A stretch of 52,441 nt of DNA from a virus (lineage: Duplodnaviria > Caudoviricetes): positions 1 through 52,441 of the IMG/VR virus record IMGVR_UViG_3300030333_005141; one strand, written 5' to 3'. The position numbers were made by a program, and so were the translations under genes. Below the pieces are notes generated by a model. That model saw only the letters and a program-made list of their open reading frames with translations. It did not search any database and was not told the origin of the DNA. Positions 1-52,441 of this stretch are shown piece after piece. Within the stretch, counting starts at the first letter, position 1. Every line of letters begins with the position of its first letter.

Positions 1-101
1 AAGAGTATTAGTGTAGTCTGTAAAGCCATCGAAGCAATCAAGCCTGATGGATATATTGATTTAGGGGACACGGGTGACTGGGAAAGTATAAGTCATCATA
101 A
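1..101. repeat. Terminal direct repeat, left copy (circularisation overlap)
   Basis: 1-101 equals 52341-52441 except T99 vs C52439 (CAT/CAC, both His in the phosphoesterase frame). Confidence 0.97.
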
Positions 102-708
102 ATATAAAAAAGTAGGTGGCCCACCTAGACTAGAATATTATTTACCTAACTTTATTCAAGAAATTGAAGAAGTTAATAAAGGAATGGATATAATAGATGC
201 TAGTTTAGATAAGGCAAAAGTAAAAGAACGTTACTTTATACAAGGTAATCACGAATTTTGGATGGATATGTTTGTAGATCAATATCCATATCTTCCAGAA
301 TACAATACTAAAGATGCTTTAAAGTTAGATAAAAGAGGTTATAAGTATTATCCTCAGGGAACATTTTTGACAATTGGAAATTTAGGGTATTACCACGGAG
401 ATGAATATGGTGGTATGCATCATGCTGCAAATCATTGCAATCAATTTAAATGCAATGTAATGTATGGTCATCATCACGATGTTCAGGTATATACATCTAG
501 AAGTAAAAGAATGGGTCCTGTAACCGCTTATAGTATTGGTTGCTTAAAGAATATGGACTATAAAAGTAATAAATTTACAAAAGGGAGACCATTGAATTGG
601 AGACAGGCTTTTTCTATTGTAACATACGTAGGAAATAGTTACTTTGTTGAAATAGTAGAAATAAACAATGGTAAAGCAATAGTGAACGGAGAGTTAATTG
701 AGGGATAA
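1..708 (+). CDS. Calcineurin-like metallophosphoesterase, 3' part (gene starts at 52290 and crosses the junction)
   Basis: The frame is open from base 1 into the listed 184..708 ORF. The joined protein has PDKH, LGDTGD, GNHE, YHG and GHHH motifs in canonical order. Confidence 0.88.
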   Translation, partial: KSISVVCKAIEAIKPDGYIDLGDTGDWESISHHKYKKVGGPPRLEYYLPNFIQEIEEVNKGMDIIDASLDKAKVKERYFIQGNHEFWMDMFVDQYPYLPEYNTKDALKLDKRGYKYYPQGTFLTIGNLGYYHGDEYGGMHHAANHCNQFKCNVMYGHHHDVQVYTSRSKRMGPVTAYSIGCLKNMDYKSNKFTKGRPLNWRQAFSIVTYVGNSYFVEIVEINNGKAIVNGELIEG

Positions 709-974
709 TGGACATTTTAGTTATACTAGAGACTTTTGGAATACCTGTTGCGGTAGCAATGGCTTTTGGTTTTTTTATATGGAAACAAAATAAGTATATA
801 CAAGATGATTTAGCTAAAGATATTGCTGGACACTTTAAACGTTTAGAGGCTATAGTTATAAAACTTATAGATCAACAAAAAAAGATACAGCTAGATATTA
901 GGAAAATGGAAGGAAAATACCAAAGTTTAGTTGATATAATTACTAAACTGCTAAAGAAAGATAAAGATGCCTAA
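708..974 (+). CDS. Small membrane protein with coiled coil, holin-like candidate
   Basis: N-terminal hydrophobic helix FGIPVAVAMAFGFFIW, then a heptad-rich basic tail; TAATG coupling to the upstream gene. Confidence 0.5.
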   Translation: MDILVILETFGIPVAVAMAFGFFIWKQNKYIQDDLAKDIAGHFKRLEAIVIKLIDQQKKIQLDIRKMEGKYQSLVDIITKLLKKDKDA

Positions 975-3900
975 GCAATTAAAAGAATTAAGAAGATTTA
1001 ATATAGGTACTAAAAGTTCAGGCTCAGATACAGATATGCCTGAAGAAGCTGCTATATATAGTAAAAATATAGATGCTTTATCTGAAGAAGGTAAACTTAA
1101 AGGTGTTAAAGAGCATGTTAAGGTTTTAACATCTGAAGGCAAAATTATACAAAAAATTACATTACCTCCTGCTCCTTCTGGCTATACTGCATGGCCTGGT
1201 AATTGGACAATAGAGTTAAGTGATCCAAATGCTGATAAATTTAAAGATTCTGCAAACAATTATTTTGTAGGATATGATTTAAAAATTAAATTTAATCATA
1301 AAGGTTTAGGTAATACTGAGCTTGTTGTTAATTTACCAGTTCCTTCATATGATCCTCCAGCAGGATCTTCTGATGCTCGAATACTTAGACTTCATAATGA
1401 TAATATATACACAACAATAAAAAACACATTAGAAGGTTTATCTATACCTGGTATGAAAGTTCGGTTAATTAGAGCTTGTAATGGAATAGATTTTGCAAAT
1501 GGCCCTTATTATTATCCTGATTCTAACTATACTGATTTTGTAGTAACTGACGAAGAAACAGGTGAAGGTGAAGAGCAATATATAGTAAACAATCATACTT
1601 GTCCTTTTGATGGTCTTGTAAAGCAAGGAGGTGACGCTGTACCACATGAAGCAATGCCACCTTATAGAGCTTTTGAAATACAATTTGATAGAACATTTAC
1701 TGATAGTAATAATGTAGCATGGAATGTTGATAATATTGCTGTATCTGTTATTACACCAAAAAGTAATACAGAAACAGAAACATATGATATAAATACTGTC
1801 TATGCTAACCCAGAAAATGAAGTTTTACAATTAGGTGCTTCAGCTTCTTCTTATTATCCTATTTATGATGCAACTGAATATTTAAATGTAAATGCAAATG
1901 AAATGGAATTTTCTGTAAGAGAAGCTAAAAATAATCTTGTATTTTATTCAATAACAGAAAACGATACAACTCATCCAGGATACGATGTAGACACTGATAC
2001 AGGCGCTGGCACTACAAATAGAATTAAAGTTATTGAAGATTTTTATGGTTCTAAAAAATATATCGATTCATATGATGCCGATGGAGAAGCAAATTATTTT
2101 GATATACCTAGCGCTCCTGCTGATGTTTCTTTAACCAAAAAGAATGCTGATGTATATATTGGTTCTGGTAATACAGAAATGACTAAATCTAAGTTTTTTG
2201 GCAAAATATCTCATAAACAGTTTAATAATGCACTTGATGAATACAGATTAGAAGATGCGGAAGTTTATCCCTTAGATGATGGACAAACAGTATTTAACCT
2301 TGTAGATATAAAATATAATCGTCACGGAACGACAAGTGGAGCTGGATTTACAACAGATAAAATATATGGCATAAATGATGCTATGATGCATATTTTTGGA
2401 ATAAACAACATTGGAAACGGTAATGATGCTAGTCCAGATTCAGATACTAATTCTAATTTAGGTATACAATTTAAAGATACGAACACTTTAACATTTACAC
2501 CAGCATCATTAACTCCTAGTAGATTTGCTTATGAATCTTGTTATAATATATCAAATGGTGTTTGGACTATTGGTTCAAAAAATATTTTTCAATCATCAAA
2601 TTGGAGCCATGATGTAAACACTTCTTATTGGTGGTGTGCTGATAAATATAGAGAAGCAGTTCAAATGGTTAGAACCACATTTGATGGAACTGTGTTAACT
2701 AATAGAAACCATGATGTGCCTATTAATTTAAATTTTGATAAACCTCCACCATCTGGTATGAAAATTACAGATGTTATAGAAACTTATGATAGTGGTGCAG
2801 CTGCTGATGATCAGTATAGGGTTTGGGTGTTATTTACTAAAAAAGATGGAACAGCTTATACTTGGCACGAAGAATTTGTTTATTCATTTCTAGTTTCAGA
2901 GATTAATTGGTCTACTGGAAATGTACCAGCAAAAACACATACTCCTCCTACTTTAAAAATGAAAGCTGAAAGAGCATGGAGTGGAGGTTCTGGATCAAGT
3001 AGATCTGTTTATGTGGATGGAGTGACTCATAAAATAGATTTTGATCATTTTCCATACGTTTGTCATGAAGGTACTTGGAGTTGTAGACAAAATAAATTTT
3101 ATTATAGAAAATGTGATGATATGGGAGATACAACAGGCCAAGAATGGAAGTCTTTAAATGCTAGACATTGGAATAAAGAACACGAAAACGAAAGTTGGGA
3201 TTTAGGTGTAAACTGTGGTTTTGTTGAAGATTCTGGTTATGAAATCACTCCACATAGGACTGGATTAATTGATTTAGACCATGGACATAGAGTTGGTTTA
3301 ATTGCTCATTTAAAAGCAAAATTTGTTACTGATGCTGGTAAACTTCACACTCAAAGAGTAAGCCCAAATTCAAGTTGGCCTAATCGTAAATTTAATATTT
3401 ATCCTTCTTCTGGTGGAACAACTATTGATATAGATGAGCCTATGATGTTTTTCCTTGATTATGAACATAAAGGGACTCATCAAAGAAGAGTTGCTAGTGG
3501 TATAGATACGGCAGATCCAGGAAACTCTGGTAACCCTGCAGATTCAGATGATAAAACATATAGATATTGTGCTTATAAATATGATGGTGGTGATGATAAA
3601 TTAAATATGATGGCTTTAGCTTTTGCAAATTCTACCTCAGAAACAACTTACGGTGGATATACAGATATTAATAAAATTCCTCATAAAATGCGTGATATTG
3701 TATGTTTTAATAAACATTTATCAAATACAGGAAATCCAAATTTATGGATGTCTGTAAGAGGTAACGATAAAAATGCTACAACAATTCAAAAATATTTATA
3801 TGATTACCCAAATAGAGCAGGAACAGATCCTATTTTTACTAGAAAACTTGGCATTGGGACTCAAGGCGCTAATGATCATACTCCAATGATATTTGAAAAA

Positions 3901-5517
3901 TTAGGGACATCTACATTTGCTCATAATAGAGATTCAAATACAAATGAATCATTTTTTATTTCACCAAGACAAGGTGCATACCTTAATGCAACAGGAGAAT
4001 GGAATAGTTCTACAGGATGGATTCCCCCAGCTGAGACTAATTTAAGTACTGGTGAAATATCAGATTTATATTTAGATACATATATTAAACATCATGAGCA
4101 CAGTGAATTAGAATTTGGTATAGTTTTAAATGAAGGAGATTTAACAGGGGTAGATGGTGATAGTAATCCAATACCTGGTAATTTTAATGCTGGAACTACT
4201 TATTTTTATAAAATGTCAGTATTATATGATGGCTATCAAGAAAGTCCAATAACTGGCTTTTATTTTGCATTTACTCCTTCTGAAAACTGCAATAGTGTTG
4301 TTATGACAGTTAAATTAGAAGAACCTGCAGTTAGGGCAACACATATAGTAATATATAGAAAAAATACCATTGAAGACTTTTATAGAATGGTTACTGAAAT
4401 AGATTTAGGAGAAGGTTGGGGATTAGTTGGAGATTCATATTTTATAGTAAAAATTGATAATGGTATTTTAGGAGCAACATATGAAGCTATAACTGGTATG
4501 CCTGAATCTTTAAGAGATACCAATGTAAATTATACAATAAGTTGTTCAGCTGGTGGTTATTTATTTGTTGGTAATTGTTTTCATCCAGAAATAAAAAATG
4601 GACAAAACTTTATATTTAGAAGCCAACCAGACAACTTTTCAATTTTTAATTGGTCAAGAGACTTTTTAATATTACCTAATCCTCCAACAGCTCTTACATA
4701 TTGGGCAGGTAGATTATATGCTTTTGATAAAGCAAATATGTATAAAATAGATCCAAATAGTATGGTTATAGAAGACGAACATGCTGGTGTTGGTTGTTTT
4801 GGAGAACAATCATATATAGTTACTGATTTTGGGTTATATTTTTGTGATACAAACAATATGTATATGCATAATGGAGCAAAAGTTACACCTATTGGTACTG
4901 ATATACTAAAAAACTCTAAATATGATGAAACGGGCACAATAAGGAGCAATTGGCATAACATTAATCATGCCTATGATCCATATGTTGCTTATGATGCATT
5001 TAATCAAACAGTAATGTTTATGTGGGAAGATGAAAGCGGAGATAAAGGTTCTTGGAATTATAATATACCTAGAAATAGATGGGATTTAGTAGATATACCT
5101 AAACCAAAAGCATTCTTACAAGGAAAATTAGGTGAAAGATATGTTTCAGATGGAAAATATTTATATAACTTAAATAATAGTGAAACAAAACTAAATTGGA
5201 CACACCATACTCCAAATTTAGATTTTGGTTTCCAGACTGTTGATAAAAAAATTAAAAAAATTAAAATCATTTTTAACAATGCTGCAGACTTATCTTCTGG
5301 AGAGTTTACTATGAATGTATATTCAGATGATGTGTTATTATATACTGTAAATCATCCATTACACACATCTTCAGAAAAGAAATTTAAAGATGAAGAGCAT
5401 GAAAGGGAATATAGATTACCTAAGAATAAAACTAAAAAATTAAGAATAGAAATAGTAGATTCTAATATAGAAATTGATTCTTTTGCTATCACATATACTA
5501 TGAAAAAGGTTGATTAA
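967..5517 (+). CDS. Large tail protein, C-terminal half resembling P22 gp10-like tail hub/nozzle (stabilisation) proteins
   Basis: 1516 aa, beta-rich; C-terminal propeller-like blades (GYLFVG, LTYWAGRLYAF, GVGCFGEQSYIVTDFGLYFCD); tail-module position. Confidence 0.6.
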   Translation: MPKQLKELRRFNIGTKSSGSDTDMPEEAAIYSKNIDALSEEGKLKGVKEHVKVLTSEGKIIQKITLPPAPSGYTAWPGNWTIELSDPNADKFKDSANNYFVGYDLKIKFNHKGLGNTELVVNLPVPSYDPPAGSSDARILRLHNDNIYTTIKNTLEGLSIPGMKVRLIRACNGIDFANGPYYYPDSNYTDFVVTDEETGEGEEQYIVNNHTCPFDGLVKQGGDAVPHEAMPPYRAFEIQFDRTFTDSNNVAWNVDNIAVSVITPKSNTETETYDINTVYANPENEVLQLGASASSYYPIYDATEYLNVNANEMEFSVREAKNNLVFYSITENDTTHPGYDVDTDTGAGTTNRIKVIEDFYGSKKYIDSYDADGEANYFDIPSAPADVSLTKKNADVYIGSGNTEMTKSKFFGKISHKQFNNALDEYRLEDAEVYPLDDGQTVFNLVDIKYNRHGTTSGAGFTTDKIYGINDAMMHIFGINNIGNGNDASPDSDTNSNLGIQFKDTNTLTFTPASLTPSRFAYESCYNISNGVWTIGSKNIFQSSNWSHDVNTSYWWCADKYREAVQMVRTTFDGTVLTNRNHDVPINLNFDKPPPSGMKITDVIETYDSGAAADDQYRVWVLFTKKDGTAYTWHEEFVYSFLVSEINWSTGNVPAKTHTPPTLKMKAERAWSGGSGSSRSVYVDGVTHKIDFDHFPYVCHEGTWSCRQNKFYYRKCDDMGDTTGQEWKSLNARHWNKEHENESWDLGVNCGFVEDSGYEITPHRTGLIDLDHGHRVGLIAHLKAKFVTDAGKLHTQRVSPNSSWPNRKFNIYPSSGGTTIDIDEPMMFFLDYEHKGTHQRRVASGIDTADPGNSGNPADSDDKTYRYCAYKYDGGDDKLNMMALAFANSTSETTYGGYTDINKIPHKMRDIVCFNKHLSNTGNPNLWMSVRGNDKNATTIQKYLYDYPNRAGTDPIFTRKLGIGTQGANDHTPMIFEKLGTSTFAHNRDSNTNESFFISPRQGAYLNATGEWNSSTGWIPPAETNLSTGEISDLYLDTYIKHHEHSELEFGIVLNEGDLTGVDGDSNPIPGNFNAGTTYFYKMSVLYDGYQESPITGFYFAFTPSENCNSVVMTVKLEEPAVRATHIVIYRKNTIEDFYRMVTEIDLGEGWGLVGDSYFIVKIDNGILGATYEAITGMPESLRDTNVNYTISCSAGGYLFVGNCFHPEIKNGQNFIFRSQPDNFSIFNWSRDFLILPNPPTALTYWAGRLYAFDKANMYKIDPNSMVIEDEHAGVGCFGEQSYIVTDFGLYFCDTNNMYMHNGAKVTPIGTDILKNSKYDETGTIRSNWHNINHAYDPYVAYDAFNQTVMFMWEDESGDKGSWNYNIPRNRWDLVDIPKPKAFLQGKLGERYVSDGKYLYNLNNSETKLNWTHHTPNLDFGFQTVDKKIKKIKIIFNNAADLSSGEFTMNVYSDDVLLYTVNHPLHTSSEKKFKDEEHEREYRLPKNKTKKLRIEIVDSNIEIDSFAITYTMKKVD

Positions 5518-8500
5518 TGGCTGTAAGAGATAGTATAGGTAAAATAAGAAGAAGTGCTCCTAAAGTCGGAGATCCTACCCTCCAAAGAGCTATAGATACA
5601 ATATATAAAGATATTAATAAAGTAGCAGATGGTACGAATGCACCTTCTTTAAAATCAGCTACTGTAGGAAGTATAGGAGCAGATGGCGATATAAGATTAT
5701 ATAAAGGTCATGGAGCAGATGGTAGTATCGGTTATTTTCTTCAAGGAAAATTTAATGATGGTTGGGCAACAACTCGTTTAACATTAGAAGCTAAAAATCC
5801 AGAGGCTACAGAAGTTTTAGGAAGTTCTGGAGGTGGAGTCGGAGGTGGACCAGAGCCTTATATTACTAGATATGGAGTTACTTATCAAAATCTAGCATTT
5901 AATAATGATATAGCAGGAATAACTGGAGATATTGCTGGAGATGGATTAGTTGCTAGAGGTAATCATAAACATACTCATTGGACATTACCAGACCCTACTG
6001 AAGATGGTACCAATACAGAACATTTAAATACAATACATTTTCCTTTACAAGCATCTGCTAATTCTGATGGCGAGCAAGCTCTTAATGTAAGTGATCAAGC
6101 AGGCACTACTGGTCTTCAAAATGTTGCTGCAAGAGCAGATCATAGGCATAAATTAGACATGGCTCCTGATTATGTATGGACAGGAAACAATACATTTGGT
6201 GATCAATATGGTATTTCAGGTAAAACAGTTACAATAAATGGGCCAATACCTAATAATGCTGGAGATTCTTTAGCATTAAAAGTAACTGGAGATATGCTAT
6301 TAGATGGTAATTTAAATGTAGTATATTCACAAACTCAATCTTCTGCTGTTGATTTAGCAGACGATGTAGCATTAAATACTAATAATATTGGTGGTGGCGG
6401 ACAAAATACTTCTTATACTAAGAAAACAATTATCCATGGTCCTACAAAATATACTGCTGGATTATCTGTAAAGAGAAGCGCAGTTTCAGACTTATATAAT
6501 TATCATTATGATAATGCAGATCATGGTCAAAACACACCTAATGTTATATTCCAAGACAATAGTGCTTCTGGTCAATTAAGACTAGCTTATGATAGTACAT
6601 ACTATTTTGATTTTAAAATAGACAATCAAGGCACATTATTATTAGAACCTCAAGGAAATATTGAATTAAAACCTAATAATGATCAACCTGATGGAGATGG
6701 GGCAGTTTTACCTAAAGGTAATTTACAAGTAGATTTAGGTACAGATACAAGAAAATGGAGAAGTGTTTATGCTGGAGAGTTAATATTTGATAATTTAGTA
6801 GCACAAAATGTTGTATCTACTATTGGTGGAAAAATAATGGTTGCTCCAACTTCACAACTTGTTCAAGATTTACCCCAAGGAGCAACTACTTATATCCATA
6901 TAGAACATAATGATTCTAATTTTAAAAATGCTTGGATATTTTTATCAAAAGGAAGTGGTGGTACGGTTCAAATTGAAGCTATAAGGACTCAAAATGTAGA
7001 CCCAACAGAAGTAGTTGCAGGCAAAGAGTATAAATATCCTATTCAAACAAGAAACGGTGATGGAAGTGGAGCTAATGCTTGGGCTAAAGGTGATGCTGTT
7101 TCTGTTCTGCATTGTATCAGTAGTGGTGGAAGCAAAGGATTTATTGAATTAACTGCTAGTGGTTCTGTTTTTAATAATAATGGTCCAAGAATTACATTGT
7201 TTTCTGCAACAACTACTGGTGAAACGGCTTGGAATGCTGCAAAACCTATGTTTTCTGTTGGTCAAATTCAAGGTTATGCTGGATTTCCTGATTCAGATGA
7301 CTTTGGTTTAGCAATAGGTAATAATTTACTTTTAAACCCTGTAACAGAAGATTTTAGAGGTTTAACAGTTGATAGAGCAAAAGGGTTAAGAATGTACAAT
7401 AGCCCTATTCAAATTTATGATTCTGGAACTAAAAAGGTTGAAATAAATAGAGATGGAACACTAAGGTTAGGCTCTAGTCTTCAACCAGCTGATGTAAATA
7501 CTAAAGCAGATTGGGATACAGAAAACTCAAATGTGGGACTTGTATGGGATGGAAATGTTTTAACAATAAACGGCATAATACAGTCTTGGGGAGATATATT
7601 ACAAAGTGAATTAGATGATTTAGATGCTGCAGATCAAGATTTACAAGGGCAAATTAATGCCATACCAGAATTAGATGGTTTATCAAACTATGCAGCAGCA
7701 GAAACTTTATCTCAACATTTTCCTGGAAATATATTTTTAGATTGGGATTTTGAATTTAATCCACAACCTCCATCAACATATACTGATATGCAATTATGGA
7801 ATTGGCCTGCAAACAATGCAAACTTTCAAAAAGCAAAATCGCCTGAAATAGAACCATATAATGGTACTCAAGTTATGAGGGGAACTTCTCAATATGTAGA
7901 TGTAGGAACAAACGCAAACTCAACATGTTATATGACAGATTTAAATGGAAACAGACTGTTATTACCTATAGTAAGAGGTTTAAAGTTTAGTGGCAGAATG
8001 TTTTATTATATACCTTCTTCAAATTGGATAAGCAACCCTCCAAATAATACTTGTGGAATAGGATTAAAAATATATAATTCATCTAAAACTCAATGGATGT
8101 ATGTTGGTCCTGATCTTTTTGTTGGCTCAGCAGCTTCAACTAATCAATGGACAGAAGCAACAGGAACTTGGACTGTTCCTGAATTTGTTACATTTACAGC
8201 AGGAACTCCACCATATTTGTCTGGTGCACCATCTTATGCAGAGCCATATCTTATAGTAGATGAAAATAATTCTAATGAAAATAGTGGCACGTCTGATATG
8301 TATGTTTATTTTGATGATTGCTCATTAATGATAGATTCAAGTCTTGCTATGCCTGCTAATCCTACTGGAGATGCAGCATTCTTTGCAGGTAGTGATGCTT
8401 TTGGTATTCATGACGGTACTAGATGGAGAACATTCTTTGGTTTAAATGCTAATGGTTCAGTAATGAAACTGACAAATTCTGAAGGAACTGATTTAGTTAC

Positions 8501-9683
8501 TTGGGATAACGATGTATTTAGCATTGGAACTGGTATTAAGTTATTTGCAGATGGAGACTTAAAAATAGAAGGTGACTTAAAAATAGGGCTCCAAGGTTCA
8601 ATAATGAGTCATCCAGATGGCTATGCACAAGAAGGTATATTCCTTGGTCATAATCTACATAGTGAAGTTGCTAAACCAAAATTTAGTCTTGTTAAAGGTA
8701 CTAAGCATTTTAAATATGATTCACATTTAGATGTATTAGAACTAGCAAATGCAGATATAAATATGGTTAATGGAAAGATGACTGTTGACAATCCTGATGT
8801 AAACGTAATTATAGGTCAAGGAGTAGGCAATCAAGGTTCTAATGATCATGATAATATAATTATAGGAACTTGGGAATCTCAACTACAATCATCTCCAACA
8901 GGTCAAGGCATATTAGTTCAACATAATACATTAAGAAATGCAAATGCAGGCAATGGAGCAGGAACAAATAAATATGATTATTCTAAATTAGACCAAAATG
9001 GATTTAATAGAGCAGGTTTTGAATATCCAATCTTTATAGGAGCACTTCAAGAATGTCCTGGATGGGCAGGAAGAGGCACTAGTGGAACGACTTGGTACGG
9101 TCCTAAAGCAAATAAAATATTTGACAATTATAATGGACAAAAAATATATTATCCAGGTTCAACAGATTTATATAATAAAGTTCCTCCAGGAAGAGCGCTA
9201 TTTTTACAAGTAACTCCAGCTTTTATTATAAATAATACCACTTCTAGTGGCGGTCCATGGCCAATTAAACTCTCAGATAAAGACTCAAAATGTTGTGCTG
9301 AATTTCAAGTATTTTACAGGTGCACAGACGATTACCAATCCTCAACATTACAATATGATAATGGTTTTCCAAGTAATCATACAGTAAGCAATAAAATAGA
9401 AAGATTAGGAACGTTATTTGCTAGCGGATCACAATATGGTCCATGGAATTGTTATATTACAGAAAATACAGATGTAGATGATTTAAGAATAGCTTCAATT
9501 TTTATAAGTAAAGGTAATACAACAACAGAAGGTCAGGTTCAATGGAACAATATTATGATTTGGGAAGTTTCTATGGATAATGTTCCTGCAGAATCAATAT
9601 TTCATAATAATGCAATAATAGAACATATTGATGATTATCCTTGGGGTACTGGTATGTCATTAAGTGGAGGAAATCCATTCTAA
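5517..9683 (+). CDS. Tail fibre/spike protein with probable carbohydrate-binding beta-sandwich
   Basis: 1388 aa, G/S/T/N-rich; fibre-type motifs ARADHRH and LGTDTRKWRSVY; short coiled coil followed by a CBM-like segment (DWDFE...YNGTQVM...VYFDDCSL). Confidence 0.65.
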   Translation: MAVRDSIGKIRRSAPKVGDPTLQRAIDTIYKDINKVADGTNAPSLKSATVGSIGADGDIRLYKGHGADGSIGYFLQGKFNDGWATTRLTLEAKNPEATEVLGSSGGGVGGGPEPYITRYGVTYQNLAFNNDIAGITGDIAGDGLVARGNHKHTHWTLPDPTEDGTNTEHLNTIHFPLQASANSDGEQALNVSDQAGTTGLQNVAARADHRHKLDMAPDYVWTGNNTFGDQYGISGKTVTINGPIPNNAGDSLALKVTGDMLLDGNLNVVYSQTQSSAVDLADDVALNTNNIGGGGQNTSYTKKTIIHGPTKYTAGLSVKRSAVSDLYNYHYDNADHGQNTPNVIFQDNSASGQLRLAYDSTYYFDFKIDNQGTLLLEPQGNIELKPNNDQPDGDGAVLPKGNLQVDLGTDTRKWRSVYAGELIFDNLVAQNVVSTIGGKIMVAPTSQLVQDLPQGATTYIHIEHNDSNFKNAWIFLSKGSGGTVQIEAIRTQNVDPTEVVAGKEYKYPIQTRNGDGSGANAWAKGDAVSVLHCISSGGSKGFIELTASGSVFNNNGPRITLFSATTTGETAWNAAKPMFSVGQIQGYAGFPDSDDFGLAIGNNLLLNPVTEDFRGLTVDRAKGLRMYNSPIQIYDSGTKKVEINRDGTLRLGSSLQPADVNTKADWDTENSNVGLVWDGNVLTINGIIQSWGDILQSELDDLDAADQDLQGQINAIPELDGLSNYAAAETLSQHFPGNIFLDWDFEFNPQPPSTYTDMQLWNWPANNANFQKAKSPEIEPYNGTQVMRGTSQYVDVGTNANSTCYMTDLNGNRLLLPIVRGLKFSGRMFYYIPSSNWISNPPNNTCGIGLKIYNSSKTQWMYVGPDLFVGSAASTNQWTEATGTWTVPEFVTFTAGTPPYLSGAPSYAEPYLIVDENNSNENSGTSDMYVYFDDCSLMIDSSLAMPANPTGDAAFFAGSDAFGIHDGTRWRTFFGLNANGSVMKLTNSEGTDLVTWDNDVFSIGTGIKLFADGDLKIEGDLKIGLQGSIMSHPDGYAQEGIFLGHNLHSEVAKPKFSLVKGTKHFKYDSHLDVLELANADINMVNGKMTVDNPDVNVIIGQGVGNQGSNDHDNIIIGTWESQLQSSPTGQGILVQHNTLRNANAGNGAGTNKYDYSKLDQNGFNRAGFEYPIFIGALQECPGWAGRGTSGTTWYGPKANKIFDNYNGQKIYYPGSTDLYNKVPPGRALFLQVTPAFIINNTTSSGGPWPIKLSDKDSKCCAEFQVFYRCTDDYQSSTLQYDNGFPSNHTVSNKIERLGTLFASGSQYGPWNCYITENTDVDDLRIASIFISKGNTTTEGQVQWNNIMIWEVSMDNVPAESIFHNNAIIEHIDDYPWGTGMSLSGGNPF

Positions 9684-10159
9684 TGGCTAGCTTAACAGAT
9701 ACAATATATGATATAGCCGATCAGTATACAGATGATTCTAAAACAAATGTAACTAATGCTAAAATTCAAAGTGCTGCAAGTGGCTTTATGACTACATTAA
9801 ATAATGCTCGTTCTGCAGGAGATTTATCTGGTACTTATAGTTATAGTTCTGATATATCTACAACACCTACAGGATTTAGTGATAGTGATATAGGTATTGA
9901 TGCAATAAAAGAATCAAGCCTTAGAACTAAGGTCAGATCTGCAAATACAGTTTTTAACTTTAAAAATACAGTAAATAGTAAGTATATTATAGTATATGAC
10001 AAACAATGTTATTTGTTTGCTTCAGAAAGTAACTTTGATGATGTTATGTCATCCTTTAGATTAAAATTAGCTGATGAAATATATTCAGGAGTTAATTTAA
10101 CAGCTACTTATAATAGTAGTTTAAGTAATATAATGAGTAACCATAATAACCATATATAG
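9683..10159 (+). CDS. Hypothetical virion-associated protein
   Basis: ATG 9683 (MASLTD) overlaps the upstream TAA and has GGAGG upstream; preferred to the track start at 9641. Confidence 0.6.
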   Translation: MASLTDTIYDIADQYTDDSKTNVTNAKIQSAASGFMTTLNNARSAGDLSGTYSYSSDISTTPTGFSDSDIGIDAIKESSLRTKVRSANTVFNFKNTVNSKYIIVYDKQCYLFASESNFDDVMSSFRLKLADEIYSGVNLTATYNSSLSNIMSNHNNHI

Positions 10160-10167
10160 GAGTAAAA

Positions 10168-10338
10168 ATGGCGGATAATAAAGAAACTGTTAAAGAACAA
10201 ATAAAAGCTCTTGAAGAGCAAAAAAAGAACACTGAAACTATGTATTTTAAACTACAAGGCGCTATAGAAGCCTTAACTGCAGTTCTTCCAGAAATTGACA
10301 AAAAAGAAGAATCTGTTAAAAATATTAAAAAGAAATAG
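10168..10338 (+). CDS. Small coiled-coil protein (56 aa, not in ORF track), possible fibre assembly chaperone
   Basis: AGGAG SD; MADNKETVKEQIKALEEQKKN...LQGAIEAL; fills the intergenic gap. Confidence 0.65.
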   Translation: MADNKETVKEQIKALEEQKKNTETMYFKLQGAIEALTAVLPEIDKKEESVKNIKKK

Positions 10339-10421
10339 GAATATTAACGGGGAATTACTTATATTATAATGAGTTATTGTAACTCGTTTTAGTATAATAC
10401 CATATACAGGGGGGTAATTAT

Positions 10422-11120
10422 ATGTCTTTTTGGTATAAACCACCAAAGAAGATTGATCCAAATAAAATCTATGATATGATGTCATCTGAAGGAACTCAAA
10501 CTATGTTTGACCGTTCAGAGGCGCTTTTAGATCCTAATAGCCCAATAAACCAAGCAATGTATAATAAATTGCATTCTACAGGTCAGGAGAATCTTTACAC
10601 TCAAAATAGACTGAATAGAATGAACATGGCCTCTCAAGGTTTAAGTGGTCAAAGTGGTGTTGCTAATGCTATAAGCGTAGAAAACGCACTAAAAAACAGT
10701 GGAAATATAATGAATCAGTTCACAGATATGATGACTAATAATTTAGGTATGTCGAACAGTTTATTACAACAAGCTACTGCTAATGATATGACTGCAAGAG
10801 ATGCTAGTGCTTCTGCTTATGGACAAAACATAACTGCTCAAAATAACTTCCAAGCATCTAAAGATGCATTTTGGACTCAAATGGGTGGAGCTGCAATAGC
10901 TGCTATGTCTGATAGAAGATTAAAGAAAAATATCAAAAAAGTTGGAAAAGTTAGAACAAAAGATGGTAAAAAAGTAAATTTATATTCATTTGAGTATAAA
11001 GGTCAAAAAAAGAAACAAGTTGGTGTTTTAGCTCAAGAAATAGAAAAATCACACCCTTCTGCCGTTAATAAGAATAAACAAGGTATGAGAAGTGTTAATT
11101 ATGGAGCATTGTTCGGGTAA
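10422..11120 (+). CDS. Putative ejection/pilot protein with C-terminal peptidase S74 intramolecular chaperone domain
   Basis: Q/N/M/A-rich helical N-terminus; SDRRLKKNI, LYSFEYK, GVLAQEIE and VNYG motifs of the S74 auto-cleaving domain. Confidence 0.75.
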   Translation: MSFWYKPPKKIDPNKIYDMMSSEGTQTMFDRSEALLDPNSPINQAMYNKLHSTGQENLYTQNRLNRMNMASQGLSGQSGVANAISVENALKNSGNIMNQFTDMMTNNLGMSNSLLQQATANDMTARDASASAYGQNITAQNNFQASKDAFWTQMGGAAIAAMSDRRLKKNIKKVGKVRTKDGKKVNLYSFEYKGQKKKQVGVLAQEIEKSHPSAVNKNKQGMRSVNYGALFG

Positions 11121-11458
11121 TGTCACAAATACAAAGAGATGCAAGTGGAAATATTGCAGTTCATTCAACTGCACCATCAAATTTTTTAGCTAATATAAAG
11201 CCTATAGAAATTGATGATCGTTTTAAATTTGAAATACCTATGAATGATGGACCTACAAAATTAGGGGGAATGCTTGGTAAAGCATTTGGTGGTGTAAATG
11301 AATTTTTAAACAAAAAAGGTAGTTTCGGCCCTTTCAAAGAAATGACAATGGGTGATAGATTTAAAAAGCTAGGTCAAGGTTTTATGAAAGCCGCAGCAAG
11401 TAGACCAAAGTATGATAGCTGGAGAGACTATAAACAAAACAATCGCTGGGGCGGTTAA
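11120..11458 (+). CDS. Hypothetical protein, probable internal virion protein
   Basis: Translationally coupled ORF in the ejection cluster; G/K/M-rich amphipathic sequence. Confidence 0.5.
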   Translation: MSQIQRDASGNIAVHSTAPSNFLANIKPIEIDDRFKFEIPMNDGPTKLGGMLGKAFGGVNEFLNKKGSFGPFKEMTMGDRFKKLGQGFMKAAASRPKYDSWRDYKQNNRWGG

Positions 11459-11472
11459 GGAAGGAAATCACA

Positions 11473-12162
11473 ATGTCAAGATCTGATGACGCAATGTTAA
11501 ATAACATTTTTAAAAACTCTACAGTAGGTAATAGATTTGGAGCTGGTGCTAATCGTGACAGTTTATCTTCAGCTTTTAGTAATCCTACATCTCGTTTAAA
11601 CAATTTAGGTTATGTACCATCATCTGCAGGACAAGGGTATCAAGACCATGTAGCAAATAAATCTATATTTACTACACCAGGTTCAGCCTCTTACAATGCT
11701 CAACATAACAATAAATTTCAACAAATGGGTGACCAAAGAGTAAGTTCTGATAGATATGCAAATATCCGTAAATTTAGAAATAACATAGATTTTGAAGATA
11801 AAGAATCTATTAAAGAACTTCAAGGTTATTTAGGTGTTGAACAAGATGGTATGTTTGGACCTAAAACAGAAAGAGCTTGGAGACAAGCGGTAGCTGGTAT
11901 GGATAAAGCTGATGCTATAGAAGCAGGAGCAACTCCAGAACAAGCTGAACAAGAAGTATTAAGATATGACTGGAATGAGAAAGAATTAGCAGATAGAGTT
12001 GCTGGTTCTAGATGGAAATTAGGTGGTAAACTTAAAGAAGCTTGGACAAACTTAGATGAAAAAGTATTCAAAGGAAAACTACCTGGTGGTTATAATCGAG
12101 GTATTTCAGATATGTCTGCTGAAGATTATTATGCAAGTTTAGATAAAGCAGGTACTAAATAG
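11473..12162 (+). CDS. Probable internal virion protein with peptidoglycan-binding-like helical motif
   Basis: IKELQGYLGVEQDGMFGPKTERAW matches the PG_binding_1 pattern (LQxxLG..DGxFGPxT). Confidence 0.6.
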   Translation: MSRSDDAMLNNIFKNSTVGNRFGAGANRDSLSSAFSNPTSRLNNLGYVPSSAGQGYQDHVANKSIFTTPGSASYNAQHNNKFQQMGDQRVSSDRYANIRKFRNNIDFEDKESIKELQGYLGVEQDGMFGPKTERAWRQAVAGMDKADAIEAGATPEQAEQEVLRYDWNEKELADRVAGSRWKLGGKLKEAWTNLDEKVFKGKLPGGYNRGISDMSAEDYYASLDKAGTK

Positions 12163-13472
12163 TGGCTAATTTCGGCACATATGAAGGACACAGAATACAT
12201 GCTGATGCAACTAGCAAGGCTGTAGATACTGTTACTGCTGCATTTGATAGAGCTCAAAGACAAAAGCAATTTGAACAACAACAAGCAAATTGGGAAAAAG
12301 AGCATCAATATAAAATAGATCAAGACAAACTTGACCAAGACTATAGAAATCAACAAACTGCTATTACTAATGCTCAAAACTTAACTAAAAACACAGGTTT
12401 AGTTCATAATGCTTATAAAGATGAACTTACAGGTAAATGGCTTGTAGATAGTACTGGAACAGATTCTTATGATAAGCAAAGAGATCTTATATCAGATAAA
12501 CAGACACAGGTACAGCAAGAAATAGAAAGAATAAAGTCTAGTGGTAAACCAGGAACTTATGAGGATATTCACGGTAATACAGTTCATTATGACCCTGTAG
12601 CAGAAGGTCTTGTTATTGATAATACTCAACATGATTTAACTCAAAAGAAGAAAAAATCAGAAAAAGATTCAGCACTAAAAGACGCTAGAAGTATATATAG
12701 TACTCAAATGATGAGCGAAGACCTAGACCTTGGTAATCTATCTAATCTTTCTAATATGATGGATAGAAGTCAAATTATGACTATGTTAAAAGAAAGTAAT
12801 CCTAATATAGATTGGACTGAAGATGATGTTAATGCAATATTAGCAGATCAAGCTAACTGGGCTCCTGAAGTTAAAAATAAAATAAGACAAAAGTATTCAG
12901 GTATGGATGCTGATTCATTAAATTTAACTTTAACCGAGGACGATAAAATTGCTGTTAGAAATTATGTAAGAAGTGTTATGCCTAATCAAGAATTACCTGC
13001 AGGATTTGATGTAGGACAATGGTTAACAGGTAATGAGAATTTTTTTGATTGGAATAGCGAAGATGGCAAATTGCAAAAAGAAGCCGAAGGTTGGACTTAT
13101 ACTAAAAAATCAGGCGCTGGAGATTATATTAACCCTACAATAGTTTATTCACAAAATGATAATCCAGGTTGGGGCGGTCATATAGAGTTTATTGGTAATA
13201 CAAAAGATCCAAGTGCTGATGATAGAGCAACAAGAAATGTTCTTTTAGATGCTATAAAATTAATGAAGGACCAAGAAGTAGATAGAAATTTATGGGATGC
13301 TTCAGATGATTTTGAGTTAGAAAGAAGTAAAAGTGGCGATAAATGGACTCTTAGAGAAAAAGATATATTTGGCGATGATGAATATGAAGTAAAAGTAATA
13401 GATGGTAAAGCAATGATCAACTGGGAAGGTGATGATTGGATTGAATTAACAGGAGATTTAGATTGGGATTAA
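12162..13472 (+). CDS. Probable internal virion/ejection protein
   Basis: 436 aa, GTG start coupled to the upstream TAG; Q-rich coiled-coil N-terminus, acidic C-terminus. Confidence 0.55.
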   Translation: MANFGTYEGHRIHADATSKAVDTVTAAFDRAQRQKQFEQQQANWEKEHQYKIDQDKLDQDYRNQQTAITNAQNLTKNTGLVHNAYKDELTGKWLVDSTGTDSYDKQRDLISDKQTQVQQEIERIKSSGKPGTYEDIHGNTVHYDPVAEGLVIDNTQHDLTQKKKKSEKDSALKDARSIYSTQMMSEDLDLGNLSNLSNMMDRSQIMTMLKESNPNIDWTEDDVNAILADQANWAPEVKNKIRQKYSGMDADSLNLTLTEDDKIAVRNYVRSVMPNQELPAGFDVGQWLTGNENFFDWNSEDGKLQKEAEGWTYTKKSGAGDYINPTIVYSQNDNPGWGGHIEFIGNTKDPSADDRATRNVLLDAIKLMKDQEVDRNLWDASDDFELERSKSGDKWTLREKDIFGDDEYEVKVIDGKAMINWEGDDWIELTGDLDWD

Positions 13473-13481
13473 GGAGATATA

Positions 13482-14684
13482 ATGGCATTAGGTAATTTAT
13501 CAAATTATGCTGGCCCACAAATTACGCCAGAGGAAAGACAACTTAAAAACGAAAGAAGTAGAGTAAATAGTTTTATTCGTTCTTATGAGCGTAATCCTGA
13601 TACATGGAATCCCTCTATGATTGCTTCTTTAGAAAAATTAGCATTACAATATCAAATACCTTTTAGAAGACATATACCACAAAAAAGTGCACTTCATCAA
13701 GCAGGAGCATTTGTAGGAGGTGCGTTAGATGGTGTTGCATTTGATTTAATCCCAGATAAATGGTATTCTTCTGAAGGTACTCGTGCTGCTAAGAATTGGG
13801 GAAAAGGTGTTGGTGTTGTAGGTAGTGCATTAGTAAGTGGAGGAGCTACCTTAGGAGCCAAAGGTGCTCTTGCTGGTGGAAAGTTATTAGGAAGTAAAGC
13901 GTTAGCCAAAGGTGCCACAGCATTAGGAAGCGGAAAAGGAGTAGCTGGAGGATTGGGTACAGCAGTTTCAAAATATACTCCTTCAGGTATTGCAACTAGA
14001 AAAGGTATAGAAACTGTACAAAAAGTTAAAGGAGCTGCATCAGTTGGTGGTTCTAAAAAACTAGCAGACTCTAAAGCTATTATCGAAGCAGTTAAAAAAG
14101 GTAATATAGGTGATGTTAATACTTTATTAAAAGGTAGAGAGGTAGCTAGAACCTCTATTGATGATGTAATTAAAGTTGTAAATAAAGAGTTTGGTAAAGG
14201 TTCTGCTGCAGCTAATAAAATTATTAAAAATATTAAAGCAAGTTCTCAAACTGGATTAAATCTTGGAAAAGAGAAAATTAAAGGTTTAGTAAATAAAATT
14301 GCTGGACGTTCTGAGTCTGTAACTAAGAGTGTTAATGTTACAGGTAAAGAAATGACTAAATTTATTACCAATGCTGGTAGAAGACAAAAAATGTCTTCAG
14401 CAGAAATTAAAGACCTTCTTAAAGTTATGAAAGACAATAATATTAAAAACTTAGATGAAGCTGCAGATTTTATTTTAAATAGCGGTAAATCTAGTTCAGA
14501 AATATTAAGTAAAGCAATGTCTTGGGCTGACCTTAGGAATATAGACAAATTGGATTTAGCTAAGATAGCTGGAGCTGGGCTTTTAACAACTAGACCACTT
14601 ACAGGTATTGCAGGTAGTGGAGGTATCACACCTAGCCGTGCAGAGTTAGAAGCAGACGACTTAGATATATATAATCCTTACTAA
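13482..14684 (+). CDS. Probable ejection protein with Gly/Ala-rich membrane-interacting segments
   Basis: AAGGAG SD; long G/A/V/L-rich stretch at about aa 75-165; directly upstream of the giant protein and shares an N-terminal motif with it. Confidence 0.6.
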   Translation: MALGNLSNYAGPQITPEERQLKNERSRVNSFIRSYERNPDTWNPSMIASLEKLALQYQIPFRRHIPQKSALHQAGAFVGGALDGVAFDLIPDKWYSSEGTRAAKNWGKGVGVVGSALVSGGATLGAKGALAGGKLLGSKALAKGATALGSGKGVAGGLGTAVSKYTPSGIATRKGIETVQKVKGAASVGGSKKLADSKAIIEAVKKGNIGDVNTLLKGREVARTSIDDVIKVVNKEFGKGSAAANKIIKNIKASSQTGLNLGKEKIKGLVNKIAGRSESVTKSVNVTGKEMTKFITNAGRRQKMSSAEIKDLLKVMKDNNIKNLDEAADFILNSGKSSSEILSKAMSWADLRNIDKLDLAKIAGAGLLTTRPLTGIAGSGGITPSRAELEADDLDIYNPY

Positions 14685-14695
14685 ACGGAGCACAA

Positions 14696-17600
14696 ATGCG
14701 AGACTTACAAGATCTCTCCAGTGTTGTCCCTGAGTTTAAGCCTTTTTACAATCAGGACTCCACGGAGAGATTGTTAAATACATACTATCAAGCCCCTCAT
14801 CTTATTAACGATGATTTATTAAGTCAAATTAAAGACCATGCTGCTCATTATAATATTCCTTTTGAAGAAGAACGTGTTCAAAAAGATTTAGGCAAACAAG
14901 AATTTAATCTATTACGTGGCATAAGGCAAATGGGAGAAGGTTTCTTCTCTGGATTTACCACATTTAATGTAGGCGAACCAAGTAAAAATCCATACGAACG
15001 TATAATGCGTTCTGTTGGTGAATTAGGTGGGTTTGTAGGGTATTTCCCTACAGCTCCACTTAAGGCTTTAACTGCTGCTAAAGTCCTTAAATCTACTGCA
15101 TTACTAGATGCTGCTAGAGCATTAAGAGGTAATTCAGTACCATTATTCTTATCTAGAAAAGCAACAGAAAAGGTTGCTCCAATTGTAAGTAACACACTTA
15201 AAAAAGCTGCTCCAAATATAAAGAATGAAGCAGTCCAAGGTGCTGTTAAGTTTATGACTGATGATAAGCCATCACATATTGCTGAAGGTGCTTTTAATTT
15301 AGGATTAGCATCATCTATTAGTGCTTGGCAATTAGGTGTTAATGAAATGCTTAAAGCTGGTTTACATGGTGGTGTAACAGGTGGTGTATTTAGAGGAGTA
15401 GCAGAAATCTTTAATAAAGGGGGTATTCCTAAAACTGATATACTTACAGGTAAGCAAGTCCTTACAGCATCTCAAAAAGAAGACAAGATTTTACGAGCAG
15501 CAGCGTCATCGCTATATGATGGGTTGCAATCATCATACAGGGGTGATACGACACCAGAACAAATATATCACTACTTATTAGGTGCATACTTTGGTGCTAA
15601 TGAAACTACAGCTGGTCAGGCTAAATATATGAAGCATGTTCAGAAAGTAGAGAAAAAAGCCGCATCAAATGCTAAAGCATTAAAAAGGTTAGATGAAGAT
15701 GGAAAGCCTTATAATTGGGATACCGAAATATATGATCCAGAACTAGCAGATCCAGAAGGTTGGAAAGATTTAACTAAAACTGAACAAGAAGCTGTTTATG
15801 ATTATATATTAGCGAATCATGGAACATATGGCAAACAAGCAATGATGACCCATAGATTAATGCAAGAGGCGGGATTAGAGCCTAATGCTGAACAATTAAA
15901 ATTAATGGGTTCAAATTCTAAAGAACGTTATGAACTTGATGTTGCTATGAACAGAATAAACAAAAAGTTTGAAACCCAAAAAACAGCAGATAGAGCAGAA
16001 TCTATAGGTAGAAAATTTAAAGTTGTACCTGAAGCAGAATTAACTGAAGATTATATTAAAAATCAAGGTGATAGAGGTTATAAAAAAGGTAAACAACAAT
16101 TAGTTATACAAGAAAGGTCTTTAGTTAATATAAGAACTTCTAAAGATAGAGGCCCAACAAACGAAGATGCAGCTATTCCTTTAAAAGGTGCTGAAATAGA
16201 GAAATATAATCAATCTGTTAACTTAGATTTTCCTTTATTTGAGAATGAATTAGGAACATCTGTTAAATATGATGCTAAAAGTAAGAAAGTTATTGATGAT
16301 GGATCTCAAGCAAAAGCTGAATTTCCTTTAGAATTTGCAGATAAAGATATTAATGTTGAATATAAAGGTAAAGACAATAAGGTAATTAAAAGAGATTTTA
16401 AAGACTGGAGTCCTGAATTATATAAAATTAAAGAACAAGTAGAAGAAGCTACAGGATATAATTTTGATCTAGCTCGTATTGATATATTAGATAAAGATGA
16501 TTATACTAAATGGGAGCAAGAAAATGATCCTATTTTCCAAAGAACAGATAAAAGAGGTCCAGTTCAAGCAACAGTTTTAATAGGTGAAGGAAGACCATTA
16601 AATTTAAGACATAAAGATGGTAACAGAAATCAAATAGAATTAAATCCTGGCGACATATTTTTAAGTAAAGGTGTAACCAATGATAATATTAAATTTAAGT
16701 TTGATAAATCAAAAAAAGCTGGACGTACTTATAGAATAACTTTTAAACGTGTAAAAGCTAAGGAAACTCCTAGAGCATTAGGTGAAGGTCAAGTTTTATC
16801 TGATAATATATTAAAACTTTATACTAAAGGAATGAGTGATGATTTCTTAAACTTTAATAAAAAAGCCATAAATACTGCTTTTAAAGTTATGGAAGAAAAA
16901 TTTCCAGATAGTACTGTAGTTGCTCCAGAAAATTTAGGATTACATTTAAAAGATACTGCTCCAGAAACTTATGCTTATTTAATGCAAAAAATACAGAAGT
17001 TAAGAGCTCCTGTAGAAAAGGCTAGACAACAATTAGTTCAAGAAGATATTTTAGATGCTGATTTTGATAAACCTGATTTAGATAATGATATTGGAGTAAT
17101 GGGTGAGGCCGTAATACAGCGAAAAACAAACAAATTTGTTTCAGACTACCTAAGTGGTCAGTATGAAGGAATTGTTGATAAAACCAAGCGTTCTCTAAAG
17201 ATTCAAGAATTAAGAGGTCAATTAAAAGATGTTTTAAAGGAAAATTTTAAAGAATTTGATATAAATAACTCAAATAAGATAGATTCTGACAAATTTATAG
17301 CAGATGTAGAAAAGAAACTTGGTGGAATAAAGTTTGGTGAAGAAGCTAGAGGTGATTTAAGACAATTATTAATGCGTCAAAATCAAACAAAACCTTTACA
17401 AAAATTATCTTTAAATATTGATGCAAAACCAAGCGGGATAGTCAAAAGTGGAGATACTATTATTATAGGTATCCAAAATCCTGATGGTATTTATTCTAAA
17501 AGAAATAAAGCTGGTGTTGATGAGTTTCAATTAGAATCCCCTAAACAAATAGACCATATATGGAAAGAAATTGCTCCAAAAGGAGAAGCTAATGATAATG

Positions 17601-20600
17601 TTTATATGGTTGCAGATAAGGTTATATTTGTTACTAAAAAGGGTGGAAGAGAAATTGAATTACAAGATATAAACAAAAGAACAAATTATACAGGTAGTGC
17701 TAGATGGGATGATGCAGCTGCTGCTAAAGAAGGTTCTAAAATAAAATCTATGCTTTTAGAAGAAGCTCATAATAGAGGTTATTATTTTAATGGTGGTAAA
17801 GGTGATAGTGGAAAAATGTATTTCTTTAAATACCACCCTTCATCTCAAGGATTGACAGCTCCTCAATTAAAAACTAAAGTTGATGGTGTTCTTATTGAAT
17901 ATTACGAAGGATTAAAACAAAGACATATAGATAGTGGTTCAGAAAAACCATATATGAGTTTTAAACAATTTCAAGATCAATACAATGCAATGAAAAAAGA
18001 ATTTGTTGCTGAACATCAACTTAATCCTGCATTAAAATTTTCTACTGGCAGAATAAAAGAAGCAGAAAAATATTTTGATGAAGGTTTTTTATCTAATATT
18101 GCATGGGAAGCTGAATTATATGGTGTTTCTGCAACTAATGAAGGTTTTGCTAGATGGACTGGTTATAACTCTTCTATTAAAGATGCTAAAGGTTTTAACA
18201 AAAGAAACCAAATATGGATGACTGATGGATTTGAGGTTGATAAAAGCTTTTATGTAAACACAGTATCTAATATAATGAAAAATAAAGGGCATGATAATGC
18301 TCGTACTATTGCTGATGGTAAATTAAGATTTAGATTAATAAGAGATGCAGACCCTAAAGATATTGTATTAACAGATAAAGATAAAGCTGAAATATATACT
18401 GAATCAACTGATGGTATGATATTACTTGAAGAAAATCATATGGATGCTTTAAATCTTTCTATGGGTATGCCAAGTTCTGGTCAAAATAAATCGTTTATAG
18501 TAGATAGAGATCCAACTCATGGTGCTTTTTTGGGTAAATTTATGTTTCATAAAGCTAGTCCAGAAGCATCTAAGCATATGCGTGATGAAGGTGTTGAAAT
18601 GTATGTTTTTGATAGCGCAGCAAAAGAAAAAGGTTCAAGAGAATTTGGTGAATTAAAGGTTGATGATAATTTAAATGCAAAATATACTCACCCTACCCCT
18701 AAAGAAGTTGGTCCTTTATTTGAAGGTTCTGGAAAAGGTTATTATGAATTAAATATTGATGCTATCAAAGGTTCATTATCTGAAAAACAAAGTAGCCACA
18801 TGTTAGATGCTCAACTTATTCCTAAACAGGTTATGGCCAATCTTGTTCCTCATGCTCAATCTGAAATAGATAGGGCAGTAATGGATGATTTTTTCAATGA
18901 AACTATAGGTAAAAAATATAAAGGTAATGAACAATATAATGAATCATTTAAAAAAGCTCTTGAAAAAGATGTTCTATCTGAAACAGAGCAAGCAGAATTT
19001 TTAAGTAACTTTAATGATTTAGGTGTTATGGAAGTAATTGATGCTATTAAGAACCCAAATCACCCTGAGTTTGTTACTAAATTATATCAAAAGATTTTAG
19101 ATAAAAATATGAGCGATTTAGGGCTTGAATATGAGTCTGGGCAAGTAGATAGATATACTTATGAACAAGCTCATGCAGAAGCTGCTAATATTAGAACTGG
19201 TATAGATAGAATGATGGATGTTTATCCTTCTGTTGAAATCTTTTTATATAAAGATGTTAGAAACTTTATACAAACTGCAATGAAAAATTTTGTTGTTAAT
19301 AAAGTAATAAGACCTAAATGGGATTATTCAGTTTCAGTTAGAATGAGAGGTTTAGACCCGTGGTTAGCTAAACAAGATAATTTAAAAGATTTAAATATAG
19401 GTAAAGGTTTAATTGAAGATCCAATTACAGGTAAAAAGGTTCAATCTAAAACTTATCTTAGAAATAAATATGGTGTAGAAAATGCTGATGAATTGTTTTT
19501 CTTAGATGATAGATACAAACAAACAACTTGGGATATATCTGAATTTATTACACTTAAAAAGGGTCAAAAAAGTAAAATGACTTTAGAGGAAATATGGGAG
19601 CAGTATGGACCTAGAAGAGATGGGACATATCCTAGTGAAAGAATGAAGGAGTTTTTTAAAACAATATCTATTCGTGTTCCTATGGATTCTATATCTGGTG
19701 CTCATAAACTTACATTTGCTGGATTTACTGGCGTTGATGGTCATGGTGGAATATTTCATCCTAGAACTATGAGAGCATTGGGTGGTGCTGACCTTGATGG
19801 TGATAAAGCATTTGCTTTCTTTGGTATGAAACCTGAATGGAAAGAAATGTATCATAGTAATAAAATGGAATTTGCAAAAAAAGTTCCAGGTACTAATGAT
19901 TTTACTATTAGTGATAATAAAACAGCGGGAGTACCTAAAATAGGATTAGATATTTTAAAAGAAACATTTGCTGCTGATCCATCAAAAGCTGCAGATATGT
20001 TTATTATGGATAAATTAGAAGGTAAAAATACTGAAGAATTGACTTTACAAGACTTATTAACATTTACTACCGCTGGCGATAAAGATGTTATGGCATTAAA
20101 AGCAAGTCCTTTAGGTAAATATACTGTTAGTTCAAGAATGGACATCTCTCAACGTGCAGCAGAAGGTCGTGCTCATTTAGGTCCAGCAGTAAGCTCAAAA
20201 CAAATTTTAAATGCTATGTATAATGCTTTAACTAATAATGATGTTCAAAGATATGTTAATAAAAAAAGTAATTCAGACTCTATTTCTGCAGAAGAATTTG
20301 TTAAGTTAAGTGAAAAAGAACAACAAAAATACAAAGAAGACTATTCAGAAGAATTAACATTCATTCCAGAAGGTCATCAAGAACCAGTTCAAATTAGAAT
20401 TACACCAAGAGAAGATTTAACATATGCTAGAGAACTGCAAAGAGCACAAATTGCATTTGGTTCTGACCCGCTTGATGAATTAGGTTTATCTGGAATAGAT
20501 AGATATTTTGACCTTTCATGGCATAGTATGTTTAAAACAGAAATAGTTGGAGCTGATCCTAAAACGGTTGACCCTAATATTCTAAGAAGTTTTGAACCTC

Positions 20601-23600
20601 ATAAGCATGCTAAGCAAGGATTATATAAAATATTTAAAGATTTTAATAGCGCTTATTTTAGTAAAAATTGGGTAGATGGAAGAAGATGGCATGCTACTGA
20701 AATAGCAGAAATGTCTAGAGCTATTACAAAATTAAATAGTAATCAAATGGATACTATGTTACCTCAAATGGTTAAAATATTAAAAGATATAGATTTTTCT
20801 GATGATATATCATCTAGAATATCTCTTAACAAATTAGATGCATCTTATGATTATCATCAAAAAGAAGTTGTTCCTAGATTACAAGAGCTAAATAACAGAT
20901 TATTAGATGTTGATGGCAATAAAATATCTGGAGGTGTTTTAGGAAGAGGGTATTTAGATGCTAAAGGTGTAGATTGGTCTAAAGGTAAAGGTTTTGCCTC
21001 TCCAAAAAATCCAATTATAGATGTAATGCTTTCTAAAAAACTTTTCGATGTAAATGAACGGTTAAAATATATTTTACCAGAACATAATGGTGCAGTTAAT
21101 TTTGAAAAACTATTTAAAGACAACTTTAAAAAGACTAAAGATTTTTATTGGCAGGCTAACCCTTCGTTTTATAAATCTGAAATATTAAAAAATGGTGGTG
21201 TAGAAAAATATAATGAATATAGAAGGCATGAGCAAGATTTTAGAAGAGAACAAATAGAACAATTATATAGAGATGCAACTGAGTTTATGCAATATAATGC
21301 TATGGATAGAAATTCGGCATTAAGAACAATAGAAGCTTTAGAAGAGTATTATAATGCTGGTGGATCTGCAGAATTTGCTGAACGTATAAGCAAAGAAGTA
21401 GAATATATTAAGCAGGTCGATATGGAAAGTAAGGTACGTAGCATAAAAGAAGAAGTGCTTAATAGTGATGAATATAAGTCTTTAAGTGAAAAAGAACAGA
21501 GAAAAGTATATAACACTTTAGAAGTTAAAGAAAAAACTTCAGGTTTAAGTGATAGAGATGAAATTAATTTGTTAATTAGAAAGTTTAAGTATGCTAACTC
21601 TTGGAAAGCAAAATTTGAACCTAATATGCAAGATCCAGAGAACCCTGGTATGATGACTTTAGCAGAGTCTAAGTTATTTGACACACTTATGTTGTCCTCT
21701 TATTATAGAGGTCCAGGTAATCAGCAATTAGTACAATGGCAAAAATTACCTGCTAATATGAAAAAGTTATTAAGTCCCTATATAAAAACATTAAAATATG
21801 AAAACTCTGGAACTTATTTCCATAAAACGGGTTTAAGTAGCGCCTATATTACAGACGCTTCAATTAAAAACTTTTTAGAAGGATATGCTAATGAATTTAG
21901 AAAAGTATATACTGATCCATCTGAGTCTATTGATGTTGATTTTAAAAAGGTATTGACCACAAAAGAAAAAGAAACTAAAGATGGTGTTGAGGTCCCTAAA
22001 TTACTATACGAAGAGGATTATGTTGGTATGGGGACATTAAGAGAAAAGGCAGTAGCTAAATTAAATAAAGATGAAATTCAATTAGTTGATGAATTGGCTG
22101 GACATATACAACATTATAGAGATAGTTTTAATGAAGGTGGTTTAACTTTAAATAAAATTGCTAGAAAAGTTGTTAAAAAAAATGTAGATGCGATGACAAT
22201 AGATGATTACAGGGTCTTAAATGGATATTTTAGACAAATGAGATCAGGTAATATGTTTATTAGTCCAGGTAAACTAACAGCAGAAGGTGCTGTAAGGTTA
22301 TCTGAAAGGCATCATATGCTGTTTCCTAGAATGGTTTCTGATGAGCAAATTGTAAAAGACTTTAAACTATTTGAAGAAAGAGGTTTGTTCCAAAATTATA
22401 ACGGAGAATGGGTTGAAGGAATGACTGGCAGACCTTCTCATTTTATAGAACATACACAATATGCTATTGGAACTATTCAAGATTACGCTACAAAATTAAA
22501 AGAAGATGAAATTAAAGCGTTTAATGAAAGAGTAAGTGAATTAACAGGTTATGATACAATAGAGAATGGTGATGCCTTTATTGAGGTTGCTACTGCTTTA
22601 AAAGATTATAATTATGTAAGAGACCCTAAAACTACATTTAGATCAGAAAATGATCGTTCAGTAGCTACAGAAGTTGCTGTTAAAAATTTAAAGGAGGCGT
22701 ATGAAAAAGCTGATTGGGAAAATGTCAAGGATACTAAAATTAAAGTCACTGTCAAAGCTGAGCCTGGTCCAAAAGGCCAAGAAATGGGCGGTATCATTGA
22801 AAGGACTGGTAAAGAAATTGTTGCATCAATAGATAAAGTTTTAACAGAACGTTCTATTGAGGTAATGAAATGGATTAAAGGGGACCATTGGGAATATATT
22901 AATGGTCAATGGGTAGAAGGTAACAATCCGTTAAAAAAATTATTTAAAAAAGACAAAGAAGGCAATATACTGTACCATGGTGATTCTAATGAGGTCCCTA
23001 TTATAGATATGCAAAAATTTTCTCGTTTAATGTTTGACCATATGAAAGCTGGAAAACAAATGGATATGAAGCTTGGTATGGATAATATGAGATATATTAA
23101 TAGAAACTTAAGAATTGAAATCTTAAAAGAAGAAGCACAAAGACCAGAATTTACAGAAAAACAAAAAAATGGTATTTTGAAGATAATTAAAAATCTATCT
23201 GATAGGCCTATAGAATCAACAGGTGTGATAGATCATAAGAATTACCATCCTCATATGGTTGAAAATAAAACTTTTGCTAGAGAATCTTTAGTTAAACAAT
23301 TAAATAAATTGATTGAAAAAAGAGATAAAGGTGAAGTAGATGCAGATATATTTGACAAAGAAGCTGCAAGTTTAATACATAGACACAAAACATTAACTGG
23401 TGAATGGTATATTGATGATATAGTAGATAATCAATTGTTTGAGACTGCATTGCAAAAAATCAATGAAAAGAAAATGGATGCTCCAGAAATAAAGCAAATG
23501 CTTAGCTCTCCTACAACTGGAAATATGATGAGTCGTACATCTATGCTTGCGGGATTCAAAAGAGATTTAGGGGCATGGGATGTATATCAAGCTAATTTAA

Positions 23601-25096
23601 TTGATGCTTATTTTAGACAAATGGGGCAAGCGGTATCCACTCACATGTTAGGTCAATTTAAAAATCATTTAAAAAAGATTCATAAAACAGAACCCGAACA
23701 AGTTACTGCTTGGGGTAATTGGATGCAAGATTATATATCTAGAAGTTTAGGTTCTCCTTCTAAAATACCTGAAGCTTGGATGGACCCAAATAGTCCTATG
23801 AAAGTTAGAGGTACTCCTTATTCTTGGTTTGCTGATAATCACGTAGCAGATCTTCTTAATAGAGTTAAAAAGAATATGGGCTTTAAAGGTGATGAAAGAT
23901 TACCTGAAGAATTAAGAGGTATAAATGAATGGGATTTAAGACACTGGTCTAATTTAGAAGCTAAATATCAGCTTGCTACATTACTTGCTCACCCTAAATC
24001 TGCTGTAGCTAATATATTTGGTGGTACATTACATACTATACAATCTGTTGGTTGGAAAAATTGGAAGAATGCTAAGAATATTACTTGGCTTAAAAAAGCA
24101 ATAGGTGGAGATAAAGTTCCAACTTGGGAAACAATGAAAGATGCTGAAAAATGGACTATTGGTCATGGTGTTGTTCCTGACTTTATATTAAATGAGGCTC
24201 AAACTAATCCTATATTTAAAAAAGGAAAATATAAGGCATTTTTAGAAGATGCATTGAAAAAAATACAAAAAGATCCATCTGTTAAAGATGAAACTTTACT
24301 TGATATTGCTAAAAGACACAATATTACTAAAAGCATGTTTGATAAAGCTGCTTGGTTTATGAGAGAGCCTGAAAGAATTTTAAGAAGAGATTCTTTTATT
24401 GCTCATTATTTACAAGCCAGAGAATTGTATGGGCATGCTAATATGGAATTAAATCATCCTATGTTAATTCATATGGCTAAAAAAGGTGTACAAGCAACAC
24501 AGTTCTTATATAGTGCACCGTTCAGACCAGCATTTAGTAATACTTCTCTTGGTAAAGTTATGACAAGATTCCAGACTTGGGCTTGGAACTCTGTTAGATT
24601 TAGAAATGATGTATATAGAGCAGCGAAAATATATGGTTTTAGACAAGGTACTCCTGCTTTTGCAAGATATAAAAGACAAGTTCTTACAGACATGTTTGTA
24701 TTTGGCTTGGCTAATGTATTTGCTTATTCTTTATTTGAATCTGCAATGCCTCAACCTTATGGTTGGTTTCAAGATACTGCAGATTGGGTATTCGGAAACG
24801 AACAAGAAAGAGATAGAGCATTCTTTGGGCAGTGGCCAACCGCAGTAGCTCCGCTCCAAATGGTTACTCCGCCATCTTTGCGATTGGTCCCTGCCACATT
24901 CAATGCTGTATTAAATAATGATTTTAGTAGAATCAGTGATTACCAATTATGGACAATGTTTCCTTTTGGAAGATTAGCTAGAGATACTAAAGGTATTATT
25001 GAAAACCCAATGAGAACTGTTGAAAAGACAACTGGTATACCTTATATGCAATTTGCCCGAGAAGCTACCAAATACAGAGAAAAAGATGAAGATTAG
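14696..25096 (+). CDS. Giant virion protein containing a single-chain two-barrel (DPBB) DNA-dependent RNA polymerase
   Basis: 3466 aa; R1660-V-P then G1696GADLDGDK (metal-binding DxDGD loop); upstream T1238-D-G and downstream lysines fit the second barrel; last gene of the ejection cluster. Confidence 0.8.
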   Translation: MRDLQDLSSVVPEFKPFYNQDSTERLLNTYYQAPHLINDDLLSQIKDHAAHYNIPFEEERVQKDLGKQEFNLLRGIRQMGEGFFSGFTTFNVGEPSKNPYERIMRSVGELGGFVGYFPTAPLKALTAAKVLKSTALLDAARALRGNSVPLFLSRKATEKVAPIVSNTLKKAAPNIKNEAVQGAVKFMTDDKPSHIAEGAFNLGLASSISAWQLGVNEMLKAGLHGGVTGGVFRGVAEIFNKGGIPKTDILTGKQVLTASQKEDKILRAAASSLYDGLQSSYRGDTTPEQIYHYLLGAYFGANETTAGQAKYMKHVQKVEKKAASNAKALKRLDEDGKPYNWDTEIYDPELADPEGWKDLTKTEQEAVYDYILANHGTYGKQAMMTHRLMQEAGLEPNAEQLKLMGSNSKERYELDVAMNRINKKFETQKTADRAESIGRKFKVVPEAELTEDYIKNQGDRGYKKGKQQLVIQERSLVNIRTSKDRGPTNEDAAIPLKGAEIEKYNQSVNLDFPLFENELGTSVKYDAKSKKVIDDGSQAKAEFPLEFADKDINVEYKGKDNKVIKRDFKDWSPELYKIKEQVEEATGYNFDLARIDILDKDDYTKWEQENDPIFQRTDKRGPVQATVLIGEGRPLNLRHKDGNRNQIELNPGDIFLSKGVTNDNIKFKFDKSKKAGRTYRITFKRVKAKETPRALGEGQVLSDNILKLYTKGMSDDFLNFNKKAINTAFKVMEEKFPDSTVVAPENLGLHLKDTAPETYAYLMQKIQKLRAPVEKARQQLVQEDILDADFDKPDLDNDIGVMGEAVIQRKTNKFVSDYLSGQYEGIVDKTKRSLKIQELRGQLKDVLKENFKEFDINNSNKIDSDKFIADVEKKLGGIKFGEEARGDLRQLLMRQNQTKPLQKLSLNIDAKPSGIVKSGDTIIIGIQNPDGIYSKRNKAGVDEFQLESPKQIDHIWKEIAPKGEANDNVYMVADKVIFVTKKGGREIELQDINKRTNYTGSARWDDAAAAKEGSKIKSMLLEEAHNRGYYFNGGKGDSGKMYFFKYHPSSQGLTAPQLKTKVDGVLIEYYEGLKQRHIDSGSEKPYMSFKQFQDQYNAMKKEFVAEHQLNPALKFSTGRIKEAEKYFDEGFLSNIAWEAELYGVSATNEGFARWTGYNSSIKDAKGFNKRNQIWMTDGFEVDKSFYVNTVSNIMKNKGHDNARTIADGKLRFRLIRDADPKDIVLTDKDKAEIYTESTDGMILLEENHMDALNLSMGMPSSGQNKSFIVDRDPTHGAFLGKFMFHKASPEASKHMRDEGVEMYVFDSAAKEKGSREFGELKVDDNLNAKYTHPTPKEVGPLFEGSGKGYYELNIDAIKGSLSEKQSSHMLDAQLIPKQVMANLVPHAQSEIDRAVMDDFFNETIGKKYKGNEQYNESFKKALEKDVLSETEQAEFLSNFNDLGVMEVIDAIKNPNHPEFVTKLYQKILDKNMSDLGLEYESGQVDRYTYEQAHAEAANIRTGIDRMMDVYPSVEIFLYKDVRNFIQTAMKNFVVNKVIRPKWDYSVSVRMRGLDPWLAKQDNLKDLNIGKGLIEDPITGKKVQSKTYLRNKYGVENADELFFLDDRYKQTTWDISEFITLKKGQKSKMTLEEIWEQYGPRRDGTYPSERMKEFFKTISIRVPMDSISGAHKLTFAGFTGVDGHGGIFHPRTMRALGGADLDGDKAFAFFGMKPEWKEMYHSNKMEFAKKVPGTNDFTISDNKTAGVPKIGLDILKETFAADPSKAADMFIMDKLEGKNTEELTLQDLLTFTTAGDKDVMALKASPLGKYTVSSRMDISQRAAEGRAHLGPAVSSKQILNAMYNALTNNDVQRYVNKKSNSDSISAEEFVKLSEKEQQKYKEDYSEELTFIPEGHQEPVQIRITPREDLTYARELQRAQIAFGSDPLDELGLSGIDRYFDLSWHSMFKTEIVGADPKTVDPNILRSFEPHKHAKQGLYKIFKDFNSAYFSKNWVDGRRWHATEIAEMSRAITKLNSNQMDTMLPQMVKILKDIDFSDDISSRISLNKLDASYDYHQKEVVPRLQELNNRLLDVDGNKISGGVLGRGYLDAKGVDWSKGKGFASPKNPIIDVMLSKKLFDVNERLKYILPEHNGAVNFEKLFKDNFKKTKDFYWQANPSFYKSEILKNGGVEKYNEYRRHEQDFRREQIEQLYRDATEFMQYNAMDRNSALRTIEALEEYYNAGGSAEFAERISKEVEYIKQVDMESKVRSIKEEVLNSDEYKSLSEKEQRKVYNTLEVKEKTSGLSDRDEINLLIRKFKYANSWKAKFEPNMQDPENPGMMTLAESKLFDTLMLSSYYRGPGNQQLVQWQKLPANMKKLLSPYIKTLKYENSGTYFHKTGLSSAYITDASIKNFLEGYANEFRKVYTDPSESIDVDFKKVLTTKEKETKDGVEVPKLLYEEDYVGMGTLREKAVAKLNKDEIQLVDELAGHIQHYRDSFNEGGLTLNKIARKVVKKNVDAMTIDDYRVLNGYFRQMRSGNMFISPGKLTAEGAVRLSERHHMLFPRMVSDEQIVKDFKLFEERGLFQNYNGEWVEGMTGRPSHFIEHTQYAIGTIQDYATKLKEDEIKAFNERVSELTGYDTIENGDAFIEVATALKDYNYVRDPKTTFRSENDRSVATEVAVKNLKEAYEKADWENVKDTKIKVTVKAEPGPKGQEMGGIIERTGKEIVASIDKVLTERSIEVMKWIKGDHWEYINGQWVEGNNPLKKLFKKDKEGNILYHGDSNEVPIIDMQKFSRLMFDHMKAGKQMDMKLGMDNMRYINRNLRIEILKEEAQRPEFTEKQKNGILKIIKNLSDRPIESTGVIDHKNYHPHMVENKTFARESLVKQLNKLIEKRDKGEVDADIFDKEAASLIHRHKTLTGEWYIDDIVDNQLFETALQKINEKKMDAPEIKQMLSSPTTGNMMSRTSMLAGFKRDLGAWDVYQANLIDAYFRQMGQAVSTHMLGQFKNHLKKIHKTEPEQVTAWGNWMQDYISRSLGSPSKIPEAWMDPNSPMKVRGTPYSWFADNHVADLLNRVKKNMGFKGDERLPEELRGINEWDLRHWSNLEAKYQLATLLAHPKSAVANIFGGTLHTIQSVGWKNWKNAKNITWLKKAIGGDKVPTWETMKDAEKWTIGHGVVPDFILNEAQTNPIFKKGKYKAFLEDALKKIQKDPSVKDETLLDIAKRHNITKSMFDKAAWFMREPERILRRDSFIAHYLQARELYGHANMELNHPMLIHMAKKGVQATQFLYSAPFRPAFSNTSLGKVMTRFQTWAWNSVRFRNDVYRAAKIYGFRQGTPAFARYKRQVLTDMFVFGLANVFAYSLFESAMPQPYGWFQDTADWVFGNEQERDRAFFGQWPTAVAPLQMVTPPSLRLVPATFNAVLNNDFSRISDYQLWTMFPFGRLARDTKGIIENPMRTVEKTTGIPYMQFAREATKYREKDED

Positions 25097-25322
25097 GTAT
25101 CTACCCTTCTATTGCGAAGAAATGGAGAATTATCACATTATTCGCACTAAGTCATTTAAAACCAAAAAAAAAGTTTTAACCAAAAAACTGCACAAAGTCA
25201 CGTATAAGTTTTATAAATAACCAGAAAGTTTTTAGATATTCTTAAAAGGTTGTTGAATCTTGGAGGTGCAATAAGACCTATATAGAATTTTTTATCTTTC
25301 TGGTTTACTTGAGGTTAGTATA

Positions 25323-25343
25323 GGGGGAAATTAATCCCCCTTT
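25323..25343. terminator. Hairpin at the convergence of the two transcription arms, probable terminator
   Basis: GGGGGA-aattaa-TCCCCC followed by TTT, between convergent gene blocks. Confidence 0.55.
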
Positions 25344-25406
25344 ACTGTAAGGCTTAGGTCCCTGTAGGTTCGGCTAATTTAAGATTGGTTCACCTTTACT
25401 AGGTTG

Positions 25407-25658
25407 TTAAGTGATTTGCTGTTGAATAACCATTCTAAACTTGCCAAATTCAAGAGTTATTTCATCGACTCCCCATCGTATCTGTCTAACAGTTACGTTT
25501 TCTGGAACCGTTTCTAAACTCTCTTCCATTGCCTTTAATATACTCTGTCCGAAGACAAATTTCCAAGCAATTTCTCCCATTTGCTCTTCATCTTGCCTTT
25601 GAAAACTGTCTCCAATATATTCTTTAGCATGTTGGCTAGGCGTTTTTTCCATTGTCAC
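25407..25658 (-). CDS. Hypothetical protein
   Basis: 83-aa ORF overlapping the upstream gene end, GAGG upstream. Confidence 0.6.
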   Translation of the reverse strand: MTMEKTPSQHAKEYIGDSFQRQDEEQMGEIAWKFVFGQSILKAMEESLETVPENVTVRQIRWGVDEITLEFGKFRMVIQQQIT

Positions 25659-26118
25659 TTTCAGCCTCCTCTTCTAACTTTAACATCTTACTTGCTCTTT
25701 CTTCTATTGTAGGCTCATTAACGGACCATTCACTTTTTATCTTAGTTTTAGATAATTGTCGTTCTGCACTAACTTGTTCATCGATTTCTTGTCTTTCAAG
25801 CATCTTAACAAGTTCTTCTTCATGATCTATCATGCCCCATAATAGTGTAAGATATACTATTACATCAACGATTCGACCTCTTACATCCTCTCGTTGACTT
25901 TGATGTCCTTTTACATATGATTGTATTCCATCTATATGTTTTAAGAGATAAGTCATTAATATTTGTTCTGGACTTAACCCTTGTAGTTCTGCTATTCTAT
26001 CAAAATTAGCAAAAACATTTTGTTTGTTTTGAGCATATTCTTCTTGACCTTGTAATCTTACTGTTCTTACCTGATCAAATATATCCTCAACTAGTTCTGT
26101 ATGAAGTTTTAAGTTCAT
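25636..26118 (-). CDS. All-alpha NTP pyrophosphohydrolase-like protein (DUF1599/Nmad1, MazG-like fold)
   Basis: EYA...NVFANF...YLLKH...EDVRGRIVDVIVYLTLL pattern of this phage family. Confidence 0.6.
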   Translation of the reverse strand: MNLKLHTELVEDIFDQVRTVRLQGQEEYAQNKQNVFANFDRIAELQGLSPEQILMTYLLKHIDGIQSYVKGHQSQREDVRGRIVDVIVYLTLLWGMIDHEEELVKMLERQEIDEQVSAERQLSKTKIKSEWSVNEPTIEERASKMLKLEEEAESDNGKNA

Positions 26119-26333
26119 TCTGGGCTCCTTTTATAGAGTATTGATGCGTATACATAATTATGCACCCACCAACATCTACCATTATCTGAAACATCCATAG
26201 CAGCCTGTTTTGCTCTTTGAGAAAAGCTTAAATGTCTATACTTTTTAGCTACAGTGTAATGTTTGCTTTTTTTATTGTTTTCTTTTTTCGCTATTGAGCG
26301 TTCTTTTGCAGATAAATCCACATAGTTTGCCAT
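26115..26333 (-). CDS. Hypothetical basic protein
   Basis: AAGGAG SD; 4-nt overlap with the next gene. Confidence 0.6.
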   Translation of the reverse strand: MANYVDLSAKERSIAKKENNKKSKHYTVAKKYRHLSFSQRAKQAAMDVSDNGRCWWVHNYVYASILYKRSPE

Positions 26334-26346
26334 GTATTACTCCTTT

Positions 26347-26667
26347 CTAAAAAGGTAAGTCTTCGTCTTTTACCTTCGTAATAGCATCTTCTAGTGATAA
26401 TCCCTGGTCCCTTAGTTTAAACAGCTCTTTGATTTGATCCCAATCCATTTCATGATATATTTCTTTATCTAATTGCTCTTCGTGAGCAGATAATGCAAAA
26501 AACATATTGTTTTGTTTTGGGTTATACCACCCTGCAAGACTAATTCGTGCTGTAGCAGGTATTGTTTTAGGTATTTCAATACTTCCCCTAAAATGTGGTT
26601 GTCTGTTTTCTTCTGTTGCGTCTTCATTTTTAATTAATTTAACGCTTCCTAGTTTTATATATGGCAT
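26347..26667 (-). CDS. Putative ssDNA-binding protein (DUF736-like) with SSB-type acidic tail
   Basis: KNE...QPHFRGSI...ISLAGW...FFALS beta pattern; C-terminus DEDLPF resembles the bacterial SSB tail DDDIPF. Confidence 0.55.
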   Translation of the reverse strand: MPYIKLGSVKLIKNEDATEENRQPHFRGSIEIPKTIPATARISLAGWYNPKQNNMFFALSAHEEQLDKEIYHEMDWDQIKELFKLRDQGLSLEDAITKVKDEDLPF

Positions 26668-26693
26668 AAGGACCTCTATTTGTTATGAGTTAA

Positions 26694-26707
26694 GGGGCTT
26701 TCGCCCC
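26694..26707 (-). promoter_or_regulatory. GC-rich GNRA-tetraloop hairpin (terminator or mRNA-stabilising element)
   Basis: Minus strand GGGGC-GAAA-GCCCC between two genes; only a short U run follows. Confidence 0.5.
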
Positions 26708-26720
26708 CTAAATCTACTTA

Positions 26721-26891
26721 TTATTTTATTACTCCGCAAGCCTCAATAAACTTATTATAATCGAATCTATTATTAGCAATTTTAAAATCTTCTGCTAATT
26801 CAGATGCAAGTTTAGCTATCGCTTCTGGATGTTTTGGTTGATGTTTTTTTATTGTTTTCGCTATCATTACGAAATATTTTTTTGTTAACAT
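26721..26891 (-). CDS. Small phage protein (56 aa, not in ORF track)
   Basis: GGAG SD; MLTKKYFVMIA...LAEDFKIANNRFDYNKFIEACG resembles a recurrent small phage family (N.RFD..KF..ACG). Confidence 0.7.
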   Translation of the reverse strand: MLTKKYFVMIAKTIKKHQPKHPEAIAKLASELAEDFKIANNRFDYNKFIEACGVIK

Positions 26892-26934
26892 TAGATACTC
26901 CCTTAATCTCCTCTAACTGAGGTAATTTAGAATC

Positions 26935-27021
26935 TCAACCATCTGAGTATCCACAATGTGGACATCCAAAGTTACAAGCCATGGCTGAAATATATTTATT
27001 GCAATTTAAACATTTGGTCAT
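26935..27021 (-). CDS. Zinc-finger microprotein (28 aa, not in ORF track)
   Basis: MTKCLNCNKYISAMACNFGCPHCGYSDG: CxxC...CPxCG. Confidence 0.6.
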   Translation of the reverse strand: MTKCLNCNKYISAMACNFGCPHCGYSDG

Positions 27022-27029
27022 TTGATACT

Positions 27030-27245
27030 TCATGCACCAATCCTTTTTAAAGCAGTGTCTAATACAGGTTTAATATCGTCTGGCAAAGACTCAAAATGAG
27101 CTGCCATTAAATCGTATGCTTGATACCATTTAAGTGATGTTGCTGTTAGCCTCATTACTTCTTGTTGCAAGAGCTCTACTTGCCTCTCTAGCTGCTTTCT
27201 TGACATCTGACTTAATTGTTTCTTGGTGATTCTGTTTTCTGGCAT
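27030..27245 (-). CDS. Hypothetical coiled-coil protein
   Basis: ATG 27245 (MPENRI) has a GAGGAG SD; preferred to the track start at 27329. Confidence 0.55.
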   Translation of the reverse strand: MPENRITKKQLSQMSRKQLERQVELLQQEVMRLTATSLKWYQAYDLMAAHFESLPDDIKPVLDTALKRIGA

Positions 27246-27501
27246 AGTTTTCTCCTCTAGTTTCAGGATAATGCTGTTGACATTTCCTTCTAGATCTTGA
27301 TATATTAAATGGGGATGAAATTTTTCCATCTTTCCATAATCTCATTAAATTTCTAGCTGATAATGTTTTTATATTAACTGAAGGTTTGAGCGCAGCTAAT
27401 TGCCACGCCCAAATTGCCCAAATTAAATCTACATCACTATCTGCTAGTTTAGGTTTTGCTATTATAAAACCTTTTACTTGATTTACCATATTAACTCTCA
27501 A
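27130..27501 (-). CDS. Hypothetical phage protein, possible DNA-binding
   Basis: P.LADSD..LI...W...SRSRRKCQ..YP..RG..Y pattern recalled from phage hypotheticals. Confidence 0.65.
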   Translation of the reverse strand: MRVNMVNQVKGFIIAKPKLADSDVDLIWAIWAWQLAALKPSVNIKTLSARNLMRLWKDGKISSPFNISRSRRKCQQHYPETRGENYARKQNHQETIKSDVKKAAREASRALATRSNEANSNIT

Positions 27502-27973
27502 AGTTGTCTCCCTTCGCTAGTTTTCTTAATATATAGCTTTTTGCGTTCACACTTTGTGTGTCAAGGTAGTTTAACAGATTAGTATATTCTTTATCCGTTA
27601 GGTGTCCTTTCCTTGTGTTACATCGTCTACATATTATAGTAAGGTTTTTAGGAGTAGAGTCACCGCCAAGACTGAGAGGATACATATGGTCGCAAACAAT
27701 GTTAGATACAACAAGCGTATCAGTACAATACCTGCATTGCTTACCATAAAATCTAAGAAATAAATTTCTAATCTCTTCCAGGCTGATGTTAAATTCAACT
27801 TCATACTCTTTACTCCGTTTCTTTAGTGATGATTTTAATGTAGAAGTTTTCTTCATAAGTCTATGGAAAATCTTTTTGGCATGTGTGCCATGGTGCTTTT
27901 GTAGCAACTTTATAAACTGATCTTCCCAATATCTTACTCGTCCTCTTCTAACTATATTCTTTTTATAAGCCAT
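27491..27973 (-). CDS. HNH endonuclease
   Basis: CRYC...DHMYPLSLGG...NLTIICRRCNTRKG. Confidence 0.9.
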   Translation of the reverse strand: MAYKKNIVRRGRVRYWEDQFIKLLQKHHGTHAKKIFHRLMKKTSTLKSSLKKRSKEYEVEFNISLEEIRNLFLRFYGKQCRYCTDTLVVSNIVCDHMYPLSLGGDSTPKNLTIICRRCNTRKGHLTDKEYTNLLNYLDTQSVNAKSYILRKLAKGDNFES

Positions 27974-27981
27974 TTATGCTC

Positions 27982-28137
27982 CTACATTACAGCAAAAGTA
28001 AGCATCATATGTAATTTAAATAGCTTAAAAGTTAATGTGACACTATTATCTTGCCCATAAGTAAGTCCAAAGCCTATTAAAGATAATAATACAACTAAAA
28101 AGCCATTTTCACTTTTTTGTATTTCTATAATAGACAT
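27982..28137 (-). CDS. Small hydrophobic protein (51 aa, not in ORF track)
   Basis: ATG overlaps the upstream TAA, AGGAGG upstream; MSIIEIQKSENGFLVVLLSLIGFGLTYG... Confidence 0.55.
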   Translation of the reverse strand: MSIIEIQKSENGFLVVLLSLIGFGLTYGQDNSVTLTFKLFKLHMMLTFAVM

Positions 28138-28721
28138 TAAGACCTCCTTATTCGTTTAACTTTTTCTAATTTAAAACCTGTAATACCTAAACCATCTTTT
28201 GAAGCTTCTAGAAAGTCTCTTCTGGCTTTCTTTTTGTCTATTTCGACTTTATATCTCTTATAATTATCGCTAATAGATTCTTCATCTGTTATAACTATAG
28301 GTCCCCAAGTTTCATATACTTTATAACGTGCAGTATCTGTAATTAAAATCCCGTCATTACCGCAAGTTTCTACAATAAGTGGTATCAACTCTTTATTAAA
28401 GTAATCTTCTGTTCTAGAAATAGCGTTTTTTCTGTTTCTTAAACGCTTTATTTCATCAGTTAATGCTTTAATTTCTGCATCAATATTACCTTTTTTCTTG
28501 TTCATTTCTACAATCATATGATCAAGACCACTTACTTTAGTTGTAAGTTCATTTTTTATTTCAGCTATACCTTTTTCTATACGTTTTTCTTCCTCTTCCC
28601 ATTCGTTATCCTGTTCTATTGAACATTCAATTGAATTACGTTTTAAATCAAGGTCGTCTTTTTCTAACTGAAGTTCTATCAATGATCCAACCAGATCTCT
28701 TGATGTTAGCTTAGTAGCCAT
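28137..28721 (-). CDS. Siphovirus Gp157-like / Mu Gam-like coiled-coil protein
   Basis: ATG 28721 with GGAGG SD; EIKRLRNRK coiled coil and C-terminal V.I.DE..I...Y.....IDKK...G..I.G..L pattern; recombination-module context. Confidence 0.7.
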   Translation of the reverse strand: MATKLTSRDLVGSLIELQLEKDDLDLKRNSIECSIEQDNEWEEEEKRIEKGIAEIKNELTTKVSGLDHMIVEMNKKKGNIDAEIKALTDEIKRLRNRKNAISRTEDYFNKELIPLIVETCGNDGILITDTARYKVYETWGPIVITDEESISDNYKRYKVEIDKKKARRDFLEASKDGLGITGFKLEKVKRIRRS

Positions 28722-30531
28722 CTGTCCTCCGTAATCTGAATGAAGGAGTCCATTCAAGTTCTGTCTCAAATAACTCTCCATCTGTGTTTTTAAATAGTTT
28801 GACAGCCTTTTTAGGGCTATCAGCTTGACCGTTTAGTCCAATTACTTTTCTGGATGCATTTTCTATTGCTCCGCTACCTTTACCTGCATATAAATCAAGT
28901 ACTTCGTTTCTACTATAATCTCTACTTACTTGAGATACCTGTATTATAATAAGGTCGTTGTTAACTGCCATGTTGGATAAACCGTGGGATATATATTTTA
29001 TCTGTTCATACTCGCCTCTCACCGATGGAGGAGTATCAACTAAATCAATATAATCAACGATTACCATAGCAGGTTGCAACTCTGTTATTTTTGTCTGTAT
29101 CTGTTCAAGCGTAGGAGCTACAGTTTGAATTGTTATATGCGCAACTTTATCCTTTACTAATGGATAAATACTTTGATAATTGGACGACACATTGTCTTTT
29201 GATTGATTAGATGCAATCTGAAGATTTCTTCTATGCATATACCAACCTGCCAATTCTAAAGATAAATACAACGTTGGGATTTGTAGATTTGTATCAATTC
29301 TATCGTTTAAATGGTCATAACCTAGAGCAATATTTTGTGCTAAGGTTGTTTTGCTTGACCCTGTGGGTCCAAAGATAGTGATTAAATCTCCTGGGTAAAA
29401 TTGACAATCAGCCTCAACACCTAGTGCCTTACCTAAATTGTAACTTTTACCTGTAAAATCTGTTGTTAATCTATCTGTTAACTGTTTTTGTAGTTCTACA
29501 TTATCCATAATATCTACTAAATAGTCTTTTCTTTTATAATGAATACATTTTGGATTACAATGTTCTTTCATTAAATGATCTTGGCATCCGTATTGGTATC
29601 CTTTATTATAAGCATACTCTACTTGAGATACTACTTCCTGTTCATTTAGACTACCGTCATTCCATTCTAATAATGCAGCTTTTGCAGCTCTAGAAGATAT
29701 ACCGCTTCTTCTATAATGAGAAACTATTCTTAATAATGTTGTGTGTCTGCTACCAACTTGTGGTCCAGCGCCATACATTCTTTGAACACATGTTACAACT
29801 TTATTTGGTTCTGATACTTTCCCCATAGGTTTTGATGTAATAGAAGCTTCTACTATATGATCTTCTAATTCTCCATCACCTACTAACTCTTCGTAAGGAA
29901 ATTCAGTTCTTGCTGTCTTTGCTAAATCGTGTATTTGCTGCCAAGTACATTGTACTGCTTCTTTATAAGTAAGTGGTACTTTATATAAGCCAGTTTTCTT
30001 GTTTATTGTATGAGCTACACGATATAGTCCAGTTCTAGTATAAACCATAGGGTCTATTTCTGGAAACAATTTCATCATAGTTTCTTTCATATGAAAAGGT
30101 AAATCTTCACTAGCTGTGAAGTTAAAAACACTATTTGGTATTATTATATGGTAACCAGTTCCTGAAAAATATACTCTGAAGTTTTCTGGACTTAATTCAA
30201 GGTCATTTATTAATTTATAAACTATTCCTTGCATTTTATCAAGAGTAAATTTATCAGTGTTTTGTTCTCTATCAATATCAATCAAAATATTGTCAATAGA
30301 GCGAGGTCCATAATAATGTTTTATAGTGTTTTTAGAATTTCCATAATCATAAGCATCTTCATTATAAAGATACATAGATCTATATAACGGGACACTATTT
30401 ATATGTTTAGCAAGTTCCTGTTTTGGTATAAATACCCCCCGTTTACGAGGGGTATCTATTGCTATTTCTATATAATTATAGATTTTCAACTGAGATACCT
30501 GATGCATCAAAGTTTTCTGAGTCTGTACCAT
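28711..30531 (-). CDS. Primase-helicase: AEP primase/polymerase, primase C-terminal Cys-rich domain, DnaB/RecA-type helicase
   Basis: LIDID and FSGTGYH (AEP motifs I and II); GSRHTTL (PriCT-like); YGC..(H)C...C; Walker A GPTGSSKT, VIVDYI, SQVSR, GSGAIE. The true start may be a TTG near 30490. Confidence 0.85.
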   Translation of the reverse strand: MVQTQKTLMHQVSQLKIYNYIEIAIDTPRKRGVFIPKQELAKHINSVPLYRSMYLYNEDAYDYGNSKNTIKHYYGPRSIDNILIDIDREQNTDKFTLDKMQGIVYKLINDLELSPENFRVYFSGTGYHIIIPNSVFNFTASEDLPFHMKETMMKLFPEIDPMVYTRTGLYRVAHTINKKTGLYKVPLTYKEAVQCTWQQIHDLAKTARTEFPYEELVGDGELEDHIVEASITSKPMGKVSEPNKVVTCVQRMYGAGPQVGSRHTTLLRIVSHYRRSGISSRAAKAALLEWNDGSLNEQEVVSQVEYAYNKGYQYGCQDHLMKEHCNPKCIHYKRKDYLVDIMDNVELQKQLTDRLTTDFTGKSYNLGKALGVEADCQFYPGDLITIFGPTGSSKTTLAQNIALGYDHLNDRIDTNLQIPTLYLSLELAGWYMHRRNLQIASNQSKDNVSSNYQSIYPLVKDKVAHITIQTVAPTLEQIQTKITELQPAMVIVDYIDLVDTPPSVRGEYEQIKYISHGLSNMAVNNDLIIIQVSQVSRDYSRNEVLDLYAGKGSGAIENASRKVIGLNGQADSPKKAVKLFKNTDGELFETELEWTPSFRLRRTDGY

Positions 30532-31081
30532 TCATAACAACGTTATTTGCAGGTTTACTCATATCTTCAGGAGCCTCTTTCAAGAAACCTTTAGATCTTA
30601 AAAACTCAATGTAACTTTCAAGCTCTTTTTCACTTCCAGCACTTACAGGTAGTACTTTGTTGTGAACTCTTGTATAAGCTTGTCCGTTTTTAGATAACTC
30701 TTTAAATATAAATATAGTTAGATTTACTCCACAATATTTATTTAAATGATCACAAATATTAGAAATTGGTTGACCATCTTCAGTTTCCCATTTTCCGTCT
30801 TGATTGACACCACCTTGTTCTCCAAGTGCATCTAGGAAAAATGTGATTCTTTTTAATAAAGTACAGTCTTTAATCCTGCCGTCTGCTTCTCTATCAAATG
30901 AACCTGCTATTTTCATAACTCTAGGATACTGAGAGCCTTCTACTTCAAATTCAACATTTAAGTAGACATCTGCCCAACTCCATTTACTTGAATCGTCAGT
31001 GATATTGACTATTTTACCTGTTTTTATTCCTAGCCAATCACCACCGCCTCCGCTTTTTATTTCAGAACGCATTATTGCCAT
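30476..31081 (-). CDS. Putative phage single-stranded DNA-binding protein
   Basis: OB-like beta pattern with an acidic flexible tail; lies between the Sak4-like ATPase and the primase-helicase. Confidence 0.55.
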   Translation of the reverse strand: MAIMRSEIKSGGGGDWLGIKTGKIVNITDDSSKWSWADVYLNVEFEVEGSQYPRVMKIAGSFDREADGRIKDCTLLKRITFFLDALGEQGGVNQDGKWETEDGQPISNICDHLNKYCGVNLTIFIFKELSKNGQAYTRVHNKVLPVSAGSEKELESYIEFLRSKGFLKEAPEDMSKPANNVVMNGTDSENFDASGISVENL

Positions 31082-31945
31082 CTATTTTTCCTCCTTATAG
31101 GATTTTATTTCAGCTACTATTGATTCATAATCAAAAGGTAACTTCTTTTGTGCTAATGGTCTTAATCTAGAACCTACCATTCTTTCATCATAACCTTCGA
31201 ATGATACCATATATTCTTGAGTAGACCTGTCAATTGTTGCATAACCGATTACATCAGCTTTTGCACATAATGTTCTACCTAGTCCACTAGGTAATGAAGG
31301 TGCTAATTGAGCCTTATCATCTGTCATTGCTGTTTGTTTTGCATGAGATATTAATATTAAATTACCTCCAACTTTTTTCATAAAGTCTTGTAATTTCTTT
31401 ACAATATCTGCATTTTTACGTTTTGCTGCTGCCCAATCAGCTCCCCAGGATCCATCACCCATTTCCTTAATACCTAAATCAATTTTTACTACATCTTCAA
31501 TCCAAGAATTAACTTGGTCAATAGTATCAATTATTATAGTATCATAAGGGTATTTATCCCAGTTTTTCATTAAATCACTAGTAATTTCAGCAAGTGAATA
31601 AACTTCCATAGGTTTGCCTTTATTTGGCCCACCTCTAAAGTAATAACCTCTTTCATTATTTGGTACGTACTCAAGTACTGGTTTACCATTTTTCATTACT
31701 TTTTTACCGTCTTTTTCTTGCTCTCTTACTGGAGGATTTAATGCGTGACAAGTAACAACATTTGCACCATCTACAAAATCTGCTCCTAAGTCAGTGTCTA
31801 TTACTAAACATCCTTCATTTCCTTTAGGTGACCATTTTGCTGCTTGTGTTGTTTTACCTGATTTTGGTTGTCCAATGAAATACCAGGTTATACCACCTGG
31901 AAGATCTCCTGTCCAATCCGATTTTATTTGATTTACTTTTAGCAT
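31082..31945 (-). CDS. AAA_24 / Sak4-like ssDNA-annealing ATPase
   Basis: GQPKSGKT, IIIDTID, G.G.WG, LILISHA, ADVIGY. Confidence 0.8.
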   Translation of the reverse strand: MLKVNQIKSDWTGDLPGGITWYFIGQPKSGKTTQAAKWSPKGNEGCLVIDTDLGADFVDGANVVTCHALNPPVREQEKDGKKVMKNGKPVLEYVPNNERGYYFRGGPNKGKPMEVYSLAEITSDLMKNWDKYPYDTIIIDTIDQVNSWIEDVVKIDLGIKEMGDGSWGADWAAAKRKNADIVKKLQDFMKKVGGNLILISHAKQTAMTDDKAQLAPSLPSGLGRTLCAKADVIGYATIDRSTQEYMVSFEGYDERMVGSRLRPLAQKKLPFDYESIVAEIKSYKEEK

Positions 31946-31960
31946 ATTACTCCTAAATTT

Positions 31961-32184
31961 AGAGACACCTATCCCATTGTTTGAATAAACAGTTGTGCGA
32001 GTAGGATAGAGATAGATGTCTCTGATTACAAGGTAGAGCTAGCGCTTTAAATAGTGCCTATCTAGCTTTTAGTCTCGAGACCAGCAACTACCTTAGTTAT
32101 ACTTGTTATCCCAAGGGGGACGCCATCGCAAAGGGATCATACGACCTGCTAGATTTGCTTACAGGAGCATCTGGTGGAGGCGTC
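31961..32184. ncRNA. Three tandem structured elements between the E1 and Sak4-like genes (candidate structured RNA)
   Basis: Closing stems 31961-73/32011-23, 32030-36/32088-94 and 32119-24/32179-84, each with internal hairpins. Confidence 0.5.
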
Positions 32185-32193
32185 ACTTGCCCA

Positions 32194-32874
32194 TTAACAA
32201 GCTATTTCTTCTGTGATCTGTGGTTTTACGAGATTTTCCGTTCGTAAATTTACAGGACCTAACGACCCCCAAATATACGAATAATATAGGTTATTTTGCA
32301 ACACATTAAATGCTTGCGCTAACCCATATGATGCTGCCAAACCTCCACAAAATATGGTATGTTTAGCTGTGCATGATTCATCTGGAATATCTTTTGAAGG
32401 AACATAAGAATCCATGAAATAATCGTCATCTCTTGTAACGGTTATTATTTCAAACCCTAATGCTCCCATCCTCATATCAATCAGAAATTCTCTGTCTGGA
32501 TTTTCTTTCCATTGTTTATATACTGCAAGTCTACACTCCATATTATCGGGTGTAAGAAATACTTTATTTTCTAATGGTAATCCAGTTTGCCAAAATGTTG
32601 GACTTGCTTTGACATTACACTTACTATTTAATGTGTTAAGTGTTTCTTTTGCTGCTGTTACTTTAAAAAGATTTAAATACTTTTCTGGCCATGATGTTGT
32701 GGATAAATTATGTTCCTCTAACTGATCAGGGTCCCAGACAGTTATTTCTTTAAATCCCATTATTGCAGCATTTTGTAATAGGGCTGAACCAATACCTCCA
32801 GCCCCAATTACAGTAATCTTATCTAATCTTGATTGATCGATAAGGTCTTTGTTTCTAAGGTAACGATCTGCCAT
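32194..32874 (-). CDS. ThiF/E1-like Ubl-activating enzyme
   Basis: RYLR arginine finger, G24AGGIG, DPD..EEHNL, K71, PDN...R, IDMRMG; candidate catalytic C168 (ESCTAK); no Zn-binding CxxC pairs. Confidence 0.92.
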   Translation of the reverse strand: MADRYLRNKDLIDQSRLDKITVIGAGGIGSALLQNAAIMGFKEITVWDPDQLEEHNLSTTSWPEKYLNLFKVTAAKETLNTLNSKCNVKASPTFWQTGLPLENKVFLTPDNMECRLAVYKQWKENPDREFLIDMRMGALGFEIITVTRDDDYFMDSYVPSKDIPDESCTAKHTIFCGGLAASYGLAQAFNVLQNNLYYSYIWGSLGPVNLRTENLVKPQITEEIAC

Positions 32875-33748
32875 CTTCGTCTACTCCTATCTCTTCTAAG
32901 CGTTTATCTCTAACTTCTGTTTTTATTCTTCCTCTATCCCAATCTAGCATTATGTTGTCATATTCTATCCAAGTGCCATAGTCTAAAGGTTCTTCTTTTA
33001 AGCCATAAGATTGCATATATCCGATTTCATCAACATGGTCGTTGTATCGTTCTGCTTGTGCTTCTATTGCATCTTTTTCTTTTTTGGCTGAAAAAGCTTC
33101 TTTTTTGTTTAACTGATAACTAGATGAGTCAAAAAGAGTTCCTTGTTGCCGTCTTCCAAATCCATATCTTGTAATCGACAATGTTTTCTCTTCTTTTTTG
33201 GCGTTCTTTTTGATGTTCTTCTGCTGCTGTTTCCAGTCCTTATCTATATTGATAACTTCTTCAGCTTTGACATCAATTCCTTGAACAATTTCTATTTGTC
33301 CAAATTGATCGGGAAAACTAAAACCAAAGTAAAACTCTTTTTGTGGTTTAGTTGATACTACTAATGAGTAATAAAAGTTTTCATTAGCACCGTCTTCACA
33401 TTGTTGTTCATCAGTAGGTGAATAATATGCTCCCATACTATGATGTGAATGTATGTTTCCTTGTTCCCATTTTTTGCCAATTTCAGGATATTGTTTTCTT
33501 AATTTACCCCATATCTCTTGAAGTTTATCTCCATCCCAATCAGTTGATGTTGCATCACCTAAATGTAAGGGGTGAAAATACTCTAAAGTTATTTTTAAAG
33601 GGTATTTTTTCTTTCCAGGTAGATTTTGATATTCTACTGAATACCATGCTGGTCCAGACCATTCTCTACCTTTATTCTGTTGAAGAAAATAGCGTACCTT
33701 GTTCAACATTTGGTTGGTTATTAATAGTGAAGGTTTCTTTAAGCTCAC
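32855..33748 (-). CDS. JAB/JAMM (MPN+) metalloprotease, deubiquitinase-like
   Basis: E29 ... H100-S-H102-x7-S110-x2-D113 (HSHHSMGAYYSPTD). Confidence 0.9.
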   Translation of the reverse strand: MSLKKPSLLITNQMLNKVRYFLQQNKGREWSGPAWYSVEYQNLPGKKKYPLKITLEYFHPLHLGDATSTDWDGDKLQEIWGKLRKQYPEIGKKWEQGNIHSHHSMGAYYSPTDEQQCEDGANENFYYSLVVSTKPQKEFYFGFSFPDQFGQIEIVQGIDVKAEEVINIDKDWKQQQKNIKKNAKKEEKTLSITRYGFGRRQQGTLFDSSSYQLNKKEAFSAKKEKDAIEAQAERYNDHVDEIGYMQSYGLKEEPLDYGTWIEYDNIMLDWDRGRIKTEVRDKRLEEIGVDEDGRSLP

Positions 33749-35096
33749 GCTTTAACCTCCTTTCATCTTTGTTTAATTGTTCAAGTGATTTCTTTAAAGC
33801 TATACTTTTTAAGTTGTTATATTTAAATATCAATCCATCTGTATCTTCTGCAGTTTTTATTGACTTTAACCAACTTCTTCCATTAGCTTTATCAGGGTTG
33901 TTCTTTCTAAGCATTACAAGATATTGTCCTATTTTTGTACCAGCTGATTTTAATTCTCCAGCAAATTCATATTCTGTTGAATTATTCTCAAAAGGTTTAA
34001 GTAGTTCTTTTAACTCTTTAATATCTTCTTCATGCTCAGCTATAGTTGCGCTATATCTATCGCTTACTATCCATCTATATGAATTGCCTCTTCGTAATTC
34101 ATTTAGTTTATAAGCCATATCCCTTAATTTACCAGATAATTCTGGATCATTTATTCCATCAAAATCCATAAATAATTTTGTAAAGAATATTTTATTAAAG
34201 AATAAAGACTCAACAAGAGACATTTCCCCTATTTCCATAGCTAAATAAATATAACCCATCATCTTTTGATAGTTTACTTTATCTGAAAATCCATAATCCC
34301 CTTCATAAGAATATCTATTTAATTCACCTCTAGTGAAATGCTTAGTTCTTAGATAGGGTATATCAAAAAATCTAAATAATTCATTAAACTTTTTTGATAA
34401 ATGTCCTTGCACTTCAAATTTTCCATAACATGGAATATCTTTTGGAAAGTTCCATCGCATTGGATCTTCTCCTAAAGATACAATATCTAAAGAGTGAGGG
34501 TCATCTACTTCTGATTCAAAAGTTTCCCTTACCTCAATTGGTGTATGAAGTTGATATTTAATAAACTTCTTTTTCCAATGAGTTCCAGCTACATATGTAC
34601 TTCTACCATTATAAGATTCTAAATAGTTTCTTATATATTGTATAAATAATAGAAAATTTCTATTACTCCAATGTGTTGATAAATCTGTAGCAAATGAACC
34701 TAAGCAAGGTGATCCGTCAGATATATGAGGGTGTGATGCATATTCAGTTTTTATTTCAGTTCCATTTGTATATAAATAATAAAATTTAAATACTGGAGCT
34801 TCATCTATTACGGCTACATGTACCCAAAAATCTCCCATATGAAGATGTGGTCTATACTTAACAACAACATCTTTTATTTGTATGAGCGTTACATATTCTT
34901 GTATTACATCATTTGTGCCACTTTCTTGATTCCAAACATTCCTTGTAACGTTAACAACATCAAATTTATAGTTTTTCTCTATTAATTTTGCTTGTTTAGC
35001 ATAAGGTAATGGTGGAGCTTCAGAATGACTAAATGTAGAGTCCCATTCTAATAATGTTGTTTCTACTAAACTTAAGTCAAAAGGTTTAAGATCCAT
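33672..35096 (-). CDS. Prokaryotic E2-like Ubl-conjugating enzyme with long C-terminal extension
   Basis: H122PHISDGSPC131LG, analogous to E2 HPN-x7-C, followed by helices and YLESYN...Y; flanked by Ubl and JAB genes. Confidence 0.78.
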   Translation of the reverse strand: MDLKPFDLSLVETTLLEWDSTFSHSEAPPLPYAKQAKLIEKNYKFDVVNVTRNVWNQESGTNDVIQEYVTLIQIKDVVVKYRPHLHMGDFWVHVAVIDEAPVFKFYYLYTNGTEIKTEYASHPHISDGSPCLGSFATDLSTHWSNRNFLLFIQYIRNYLESYNGRSTYVAGTHWKKKFIKYQLHTPIEVRETFESEVDDPHSLDIVSLGEDPMRWNFPKDIPCYGKFEVQGHLSKKFNELFRFFDIPYLRTKHFTRGELNRYSYEGDYGFSDKVNYQKMMGYIYLAMEIGEMSLVESLFFNKIFFTKLFMDFDGINDPELSGKLRDMAYKLNELRRGNSYRWIVSDRYSATIAEHEEDIKELKELLKPFENNSTEYEFAGELKSAGTKIGQYLVMLRKNNPDKANGRSWLKSIKTAEDTDGLIFKYNNLKSIALKKSLEQLNKDERRLKRELKETFTINNQPNVEQGTLFSSTE

Positions 35097-35110
35097 ATAT
35101 TCTCCAATCT

Positions 35111-35170
35111 TAAAGAGAGAATGCTTGGGTCTCCTCCTCGACAGATTCCCAAGACTTACATCTCACTTTA
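35111..35170. promoter_or_regulatory. Long interrupted hairpin between the Ubl and E2 genes
   Basis: TAAAGAGAGA/TCTCACTTTA and CTTGGG/CCCAAG stems; ends just upstream of the E2 SD. Confidence 0.5.
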
Positions 35171-35185
35171 TATATTAATAGTTTA

Positions 35186-35431
35186 CTAGTTGCCTGACTT
35201 ATTCTTTGCTTTCATGATCAGAATAGTATCATTTTCTACTAGTTTACCTGCTGGTGGAACTGTTCTTTCATCACCGTCTTCTCCAATAACTTGCACTACA
35301 CTATCAGCCATATCCACATCATAAGCTCTTAATACATCGCTTAATTTCTCAAATTTACCTGCTTCTAGCTTGTTATTTTTATTCCATGATGAAACTTCTA
35401 CGTTTACACCGTTATTTGCTGTTCTAGGCAT
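35186..35431 (-). CDS. Ubiquitin-like (beta-grasp) protein
   Basis: 81 aa; beta-beta-alpha(KLSDVLRAY)-beta...LVENDTILI pattern typical of beta-grasp folds; ends KSGN; first gene of the E2-JAB-E1 cluster. Confidence 0.78.
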   Translation of the reverse strand: MPRTANNGVNVEVSSWNKNNKLEAGKFEKLSDVLRAYDVDMADSVVQVIGEDGDERTVPPAGKLVENDTILIMKAKNKSGN

Positions 35432-35432
35432 A

Positions 35433-35690
35433 TTACACCTTTTCTGAGGACGCTTGTGGTTTGTTTTGAGAATCAGGATTGTGTCCTCTTTTAAATCCTG
35501 TATCTCTTACATAACATCTGTTTTTAAAATCTCTAACAATTTCTATTGGTACAGTGTACTGAGCATTACATGCATCACATTTCCATACTTCCCACTCTAC
35601 ACCATCTCCATAATAGTTAAACATTAAATTATCAGGTATACAGCAACCATTTTTATTAGAGATGTCTTTAGTTTTTGGATATAACGTCAT
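35433..35690 (-). CDS. Hypothetical protein with Cys cluster (Zn-ribbon-like)
   Basis: AGGAGG SD; GCC...WKCDAC; ends 1 nt before the Ubl start. Confidence 0.6.
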   Translation of the reverse strand: MTLYPKTKDISNKNGCCIPDNLMFNYYGDGVEWEVWKCDACNAQYTVPIEIVRDFKNRCYVRDTGFKRGHNPDSQNKPQASSEKV

Positions 35691-35936
35691 ATATCCTCCT
35701 TACTTTATTAAGTGTTTTGTTAGTTTTAGTTAAATTTTTAAAGTGTTCACACACTCTAAACTTTATTATTTTATATATTGGCCAGTTATACCTAAGATAC
35801 TCTATTTGTTTTTCGTGTGTTTTCATATGATCTAAATAAAAAGCCCAAGGAACTGTTTTTTCTTCTTGGCCTGTATCAGTTTCTGGACTCCACCATTTTT
35901 TATAATTTGTATTGAAGTTATTCTCCTTTTAAATGT

Positions 35937-36240
35937 TAAGCAGCAGAGTCAGGATGTCTCAGGGGTTAGCGGACAGGCACTGGCAATATTCCTTTAATTA
36001 GGACCATGCTCTTGGCGGTCAGGCGATTACCTGGTGCAATCTTCTGCTGCTTATAAAATTAATAAATTATTGAAAGATTACACACGCCATTACAGGCGTC
36101 CCTTTAAAACTTCCCTACAACCTTAGCCCACAGCTCGTTTGTGGCTCCTCATCTTTCATTAAGCATACTCTAGTTTGACATAGATAGTTAATCTATCGGA
36201 CGCCTCTCGAGAGCTTATATCCGCCCCTAATTGGTATGCT
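35937..36240. ncRNA. Three tandem multibranch structured elements (candidate ncRNA)
   Basis: Perfect closing stems TAAGCAGCAGA 35937-47/36043-53, TGAAAGAT 36071-78/36151-58 and AGCATAC 36162-68/36234-40, each enclosing two or more hairpins; GC-rich, no ORF. Confidence 0.55.
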
Positions 36241-36247
36241 AGCAATC

Positions 36248-36346
36248 CTAAAATAACCATTTAACGATATAATACCATATAGTTGCACCTATTAGGAAAA
36301 TTCCTAAATAAATGAGCCAATTTGGTATATTAGATAAAAAATCCAT
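36248..36346 (-). CDS. Single-pass membrane microprotein (32 aa, not in ORF track)
   Basis: AGGAGG SD; MDFLSNIPNWLIYLGIFLIGATIWYYIVKWLF. Confidence 0.65.
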   Translation of the reverse strand: MDFLSNIPNWLIYLGIFLIGATIWYYIVKWLF

Positions 36347-36357
36347 TGATTCCTCCT

Positions 36358-36591
36358 TTATTTTAACATTAAATCTTTCTTTTTAGGTTTTACGTCCATA
36401 AGCTTAAAAGCTTCAAGTTTAGTCTTGATATAATTAATTTGTTTACCAAAACCGTTGTTTATTTCTATGGTTTCTTTAATATCATAGTGTAAATCTTTAT
36501 TAATTATAGATTTCATCACTATTCTGTGATCTTTTGCCATATCATCAAAAGAATTGTAATCAGTATTGTCTGATTTAGTATTATTTGCCAT
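36358..36591 (-). CDS. Hypothetical early protein
   Basis: GGAGG SD; TAATG coupling. Confidence 0.6.
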   Translation of the reverse strand: MANNTKSDNTDYNSFDDMAKDHRIVMKSIINKDLHYDIKETIEINNGFGKQINYIKTKLEAFKLMDVKPKKKDLMLK

Positions 36592-36899
36592 TATGCCTCC
36601 TTTAGCATCTTTTTAGTCTTTAAATACTGTCTTTTTGCATTTGTAAGTTCTTTAGGAATATCATTAGGTTTTAGACTGCTATTGTCTGCTATTAATCGAT
36701 TGATATACTGATCAGCAAGATCTTTTCTGTATTTTTCTTGTATATCTTTATAATATTGACTACGTAGCCTATAATTTGATACTCTATCATCACATTCACT
36801 ACATATAGTGTAGTTTGCTAAATGAGACAGCATATTTGGTAGTTTGAGTTTTTTGGGTTGCTTTTTTAAGTCTTCATTAAAACATTTTAAGCATCTCAT
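36591..36899 (-). CDS. Zn-finger-containing hypothetical protein
   Basis: ATG 36899 with GAGGAG SD; CLKC...CSEC, then LADQYI...IPKEL...KR. Confidence 0.6.
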   Translation of the reverse strand: MRCLKCFNEDLKKQPKKLKLPNMLSHLANYTICSECDDRVSNYRLRSQYYKDIQEKYRKDLADQYINRLIADNSSLKPNDIPKELTNAKRQYLKTKKMLKEA

Positions 36900-37018
36900 A
36901 TATTTACTCCTCTTTCTAATGTTCGAGGTAGGACAAATCACGAAAACCTACCTCAGGGTATACAGGGGGTAACCCTAGTCGGCAAACCTAGAATGGCTTG
37001 CGTAAAAGATGTGATTTT

Positions 37019-37204
37019 TTAATAAACTACTATGTTACTATTTGCTTCTTTATTTGCTCTTAATAAATTATCTATATCTTTATCTAATTTGATGCCATTA
37101 TTTGTTAAGAAGTATTTAACATCTATACCTGTTCTTAATTGAAGGATAATATTTAGCATATGTTGTGCTGTGTTACTCTGTAATATTTTCTTATTTAGCG
37201 TCAT
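37019..37204 (-). CDS. Hypothetical early protein
   Basis: GGAGG SD, 61 aa. Confidence 0.55.
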   Translation of the reverse strand: MTLNKKILQSNTAQHMLNIILQLRTGIDVKYFLTNNGIKLDKDIDNLLRANKEANSNIVVY

Positions 37205-37220
37205 ATAGCCTCCAAATTAA

Positions 37221-37323
37221 TAGAGAGTCGTGCTAATCCGCCACGTATGATTAGTTTTAAATAAGTTCGTCCACGGGACTTGCCCATGAGGCTCTTCTTA
37301 TTGGCTAATATCTTGACTCTCTA
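37221..37323. ncRNA. Multibranch structured element
   Basis: TAGAGAGTC/GACTCTCTA closing stem with internal CTAATC/GATTAG and AATAAG/CTTATT stems. Confidence 0.5.
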
Positions 37324-37371
37324 ATAGTTATCCTTTAAAGTTATACCACAATGCATATAACTGTTTTTTCT

Positions 37372-37590
37372 TCATTTTCTTGATTGACGCTTCCGATACT
37401 TCGGGATACCTTTTCCTCCAGTATTTGAGTGCCCATCTTTCAAGTTGAAATCTCTTTGAGTAGAGACATCTTCTTTGTTGCATGTTACTACTCCTTTCTG
37501 CATATGTTCATCATACGCTTTTTGCTGTAGTTCTTTTATAGTTAATTCCTCTAATTCTTTCATTCCTTCATAATAAATATGATCTTCCAT
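37372..37590 (-). CDS. Hypothetical early protein
   Basis: AGGAGG SD, 72 aa. Confidence 0.6.
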   Translation of the reverse strand: MEDHIYYEGMKELEELTIKELQQKAYDEHMQKGVVTCNKEDVSTQRDFNLKDGHSNTGGKGIPKYRKRQSRK

Positions 37591-37611
37591 ATATCCTCCT
37601 TGTTAATAAAA

Positions 37612-37879
37612 TATAACCTCAAATCGCTACCTATAGGCAGAGTTTGCTACTTATGGACATACATAAGTTTAATTGGTGGATTTCCAACAAGCCGAATTAT
37701 AGGATTTTGCCCTATTTATGCTCAATGAGGTTATAATGTTATATCTAATGCGCATTGCAGAGTTCCAGGCGCGACCTGGGGATCATTTTACACTATTCGG
37801 TTCAACCCAAATAGTAACCGCTCTGCAATTCTTTACTTCTAAATTTTGAGCAGTTTTTACCATGTCGTGCTCAGGACAA
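37612..37879. ncRNA. Two multibranch elements plus an H-type pseudoknot
   Basis: TATAACCTCA 37612-21/37726-35 enclosing three hairpins; ATTGCAGAG 37754-62/37821-29 enclosing two hairpins; pseudoknot at 37847-37879. Confidence 0.5.
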
Positions 37880-37890
37880 GTTTACACAAG

Positions 37891-38115
37891 TTACATTGTG
37901 CGAGGGTTTATGAATAGTTTTCTTGCCCATTTATACCTCTTTCGTAACTTATTTACAATTGCCATTTGAATATAGAATTGTACTACGATAAAAGGTAATG
38001 AGATGCCAACTATGAGAATGCTTTTGAGTATAAATACCCAATACATTGGTGGTGTGATTTTGTACCAAAATGCTAATGCTGATAAACTAATGAATATTTT
38101 AAAAATCTTTTTCAT
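37891..38115 (-). CDS. Small membrane protein
   Basis: Two hydrophobic segments and a basic C-terminus. Confidence 0.6.
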   Translation of the reverse strand: MKKIFKIFISLSALAFWYKITPPMYWVFILKSILIVGISLPFIVVQFYIQMAIVNKLRKRYKWARKLFINPRTM

Positions 38116-38251
38116 TATGTTCCCCCTTGATTAGTTTAACTGCTTCGCGTTGTGCTTGCGGTACAGTAGTAATTTCGTTTGTTTCATTTACCCTACAAAC
38201 TACATTACCGAATTGGTCTACTGTTAAAAAGAAGTTTCCTGTATCAGTCAT
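38099..38251 (-). CDS. Hypothetical protein (50 aa, not in ORF track)
   Basis: MTDTGNFFLTVDQFGNVVCRV...; overlaps the next gene start; weak SD. Confidence 0.45.
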   Translation of the reverse strand: MTDTGNFFLTVDQFGNVVCRVNETNEITTVPQAQREAVKLIKGEHNEKDF

Positions 38252-38377
38252 AAATGGCCTGCCTTTCTATGTTTTATTAATAGTTAATAGTAACTGCTGT
38301 TAAGTCTGTATATCTTTTAAAAAACCTTGTTTATGTGTACTAAAAGACTAATATAGCACTAAGTAATAGGTAGTTAA

Positions 38378-38406
38378 AAAGGGGATAATAGATTTTACCC
38401 CCTTTA
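38378..38406 (-). terminator. Probable intrinsic terminator after the first early gene
   Basis: AAAGGGG...CCCCTTT hairpin; on the minus strand the stem is followed by a T run. Confidence 0.55.
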
Positions 38407-38423
38407 TGCTAATGAAACCTAAA

Positions 38424-38837
38424 CTACCTTAAATCTGCTAATGTTACAGAAGAGTAGTCAATCGTCTCAGGTTGTGGACGAAATATAACGGTATAGCATT
38501 CTACATCAGTGCCGTTATGCTTTTTCGTCCTTACAGGTGATACAGACGATTGATTATAAGGCTTATCGGCTATATGCTGTAGTTTAGGATTCATACCCAA
38601 GAACATCTGAACTGCTTTTACAGATAATGTTGTTTCATCTTTAAGTTCAGATGTAGATAACACAGTAATAGCAATATTGTTAGAGTATTCATCAGAGAAT
38701 ACAATCTTATCGTGCTGTTTAGTTACAGGATTGTATTCATATTTCACTTGGTTGCCGTCCATTTCAGGCTTATTAGTATTGCGTACTGAAAGAATACCAA
38801 GTGAATTGTTAAGATGTGATTTATTAGTATTTGACAT
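38424..38837 (-). CDS. Hypothetical protein, first gene of the minus-strand arm
   Basis: 137-aa ORF with AGGA SD, adjacent to the divergent non-coding region. Confidence 0.65.
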   Translation of the reverse strand: MSNTNKSHLNNSLGILSVRNTNKPEMDGNQVKYEYNPVTKQHDKIVFSDEYSNNIAITVLSTSELKDETTLSVKAVQMFLGMNPKLQHIADKPYNQSSVSPVRTKKHNGTDVECYTVIFRPQPETIDYSSVTLADLR

Positions 38838-39207
38838 TGTTTTGTCCTATTCTACTACATTCAAAACAATGGGCAAGGGTGTTAAGATGTAGTTGTTATT
38901 TGTATGTATTAATATCTGCCCAAGCAGATGTTGGCCTGCTTTTAATAGTCTACCCCGTAAGTGAGCGTTACAAATTAGATTGAACAAGAGCAACGGCTAA
39001 ACTCAACGGCTGAGGAAGGCGGCAATCTAATTTTAACGGGAGTGGGGGGTCGGTATATCACGTACACAGATTCTAGGGCAATTTTTTACAAATGCACTTT
39101 TCAACGCAAAAAGGGCTATTTTAGGCAAGATCAGTGCAAAACAAGGGTTAAGGTACCCCTGAAATATTTTTTATATAAAAACCCACGATTGCAGTAATAT
39201 AATTTGT

Positions 39208-39237
39208 TTGCAATAGTCATTTAAATAGTGGTATATT
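39208..39237 (+). promoter_or_regulatory. Sigma70-like promoter for the late arm
   Basis: TTGCAA-N18-TATATT with extended -10 TG; same architecture at 42948-42977. Confidence 0.45.
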
Positions 39238-39263
39238 ACTATACATTCCCGCGGTCGTTAACC

Positions 39264-39300
39264 TAAACTGTAGTTTACTACTGATATAAACTGTAGTTTA
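39264..39300. repeat. Tandem near-palindromic 14-mers TAAACTGTAGTTTA (operator-like)
   Basis: Exact copies at 39264-77 and 39287-300, 23-nt period, just downstream of the predicted promoter. Confidence 0.7.
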
Positions 39301-39442
39301 TTAACAGATTATTATATTTCAAGGTATAGAGTAGTTATGAGCTATAAACCGCTAAAAACAGACAATATTAAGGTTAAATGGGATACTAGTATTCCTGTTG
39401 ATAATGTTCGTACATATCCAAAAACTGATAAAAGGAAGAAAA

Positions 39443-39838
39443 ATGCCTAGATTTGGTAAAAGAAGTAGAAATAACCTAGCAACCTGTGATGAAAGGTTAC
39501 AAAAGGTATTTAATGAAGTAATTAAACATGTAGATTGTAGTGTAATAGAGGGTCATAGAAGTGGTGAAAGACAAGATAAATTATTTGAAGAGGGTAAAAC
39601 TAAGGTTAAGTACCCCAATGGTCGTCATAACGCTAATCCAAGTAGGGCTGTTGATGTGGTGCCTTATCCTATCGATTGGAATGATAGAGAACGGTTTCAT
39701 CTTTTCGCTGGTTTTGTGCTTGGTATTGCTAAGTCTATGGAGATAAACTTAAGATGGGGAGGAGACTGGGATCAGGACTGGTATGTTCATGATAACAGAT
39801 TTGATGATTTTCCTCATTTTGAACTAAAAGATGTATGA
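39443..39838 (+). CDS. Endolysin, peptidase M15 family (L-Ala-D-Glu peptidase-like)
   Basis: EGHRS..RQ, RHN...SRAVD, WGGDW, DFPHFEL; ATG 39443 with AAGGA SD. Confidence 0.92.
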   Translation: MPRFGKRSRNNLATCDERLQKVFNEVIKHVDCSVIEGHRSGERQDKLFEEGKTKVKYPNGRHNANPSRAVDVVPYPIDWNDRERFHLFAGFVLGIAKSMEINLRWGGDWDQDWYVHDNRFDDFPHFELKDV

Positions 39839-40601
39839 AATAAGCATTAAACACAAAGGACAAGGTAAGGTAACTTACAATGTCTATACTAAAGATGAGG
39901 CTGATAAAGAGAATGTTAGATACACTTACTGGAAAAAGGCCGAAAAAGGCGACTATGCGCTCACTGATGATAACTATGTGGGAAAAGTCATCCAAAAGAA
40001 ACGTTATAATGGAAATAATGGTGTTGAGTCTTATTACGTGCGTATGCCTTTTGGGTACGCCTTTCATTCTCCTAAGTATCCTAATCAAAAACTTAAAGCG
40101 AATGGTAGAATATCTAATCATACGTTGTCTGGGAAACCTCAATTAGAAGTTAGAAAAGGTACACAGGAGTGGAAAAACCTAGCAATGGTATATAGTGTCT
40201 GTTTTAATATGGATTTAGCAATAGACGCTGTATATGACAATCCAACGGCAAATAAGATAAGAACTGCAAAAAGATGGATGAAAACACAGGAGTTTAAAAG
40301 CATGGTTAAAGACGAATTAAAAGAAGTATTAGCGGAGAAAGGTTACAATAGATCAAAAACTATTGATTTATTAACCGAAGGTCTAGAAATGGCCAAAGTT
40401 AAGAATGATGTTACTAATTATTTAAGAGTTGTAGAGAATTTACAGGATATGCTTGGTATGAAGGATAAAACTGTAACTAAAACTACTACACAATTAGAAG
40501 CTACAGCAACTAGAAAGCTTTTAGATGAAATAAATGAAGAAGAACAGCATTTAAAGGGTACGCAAACCAAGATAGAGGCTAAAACAAGCACTGATGAGTA
40601 A
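39831..40601 (+). CDS. Putative terminase small subunit / DNA-binding protein
   Basis: Helical HTH-like centre and C-terminal oligomerisation-type helices; upstream of TerL. Confidence 0.45.
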   Translation: MYEISIKHKGQGKVTYNVYTKDEADKENVRYTYWKKAEKGDYALTDDNYVGKVIQKKRYNGNNGVESYYVRMPFGYAFHSPKYPNQKLKANGRISNHTLSGKPQLEVRKGTQEWKNLAMVYSVCFNMDLAIDAVYDNPTANKIRTAKRWMKTQEFKSMVKDELKEVLAEKGYNRSKTIDLLTEGLEMAKVKNDVTNYLRVVENLQDMLGMKDKTVTKTTTQLEATATRKLLDEINEEEQHLKGTQTKIEAKTSTDE

Positions 40602-41346
40602 AAAAACTAAAGTAAATGATGCTGATTTAAAATTACAAGCATTAATAGATGCGTGGAATAATAGAGATGAAGATGCTGGTTCTAATGTAGATCAATGGAA
40701 AGGCATTGTTAGAGACCAACGTTTAAAAACAATTGCTGACGACTATTATACGCATAGTGATAGTTTATATACTCCTAATGAAGTGTATAATGTTATGAGA
40801 GACCTTCATATATTTGGTGGTGACCCCTATATTAATAAAAAGCAAAAAACTGATTATTTCGATCAAAAAGACTCTAGAGGCGATTATGTAACGCGACCCA
40901 CATATAGTCATGGAGGTAGAACATATGGTTTACCAGATGACGGTTTTATACCACCAGACGGCCAACCTTATTGGATGACCAATCGTGATGTAAGAGATAC
41001 TTTGAATATTCCTTTAAATTTTGATGCTTATAGTGCTGAATTTGGAGGGCATGGTCTACCTCAATTTTCTAATCCTACTTATGATGACTGGACTAGAGAT
41101 AGCTTAAGTTATGAAGCAGTTAGACAAAATAAGCTTTATGGAGACTATGATCAACCAGGTGGAGGTAAATATAACTATCAAGGTGGCATAGAAGATCAGG
41201 CTCATTTTGGTGACCATACTTATGATCAAGGTACAGTTCCTATTAAAGGTGCTCCAGGTAGTAATGAAAATGTTTATTATAACCTTCTTCAGTATGGATT
41301 AAAGGATGTATATGGACCAAGAACTGAAATACCTGAAGTAGAATGA
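40594..41346 (+). CDS. Hypothetical protein (possible degenerate zincin-like)
   Basis: D/G/Y-rich; AEFGGH...Q...Y..PG...E.QAH. Confidence 0.55.
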   Translation: MSKKTKVNDADLKLQALIDAWNNRDEDAGSNVDQWKGIVRDQRLKTIADDYYTHSDSLYTPNEVYNVMRDLHIFGGDPYINKKQKTDYFDQKDSRGDYVTRPTYSHGGRTYGLPDDGFIPPDGQPYWMTNRDVRDTLNIPLNFDAYSAEFGGHGLPQFSNPTYDDWTRDSLSYEAVRQNKLYGDYDQPGGGKYNYQGGIEDQAHFGDHTYDQGTVPIKGAPGSNENVYYNLLQYGLKDVYGPRTEIPEVE

Positions 41347-41480
41347 AAAGCACACAAAGAGTCAAAATAGAAACACCTATAGGATCTATCGAAAGCGATA
41401 GTGGTAGTCACTTTATCGATGTATTAACAGTGTTGCTTGTAATAGTTGTTATATATTTTCTCAGGAAACTCATTAAATGA
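41343..41480 (+). CDS. Small membrane protein (45 aa, not in ORF track)
   Basis: ATGA overlaps at both ends; C-terminal helix VLTVLLVIVVIYFL. Confidence 0.65.
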   Translation: MKSTQRVKIETPIGSIESDSGSHFIDVLTVLLVIVVIYFLRKLIK

Positions 41481-42967
41481 ACTATGAAGAAGTCTACGCT
41501 AAGAAGCAAGCTCTTAAAAAGCTATTTAGCAATATTGCATTATTTGGGCGTACTTGCTTTCCTACTGCTCTTAGAAAGGCTACTCCACCTTTTCATCATG
41601 AAATTTATACTGCATTAAGAAATAGAAAACAAAAAAGAGTATTAATAGCTGCGCCTCGTGGTACTGCTAAATCTACAGTAACCAGCCTACTCCTTCCACT
41701 ACACCGCATAGCTTTTAAACACCAAGATGACGAGGAGTTCATCGTTATTATATCAGAATCACAGGCACAGTCTATTAATTTCTTATCACGTATTAAATAT
41801 CATTTAACTCATAGCGATAGATTTAAAGAACTTTTTGGTGATTTGGGGCCAAATACTGCTAAAAGATGGACAGCAACAGATGTTGTTACCGCTAATGGCG
41901 TTAGGATAGTAGCTGTAGGTACAGGACAAAGAGTTAGAGGTTTTATTGAAGGAGATACACGTCCTACACTTATTATAGTTGATGACTTTGAGTCGGAATT
42001 AAATGCATTTACACAAGAAGCTAGAGCAAAAAACAGGAAATGGATGACAGAAGCTGTAATACCATCATTATCTGATGACGGTAGGATAGTTATGATTGGT
42101 ACAGTTATATCAGAAGATTGTTTTCTTTATTGGGCAAAAGATTCTCCAGCATGGAAAACATTATGGTATTCTATTATAGAAGAAGACGGAACTCCTATAT
42201 GGCCAGAAAGATTCCCAGAAAGTAGAATTGCTCAAATAAAAGAAGAGTATAGCTCAGTAGGTAATATAAATGGATTCTATCAGGAGTATATGAATATTGC
42301 TCAATCTCCAGACGAGGCTCCCTTTAAACCAGAATGGATTAAACTTTACCAGCACACCTTCGAACGAAGAGAAGGTACTCCTTGTTTGGTGAAAGAAACA
42401 GGAGATGGCGAAGAAGTCATCCCTGTAGAGGTCTATGGAGGAGTAGACCCCGCATCTTCATTATCAGCAAGAGCAGACTTTTTTGTAATAGTAACAATAG
42501 GTATTGATTTTGAAGGAAACAAATATCTTATAGATCTATATAGGAAGCATGTTTCCCCAGCAGAACAACCAGATATTATTATAAATAAGTTTAAAAAGTT
42601 TAGACACCGTAAAATGAAAATTGAAACGGTGGCTTATCAGGAAGCCCTCAGGGCAGCCTGTAAGAAACGAATGTTAGAAGAGAATTTATACATTCCAGGA
42701 TTAGAAAAAGGTGTTAAACCTAGAACTCGTAAGAGTGAAAGGTTGCTATCATTAGTTCCTATGTTTGCTAAAGGCGAATTTTACTTTAGAAGTCAAGATA
42801 CAGAGGCACAAGCAGAGTTTTTATCTTACCCTAAAGGTAAACACGATGATGTTATGGATGCTGTGTGGACAGCTCTGGAAGGTTCTAGGCCATCTAGAAT
42901 CAAATCTTTAGATGGAGAAGAAAAAAAAGGAAAGCTAAAGAAAGTTCTTGATTGGATGACACTATAA
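41477..42967 (+). CDS. terL: Terminase large subunit
   Basis: Walker A APRGTAKST, Walker B IIVDDFE, motif III IGT, nuclease GVDPA and HDDVMDA. Confidence 0.95.
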   Translation: MNYEEVYAKKQALKKLFSNIALFGRTCFPTALRKATPPFHHEIYTALRNRKQKRVLIAAPRGTAKSTVTSLLLPLHRIAFKHQDDEEFIVIISESQAQSINFLSRIKYHLTHSDRFKELFGDLGPNTAKRWTATDVVTANGVRIVAVGTGQRVRGFIEGDTRPTLIIVDDFESELNAFTQEARAKNRKWMTEAVIPSLSDDGRIVMIGTVISEDCFLYWAKDSPAWKTLWYSIIEEDGTPIWPERFPESRIAQIKEEYSSVGNINGFYQEYMNIAQSPDEAPFKPEWIKLYQHTFERREGTPCLVKETGDGEEVIPVEVYGGVDPASSLSARADFFVIVTIGIDFEGNKYLIDLYRKHVSPAEQPDIIINKFKKFRHRKMKIETVAYQEALRAACKKRMLEENLYIPGLEKGVKPRTRKSERLLSLVPMFAKGEFYFRSQDTEAQAEFLSYPKGKHDDVMDAVWTALEGSRPSRIKSLDGEEKKGKLKKVLDWMTL

Positions 42968-42977
42968 TAAGTATATT
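42948..42977 (+). promoter_or_regulatory. Possible internal sigma70-like promoter upstream of portal
   Basis: TTGATT-N18-TATATT, same layout as 39208-39237. Confidence 0.3.
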
Positions 42978-43012
42978 ACATTGATTAGGTGAATCTAATT
43001 AAGGGGGTTTAA

Positions 43013-45376
43013 TTGGCATATAAGAGCAAAAAAGGCTCAAAAAAGATCGCAGAGGAAACGAAGCGATTATTTGACTTATATAAAAGAAAAAGAGAACATT
43101 GGGAAACTCAAGCTAGAGAAGACCAAGAATATAGACTTGGTAGACAATGGACTCAAGAGCAAGAAAAAGTTTTAAAATCTAGAGGGCAAGCCCCTATAGT
43201 TGTTAATAGAATACATCCAGCAGTAGAAACTGCAAAAGCAATGCTTTCTGCTAACAGACCATCATTTAAAGTGTCCCCAAGAGAAGATAGTGATACAAAA
43301 GTAGCAAACGTATTAAACGCCCTTTTATCTTATATGTACGATTTATCAGATGGTAGATCAGTTATAAGACAAGCTATTGATGATTACTATGTAACAGGTT
43401 TGGGATATGTAATGGTATATCAAAATCCACAAGCTGATGATGGAAAAGGTGAAGTTATGATAAAAGACATCGACCCCTTAGATGTCTATGTTGATCCTAA
43501 TTGTAGAGATATGTTTTTTGATGATGCAGAAAACATAATTATATCTAGAAACTTTACAAAAGAACAAGCTAAAGCATTGTATCCTCAATACGAAAACGCC
43601 ATTGATGCTGCAACTGGCTCTTACGAGTCTGACCAAATCTTTACAGGAAATACAGATAATACAGGTCTTACTTTTCCTGGAGATGTTGATACATTGGAAT
43701 CTGATGGAGAATCTGAATATGTTAGAGGTTATGAAAGATACTATAAAGTGTCTGAAAATATGTATAGAGTTTTTGAACGATATACTGGAAAAGAGTACAG
43801 ATTCGATGAAGAAGAGTTTCAACAATACATCAATCAATCAATTGGTATGCTCAATGGCGAAATATTTGAAGGTGACGCAATACAGCAAAAACAAGATCAT
43901 ACGAATGAATTAAAAAATACTGTAATGGAACAATCTCTTCAGGTTATAAATGAAGATATTCATAGAATGCAAGAAGAATTGGAAGTTTCTTATATCGAAA
44001 GAGAAAAAGAACTAACAGAAATGATGCAACAAGGTATGATTGTTCCAGAAAGAGCAGAATTAGAACTAGCAAATTTAAGAGAAGCTATTGATAAACAAGT
44101 TGATGATACAAAAACTGAAGCAATGGCTCAAGCTGGTCAAGCTGCTGAATTACCAGAAATTGAAATAATGACTAAAGCTCACCTTGTTAAAGAAGGTATG
44201 ATAGAAGTTGTTCCAATTTCTGTTAGATTAGTTAAACAATGTGTTGTAATAGGAGATAAACATATCTATTCAAGGATATTACCTACTAGTAATTATCCAA
44301 TAGTTCCTGTAGTTAACTTACATACTAGAACTCCATTTCCAATGAGTGATGTTAGAATGGTTAAAGGTTTACAGGATTTTATCAACAAAACAAGGTCGCT
44401 TATTATTGCTCATGCTACAACATCTACAAATATGAAGGTATTAGTTCCTTCTGGTAGTGTAGATATGGCTGAGTTTGAAGAAAAATGGGCACAACCTGGT
44501 GTTGGTATAGAAGTGGATTTCGATATGGGGCAACCTGTAGTTGCTAGTCCTTCTCCATTACCTAACGAACTATATCATAATGAACAGACGGCCAAAAACG
44601 ACATTGACCATCAGCTCGGTCTTTATGAAATGATGATGGGTAACTCACAAGCTGCCCCACAGACTTACAAAGCTACTATATCTTTGGATGAGTTTGGGCA
44701 AAGAAAAATTAAATCAAAATTAGCTGATATTGAAGGAGCATTAACTAGAGTAGCTAAAATTTCTATTCAAATGATGCAAGAACTATATCAGGAAGAAAAA
44801 ATATTTAGAGTTGTTCAAGCAAACAATTCTATTAGTGAATATGCAATAAATAAAAAATTATATGACGATAAAACTGATGAAATCAAAATTGCTAACGATA
44901 TAACTGTTGGTAAATATGATGTAGTATACGTATCAGGTTCAACACTTCCAAGTAATAGATATGCGGAACTTGAATTTTATATGGATGCCTACTCTAAAGG
45001 TTTAGTTGATCGTCAAGAAGTATTGAAGAAAACAGAAGTTTTCGATATGGAAGGAGTCCTTGAGAGAACCGATACTATAGCACAACTTGAGCAACAACTC
45101 GCAGAAGCGACAGAGCAAATCAAAGATTTATCTGGAGATATGCAAACGCTTACTAGAGAAAATGTTCACCTCAAACAAAAAGTTGAAGTTGAGAAGTTTA
45201 AATCTGATTTAGACAACACTTCAAATAAAGCTAAATTAGCGGGCACTCTATTTGAAAAAAGACTAGATGATAATTTATCTATGCTTAAAAAGGAGTTCAC
45301 TGATGCCGCCAAAGAAAATAAACCAGACGCACCTTCTTCAGCATCAAAGAAGCCGTCTAAAAAGAGGAAAAAATAG
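43013..45376 (+). CDS. Portal protein (P22-like podovirus type)
   Basis: G.QW...L..RGQ.P...NRI.P, G.GY, VYVDP, YP.VP, KGLQDFINK..S, GKYDV and a C-terminal coiled-coil barrel; follows terL. Confidence 0.9.
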   Translation: MAYKSKKGSKKIAEETKRLFDLYKRKREHWETQAREDQEYRLGRQWTQEQEKVLKSRGQAPIVVNRIHPAVETAKAMLSANRPSFKVSPREDSDTKVANVLNALLSYMYDLSDGRSVIRQAIDDYYVTGLGYVMVYQNPQADDGKGEVMIKDIDPLDVYVDPNCRDMFFDDAENIIISRNFTKEQAKALYPQYENAIDAATGSYESDQIFTGNTDNTGLTFPGDVDTLESDGESEYVRGYERYYKVSENMYRVFERYTGKEYRFDEEEFQQYINQSIGMLNGEIFEGDAIQQKQDHTNELKNTVMEQSLQVINEDIHRMQEELEVSYIEREKELTEMMQQGMIVPERAELELANLREAIDKQVDDTKTEAMAQAGQAAELPEIEIMTKAHLVKEGMIEVVPISVRLVKQCVVIGDKHIYSRILPTSNYPIVPVVNLHTRTPFPMSDVRMVKGLQDFINKTRSLIIAHATTSTNMKVLVPSGSVDMAEFEEKWAQPGVGIEVDFDMGQPVVASPSPLPNELYHNEQTAKNDIDHQLGLYEMMMGNSQAAPQTYKATISLDEFGQRKIKSKLADIEGALTRVAKISIQMMQELYQEEKIFRVVQANNSISEYAINKKLYDDKTDEIKIANDITVGKYDVVYVSGSTLPSNRYAELEFYMDAYSKGLVDRQEVLKKTEVFDMEGVLERTDTIAQLEQQLAEATEQIKDLSGDMQTLTRENVHLKQKVEVEKFKSDLDNTSNKAKLAGTLFEKRLDDNLSMLKKEFTDAAKENKPDAPSSASKKPSKKRKK

Positions 45377-45378
45377 CA

Positions 45379-46347
45379 ATGGAAGCTAATAATAATACGG
45401 CTCCTGTGCCTGAAATTGAACAGGATTTACAGGATACCCCAACAACTAATGATAACTCATTTAATGATATGTTAGGATTACCTAATACAACAGAAGAAAC
45501 GGCCCCTCCTAAACACGAGGATACCCAACAACTTATTGAGAAAGAAGTAGCACCTCAACAAGATTTTTCTAATAATGAAGTCCCTAATAATAATGACCAA
45601 GTGAGGTATCAATATTGGCAGTCTAAAGCTGCTAAATTGCAGAATGAATTACAAGCTGTTAAAGATTATGCACCTATGGTGGATTATCTTCGTAACAATC
45701 CAGAGGCCGTACAGAACCTAACTCCAGGTGGTAAAGCACCTGAAGGTCAAGTACCCCAAAGTCAAGAGCAAGAGGAGTTTCCTCCTCCACCTGCTAAACC
45801 TGAGCAACCTGCTGGATTCTCAAGAGAGGAAGCTTTTAGTGATCCTGCAAGTGCATCTGCAAAACATTTAGATGAAGTTGAAAAATGGCGCGATGATATG
45901 CAACAATATAATCAACTAGCATCTCAATATGAAATTGCAGTAATGCGCGAAAATTACAACCAAAAGCTCGATAAATTCGAAAAGTTAGAGTTAGAGAGAA
46001 AAGCTTATGCTGAAAATGCTAAAAAAATGAATGATGTGAGACATTATGTTCATTCAAATTATGATTTAGGTGACAATGTAGATGATTTTATCAATACAAT
46101 GAATGATCCTAATTCATTAAATATGGATGAGCTTGTTGCTTACTATAAATTCAAAAAAGGAATGGTAGCACCTACTAATGTAAATAATGCTACAGCTCCT
46201 TCAAGTAATTTTCAGCAAGTAAAAAGAGCACAGTCTGTACCAACACCTATGGGGGTTCAGCCAGCTCAAAGTAACGCTCCTACTGACGCTAGTGAAGGAT
46301 TTATGGATTTGCTTATTAATAATGACAAACACAACAATATCCTTTAA
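45379..46347 (+). CDS. Capsid scaffolding protein
   Basis: Acidic, P/Q-rich, coiled-coil; between portal and capsid. Confidence 0.7.
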   Translation: MEANNNTAPVPEIEQDLQDTPTTNDNSFNDMLGLPNTTEETAPPKHEDTQQLIEKEVAPQQDFSNNEVPNNNDQVRYQYWQSKAAKLQNELQAVKDYAPMVDYLRNNPEAVQNLTPGGKAPEGQVPQSQEQEEFPPPPAKPEQPAGFSREEAFSDPASASAKHLDEVEKWRDDMQQYNQLASQYEIAVMRENYNQKLDKFEKLELERKAYAENAKKMNDVRHYVHSNYDLGDNVDDFINTMNDPNSLNMDELVAYYKFKKGMVAPTNVNNATAPSSNFQQVKRAQSVPTPMGVQPAQSNAPTDASEGFMDLLINNDKHNNIL

Positions 46348-46358
46348 GGAGGAATAAA

Positions 46359-47870
46359 ATGGCAAACTTAAAAACAAGTACTCCGTCTACTGCCTTTAAT
46401 ACGCAGGGTGGCCCAGCCATAGATAATATAAGAAGAACGTTTGGCATTGGTGATAAGGTTGCGGAATTAGCTCCAGAAACATCAATTTTCTTCTCATATT
46501 TATCTAAGTTAGGTAAAAAACCTATTGATGAGACAGTATGGAGACCACTAGAATATAGAAACCAATGGCAAAGACGTAATTTTACTGCTATCCAAAAGAA
46601 AGTATCTGACGCTAACTCAGACTGGGTAGATGTAACAGCTGTTAATGCTTCAGGTTCAGGCGCTGATGCGGCTACTCACGTATTCTTTGAATGTGATTAC
46701 AACCACCAAGGTAAAGTACTAAAAGGTGGAACTGAAATGGGTACTAATACTACTGGTAACTATTCACCAATCTTCTTAACAAAAAATCAAGTTCTTAGAA
46801 TTGATGGCGTAGCATATAAATTAACTGCTGAGCCTGTAATTTTAAAACATGATGGAACTAACTGGAACGAAGATACTTCAGGCGATAAAGGTATCGCTCG
46901 AGGTGGTGTTGCTGTTGTGCCTATTGCTAATTTAGTAGTTATTTCTAGTAACTCAGCAATTACTGCAGCGGTAGAAGCTTGGTCTAAAAAAGGTCAAGTG
47001 ATGGGTTCTCAATGGGATGAGGCTTCAGGCGCTCCAGAAGGTTTCAGAGATGAGCTTTCTAGTGCAGAGTTTTATACTCAGATATTCAAAACAGCTGTAC
47101 CATTAATGAGTGGTTCAATGATGGCTACTAAATACAGAGGCTACGCTAATGAGTGGCAACGTATTTATGCAGAGCATCTTAAAGCACACAAAATGGATCT
47201 AGAAAATGCTTTCTTATTTGGTTATGGAAAGTACAATACTGCTGATACTAGAACATCTTGGGGTATAATACCTTTCTTAGAAGCGCAAGGTGGTAAAAGA
47301 TACCAGTTTGACTATGATGGTGGAACTGCTGCTCCTGTTACTAATGATGCTACTTATGACATTAAAGCTGGATTTAACTACGATGGTGTAGTTGATGTTA
47401 TGGATGATTTCATGAGTTATGAATCTGGAAATAGTGGCAAAAAACTATGTTTAACATCTAGAAAAGTTATCAATAACTTACATAAAATGGGTGACGGCAA
47501 CTTCTTGTCTAATTCATTTAGTAAATCTGATGGCTCTGCAACTAACAACAAAGAAGTATTTGCTGCTAGTTTAAATGTTAAACCTTCAAGCTTTATGCCT
47601 ATCGATATTACTTCAATATCAACTTCTTATGGATCTATGAATTTCGTAGCACATCCATTATTTAGAAATGATATGGAAGATAAAGCGGTATGTATCGACC
47701 TTGGAAACGTATCTTACAGACCATTAAGTGGAAACGGAGTATCTCGTGATACATTCGTTGAAACTAATGTTCAAGGTAATGATATTGACGGCAGAAAAGA
47801 CATGATTATAACAGAAGCTGGTTTAGAGGTAATGTTACCTGAAACTCACGCTGTTATTGATTTTGTTTAA
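46359..47870 (+). CDS. Major capsid protein
   Basis: AGGAGG SD; YTQIFKT, EHLKAHKMDLENAFLFG, GII.F, D.RKDMIITEAGLEV HK97-fold motifs; followed by a hairpin. Confidence 0.88.
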   Translation: MANLKTSTPSTAFNTQGGPAIDNIRRTFGIGDKVAELAPETSIFFSYLSKLGKKPIDETVWRPLEYRNQWQRRNFTAIQKKVSDANSDWVDVTAVNASGSGADAATHVFFECDYNHQGKVLKGGTEMGTNTTGNYSPIFLTKNQVLRIDGVAYKLTAEPVILKHDGTNWNEDTSGDKGIARGGVAVVPIANLVVISSNSAITAAVEAWSKKGQVMGSQWDEASGAPEGFRDELSSAEFYTQIFKTAVPLMSGSMMATKYRGYANEWQRIYAEHLKAHKMDLENAFLFGYGKYNTADTRTSWGIIPFLEAQGGKRYQFDYDGGTAAPVTNDATYDIKAGFNYDGVVDVMDDFMSYESGNSGKKLCLTSRKVINNLHKMGDGNFLSNSFSKSDGSATNNKEVFAASLNVKPSSFMPIDITSISTSYGSMNFVAHPLFRNDMEDKAVCIDLGNVSYRPLSGNGVSRDTFVETNVQGNDIDGRKDMIITEAGLEVMLPETHAVIDFV

Positions 47871-47886
47871 TCTATAACGTAAAAAT

Positions 47887-47911
47887 GAGCCCCTGCTTTG
47901 TGTGGGGGCTC
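47887..47911 (+). terminator. Hairpin after major capsid gene
   Basis: GAGCCCC...GGGGCTC stem; no strong U tract. Confidence 0.55.
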
Positions 47912-47928
47912 TAAAACATTGGGGAATT

Positions 47929-48699
47929 ATGGCAAATTTTAAAACACGAGTTCTAGGAATATTAGGGCAAGACAATAGCGATTACTTATCAGATATAGCA
48001 GATATGCCTGGCATAGTTACTAATTCTTTATGGGAAATGGCTCAAGTATTACCAACACAATTTTTATTATCAGAATCAGTTTCGAATCCAGTAGATATTG
48101 AAAATTTAACTAATGGTCAAACAGCTCCTTCTGATGACGTAGATATTGCTGATACTATAGTATTGCTTGTAATTAGAGTTTCTGCTGGTCCTCATATAGT
48201 AAACAGTGAAAACAATATAACTGAAGAAGTATATCTTACAAGACCTTGTAAACAAATAAATATAGAAGAAAGCCATAAAGCGTTAGATTCTAATAGCATA
48301 TATTTTGCTACTGACTTATCTCCAGTTTATTGGATTGAAAATGGAAACAAATTAAAAACTGCCCCTGCAACTACAGGATATACTGCAAATAGTGGGGTTC
48401 CTAATGGTTTAATTATGCCTGATGGAAAAAGTGGATTAAATCTGTACAAATATACTAGACAGGTGTTTACAGATGCAACTTGGGAAACTGCAAGTAGTTT
48501 TACAGGTATTCCAGAAGGCACTGAAGATTTAATTTGCAAAAGAATAGCAGTAGAAGTTCTTAATCAAAAGATACTTAATGCAGGGACACAAGATGAAGAT
48601 CAAGAAATAGTTCAGATTTTACAAGCTAATAGAACATTATTATCTGAAGATATTGGAAATCAAGTAAAACTTTTAAATGATCTTTGGGAGACTAAATGA
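47929..48699 (+). CDS. Head-tail adaptor / tail ring protein
   Basis: ATG 47929; SPVYWIE..L...P and C-terminal IP.....LI....A helices; follows capsid. Confidence 0.55.
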   Translation: MANFKTRVLGILGQDNSDYLSDIADMPGIVTNSLWEMAQVLPTQFLLSESVSNPVDIENLTNGQTAPSDDVDIADTIVLLVIRVSAGPHIVNSENNITEEVYLTRPCKQINIEESHKALDSNSIYFATDLSPVYWIENGNKLKTAPATTGYTANSGVPNGLIMPDGKSGLNLYKYTRQVFTDATWETASSFTGIPEGTEDLICKRIAVEVLNQKILNAGTQDEDQEIVQILQANRTLLSEDIGNQVKLLNDLWETK

Positions 48700-48965
48700 C
48701 ACAAAAAGAGCTTATAGAAATTATACAACAACATCACCCTAAAACTGGTGAAACTTTAATTAGAAAGGCTTTAAATAGAGCCCAAGATGATTTTGCAGCA
48801 AAAACTAGTATAGTTGAAGTTGCTACAGATGGAACAGATGTTACTGTAGCTGGCCAAAGATATTATAGTTTACCTCCTGAATTATTAGAATTAAAAAGAG
48901 TTGAATTAGGCAATATTTCAATTAAAAGATTAATATTTAAACCTATAGAAGGAGATATTACATAA
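48696..48965 (+). CDS. Adaptor/ring protein, N-terminal-half-like
   Basis: MT.KEL...I...ALNRAQ.DF...T.AGQRYY.LP...L.LKRV. Confidence 0.6.
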   Translation: MTQKELIEIIQQHHPKTGETLIRKALNRAQDDFAAKTSIVEVATDGTDVTVAGQRYYSLPPELLELKRVELGNISIKRLIFKPIEGDIT

Positions 48966-49351
48966 TGGCTTCAATAGATTATAGAGATAAATATTTTTAC
49001 TTTGTAGATGACCATAGATTAGGGTTAGTAGAAAATAAAACAACTGTTAGTGTAAATGACCCTAATTATCAAAGTATTCAAAAGGCAGGAGAAAGCATAA
49101 GATTATTTTATGTTAGTAGACCTATACCTTTTGGTTCAGATTTAACAAAAAGTAGTGAAATACCTGACCAATTTCATGAAGCTTTAACTTATAAAGTAAT
49201 ATCAGATTTGTACAAATTACCAGGAGATTCCTTTAATTTGCAATTAGCAGGATATTATGATCAACAATATATGCTAGCTATTAGGGAAGCTAAAAAATAT
49301 GCTTCTAAACATAGACAATCAGGAGGGGTTATTACACCTATAGATTATTAA
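48965..49351 (+). CDS. Adaptor/ring protein, C-terminal-half-like
   Basis: YFY...RLGL...IRLFY..RP...EIPDQFHEAL.Y...A.YY...Y. Confidence 0.6.
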   Translation: MASIDYRDKYFYFVDDHRLGLVENKTTVSVNDPNYQSIQKAGESIRLFYVSRPIPFGSDLTKSSEIPDQFHEALTYKVISDLYKLPGDSFNLQLAGYYDQQYMLAIREAKKYASKHRQSGGVITPIDY

Positions 49352-49692
49352 TGGCATTTAACAGAGCAAATATATCAACAACAAGTACTTTTGAAAGAAG
49401 TGGAGCAATAACTACTAGTGATACTCCTGCTTTTCAACTTTGGAGCAATGTATCTAATCCTGCTTTACAAAAATGGGATTTAGGTAAAGGTTTTACATTA
49501 GATACTAATAGCACAACAAAAGAATTAAATTTTAATTATAACAATGAAGTGATCCTGACTATCGCTAGTACAGGACTTAGCAATTTTGAACAAACTACAT
49601 TAAACCTAAACAATTATAATTCATTCCCATTATCTGGACAGATGGGGGAAATGGCAAATGTTCAAGGTTCTTTGTATGTTTGGACAGATTAA
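49351..49692 (+). CDS. Hypothetical virion protein
   Basis: T/S/N-rich, ends GEMANVQGSLYVW; tail context. Confidence 0.55.
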   Translation: MAFNRANISTTSTFERSGAITTSDTPAFQLWSNVSNPALQKWDLGKGFTLDTNSTTKELNFNYNNEVILTIASTGLSNFEQTTLNLNNYNSFPLSGQMGEMANVQGSLYVWTD

Positions 49693-49705
49693 AGGAGAGT
49701 AAATA

Positions 49706-50839
49706 ATGGCAACATGGAAAAAAGTCTTAACTGAGGCAGACATTTTAGATGAAGACAATATGTCCTCAGACTCGGCAACGGCAGTTGCCAGTCAACAATC
49801 AATAAAAGCATATGTAGATGCAAGCATTCCAACAGAAGCAACTAATGTTACTGTTACTGGAAATAACAGTACAGATGAAACTGTATATTTAACATTTGTA
49901 GATGGCTCAACAGGTACGCAAGGTATAGAAACAGATACAAACTTAATTTATAATCCTAGTAGTAATATGTTAGAAGCAGGTATTTTTAATGGTACTATAA
50001 AAATTGCTGGCCACACAATGAATGATATTGATATTACATCTGAAGCGACAGATGCAGATGATCATTTAATGAGTGCTGCAGCAATAAAAGCAAGAATAGA
50101 TGATTTAAAATCAGCAACTACATTTAATATAGCAGCAGATTCAGACGCTGCTAATCTAAATGTAGATTCAAAAATAGTTGTACATGATGAAACAATGACA
50201 TTTACAGGTGGAACAGCAATTGATACCACAGTAACTGGAGGACAAACCATTACATTTGATCTTGATTTGTCAGAATTAGGAAATCAAGGTAGTTGCACTA
50301 TTGGTTCTGATTATATTGCAATGACTATAGGTGGAGCAACCGCTAAAATGGCTCCGAAAAATCTATTTCAAGAAATGGATCAGTTTACAGGAGATGATAC
50401 TTTAAGTATTGGTGATGCTGGAAATGATATGACTTTGAATCTAAGAGGTAACGTTACTGTTGGAGGAAATTTAACTGTAAACGGAGGTACTACAACAATT
50501 AGTACTACACAATTAGTTGTTGAAGACGAAAAAATTATATTAGGTAAACCTGATTCTGATTTTGCAGATGATGCTGCTGCAGTTAGTGCAAATAGTGGTG
50601 GTGGTATAGCATTAGTTACAGATTCTCAAACTGCTTCAAATTATGCTCAGCTTACTTGGATAACTGGTAAAAATCAAACAGGTTGGTGTGTAGAAGCAAA
50701 TCAAAGTTCAGATGTATATGAAATCGCTAGCATGGGCTATTCAAATAATAGTGCCCCAGGAAATTCTGATGATGAAAATGGAGTTGGTGGATTTATATTT
50801 GATACAGGCACAGATACATTATATATAAGAACAGCGTAA
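49706..50839 (+). CDS. Tail or collar fibre protein
   Basis: DEDNMSSDSATAVASQQSIKAYVD and GNLTVNGGTTTISTTQLVVED fibre motifs; ends TDTLYIRT. Confidence 0.7.
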   Translation: MATWKKVLTEADILDEDNMSSDSATAVASQQSIKAYVDASIPTEATNVTVTGNNSTDETVYLTFVDGSTGTQGIETDTNLIYNPSSNMLEAGIFNGTIKIAGHTMNDIDITSEATDADDHLMSAAAIKARIDDLKSATTFNIAADSDAANLNVDSKIVVHDETMTFTGGTAIDTTVTGGQTITFDLDLSELGNQGSCTIGSDYIAMTIGGATAKMAPKNLFQEMDQFTGDDTLSIGDAGNDMTLNLRGNVTVGGNLTVNGGTTTISTTQLVVEDEKIILGKPDSDFADDAAAVSANSGGGIALVTDSQTASNYAQLTWITGKNQTGWCVEANQSSDVYEIASMGYSNNSAPGNSDDENGVGGFIFDTGTDTLYIRTA

Positions 50840-50853
50840 AAAAAGGAGTATAA

Positions 50854-51039
50854 ATGGGGAGCCAGTTTATTGCAAAAACTGAAAGTAAGTTGCAATTTAG
50901 TATTGAAGAAGCTGATTTATTATTAAAGATAATTAATGAAGCACAATTTAGTGGTGGACAAGTAAAAGTAGCCGCAGAACTAATAACTAAAGTCTTAGGA
51001 ATACACAAGAAATTAGTTAAAAATAAATTGGAGTTTTAA
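50854..51039 (+). CDS. Small hypothetical protein (possible fibre chaperone)
   Basis: AAGGAG SD; helical 61 aa, after the fibre gene. Confidence 0.6.
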   Translation: MGSQFIAKTESKLQFSIEEADLLLKIINEAQFSGGQVKVAAELITKVLGIHKKLVKNKLEF

Positions 51040-51602
51040 TGGCAACTTGGAAACAGGTATTAAAAGATGGAGATGAAAGACGTACTGTTCATATTAATGG
51101 TAGGTTTGGTCTTAGAGAATCAAGTTATTATCTTATTAATGGTACTGGCGCTTGGCTTTGTAATTCTAAAGACAATGTTGAAACAGAAGATATTCCTCTT
51201 GCTATTTTTGCTAACCCTTATAACTCAGATATAGACTATACTGTAGATAAAGCTGAAGTTAGATTTGCTACTAGCAGTAGTATAGCAATAAATTCTAGTT
51301 TTGAAGTTAATTTTAAAAGACTGGGTGATGCTGATTACACTACTGGAACTAGTGATAATACAACTCATGACCTTGATACTATGTGGGAAACAAGCAAATC
51401 TCCATTAAATCAAAATAGAATAGAAATGGTAGGAGGAGCAGGTCTTGTTAATGCTAACGGTCAATTTACAGCTGCAGGAACTGTTTTAGACCCAGGAGAC
51501 GCTTTATATTGTATAGTTAAAGCAGAACATGGCCTAGTAGGAACACCTTTTACTTATTATGCTCTTTCAATTATGTTAGAATTAAAAATGTCAAGAAATT
51601 AA
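51039..51602 (+). CDS. Virion protein sharing N-terminus with the 49706 fibre
   Basis: MATWKQVL vs MATWKKVL; beta-sandwich-like body. Confidence 0.55.
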   Translation: MATWKQVLKDGDERRTVHINGRFGLRESSYYLINGTGAWLCNSKDNVETEDIPLAIFANPYNSDIDYTVDKAEVRFATSSSIAINSSFEVNFKRLGDADYTTGTSDNTTHDLDTMWETSKSPLNQNRIEMVGGAGLVNANGQFTAAGTVLDPGDALYCIVKAEHGLVGTPFTYYALSIMLELKMSRN

Positions 51603-51615
51603 AACAGGGGATAAA

Positions 51616-51774
51616 ATGTTAGACACTTTAAGAACATCAACAATAGGAATAGCTGGATCTGTAGGTTCTCAAGCTTTGCATTGGACAGAAATTGTTCCAC
51701 CAGTATTTAGTGCATTAGCTGCACTTGCAACTTTAATATTCATGTTAATTAAAATATATAAGGAGGTTAAATGA
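51616..51774 (+). CDS. Small membrane protein, holin candidate (52 aa, not in ORF track)
   Basis: MLDTLRTSTIGIAGSVG...FSALAALATLIFMLIKIYKEVK. Confidence 0.6.
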   Translation: MLDTLRTSTIGIAGSVGSQALHWTEIVPPVFSALAALATLIFMLIKIYKEVK

Positions 51775-51944
51775 AAGAGCTTATAGCAAATTACCTTTTT
51801 AATGATGAAATGAAAGCTAAAATCGTTAAAGAATTAAATGACGATATTAATATTCCAATCATCAATGAAAAAACAGAGGGTAAAATTATTGAGGCTATCT
51901 ACGAGGTAGTTGAAGCTTGTGTCAAAAAAGCGATACTCAAATAA
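51771..51944 (+). CDS. Small phage protein (57 aa, not in ORF track)
   Basis: AGGAGG SD, ATGA overlap; LNDDINIPIINEKTEGKI motif. Confidence 0.7.
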   Translation: MKELIANYLFNDEMKAKIVKELNDDINIPIINEKTEGKIIEAIYEVVEACVKKAILK

Positions 51945-52290
51945 ATTGGAAGAAATTACCGATAAAGAAGAAGTATCCATCACAGAGTTGATCTTGTATA
52001 ATGATTTACTGTTAAATGATGACCCAGATTTAGGGGTTGCAATAGGTTTAGGTAGCGAAGACAAGATTTACGAAAAAGCCCCTAAAAAATGTTCCTGTGG
52101 GGGTTCTAATATAGTAGGACTAGAGGTTCTAGGGGCTTGTGATGAAATTTTGTTTTGGCTTTGTGATGATTGTGACAAAGTCTACTTAACTAGAACATTT
52201 GAAAAGACAAAGAAGCTACTTGAAGTAAGTAAAAAGTTCTGGACGGTACCAAGCGCTTGGCCTATTCCTCCTTTGTCGGAAAGAAATTAA
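51910..52290 (+). CDS. Zn-ribbon hypothetical protein
   Basis: CSCG...GLEVLGA...FWLCDDC; real start possibly TTG 51946. Confidence 0.6.
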   Translation: MKLVSKKRYSNKLEEITDKEEVSITELILYNDLLLNDDPDLGVAIGLGSEDKIYEKAPKKCSCGGSNIVGLEVLGACDEILFWLCDDCDKVYLTRTFEKTKKLLEVSKKFWTVPSAWPIPPLSERN

Positions 52291-52441
52291 TGAAAAAGTA
52301 TGTCGTAACTCCAGACAAACACTTTCCTCATCATGATAAAAAGAGTATTAGTGTAGTCTGTAAAGCCATCGAAGCAATCAAGCCTGATGGATATATTGAT
52401 TTAGGGGACACGGGTGACTGGGAAAGTATAAGTCATCACAA
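52290..52441 (+). CDS. Calcineurin-like metallophosphoesterase, 5' part (continues at base 1)
   Basis: MKKYVVTPDKHFPHHD...; 17 codons precede the repeat and the frame continues into 1..708. Confidence 0.88.
   Translation, partial: MKKYVVTPDKHFPHHDKKSISVVCKAIEAIKPDGYIDLGDTGDWESISHH
52341..52441. repeat. Terminal direct repeat, right copy
   Basis: Matches 1-101 with one mismatch. Confidence 0.97.

What the first reader, a model, noticed from the sequence alone, without database searches (positions are those of the whole stretch)
18150..20500. Single-chain two-barrel RNA polymerase inside a 3466-aa ejection protein of a 52-kb phage
Seen: SIR1660VP...RALG1696GADLDGDKAF (19781-19807), and about 460 aa upstream EST1238DG...GQNKSF...LGKFMFHK. 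Known: RxP plus DxDGD marks the catalytic double-psi barrel of cellular RNAP, QDE-1-type RdRPs, SPbeta YonO and the crAss-like phi14:2 virion RNAP. crAss-like enzymes typically read DFDID and sit in roughly 100-kb genomes. Inference: this is a packaged RNAP injected to transcribe the early arm, in a phage about half that size with a DLDGD loop and strong SD usage, so possibly a separate lineage.
Basis: partly seen in the sequence, partly recalled or inferred. Interest (0 to 1): 0.85.

Follow-up and report, generated by a model that had tools for sequence, protein, structure and literature searches.

The report
Giant phage protein hiding RNA polymerase
A 52-kb marine phage encodes a 3466-residue protein whose middle third is predicted to fold like the single-chain RNA polymerases of crAss-like phages and of eukaryotic RNA interference, so a large, unstudied group of ocean phages probably carries its own transcription enzyme.

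Summary
ORF 14696-25096 (+) encodes 3466 aa and holds the quoted motifs, with DLDGD at aa 1699-1703. The window is a complete 52.4-kb phage genome.

An AlphaFold2 model of aa 1101-2280 is confident (pLDDT 87, pTM 0.86). In an exhaustive comparison with 48,161 PDB chains, only six reach Z>=8. All six are single-chain two-barrel RNA polymerases: QDE-1 14.1, phi14:2 gp66 12.9, maize RDR2 12.5, P23-45 gp96 11.1 (two crystal forms) and P74 gp62 10.9.

GADLDGD is exact in 121 of 121 homologues. RxP and several Lys/Asp of the first barrel are invariant. Pfam, PHROGs, PDB sequences and INPHARED phages give no match.

The family is large and metagenomic, partly marine by source labels: 295 clusters at 50% identity, 257 IMG/VR loci, contigs about 52-56 kb. 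It does not look crAss-like in motif, TerL or capsid.

Packaging and injection are inferred from gene position and architecture only.

Verdict: a real, new family of virion-type two-barrel RNAP. It is a new variant of a known kind.

The parts
14696..25096 (+). Giant ORF, 3466 aa. It is the last gene of the plus-strand structural arm.
   Evidence: An SD-like ACGGAG lies upstream. Full-length homologues run 1938-3654 aa.
14696..15745 (+). Conserved N-terminal module (aa 1-350), function unknown. It is a candidate packaging or ejection module.
   Evidence: Aligned in 87-100% of 150 homologues at 37-49% identity. Atlas gives leads only: LPD22, LPD14 and P22 gp16, all <=0.90.
16265..16771 (+). Degenerate AlkB-like 2OG-Fe(II) oxygenase domain (aa ~524-692), inside the variable region aa ~400-800.
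   Evidence: 32% identity over 400 aa to P0005, whose equivalent stretch is PF13532 at E 2.7e-26. HxD reads ExE and the distal His reads F in the window. The region aligns in only 3-24% of 150 homologues.
18092..20809 (+). Two-barrel RNA polymerase core (aa 1133-2038), the span that superposes on QDE-1.
   Evidence: AF2 pLDDT 87.2. Model 34..938 against QDE-1 647..1196: Z 14.1, 485 aligned. Against gp66: Z 12.9, 714 aligned, model 1..1121.
18185..18217 (+). Helix before the first barrel, carrying invariant N1168 K1169 R1170 Q1172. It is a candidate counterpart of QDE-1's DPBB1 auxiliary helix (R671, Q673).
   Evidence: Helix 64-74 of the model. Invariant columns. QDE-1 description read as passages of PMC9508822. 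The equivalence is inferred, not superposed residue by residue.
18320..18775 (+). First barrel (beta-subunit-like, DPBB1/DPBB-B), aa ~1209-1360, with invariant D1239 G1240 K1265 F1267 K1281 K1310 G1313 R1315.
   Evidence: Beta-rich segment 109-259 of the model. Invariants. It lies inside the span aligned to QDE-1 and gp66.
18872..19309 (+). Helical connector between the barrels (aa ~1393-1538).
   Evidence: Helices 293-438 of the model. gp66 and QDE-1 share a ~140-residue connector (passage of 10.1101/2020.03.07.982082).
19322..19825 (+). Second barrel (beta-prime-like, DPBB2/DPBB-A), aa ~1543-1710, with RVPMDS (1660-1665) and the catalytic loop.
   Evidence: Designed DPBB proteins 7dww_A (Z 6.0, 83 aligned of its 86 residues, rmsd 2.6) and 7dvc_A superpose on model 443-610. 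hhalign aligns this stretch with gp66's YRIPNQG...GSDFDIDK.
19790..19804 (+). DLDGD, the predicted Mg-binding aspartate triad D1699/D1701/D1703.
   Evidence: In more distant representatives positions 2 and 4 vary (DLDID, DLDAD, DYDGD and others) while the three Asp stay.
23693..25093 (+). C-terminal module (aa 3000-3466), the most conserved part of the family. It is all-alpha and has one hydrophobic segment at aa 3329-3347 (nt 24680-24736).
   Evidence: 48-63% identity across 150 homologues. AF2 pLDDT 69, with the last ~130 residues below 50. Foldseek against PDB gives no match at E<=0.001.
25323..25339 (+). Terminator-like hairpin in the convergent gap after the giant gene.
   Evidence: sequence seen.
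25407..38837 (-). Minus-strand arm: small ORFs, then ThiF/JAB-like, Sak4-like, primase-helicase, Gam-like and HNH genes. It is the presumed early/middle unit that an injected RNAP would read.
   Evidence: The convergent arrangement recurs downstream of the giant gene in related loci: HNH in 63 of 82, primase-helicase in 51 of 82.

Best explanation
The 3466-aa protein is a giant multi-domain ('polyvalent') virion protein. Its central part, aa ~1130-2040, is a single-chain two-barrel RNA polymerase of the QDE-1/gp66 type.

Shown:
- The fold contains two double-psi beta-barrels in one chain, in the order barrel 1, helical connector, barrel 2.
- The Asp triad DLDGD sits on barrel 2. One Asp and several Lys/Arg are invariant on barrel 1 and on the helix before it.
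- This core is conserved in a large family of ~52-56-kb metagenomic phages.
- The gene is the last one of the structural (late) arm.

Inferred:
- The protein is made late and packed into the capsid.
- It is ejected with the DNA through the short tail. The conserved N- and C-terminal modules serve packaging, passage or envelope contact.
- Its polymerase then transcribes the first genes of the minus-strand arm, independently of the host RNA polymerase, by two-metal catalysis at D1699/D1701/D1703 (plus D1239).
- The poorly conserved stretch aa ~400-800 is a slot for accessory cargo domains. Here it holds a degenerate AlkB-like domain. Relatives carry other accessory domains (DUF7831, SLOG) at other positions in the protein.
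For: Fold:
- AF2 of aa 1101-2280 with 62 sequences gives pLDDT 87.2 and pTM 0.86.
- Foldseek against PDB gives 10 matches at E<=0.001, all gp66 (1.1e-7) or QDE-1.
- The VIA second look puts only single-chain two-barrel RNAPs in its top 18 entries, Z 14.8 to 10.9.
- The VIA exhaustive search of 48,161 chains gives 6 chains at Z>=8: QDE-1 14.1, gp66 12.9 with 714 residues aligned, ZmRDR2 12.5, gp96 11.1 twice, and P74 gp62 10.9. The next row is at 7.5, a cellular RNAP largest subunit.
- Designed DPBB proteins fit model 443-610.

Active site:
- GADLDGD is exact in 121 of 121.
- Invariant: R1660, P1662, D1664, D1239, K1265, K1281, K1310, N1168-K-R-x-Q1172.
- QDE-1 uses one Asp of DPBB1 plus three of DPBB2, Lys/Arg of DPBB1, and an auxiliary helix with R671/Q673 (passages of PMC9508822).
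- hhalign of this family against 77 crAss-like sequences aligns RVPMDS...GGADLDGDKAF with YRIPNQG...GSDFDIDKMY in register (E 9.7e-5, probability 58%).

Virion role:
- The gene is co-oriented with and follows TerL, portal, capsid, tail fibre and two other giant genes. It ends at a hairpin facing the replication arm. This arrangement recurs in relatives.
- No other RNAP was seen among the 30 ORFs scanned with PHROGs or the 30 further ORFs scanned with Pfam.
- Homologues carry interchangeable accessory domains, AlkB, cpYpsA-SLOG and DUF7831, as described for packaged polyvalent proteins such as N4 vRNAP (passages of PMC5512222).
- phi14:2 gp66 is a proteomics-confirmed structural protein that sits between two other giant structural genes.
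Against: - There are no virion proteomics, no host and no expression data. Packaging and injection are inference only.
- No sequence method links the protein to any RNAP family: Pfam, PHROGs, phmmer and hmmsearch against PDB, and hhalign against the single gp66 sequence at probability 0.3.
- I had no model coordinates. The equivalence of D1239, K1265, K1281 and R1170/Q1172 with QDE-1 residues rests on domain position, not on a residue-level superposition.
- The bridge helix and trigger loop were not located.
- No conserved early-promoter motif was found. An 8-mer enriched in this genome is not enriched in relatives. Sigma-70-like sites are at chance level, 66 against 65.4 expected, which neither requires nor excludes host transcription of the early arm.
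- The N- and C-terminal modules match no known ejection-protein fold.
Confidence: 0.72

Rival explanations
1. It is a two-barrel RNA polymerase but not a virion enzyme. It is made after infection, or cleaved from the giant precursor, and transcribes middle or late genes, as the non-virion RNAPs of P23-45 (gp64) or phiKZ do.
For: P74 gp62 and P23-45 gp64 non-virion RNAPs are also among the top structural matches (Z 10.9-11.1). No direct evidence of packaging exists.
Against: The gene is the last one of the structural arm, not in the early arm. The polymerase is embedded between ~1100 N-terminal and ~1400 C-terminal residues that are conserved family-wide, an architecture known for virion RNAPs (N4 gp50, gp66, gp96). 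A phage whose only recognised RNAP is encoded late would otherwise have no use for it early.
Confidence: 0.12
2. The core works like QDE-1 on single-stranded templates. It would be an injected ssDNA- or RNA-templated RNA synthase that primes phage DNA replication or makes dsRNA, rather than a promoter-specific transcriptase.
For: The best Z-scores are to QDE-1 and RDR2, which copy RNA and ssDNA (abstract of PMC9508822). DLDGD is the catalytic motif of RDR-alpha enzymes (abstract of PMC3610679). No DNA polymerase gene was recognised in the ORFs scanned.
Against: gp66 has the same fold class, with more residues aligned (714) and Z within about 1 of QDE-1. It is a DNA-dependent RNAP that transcribes early genes (abstract of 10.1101/2020.03.07.982082). 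The genome has its own primase-helicase. Template preference cannot be read from a fold.
Confidence: 0.08
3. The two-barrel module is an inactive relic, and the protein is only a structural or ejection protein.
For: Another domain of the same protein, the AlkB-like one, has lost its metal ligands. gp66 crystallised with its motif in a non-catalytic conformation (passage).
Against: The Asp triad and about 50 other core positions are invariant across 62 sequences down to 27% identity. The triad persists in distant representatives while its neighbours vary. That is the pattern of purifying selection on catalysis.
Confidence: 0.03

Closest known systems
phi14:2 gp66, the virion RNA polymerase of crAss-like phages (PDB 6VR4)
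   Same: It is a single-chain two-barrel RNAP inside a giant protein of the structural gene block. It is the top Foldseek match (E 1.1e-7) and has the longest structural overlap (714 residues, Z 12.9, model 1..1121 against chain 808..1889). Both have a helical connector between the barrels. R-x-P ... D-x-D-x-D-K aligns in register. Other giant genes and a metallophosphoesterase lie nearby in both genomes.
   Different: The motif is DLDGD (121 of 121) against DFDID (75 of 77). There is no significant sequence similarity outside 59 columns. The protein is 3466 aa against 2180 aa, and the genome is 52 kb against ~100 kb. TerL and capsid find nothing in phi14:2. SD use is strong. Virion presence is not shown here.
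QDE-1 and RDR2, the eukaryotic RNA-interference RNA polymerases
   Same: They give the highest Z-scores (14.1-14.8 for QDE-1, 12.5-13.4 for RDR2; ~430-490 residues aligned). The barrel order and connector are the same. DLDGD is literally the RDR-alpha motif. Both have an invariant Asp in barrel 1 and an R-x-Q helix before it, as described for QDE-1.
   Different: Sequence identity is 9-12%. This is a phage protein with ~2500 extra residues. Template type is unknown. Z-scores for QDE-1 and gp66 differ by about 1, so which is nearer cannot be said.
P23-45 gp96, the virion RNAP fused to the tail tape measure protein, and gp64/gp62 non-virion RNAPs
   Same: A two-barrel RNAP fused into a giant virion protein, proposed to transcribe during DNA entry (passages of PMC10770324). 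Z is 10.9-11.1.
   Different: Fewer residues align (297-425). The fusion partner here is not a tape measure protein, and this genome shows no long-tail genes.
N4 gp50 (Schitoviridae), the giant ~3500-aa virion RNAP
   Same: The size is the same (3466 against ~3500 aa) and so is the three-part layout: N-terminal module, central polymerase, C-terminal module. Relatives show variable fused accessory domains (passages of PMC5512222; abstract of PMC13434306 in the listing).
   Different: As I recall, and from the reference title seen, the N4 polymerase is T7-like (right-hand fold), not two-barrel. The likeness would therefore be convergent in architecture, not homologous in the catalytic core.

Membership tests
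Two-barrel (DPBB) RNA polymerase superfamily | Two double-psi beta-barrel domains forming one active-site cleft | tested here: met
   The AF2 model superposes over both barrels on QDE-1, RDR2, gp66, gp96 and gp62 at Z 10.9-14.8. Designed DPBBs fit model 443-610.
Two-barrel (DPBB) RNA polymerase superfamily | DxDxD metal-binding triad on the beta-prime-like barrel, conserved in the family | tested here: met
   DLDGD is at aa 1699-1703. It is exact in 121 of 121 and invariant in 62 of 62. The triad is kept in 96 of 140 further representatives by a strict pattern, plus 4 of the 5 long ones that failed it. The other 39 are under 1700 aa and one long protein is unresolved.
Two-barrel (DPBB) RNA polymerase superfamily | Conserved basic residues (two Lys, or Gln/Arg/Lys in QDE-1) and one Asp on the beta-like barrel | tested here: inconclusive
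   D1239, K1265, K1281, K1310 and R1315 are invariant and lie on strands of the first barrel. No residue-level superposition was possible.
Two-barrel (DPBB) RNA polymerase superfamily | Template-dependent RNA synthesis | not testable with these tools
   This needs biochemistry.
Single-chain QDE-1/gp66-like clade | Both barrels in one chain, beta-like first, joined by a ~140-residue helical connector | tested here: met
   The order is barrel (109-259), helices (293-438), barrel (443-610) in the model. The connector is described for gp66 and QDE-1 in the passage.
crAss-like phage vRNAP (gp66 family, Crassvirales) | DFDID catalytic motif conserved in orthologues | tested here: not met
   The window and 120 homologues read DLDGD. 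75 of 77 gp66 relatives read DFDID followed by K. Some distant members of the present family read DLDID (10 of 140).
crAss-like phage vRNAP (gp66 family, Crassvirales) | Detectable sequence homology to gp66 | tested here: inconclusive
   hhalign against the single gp66 sequence gives probability 0.3. Profile against profile gives 58%, E 9.7e-5, over 59 columns at the catalytic loop only.
crAss-like phage vRNAP (gp66 family, Crassvirales) | Crassvirales-type TerL and capsid, genome ~100 kb | tested here: inconclusive
   The genome is 52.4 kb. TerL and capsid give no match in the whole phi14:2 record at E<=10 (the tool warns that an empty answer shows nothing). The best cultured TerL relatives are 25-28% identical and not crAss-like.
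crAss-like phage vRNAP (gp66 family, Crassvirales) | Presence in the virion and delivery into the host | not testable with these tools
   Only gene context is available.
N4-like vRNAP (Schitoviridae) | T7-like right-hand catalytic domain | tested here: inconclusive
   No T7-type RNAP family appears in Pfam or among the structural matches. The conserved core is accounted for by a two-barrel fold. Absence from a list is not exclusion.
Polyvalent proteins of phages (Iyer et al. 2017) | Giant multi-domain protein encoded with virion genes, with interchangeable effector domains among relatives | tested here: met
   The gene lies in the structural arm. Relatives carry AlkB (P0005), cpYpsA-SLOG (P0096) and DUF7831 (P0020). 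The region aa 400-800 aligns in only 3-24% of 150 homologues.
Polyvalent proteins of phages (Iyer et al. 2017) | LPD (large polyvalent protein associated) domains | tested here: inconclusive
   These are language-model leads only: LPD38 0.94, LPD22 0.90, LPD14 0.88. Pfam gives no hit.

The most novel reading that the evidence does not exclude
This abundant metagenomic (largely marine) phage family, not the crAss-like phages, holds the closest prokaryotic-virus relatives of the eukaryotic RNAi polymerases. It shares their canonical DLDGD loop (glycine at position 4), scores at least as high against QDE-1 and RDR2 as gp66 does, and has the R-x-Q auxiliary helix. On this reading it marks the phage lineage from which cellular RdRPs were captured. 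The giant protein would also be an independent, convergent re-invention of the N4-type 'polymerase inside a 3500-residue ejection protein' on a different catalytic fold.
Probability: 0.15. Interest if true: 0.85.

Novelty: new variant of a known kind. Interest (0 to 1): 0.68.

Why it matters
Virion-delivered two-barrel RNA polymerases are known experimentally from two phage groups: crAss-like phages and the Thermus P23-45 group. This finding adds a third, sequence-unrecognisable family. It is widespread: 295 clusters at 50% identity and 257 IMG/VR loci. It sits in small, ~52-kb phages of unknown host, found in metagenomes many of which are marine by their source labels.

- It would mean a sizeable share of these phages start infection independently of the host RNA polymerase.
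- It gives a compact, canonical-motif (DxDGD) relative for testing the proposed phage origin of eukaryotic RNAi polymerases.
- The N4-like 'giant polyvalent ejection protein with a polymerase in the middle' layout appears to have arisen on two unrelated polymerase folds.
- Annotation pipelines (Pfam, PHROGs) currently leave this 10-kb gene blank. The alignments made here could seed a family model.

Tried and rejected
Sequence searches that found nothing:
- P0001 against Pfam gave only sub-threshold EF-hand and GvpG hits. PHROGs gave 0 families.
- phmmer against PDB gave only a weak AlkBH3 stretch at E 0.67. hmmsearch of alignment A2 against PDB gave nothing relevant.
- tblastn against INPHARED phages found no match for the core (aa 1001-2500), the C-terminal 767 aa or the N-terminal 365 aa.
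- hhalign of A2 against the single gp66 sequence gave probability 0.3.

Other lines that led nowhere:
- The C-terminal module was folded (pLDDT 69) and searched with Foldseek against PDB. No match reached E<=0.001, so nothing can be said about an ejection-protein fold.
- Atlas searches of the C- and N-terminal parts gave only unnamed viral clusters and weak LPD and P22-gp16 leads.
- Rfam over the whole window gave 0 hits. ARAGORN found 0 tRNAs.
- Candidate early-promoter word TGGGCAAG occurs 6 times against 1.14 expected, 4 of them on the minus strand of the early arm. Its 9-mer is not enriched in 80 related loci: 14 occurrences against a mean of 7.4 for permuted words. I dropped it as a family feature.
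- The sigma-70 scan of 25000-39500 gave 66 sites against 65.4 expected, which is uninformative.
- Host: the genome-contig scan gave two distant hits (24-25% identity) on contigs labelled as Bacteroidota and Rhodothermales MAGs. This conflicts with the strong SD use here, so no host is claimed.
- Roseobacter phage CRP-810 is a weak capsid relative. Its 2016-aa protein has no DxDxD, so it is not a member.

Rejected readings:
- N4-type T7-like polymerase: no such match anywhere.
- PolD-like DNA polymerase: no PolD chain is among the listed matches, which is not an exclusion.

Literature: full-text searches found no paper describing this family. All 25 listed of the 39 'DLDGD' papers concern eukaryotic topics, nearly all RDRs. 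[quoted passage not shown]
Full report
WHAT IS THERE. The window is one complete virus record of 52,441 bases (CheckV 100%). It has a 101-nt terminal direct repeat, 1-101 = 52341-52441 at 99% identity. The plus strand carries TerL (41477-42967), portal (43013-45376), major capsid protein (46359-47870) and a metallophosphoesterase across the record ends. It then carries two giant ORFs (967-5517, 1516 aa; 5517-9683, 1388 aa), a tail-fibre-like gene (10422-11120) and, last, ORF 14696-25096 of 3466 aa. The minus strand (25407-38837) converges on it. That arm carries HNH, Gam-like, primase-helicase, Sak4-like, ThiF-like and many small ORFs.

IS IT MORE THAN CHANCE. A word-indexed search with aa 1150-2050 found 152 giant proteins. 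The 120 listed are 1938-3654 aa, and their longest contigs cluster at 52-57 kb. Many come from marine sources such as TARA. An exhaustive HMMER search with aa 1101-2280 found 295 representatives of 50%-identity clusters, 94 of them at E<=1e-30. IMG/VR holds 257 confirmed loci.

GADLDGD is letter-exact in 121 of 121 stored proteins. In a 62-sequence alignment of the core (27-53% identity to the window), the invariant positions include N1168 K1169 R1170 Q1172, D1239 G1240, K1265, K1281, K1310 G1313 R1315, R1660 P1662 D1664, G1696-D1703, R1814, R1825 and D1924 P1925 D1927.

Among the 140 further proteins, 96 match G[GAS]ADxDxD: 67 DLDGD, 10 DLDID, 3 DLDAD, 3 DNDGD, 2 DYDGD and others. Of the five long ones that fail this pattern, four have the triad with other flanks and one (P0202) is unresolved. 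The remaining 39 are under 1700 aa, mostly fragments that may not cover the site. The three aspartates are therefore held while positions 2 and 4 drift.

WHAT IT IS. No sequence method names the protein. Pfam, PHROGs, phmmer and hmmsearch against PDB sequences, and tblastn against 50,697 phage records all fail. Structure does name it.

AlphaFold2 on aa 1101-2280 with the 62-sequence alignment gave mean pLDDT 87.2 and pTM 0.86. Foldseek against the PDB returned 10 matches at E<=0.001, all phi14:2 gp66 (1.1e-7) or QDE-1. VIA-align on Foldseek's list placed only single-chain two-barrel RNAPs in the first 18 entries:
- QDE-1: Z 14.6-14.8, 461-498 residues aligned
- RDR2: Z 11.7-13.4
- gp66: Z 11.7, 706 aligned
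- P23-45 gp96: Z 11.1
- gp64/gp62: Z 10.9-11.1
Cellular RNAP largest subunits followed at about Z 7.5.

The independent, exhaustive VIA search of 48,161 representative chains gave only six chains at Z>=8, the same families: QDE-1 14.1; gp66 12.9 with 714 aligned over model 1..1121; ZmRDR2 12.5; gp96 11.1 twice; P74 gp62 10.9. A clear gap to 7.5 follows. In the same list, designed minimal DPBB proteins (7dww_A, 83 aligned of its 86 residues, rmsd 2.6; and 7dvc_A) and other DPBB domains (Cdc48-N, Pex1/6-N, UFD1) superpose on model 443-610. That span is aa 1543-1710, the barrel that ends in DLDGD.

The secondary-structure order is helix 64-74, beta-rich 109-259, helices 293-438, then beta-rich 443-610. 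It reproduces the order barrel 1, ~140-residue connector, barrel 2 described for gp66 and QDE-1 (passage). BFVD adds a model of this very protein (100% identity, unnamed), other unnamed viral proteins, and many crAss-like RNAP-bearing proteins (22 matches at E<=0.001).

ACTIVE SITE. QDE-1 uses three Asp of DPBB2 and one of DPBB1 for two-metal catalysis. It uses Q736/R738/K743/K767 of DPBB1, and R671/Q673 of an auxiliary helix before DPBB1, for product and NTP contacts (passages of PMC9508822). The present family has, in the corresponding domains, the invariant triad, an invariant Asp (D1239), Lys/Arg (K1265, K1281, K1310, R1315) on strands of barrel 1, and an invariant K-R-x-Q on the helix before it. 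I could not obtain coordinates, so these equivalences are inferred from domain position.

A local profile-profile comparison used 62 sequences of this family and crAss-like gp66-region ORFs from 77 of the 80 IMG/VR loci. It gave one hit: probability 58%, E 9.7e-5, 59 columns. It aligns RVPMDS...GGADLDGDKAF with YRIPNQG...GSDFDIDKMY in register.

HOW IT PROBABLY WORKS. Shown: fold, motif conservation, family size, gene position. Inferred: the protein is made late, packed, ejected with the DNA, and transcribes the first genes of the minus-strand arm. The reasons are these:
- It is the last gene of the structural arm and ends at a hairpin facing the replication arm. This arrangement recurs in relatives: HNH in 63 of 82 loci and primase-helicase in 51 of 82 loci downstream and convergent.
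- The polymerase is flanked by family-wide conserved N-terminal (aa 1-350) and C-terminal modules. The C-terminal module (aa 3000-3466) is the most conserved part, at 48-63% identity, with one hydrophobic segment at 3329-3347.
- No other RNAP was recognised in the ORFs scanned.
- The three experimentally studied precedents are all injected: gp66, P23-45 gp96 and N4 gp50.

The stretch aa ~400-800 aligns in only 3-24% of 150 homologues. Here it holds an AlkB-like domain, homologous to the PF13532 domain of P0005, but with HxD changed to ExE and the distal His changed to Phe. Other members carry a cpYpsA-SLOG domain or DUF7831. This is the 'polyvalent protein' pattern described for packaged phage proteins, including N4 vRNAP (passages of PMC5512222).

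AGAINST, OR UNTESTED. There are no proteomics, no host and no transcripts. No conserved promoter word was found. The sigma-70-like scan is at chance. The C-terminal model is only moderately confident and matches nothing. The N- and C-terminal Atlas hits are leads only.

COMPARISON WITH THE KNOWN. The core works like, and is structurally a member of, the single-chain QDE-1/gp66-type two-barrel RNAPs. It is not a member of the crAss-like gp66 family as defined by sequence:
- The motif differs: DLDGD against DFDID in 75 of 77.
- Homology is detectable only at the catalytic loop.
- TerL and capsid find nothing in phi14:2 (an empty answer is weak evidence).
- The best cultured TerL relatives are unrelated phages at 25-28% identity.
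- The capsid has only two weak hits in cultured phages.
- The genome is half the size and SD use is strong (36 of 48).

Z-scores for QDE-1 and gp66 differ by about 1 in the exhaustive search, so which is nearer is open. In size and three-part layout the protein parallels N4 gp50. From recall and a reference title, the N4 polymerase is T7-like, so that likeness would be convergent.

NOVELTY AND VERDICT. Seven full-text searches found no description of this family. I rate it a new variant of a known kind: a new, abundant, sequence-unrecognised family of presumably virion-delivered two-barrel RNAP in a distinct lineage of small phages from largely marine metagenomes. Confidence is about 0.9 that the core is a two-barrel RNA polymerase, and 0.72 for the full statement including virion delivery. 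Interest is 0.68.

Noticed in passing
window 16265-16771 (aa ~524-692 of the giant protein): An AlkB-like 2OG-Fe(II) oxygenase domain, homologous to a bona fide PF13532 domain in relative P0005 (32% identity over 400 aa). Its metal ligands are replaced: HxD reads ExE and the distal His reads Phe. It is probably catalytically dead, yet retained.
   Followed up: partly
homologues P0020 (aa 1530-1640), P0096 (aa 1307-1455), P0005 (aa 508-666): Different family members carry different accessory domains in the giant protein: DUF7831 (E 3.4e-36), circularly permuted YpsA-SLOG (E 8e-25) and AlkB (E 2.7e-26). Two of them lie close to or inside the polymerase region.
   Followed up: no
window 32194-32874 (-) and 32855-33748 (-): Overlapping genes for a ThiF-family E1-like protein (PF00899, E 4e-17) and a protein with a weak Prok-JAB hit (E 0.0018, below cut-off). 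This is a possible ubiquitin-like activation and deconjugation pair in the replication arm.
   Followed up: no
window 35691-36357, 37591-37890, 31946-32193, 38838-39397: These are long stretches in the minus-strand arm without any ORF of 60 aa or more. They look G+C-richer and hairpin-rich, yet match no Rfam family. The word TGGGCAAG occurs 6 times in the window against 1.14 expected, four of them on the minus strand of this arm. It is not enriched in relatives.
   Followed up: partly
window 1-101 and 52341-52441: A 101-nt direct terminal repeat at 99% identity, consistent with a complete genome of about 52,340 bp. The metallophosphoesterase gene runs across the record ends.
   Followed up: partly
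whole window: No DNA polymerase and no tRNA were recognised. Replication genes found are primase-helicase, Sak4-like, Gam-like and HNH only. The 474-aa ORF 33672-35096 (-) and the 1516-aa and 1388-aa giants have no family match.
   Followed up: partly
L085 (contig of 52,893 bases) and L084: The only two hits in 185,579 species genomes are distant relatives (24-25% identity) on contigs binned into Bacteroidota and Rhodothermales MAGs. The window itself uses strong SD sites (36 of 48), which does not suggest a Bacteroidota host. The host range of the family is open.
   Followed up: no
distant family members, e.g. P0242, P0261: Position 4 of the catalytic loop is Gly in the window's close relatives, but Ile or Ala in some distant members (DLDID 10, DLDAD 3 of 140). 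Ile there is the crAss-like state, which was said to give gp66 a non-catalytic loop conformation.
   Followed up: partly
window 23693-25093 (aa 3000-3466): The most conserved part of the whole protein (up to 63% identity across the family) is the part AlphaFold predicts worst: the last ~130 residues have pLDDT below 50. This would fit a segment that folds only in an oligomer or a membrane.
   Followed up: partly

What the first reader, a model, noticed from the sequence alone, without database searches (positions are those of the whole stretch)
33131..33701. Both the E2 and the JAB protease carry a QGTLF beta-clamp-type motif
Seen: QGTLF at E2 aa 466-470 (33687-33701, near the C-terminus) and JAB aa 202-206 (33131-33145, in a low-complexity linker after the catalytic domain). 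The codons differ (CAA GGT ACG CTA TTT vs CAA GGA ACT CTT TTT), so the match is at protein level. The E2 copy is kept even though it lies inside the 77-nt overlap with the JAB gene. Known: QL[S/D]LF and related QxxLF peptides bind the bacterial DnaN sliding clamp. Inference: writer and eraser may both dock on the host clamp, a bacterial parallel to PCNA ubiquitination. This fits a phage that has no DNA polymerase and would need the host replisome. A different shared partner is also possible.
Basis: partly seen in the sequence, partly recalled or inferred. Interest (0 to 1): 0.85.

Follow-up and report, generated by a model that had tools for sequence, protein, structure and literature searches.

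The report
Shared clamp-hook peptide on phage E2/JAB
In a marine phage with its own ubiquitin-like tagging kit, the tag-attaching enzyme and the tag-removing protease share a short flexible docking peptide that changes in step across related phages and resembles the hook bacterial proteins use to grip the DNA sliding clamp, though the binding partner is unproven.

Summary
QGTLF sits at E2-like aa 466-470 (33687-33701) and JAB aa 202-206 (33131-33145), with different codons. One shared pentapeptide is weak evidence alone: 1782 of 20000 shuffles give one.

Relatives make it real. 28 of 29 E2 homologues end in Q-x-[TS]-L-F. 67 of 71 JAB homologues have Q-x-x-[LMI]-[FW] at the same linker site. 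Both copies lie in the only low-confidence stretches of otherwise confident AlphaFold2 models. Across 66 non-redundant related phage loci the spelling changes in both proteins together (QGTLF/QATLF, NQLSAF/NQISAF, SQLSL/NQLSL). It occurs in no other ORF scanned.

New caveat: the E2 copy is read in the +2 frame over JAB's conserved N-terminal helix (N-K-V-R-Y-F). That overlap favours Q-x-x-L-F. Synonymous resampling gives the motif in only 3.4% of trials on average, against 48 of 66 observed.

The spellings fit the beta-clamp-binding grammar (QxxLF, QLxLxL). Five of five complete related genomes have no detectable DNA polymerase or clamp. A model with E. coli DnaN gave only weak support (0.56; best control 0.00).

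Verdict: a shared, selected docking peptide (about 0.9). The host clamp is the best candidate partner (about 0.5), but binding is untested and the host is unknown. This scan noted clamp-adjacent phage Ubl cassettes before, on other DNA.

The parts
33687..33701 (-). E2-like protein aa 466-470, QGTLF, in the disordered C-terminal tail
   Evidence: Tail aa 459-474 has pLDDT below 50. 28 of 29 homologues keep Q.[TS]LF.
33131..33145 (-). JAB protease aa 202-206, QGTLF, in the inter-domain linker
   Evidence: The only segment of the JAB model with pLDDT below 50 is aa 192-213. 67 of 71 homologues keep Q..[LMI][FW] at this aligned site.
33672..35096 (-). E2-like gene (474 aa). HPH-x6-C131 is invariant, followed by a large helical C-terminal region and the tail.
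   Evidence: invariant A120 H122 P123 H124 P130 C131 G133. No Pfam, NCBIfam or PHROG family. No Foldseek match at E<=0.001.
32855..33748 (-). JAB/MPN+ metalloprotease gene (297 aa): catalytic domain, disordered linker, C-terminal helical domain
   Evidence: Weak Prok-JAB match. Foldseek gives 133 matches at E<=0.001, led by BRCC36, Rpn11 and CSN5.
33672..33748 (-). 77-nt E2/JAB overlap; the last 25 E2 codons and the first 25 JAB codons share this DNA
   Evidence: An overlap of 53-221 nt (53-134 in all but one) is present in every one of the 66 non-redundant related loci.
33686..33703 (-). JAB aa 16-21 (N-K-V-R-Y-F, N-terminal helix), whose +2 frame reads the E2 QGTLF
   Evidence: Helix 12-24 in the JAB model.
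33756..33762 (-). AAGGAGG Shine-Dalgarno site for the JAB GTG start, inside the E2 coding sequence
33110..33175 (-). JAB linker aa 192-213, predicted disordered
35186..35431 (-). Ubl gene (81 aa); ends ...KNKSG-N
   Evidence: G80 is invariant and one variable residue follows it in 16 of 16 aligned sequences.
32194..32874 (-). Minimal E1 (ThiF-type, 226 aa)
   Evidence: Pfam ThiF 4e-17. Below the curated cut-offs of all NCBIfam families.

Best explanation
The E2-like enzyme and the JAB protease of this phage's Ubl-E2-JAB-E1 operon each carry one copy of the same short linear docking motif. Its core is Q-x-x-[L/M/I]-[F/W], here QGTLF, on a flexible tail (E2) or linker (JAB). Both copies are under selection and are kept alike within a phage, so they address one binding pocket on a shared partner.

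The most likely partner is the host DnaN sliding clamp. The peptide would sit in the hydrophobic cleft used by QL[SD]LF/QxxLF clients. This would place Ubl attachment (E2) and Ubl maturation or removal (JAB) on clamps loaded at replicating DNA. The phage has its own primase-helicase but no detectable polymerase or clamp, so it must borrow the host's.

Shown: the motif's presence, conservation, disorder, co-variation, exclusivity to these two proteins, and selection beyond the overlap constraint.

Inferred: that the pocket is DnaN's, and that the Ubl targets are the clamp or proteins on it.
For: 1. Conservation. 28 of 29 E2 homologues (26-38% identity apart from one 95% relative) end in Q.[TS]LF. 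67 of 71 JAB homologues keep Q..[LMI][FW] at one aligned site in an otherwise unalignable linker.
2. Disorder. E2 aa 459-474 and JAB aa 192-213 are the low-confidence parts of models with mean pLDDT 81.5 and 85.5 (E2 aa 1-6 is also low).
3. Motif counts in 66 non-redundant related loci. 48 E2 tails fit Q..[LIM][FW] or Q..[LIM].[FL] (shuffles: mean 2.4, max 8 of 500 runs). 37 JAB linkers fit it (shuffles: mean 4.5, max 11).
4. Co-variation. QATLF/QATLF, QGTLF/QGTLF, GQGSL/GQGSL, NQLSA(F)/NQ[LI]SA(F), SQLSL/NQLSL. The mean within-phage best 5-mer score is 16.39, against 14.57 across phages. 0 of 5000 re-pairings reach the observed sum; relatedness was not controlled.
5. Exclusivity. 36 of 37 hits to a loose clade-A pattern in 794 ORFs of 21 sources lie in these two sites. 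In 52 loci, the clade-specific cores occur only in the E2-like tail and the JAB linker.
6. Selection on the E2 copy. With JAB's residues fixed and its codons resampled, the E2 frame stays open in a mean 7.0% of trials and shows the motif in a mean 3.4%.
7. Clamp grammar. The CBM is 'QL[S/D]LF or more generally QxxLF', with positions 1, 4 and 5 critical; QLSLPL is a tight binder (PMC12309361, passages). Phage Mu MuC uses QHDLF and QPDLF (PMC12867686, passages). Other clades here read QLSLESF, QLSAF, HQLSLGAL and QTNLPL. E. coli DnaE's internal motif reads GQADMFG, against the common JAB spelling GQATLFG.
8. Dependence on the host replisome. PF00712, PF00476, PF00136 and PF07733 are absent from 5 of 5 complete (CheckV 100%) related genomes. 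The operon abuts AAA_24, a 201-aa protein and the primase-helicase in 75-88 of 92 loci.
9. Complex model, weak support. E2 aa 436-474 with E. coli DnaN and the Ubl scored 0.56; the best of 3 controls scored 0.00. One of those controls replaced DnaN and kept the Ubl. The mark was reached by 58 of 80 solved complexes and 2 of 110 mismatched pairs. At 0.60 or under it was reached by only 7 of the 80 and by both passing mismatches. Runs agree in at least 65% of contacts and the partner's pLDDT is at least 54. Clamp-peptide complexes are solved, so this may be recall of likeness.
Against: - No binding was measured. The host is unknown and E. coli DnaN is a stand-in.
- Tight co-variation of the two copies is not needed for a degenerate, universal clamp pocket. 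It fits a co-evolving phage partner at least as well.
- 18 of 66 E2 tails and 29 of 66 JAB linkers miss the strict grammar.
- Some clades pair unlike peptides: DLP[QTR]F-COOH with QTT[IM]F or QTQIF; LPFESL with QV[ST]IW; QSELF with QGSFGW. One JAB (L019) shows no motif.
- Trp at the last position (19 of 71 JAB homologues have non-LF variants, many of them LW) is, from recall, unusual for clamp motifs.
- No other phage protein carries the motif, not even the primase-helicase. The phage therefore does not use it as a general replisome tag.
- The E2 motif is partly a frame echo of JAB's helix.
- The E2 assignment itself rests on the HPH-x6-C motif, its topology and operon position. Foldseek and PDB sequence searches gave nothing.
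Confidence: 0.5

Rival explanations
1. Private address tag. The peptide docks on a phage-encoded protein, which co-evolves with it. Candidates are the minimal E1 (which lacks an E2-recruiting domain), the Ubl (as Atg8-interacting motifs sit on Atg3 and Atg4; recalled), the primase-helicase, AAA_24 or the 201-aa protein.
For: - The two copies are respelled together from clade to clade, as expected if the pocket itself changes.
- The motif is confined to the two Ubl enzymes.
- E1, AAA_24, the 201-aa protein and the primase-helicase are syntenic in 75-88 of 92 loci.
Against: - The variants stay within the clamp-motif grammar rather than drifting freely. Several independently match canonical spellings (QLSL, QLSLGAL, QTNLPL).
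- No phage candidate was singled out by any test here.
Confidence: 0.3
2. The peptide docks on another host hub, not DnaN. Examples are a protein of the SSB-tail interactome, a clamp-loader subunit or a protease adaptor.
For: - In three clades the E2 tail ends DLPQF, DLPTF or DLPRF-COOH. Relatives of the neighbouring 201-aa protein end DDxPF-COOH. Both resemble the bacterial SSB C-terminal tip (recalled). These phages therefore do seem to copy host hub peptides.
Against: - Most tails and linkers begin with an invariant Q and lack the acidic run and terminal Pro-Phe of SSB tips.
- The JAB copy is internal, not C-terminal.
Confidence: 0.12
3. No function. The E2 QGTLF is only the +2-frame shadow of JAB's conserved N-K-x-x-Y-F helix, and the JAB linker copy is a chance or low-complexity match.
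For: - JAB N-K-V-R-Y-F forces C-AA, N-TA and T-TT in the E2 frame.
- A shared pentapeptide arises in 8.9% of shuffles (1782 of 20000).
Against: - Resampling JAB codons gives the motif in a mean 3.4% of trials and an open frame in a mean 7.0%.
- The linker copy is not overlapped, is conserved in 67 of 71 homologues, and tracks the E2 spelling.
Confidence: 0.03

Closest known systems
Bacterial beta-clamp-binding motif clients (Pol II, III alpha, IV, V, Hda, MutS/MutL) and phage Mu MuC
   Same: A short Q-x-x-L-F or Q-L-x-L-x-L peptide on a flexible terminus or internal loop, with positions 1, 4 and 5 critical (PMC12309361, passages). MuC is a phage protein with two such motifs, QHDLF and QPDLF (PMC12867686, passages). 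E. coli DnaE reads GQADMFG.
   Different: Known clients are polymerases, repair and licensing factors and a transcription factor. None is a ubiquitin-like conjugating enzyme or a deubiquitinase-type protease. Here, binding is only inferred.
Bil (BilABCD) and related bacterial Ubl-E1-E2-JAB operons; operon types of Iyer, Burroughs and Aravind 2006
   Same: Four genes: a small Ubl ending in Gly plus extra residue(s), an E2-like protein with a Cys, a JAB peptidase and a ThiF-type E1. The Bil preprints were seen only as search listings with the start of the abstract. PMC1779556 was seen as passages.
   Different: - The cassette is encoded by a lytic-type phage inside its replication module, not by a bacterial defence island.
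- The E2 is 474 aa with no family match.
- The E1 is minimal (226 aa).
- The 2006 paper has no occurrence of 'sliding clamp' or 'replication'.
Eukaryotic PCNA ubiquitination and deubiquitination (Rad6-Rad18; USP1-UAF1), recalled
   Same: A writer and an eraser of a ubiquitin-type mark both work at the sliding clamp.
   Different: No homology of the targeting parts. Here both enzymes would use the same client peptide. No conjugation to the clamp is shown.
Atg8 system: AIM/LIR peptides on the E2 (Atg3) and the protease (Atg4), recalled
   Same: The E2 and the processing protease of one Ubl pathway each carry a short hydrophobic docking peptide for a shared partner.
   Different: There the partner is the Ubl itself and the motif is [WFY]xx[LIV]. 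Here the motif starts with an invariant Gln. The one model run with the Ubl present but DnaN replaced gave no score, which is not evidence against Ubl binding.
Ubl/E2-like/JAB/E1 cassettes of Flavobacterium phage FpV4 and crAss-like Bacteroides phage DAC15
   Same: The same gene order and an E2-like/JAB overlap, next to replication genes (toprim, uracil-DNA glycosylase). The JAB N-terminal domain is 29-33% identical.
   Different: No Q-x-x-L-F in their E2-like tails or JAB linkers. Their Ubl carries a long extension after Gly-Gly.

Membership tests
Beta-clamp-binding motif (CBM) client | Pentapeptide Q-L-[S/D]-L-F (generally QxxLF) or hexapeptide QLxLxL, with Q1, L4 and F5 conserved | tested here: met
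   QGTLF in both proteins. Q, L and F are at least 90% conserved in the E2 alignment. 48 of 66 E2 tails and 37 of 66 JAB linkers fit the grammar, against 2.4 and 4.5 expected from shuffles. The definition is from PMC12309361, passages. Position 2 is G or A rather than L.
Beta-clamp-binding motif (CBM) client | Motif lies on a flexible terminus or exposed loop | tested here: met
   pLDDT is below 50 for E2 aa 459-474 and JAB aa 192-213, within confident models.
Beta-clamp-binding motif (CBM) client | LF-dependent binding to the hydrophobic cleft of DnaN | tested here: inconclusive
   Only a model, with E. coli DnaN as a stand-in. Weak support: 0.56 against a best control of 0.00. The mark was reached by 58 of 80 solved complexes and 2 of 110 mismatches; at 0.60 or under, by only 7 of the 80 and by both mismatches. 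At least 65% of contacts agree between runs and the partner's pLDDT is at least 54. No contacts were reported. It may reflect memory of solved clamp-peptide complexes. Measuring binding is not possible with these tools.
Beta-clamp-binding motif (CBM) client | A clamp is available and relevant to the protein's setting | tested here: met
   No phage clamp or polymerase in 5 of 5 complete related genomes. The operon lies in the replication module. The host clamp itself was not identified.
Bil-type / prokaryotic Ubl conjugation operon | ThiF-type E1 adenylating enzyme | tested here: met
   Pfam ThiF 4e-17, 62.6 bits, above the cut-off of 28.1. Matches E1-E2 models of PADLOC at up to 5.2e-11.
Bil-type / prokaryotic Ubl conjugation operon | UBC-fold E2 with a catalytic Cys | tested here: inconclusive
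   Invariant HPH-x6-C131 and a helix, four to five strands, Cys loop, helices topology in the model. But no Pfam, NCBIfam or PHROG match, no Foldseek match at E<=0.001 and no PDB sequence match. The only lead is an Atlas cluster in which 15% of members carry Prok-E2_D.
Bil-type / prokaryotic Ubl conjugation operon | JAB/MPN+ peptidase | tested here: met
   Foldseek: 133 matches at E<=0.001, led by BRCC36, Rpn11 and CSN5. H100, S101, H102, S110 and D113 are invariant.
Bil-type / prokaryotic Ubl conjugation operon | Small beta-grasp Ubl with a C-terminal Gly | tested here: inconclusive
   G80 is invariant and followed by one variable residue in 16 of 16 sequences. The fold was not modelled and there is no family match.
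Bil-type / prokaryotic Ubl conjugation operon | Bacterial anti-phage defence role | tested here: not met
   The operon is encoded by the phage itself: a complete 52-kb virus record with terminase, portal and capsid genes. No relative was found in 185,579 species genomes.
PRTRC system (NCBIfam TIGR03734-03742) | Matches to the PRTRC family models above their cut-offs | tested here: not met
   PRTRC_ThiF scored 18 bits against a cut-off of 144.75. PRTRC_A scored 13.2 bits against 101.8.

The most novel reading that the evidence does not exclude
A virus-run counterpart of PCNA ubiquitination in bacteria. During infection the phage E2 and JAB dock on host beta-clamps through client-mimicking peptides. 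They reversibly attach the phage Ubl to the clamp or to clamp-bound host replisome, repair or licensing proteins. This would take over the host Pol III machinery for a phage that has no detectable polymerase of its own. The E2's clamp hook would have arisen by overprinting on the JAB gene's first helix.
Probability: 0.25. Interest if true: 0.9.

Novelty: new variant of a known kind. Interest (0 to 1): 0.72.

Why it matters
Phage-encoded ubiquitin-like conjugation kits are barely described and their targets are unknown. The characterised bacterial systems are anti-phage defences. A conserved, co-varying docking peptide on both the conjugating enzyme and the protease gives a concrete handle on where such a kit acts. 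It turns 'what does a phage Ubl system tag?' into a peptide pull-down experiment.

If the partner is the sliding clamp, this would be the first link between ubiquitin-like modification and the bacterial replisome. None of the 12 top-ranked of 30 papers holding three of the terms DnaN, ubiquitin-like, ThiF and JAB contains 'DnaN', and one search found none either.

The locus is also a clear example of a functional peptide motif created and maintained by overprinting on a neighbouring gene.

Tried and rejected
- Host identification failed. There are no tRNAs. No cultured relative was found by E2, terminase, primase-helicase, capsid or giant-protein tblastn. No relative of the E2 was found in species genomes. 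I therefore could not compare the motif with the host's own DnaE or DinB motifs, and E. coli DnaN had to stand in.
- I tried to reach bacterial genomes through the genome search. 'of' needs a G handle. E. coli K-12 only got a W handle without relatives. I dropped that line.
- A single-sequence E2 scan of viral contigs found nothing. The alignment-based scan worked.
- E2 fold confirmation failed: no Foldseek match at E<=0.001, no hit in the PDB sequence search, and the VIA libraries were unavailable.
- I looked for a cryptic phage clamp among unannotated ORFs with relaxed Pfam thresholds and found nothing clamp-like.
- I rejected the 'chance pentapeptide' and pure 'frame echo' readings.
- I considered a four-chain complex job with E1 as well, but left E1 out to avoid diluting the partner's score. 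E1 as the partner is therefore untested. In the one job run, the control with DnaN replaced and the Ubl kept scored 0.00. I count that as no information about Ubl binding.
- The Dalrymple 2001 paper that defined the motif is recalled. The PMC id I tried, from memory, was not held.
- Supplementary files were not requested.
Full report
**What is there**

The window is a complete 52,441-bp virus record (CheckV 100%). It has a terminase, portal and capsid module and a minus-strand early arm. In that arm lie four tightly packed genes:
- an 81-aa Ubl ending KSG-N;
- a 474-aa E2-like protein;
- a 297-aa JAB protease;
- a 226-aa ThiF-type E1.

They are followed directly by an AAA_24 ATPase, a 201-aa protein and a primase-helicase (PriCT-1 plus DnaB_C).

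QGTLF occurs at E2 aa 466-470 (33687-33701) and JAB aa 202-206 (33131-33145), with different codons. It occurs nowhere else in six frames.

**Is it more than chance?**

Within this genome alone, no. 1782 of 20000 shuffles of the two proteins share some pentapeptide. The case rests on relatives.

- A search of 5.8 billion proteins gave 29 E2 homologues, 26-38% identical except one at 95%, and 71 JAB homologues.
- 28 of the 29 E2 homologues end in Q-x-[TS]-L-F, typically DGQGTLFSENL. The exception is P0015, 383 aa, with an unalignable C-terminus.
- At one aligned position of a JAB linker that otherwise cannot be aligned, 48 of 71 have Q..LF, 19 more have Q..[LMI][FW], and 4 have neither.
- AlphaFold2 models are confident overall (mean pLDDT 81.5 and 85.5). 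They place both copies in the stretches with pLDDT below 50: E2 aa 459-474, after a long helix, and JAB aa 192-213, between the catalytic domain and a C-terminal helical domain. E2 aa 1-6 is the only other such stretch.

This is the usual signature of a short linear docking motif.

**Wider family and co-variation**

Alignment-based scans of IMG/VR gave 20 loci for the E2 and 213 for the JAB, of which 80 were kept.

The order JAB, E1, AAA_24, 201-aa protein, primase-helicase is kept in 75-90 of 92 sources. An E2-like ORF always runs into the JAB gene.

In the 66 non-redundant loci that hold both the tail and the linker:
- 48 E2 tails fit a clamp-motif regular expression, against a mean of 2.4 after shuffling;
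- 37 JAB linkers fit it, against a mean of 4.5 after shuffling.

The spelling differs between clades, and the two proteins of one phage tend to agree:
- QATLF with QATLF;
- QGTLF with QGTLF;
- GQGSL with GQGSL;
- NQLSAF with NQ[LI]SAF;
- SQLSLESF with NQLSLV.

Re-pairing tails and linkers never reached the observed similarity (0 of 5000). That test does not correct for relatedness.

The clade-specific cores occur in no other ORF of 52 loci. 36 of 37 hits to a loose clade-A pattern among 794 ORFs lie at these two sites.

The agreement is not universal:
- Three clades end the E2 in DLP[QTR]F while the JAB has QTT[IM]F or QTQIF.
- Others pair LPFESL with QV[ST]IW, or QSELF with QGSFGW.
- One JAB (L019) shows no motif.

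**The overlap**

The long JAB start is genuine. A strong Shine-Dalgarno site precedes it in most of the clades examined. JAB residues 1-10 are modelled as structured. The last 25 E2 codons therefore share DNA with the first 25 JAB codons.

The E2 QGTLF is the +2 frame of JAB N16-K-V-R-Y-F21, part of the first helix of the JAB domain. Given N-K-x-x-Y-F, the other frame reads C-AA (Gln), x, x, N-TA (Leu, Ile or Val) and T-TT (Phe). It means that conservation of the E2 copy could be a by-product.

I tested that by keeping each JAB's residues and redrawing its codons from local usage. The E2 frame then stays open to its real stop in a mean 7.0% of trials. It shows the motif in a mean 3.4%, against 48 of 66 observed. 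For example, Asn must be AAC although AAT is used 69% of the time, and AAT would create a stop in the E2 frame.

The JAB linker copy is not overlapped with any supported gene. I conclude that both copies are selected as peptides. The E2 hook probably arose by overprinting.

**Who is the partner?**

The features that stay constant are a Gln, two small or polar residues, then Leu/Met/Ile and Phe/Trp. Sometimes there is a one-residue spacer, as in QVPLSF, QQQISF and QGSFGW.

This is the grammar of the bacterial clamp-binding motif. PMC12309361 (passages read) describes it as 'QL[S/D]LF or more generally QxxLF', with positions 1, 4 and 5 critical and QLSLPL as a tight binder. Clades here independently use QLSLESF, QLSAF, HQLSLGAL and QTNLPL. 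The commonest JAB spelling, GQATLFG, is close to the internal motif of E. coli Pol III alpha, GQADMFG, which I read from the K-12 gene.

A phage precedent exists. Mu MuC binds the host clamp through QHDLF and QPDLF (PMC12867686, passages).

The setting fits. Neither DnaN nor a family A, B or C polymerase is detectable in 5 of 5 complete related genomes, where the same searches ring in the control genomes. These phages therefore probably replicate with the host holoenzyme.

One complex-prediction job was available. I gave it E. coli DnaN, the Ubl and E2 aa 436-474.
- The verdict was weak support: score 0.56, best of three controls 0.00.
- One control kept the tail and the Ubl but replaced DnaN.
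- The mark was reached by 58 of 80 solved complexes and 2 of 110 mismatched pairs.
- At 0.60 or under it was reached by only 7 of the 80 and by both mismatches that passed.
- Runs agree in at least 65% of contacts and the partner's pLDDT is at least 54.
- The job differs from the calibration.

Because clamp-peptide complexes are solved, this mainly restates that the peptide looks like a clamp motif.

**What argues against the clamp**

- If the clamp pocket is universal and tolerant, the two copies need not match each other so closely. Matching suggests tuning to a particular pocket. That could be a host-specific clamp, a need for balanced affinity of writer and eraser, or a co-evolving phage protein.
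- Candidates for a private partner are the minimal E1, which has no domain to recruit an E2, and the Ubl, by analogy with Atg8-interacting motifs on Atg3 and Atg4 (recalled). The replication proteins next door are also candidates. None was tested, except that the Ubl rode along in the one job.
- The host is unknown.
- Trp at the last position and the DLPxF tails lie outside the classical motif.

I put the shared-partner claim at about 0.9, the clamp at about 0.5, a phage-encoded partner at about 0.3 and another host hub at about 0.1.

**Comparison with what is known**

The cassette works like the Bil and related Ubl-E1-E2-JAB operons. The JAB fold is confirmed (133 Foldseek matches at E<=0.001) and the E1 is a ThiF. 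Three things set it apart:
- The E2 is a new, family-less 474-aa protein whose UBC nature is inferred, not shown.
- The system is phage-borne.
- It fails the PRTRC model cut-offs.

Iyer, Burroughs and Aravind 2006 (passages) describe phage Ubl-JAB pairs only in tail assembly, and never mention clamps or replication. Searches for papers combining DnaN or the sliding clamp with ubiquitin-like, ThiF or JAB terms found none that link them. The jumbo-phage survey PMC7824862 has no JAB, ThiF or Ubl mention.

Related cassettes without the motif exist in Flavobacterium phage FpV4 and in crAss-like phages.

Earlier unchecked notes of this scan report Ubl cassettes beside clamp genes in other phages and a plasmid, and many clamp-hook peptides in phages that carry their own clamp. 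They are leads, not evidence. They make a link between phage Ubl systems and clamps a recurring suspicion of this scan.

**Verdict**

- Novelty: a new variant of known kinds. It combines a clamp-client-type peptide with ubiquitin-like machinery, and adds an overprinting origin.
- Interest is high because it gives the first experimentally tractable clue to the target site of a phage-encoded Ubl system.

Noticed in passing
window 30476-31081 (-); relatives in L044, L052, L054, L070 and others: The 201-aa protein between AAA_24 and the primase-helicase has no family match. In many related phages it ends in DDxPF, SQIPF or PSVPF-COOH, like the C-terminal tip of bacterial SSB (recalled). In this clade it ends [IL]D[IV]A[NS]L (here ISVENL). 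It may be a phage SSB that copies the host SSB hub peptide.
   Followed up: partly
L038, L039, L041 (E2-like C-termini): Three clades end the E2-like protein in IADLPQF, IADLPTF or LEDLPRF-COOH, an SSB-tip-like ending, instead of Q-x-x-L-F. Their JAB linkers keep QTT[IM]F or QTQIF.
   Followed up: no
window 35186-35200 (-) and alignment A4: The Ubl ends in an invariant Gly followed by exactly one variable residue (N, K, R, I or V) in 16 of 16 sequences. It is made as a pro-form that needs one residue removed.
   Followed up: partly
L021 (FpV4, KT876724.1 59376-71747) and L022 (DAC15, MT074136.1 71681-84046): Flavobacterium phage FpV4 and the crAss-like Bacteroides phage DAC15 carry unannotated cassettes. 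Each has a Ubl with a long extension after Gly (KSGG in FpV4, KSG-A in DAC15), an E2-like protein with HSH...C, a JAB and a ThiF E1, next to toprim and uracil-DNA glycosylase genes. All are annotated as hypothetical or as 'thiamine biosynthesis protein'.
   Followed up: partly
whole window: 23 of 35 ORF starts have GGAG, GAGG or AGGA within 4-20 nt upstream, against 8.3% of random 17-mers. Such strong Shine-Dalgarno use argues, from recalled knowledge, against a Bacteroidota host, despite the JAB's nearest cultured relatives being Bacteroidota phages.
   Followed up: partly
window 33756-33762 (-): The JAB ribosome-binding site AAGGAGG is encoded inside the conserved E2 helix (...KDERRLKRE...). 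This stretch therefore serves the E2 protein, JAB translation initiation and, a few codons on, both reading frames.
   Followed up: partly
L021 7873-8961: The FpV4 363-aa protein after the E1 ends ...EEPQVEDLPF-COOH, another SSB-tip-like tail.
   Followed up: no
window 14696-25096 (+): A part of the 3466-aa ORF (nt 17696-21295, 1200 aa) has no tblastn match in 50,697 phage records. An earlier first-reader note suggests a virion RNA polymerase there. I did not test this.
   Followed up: no
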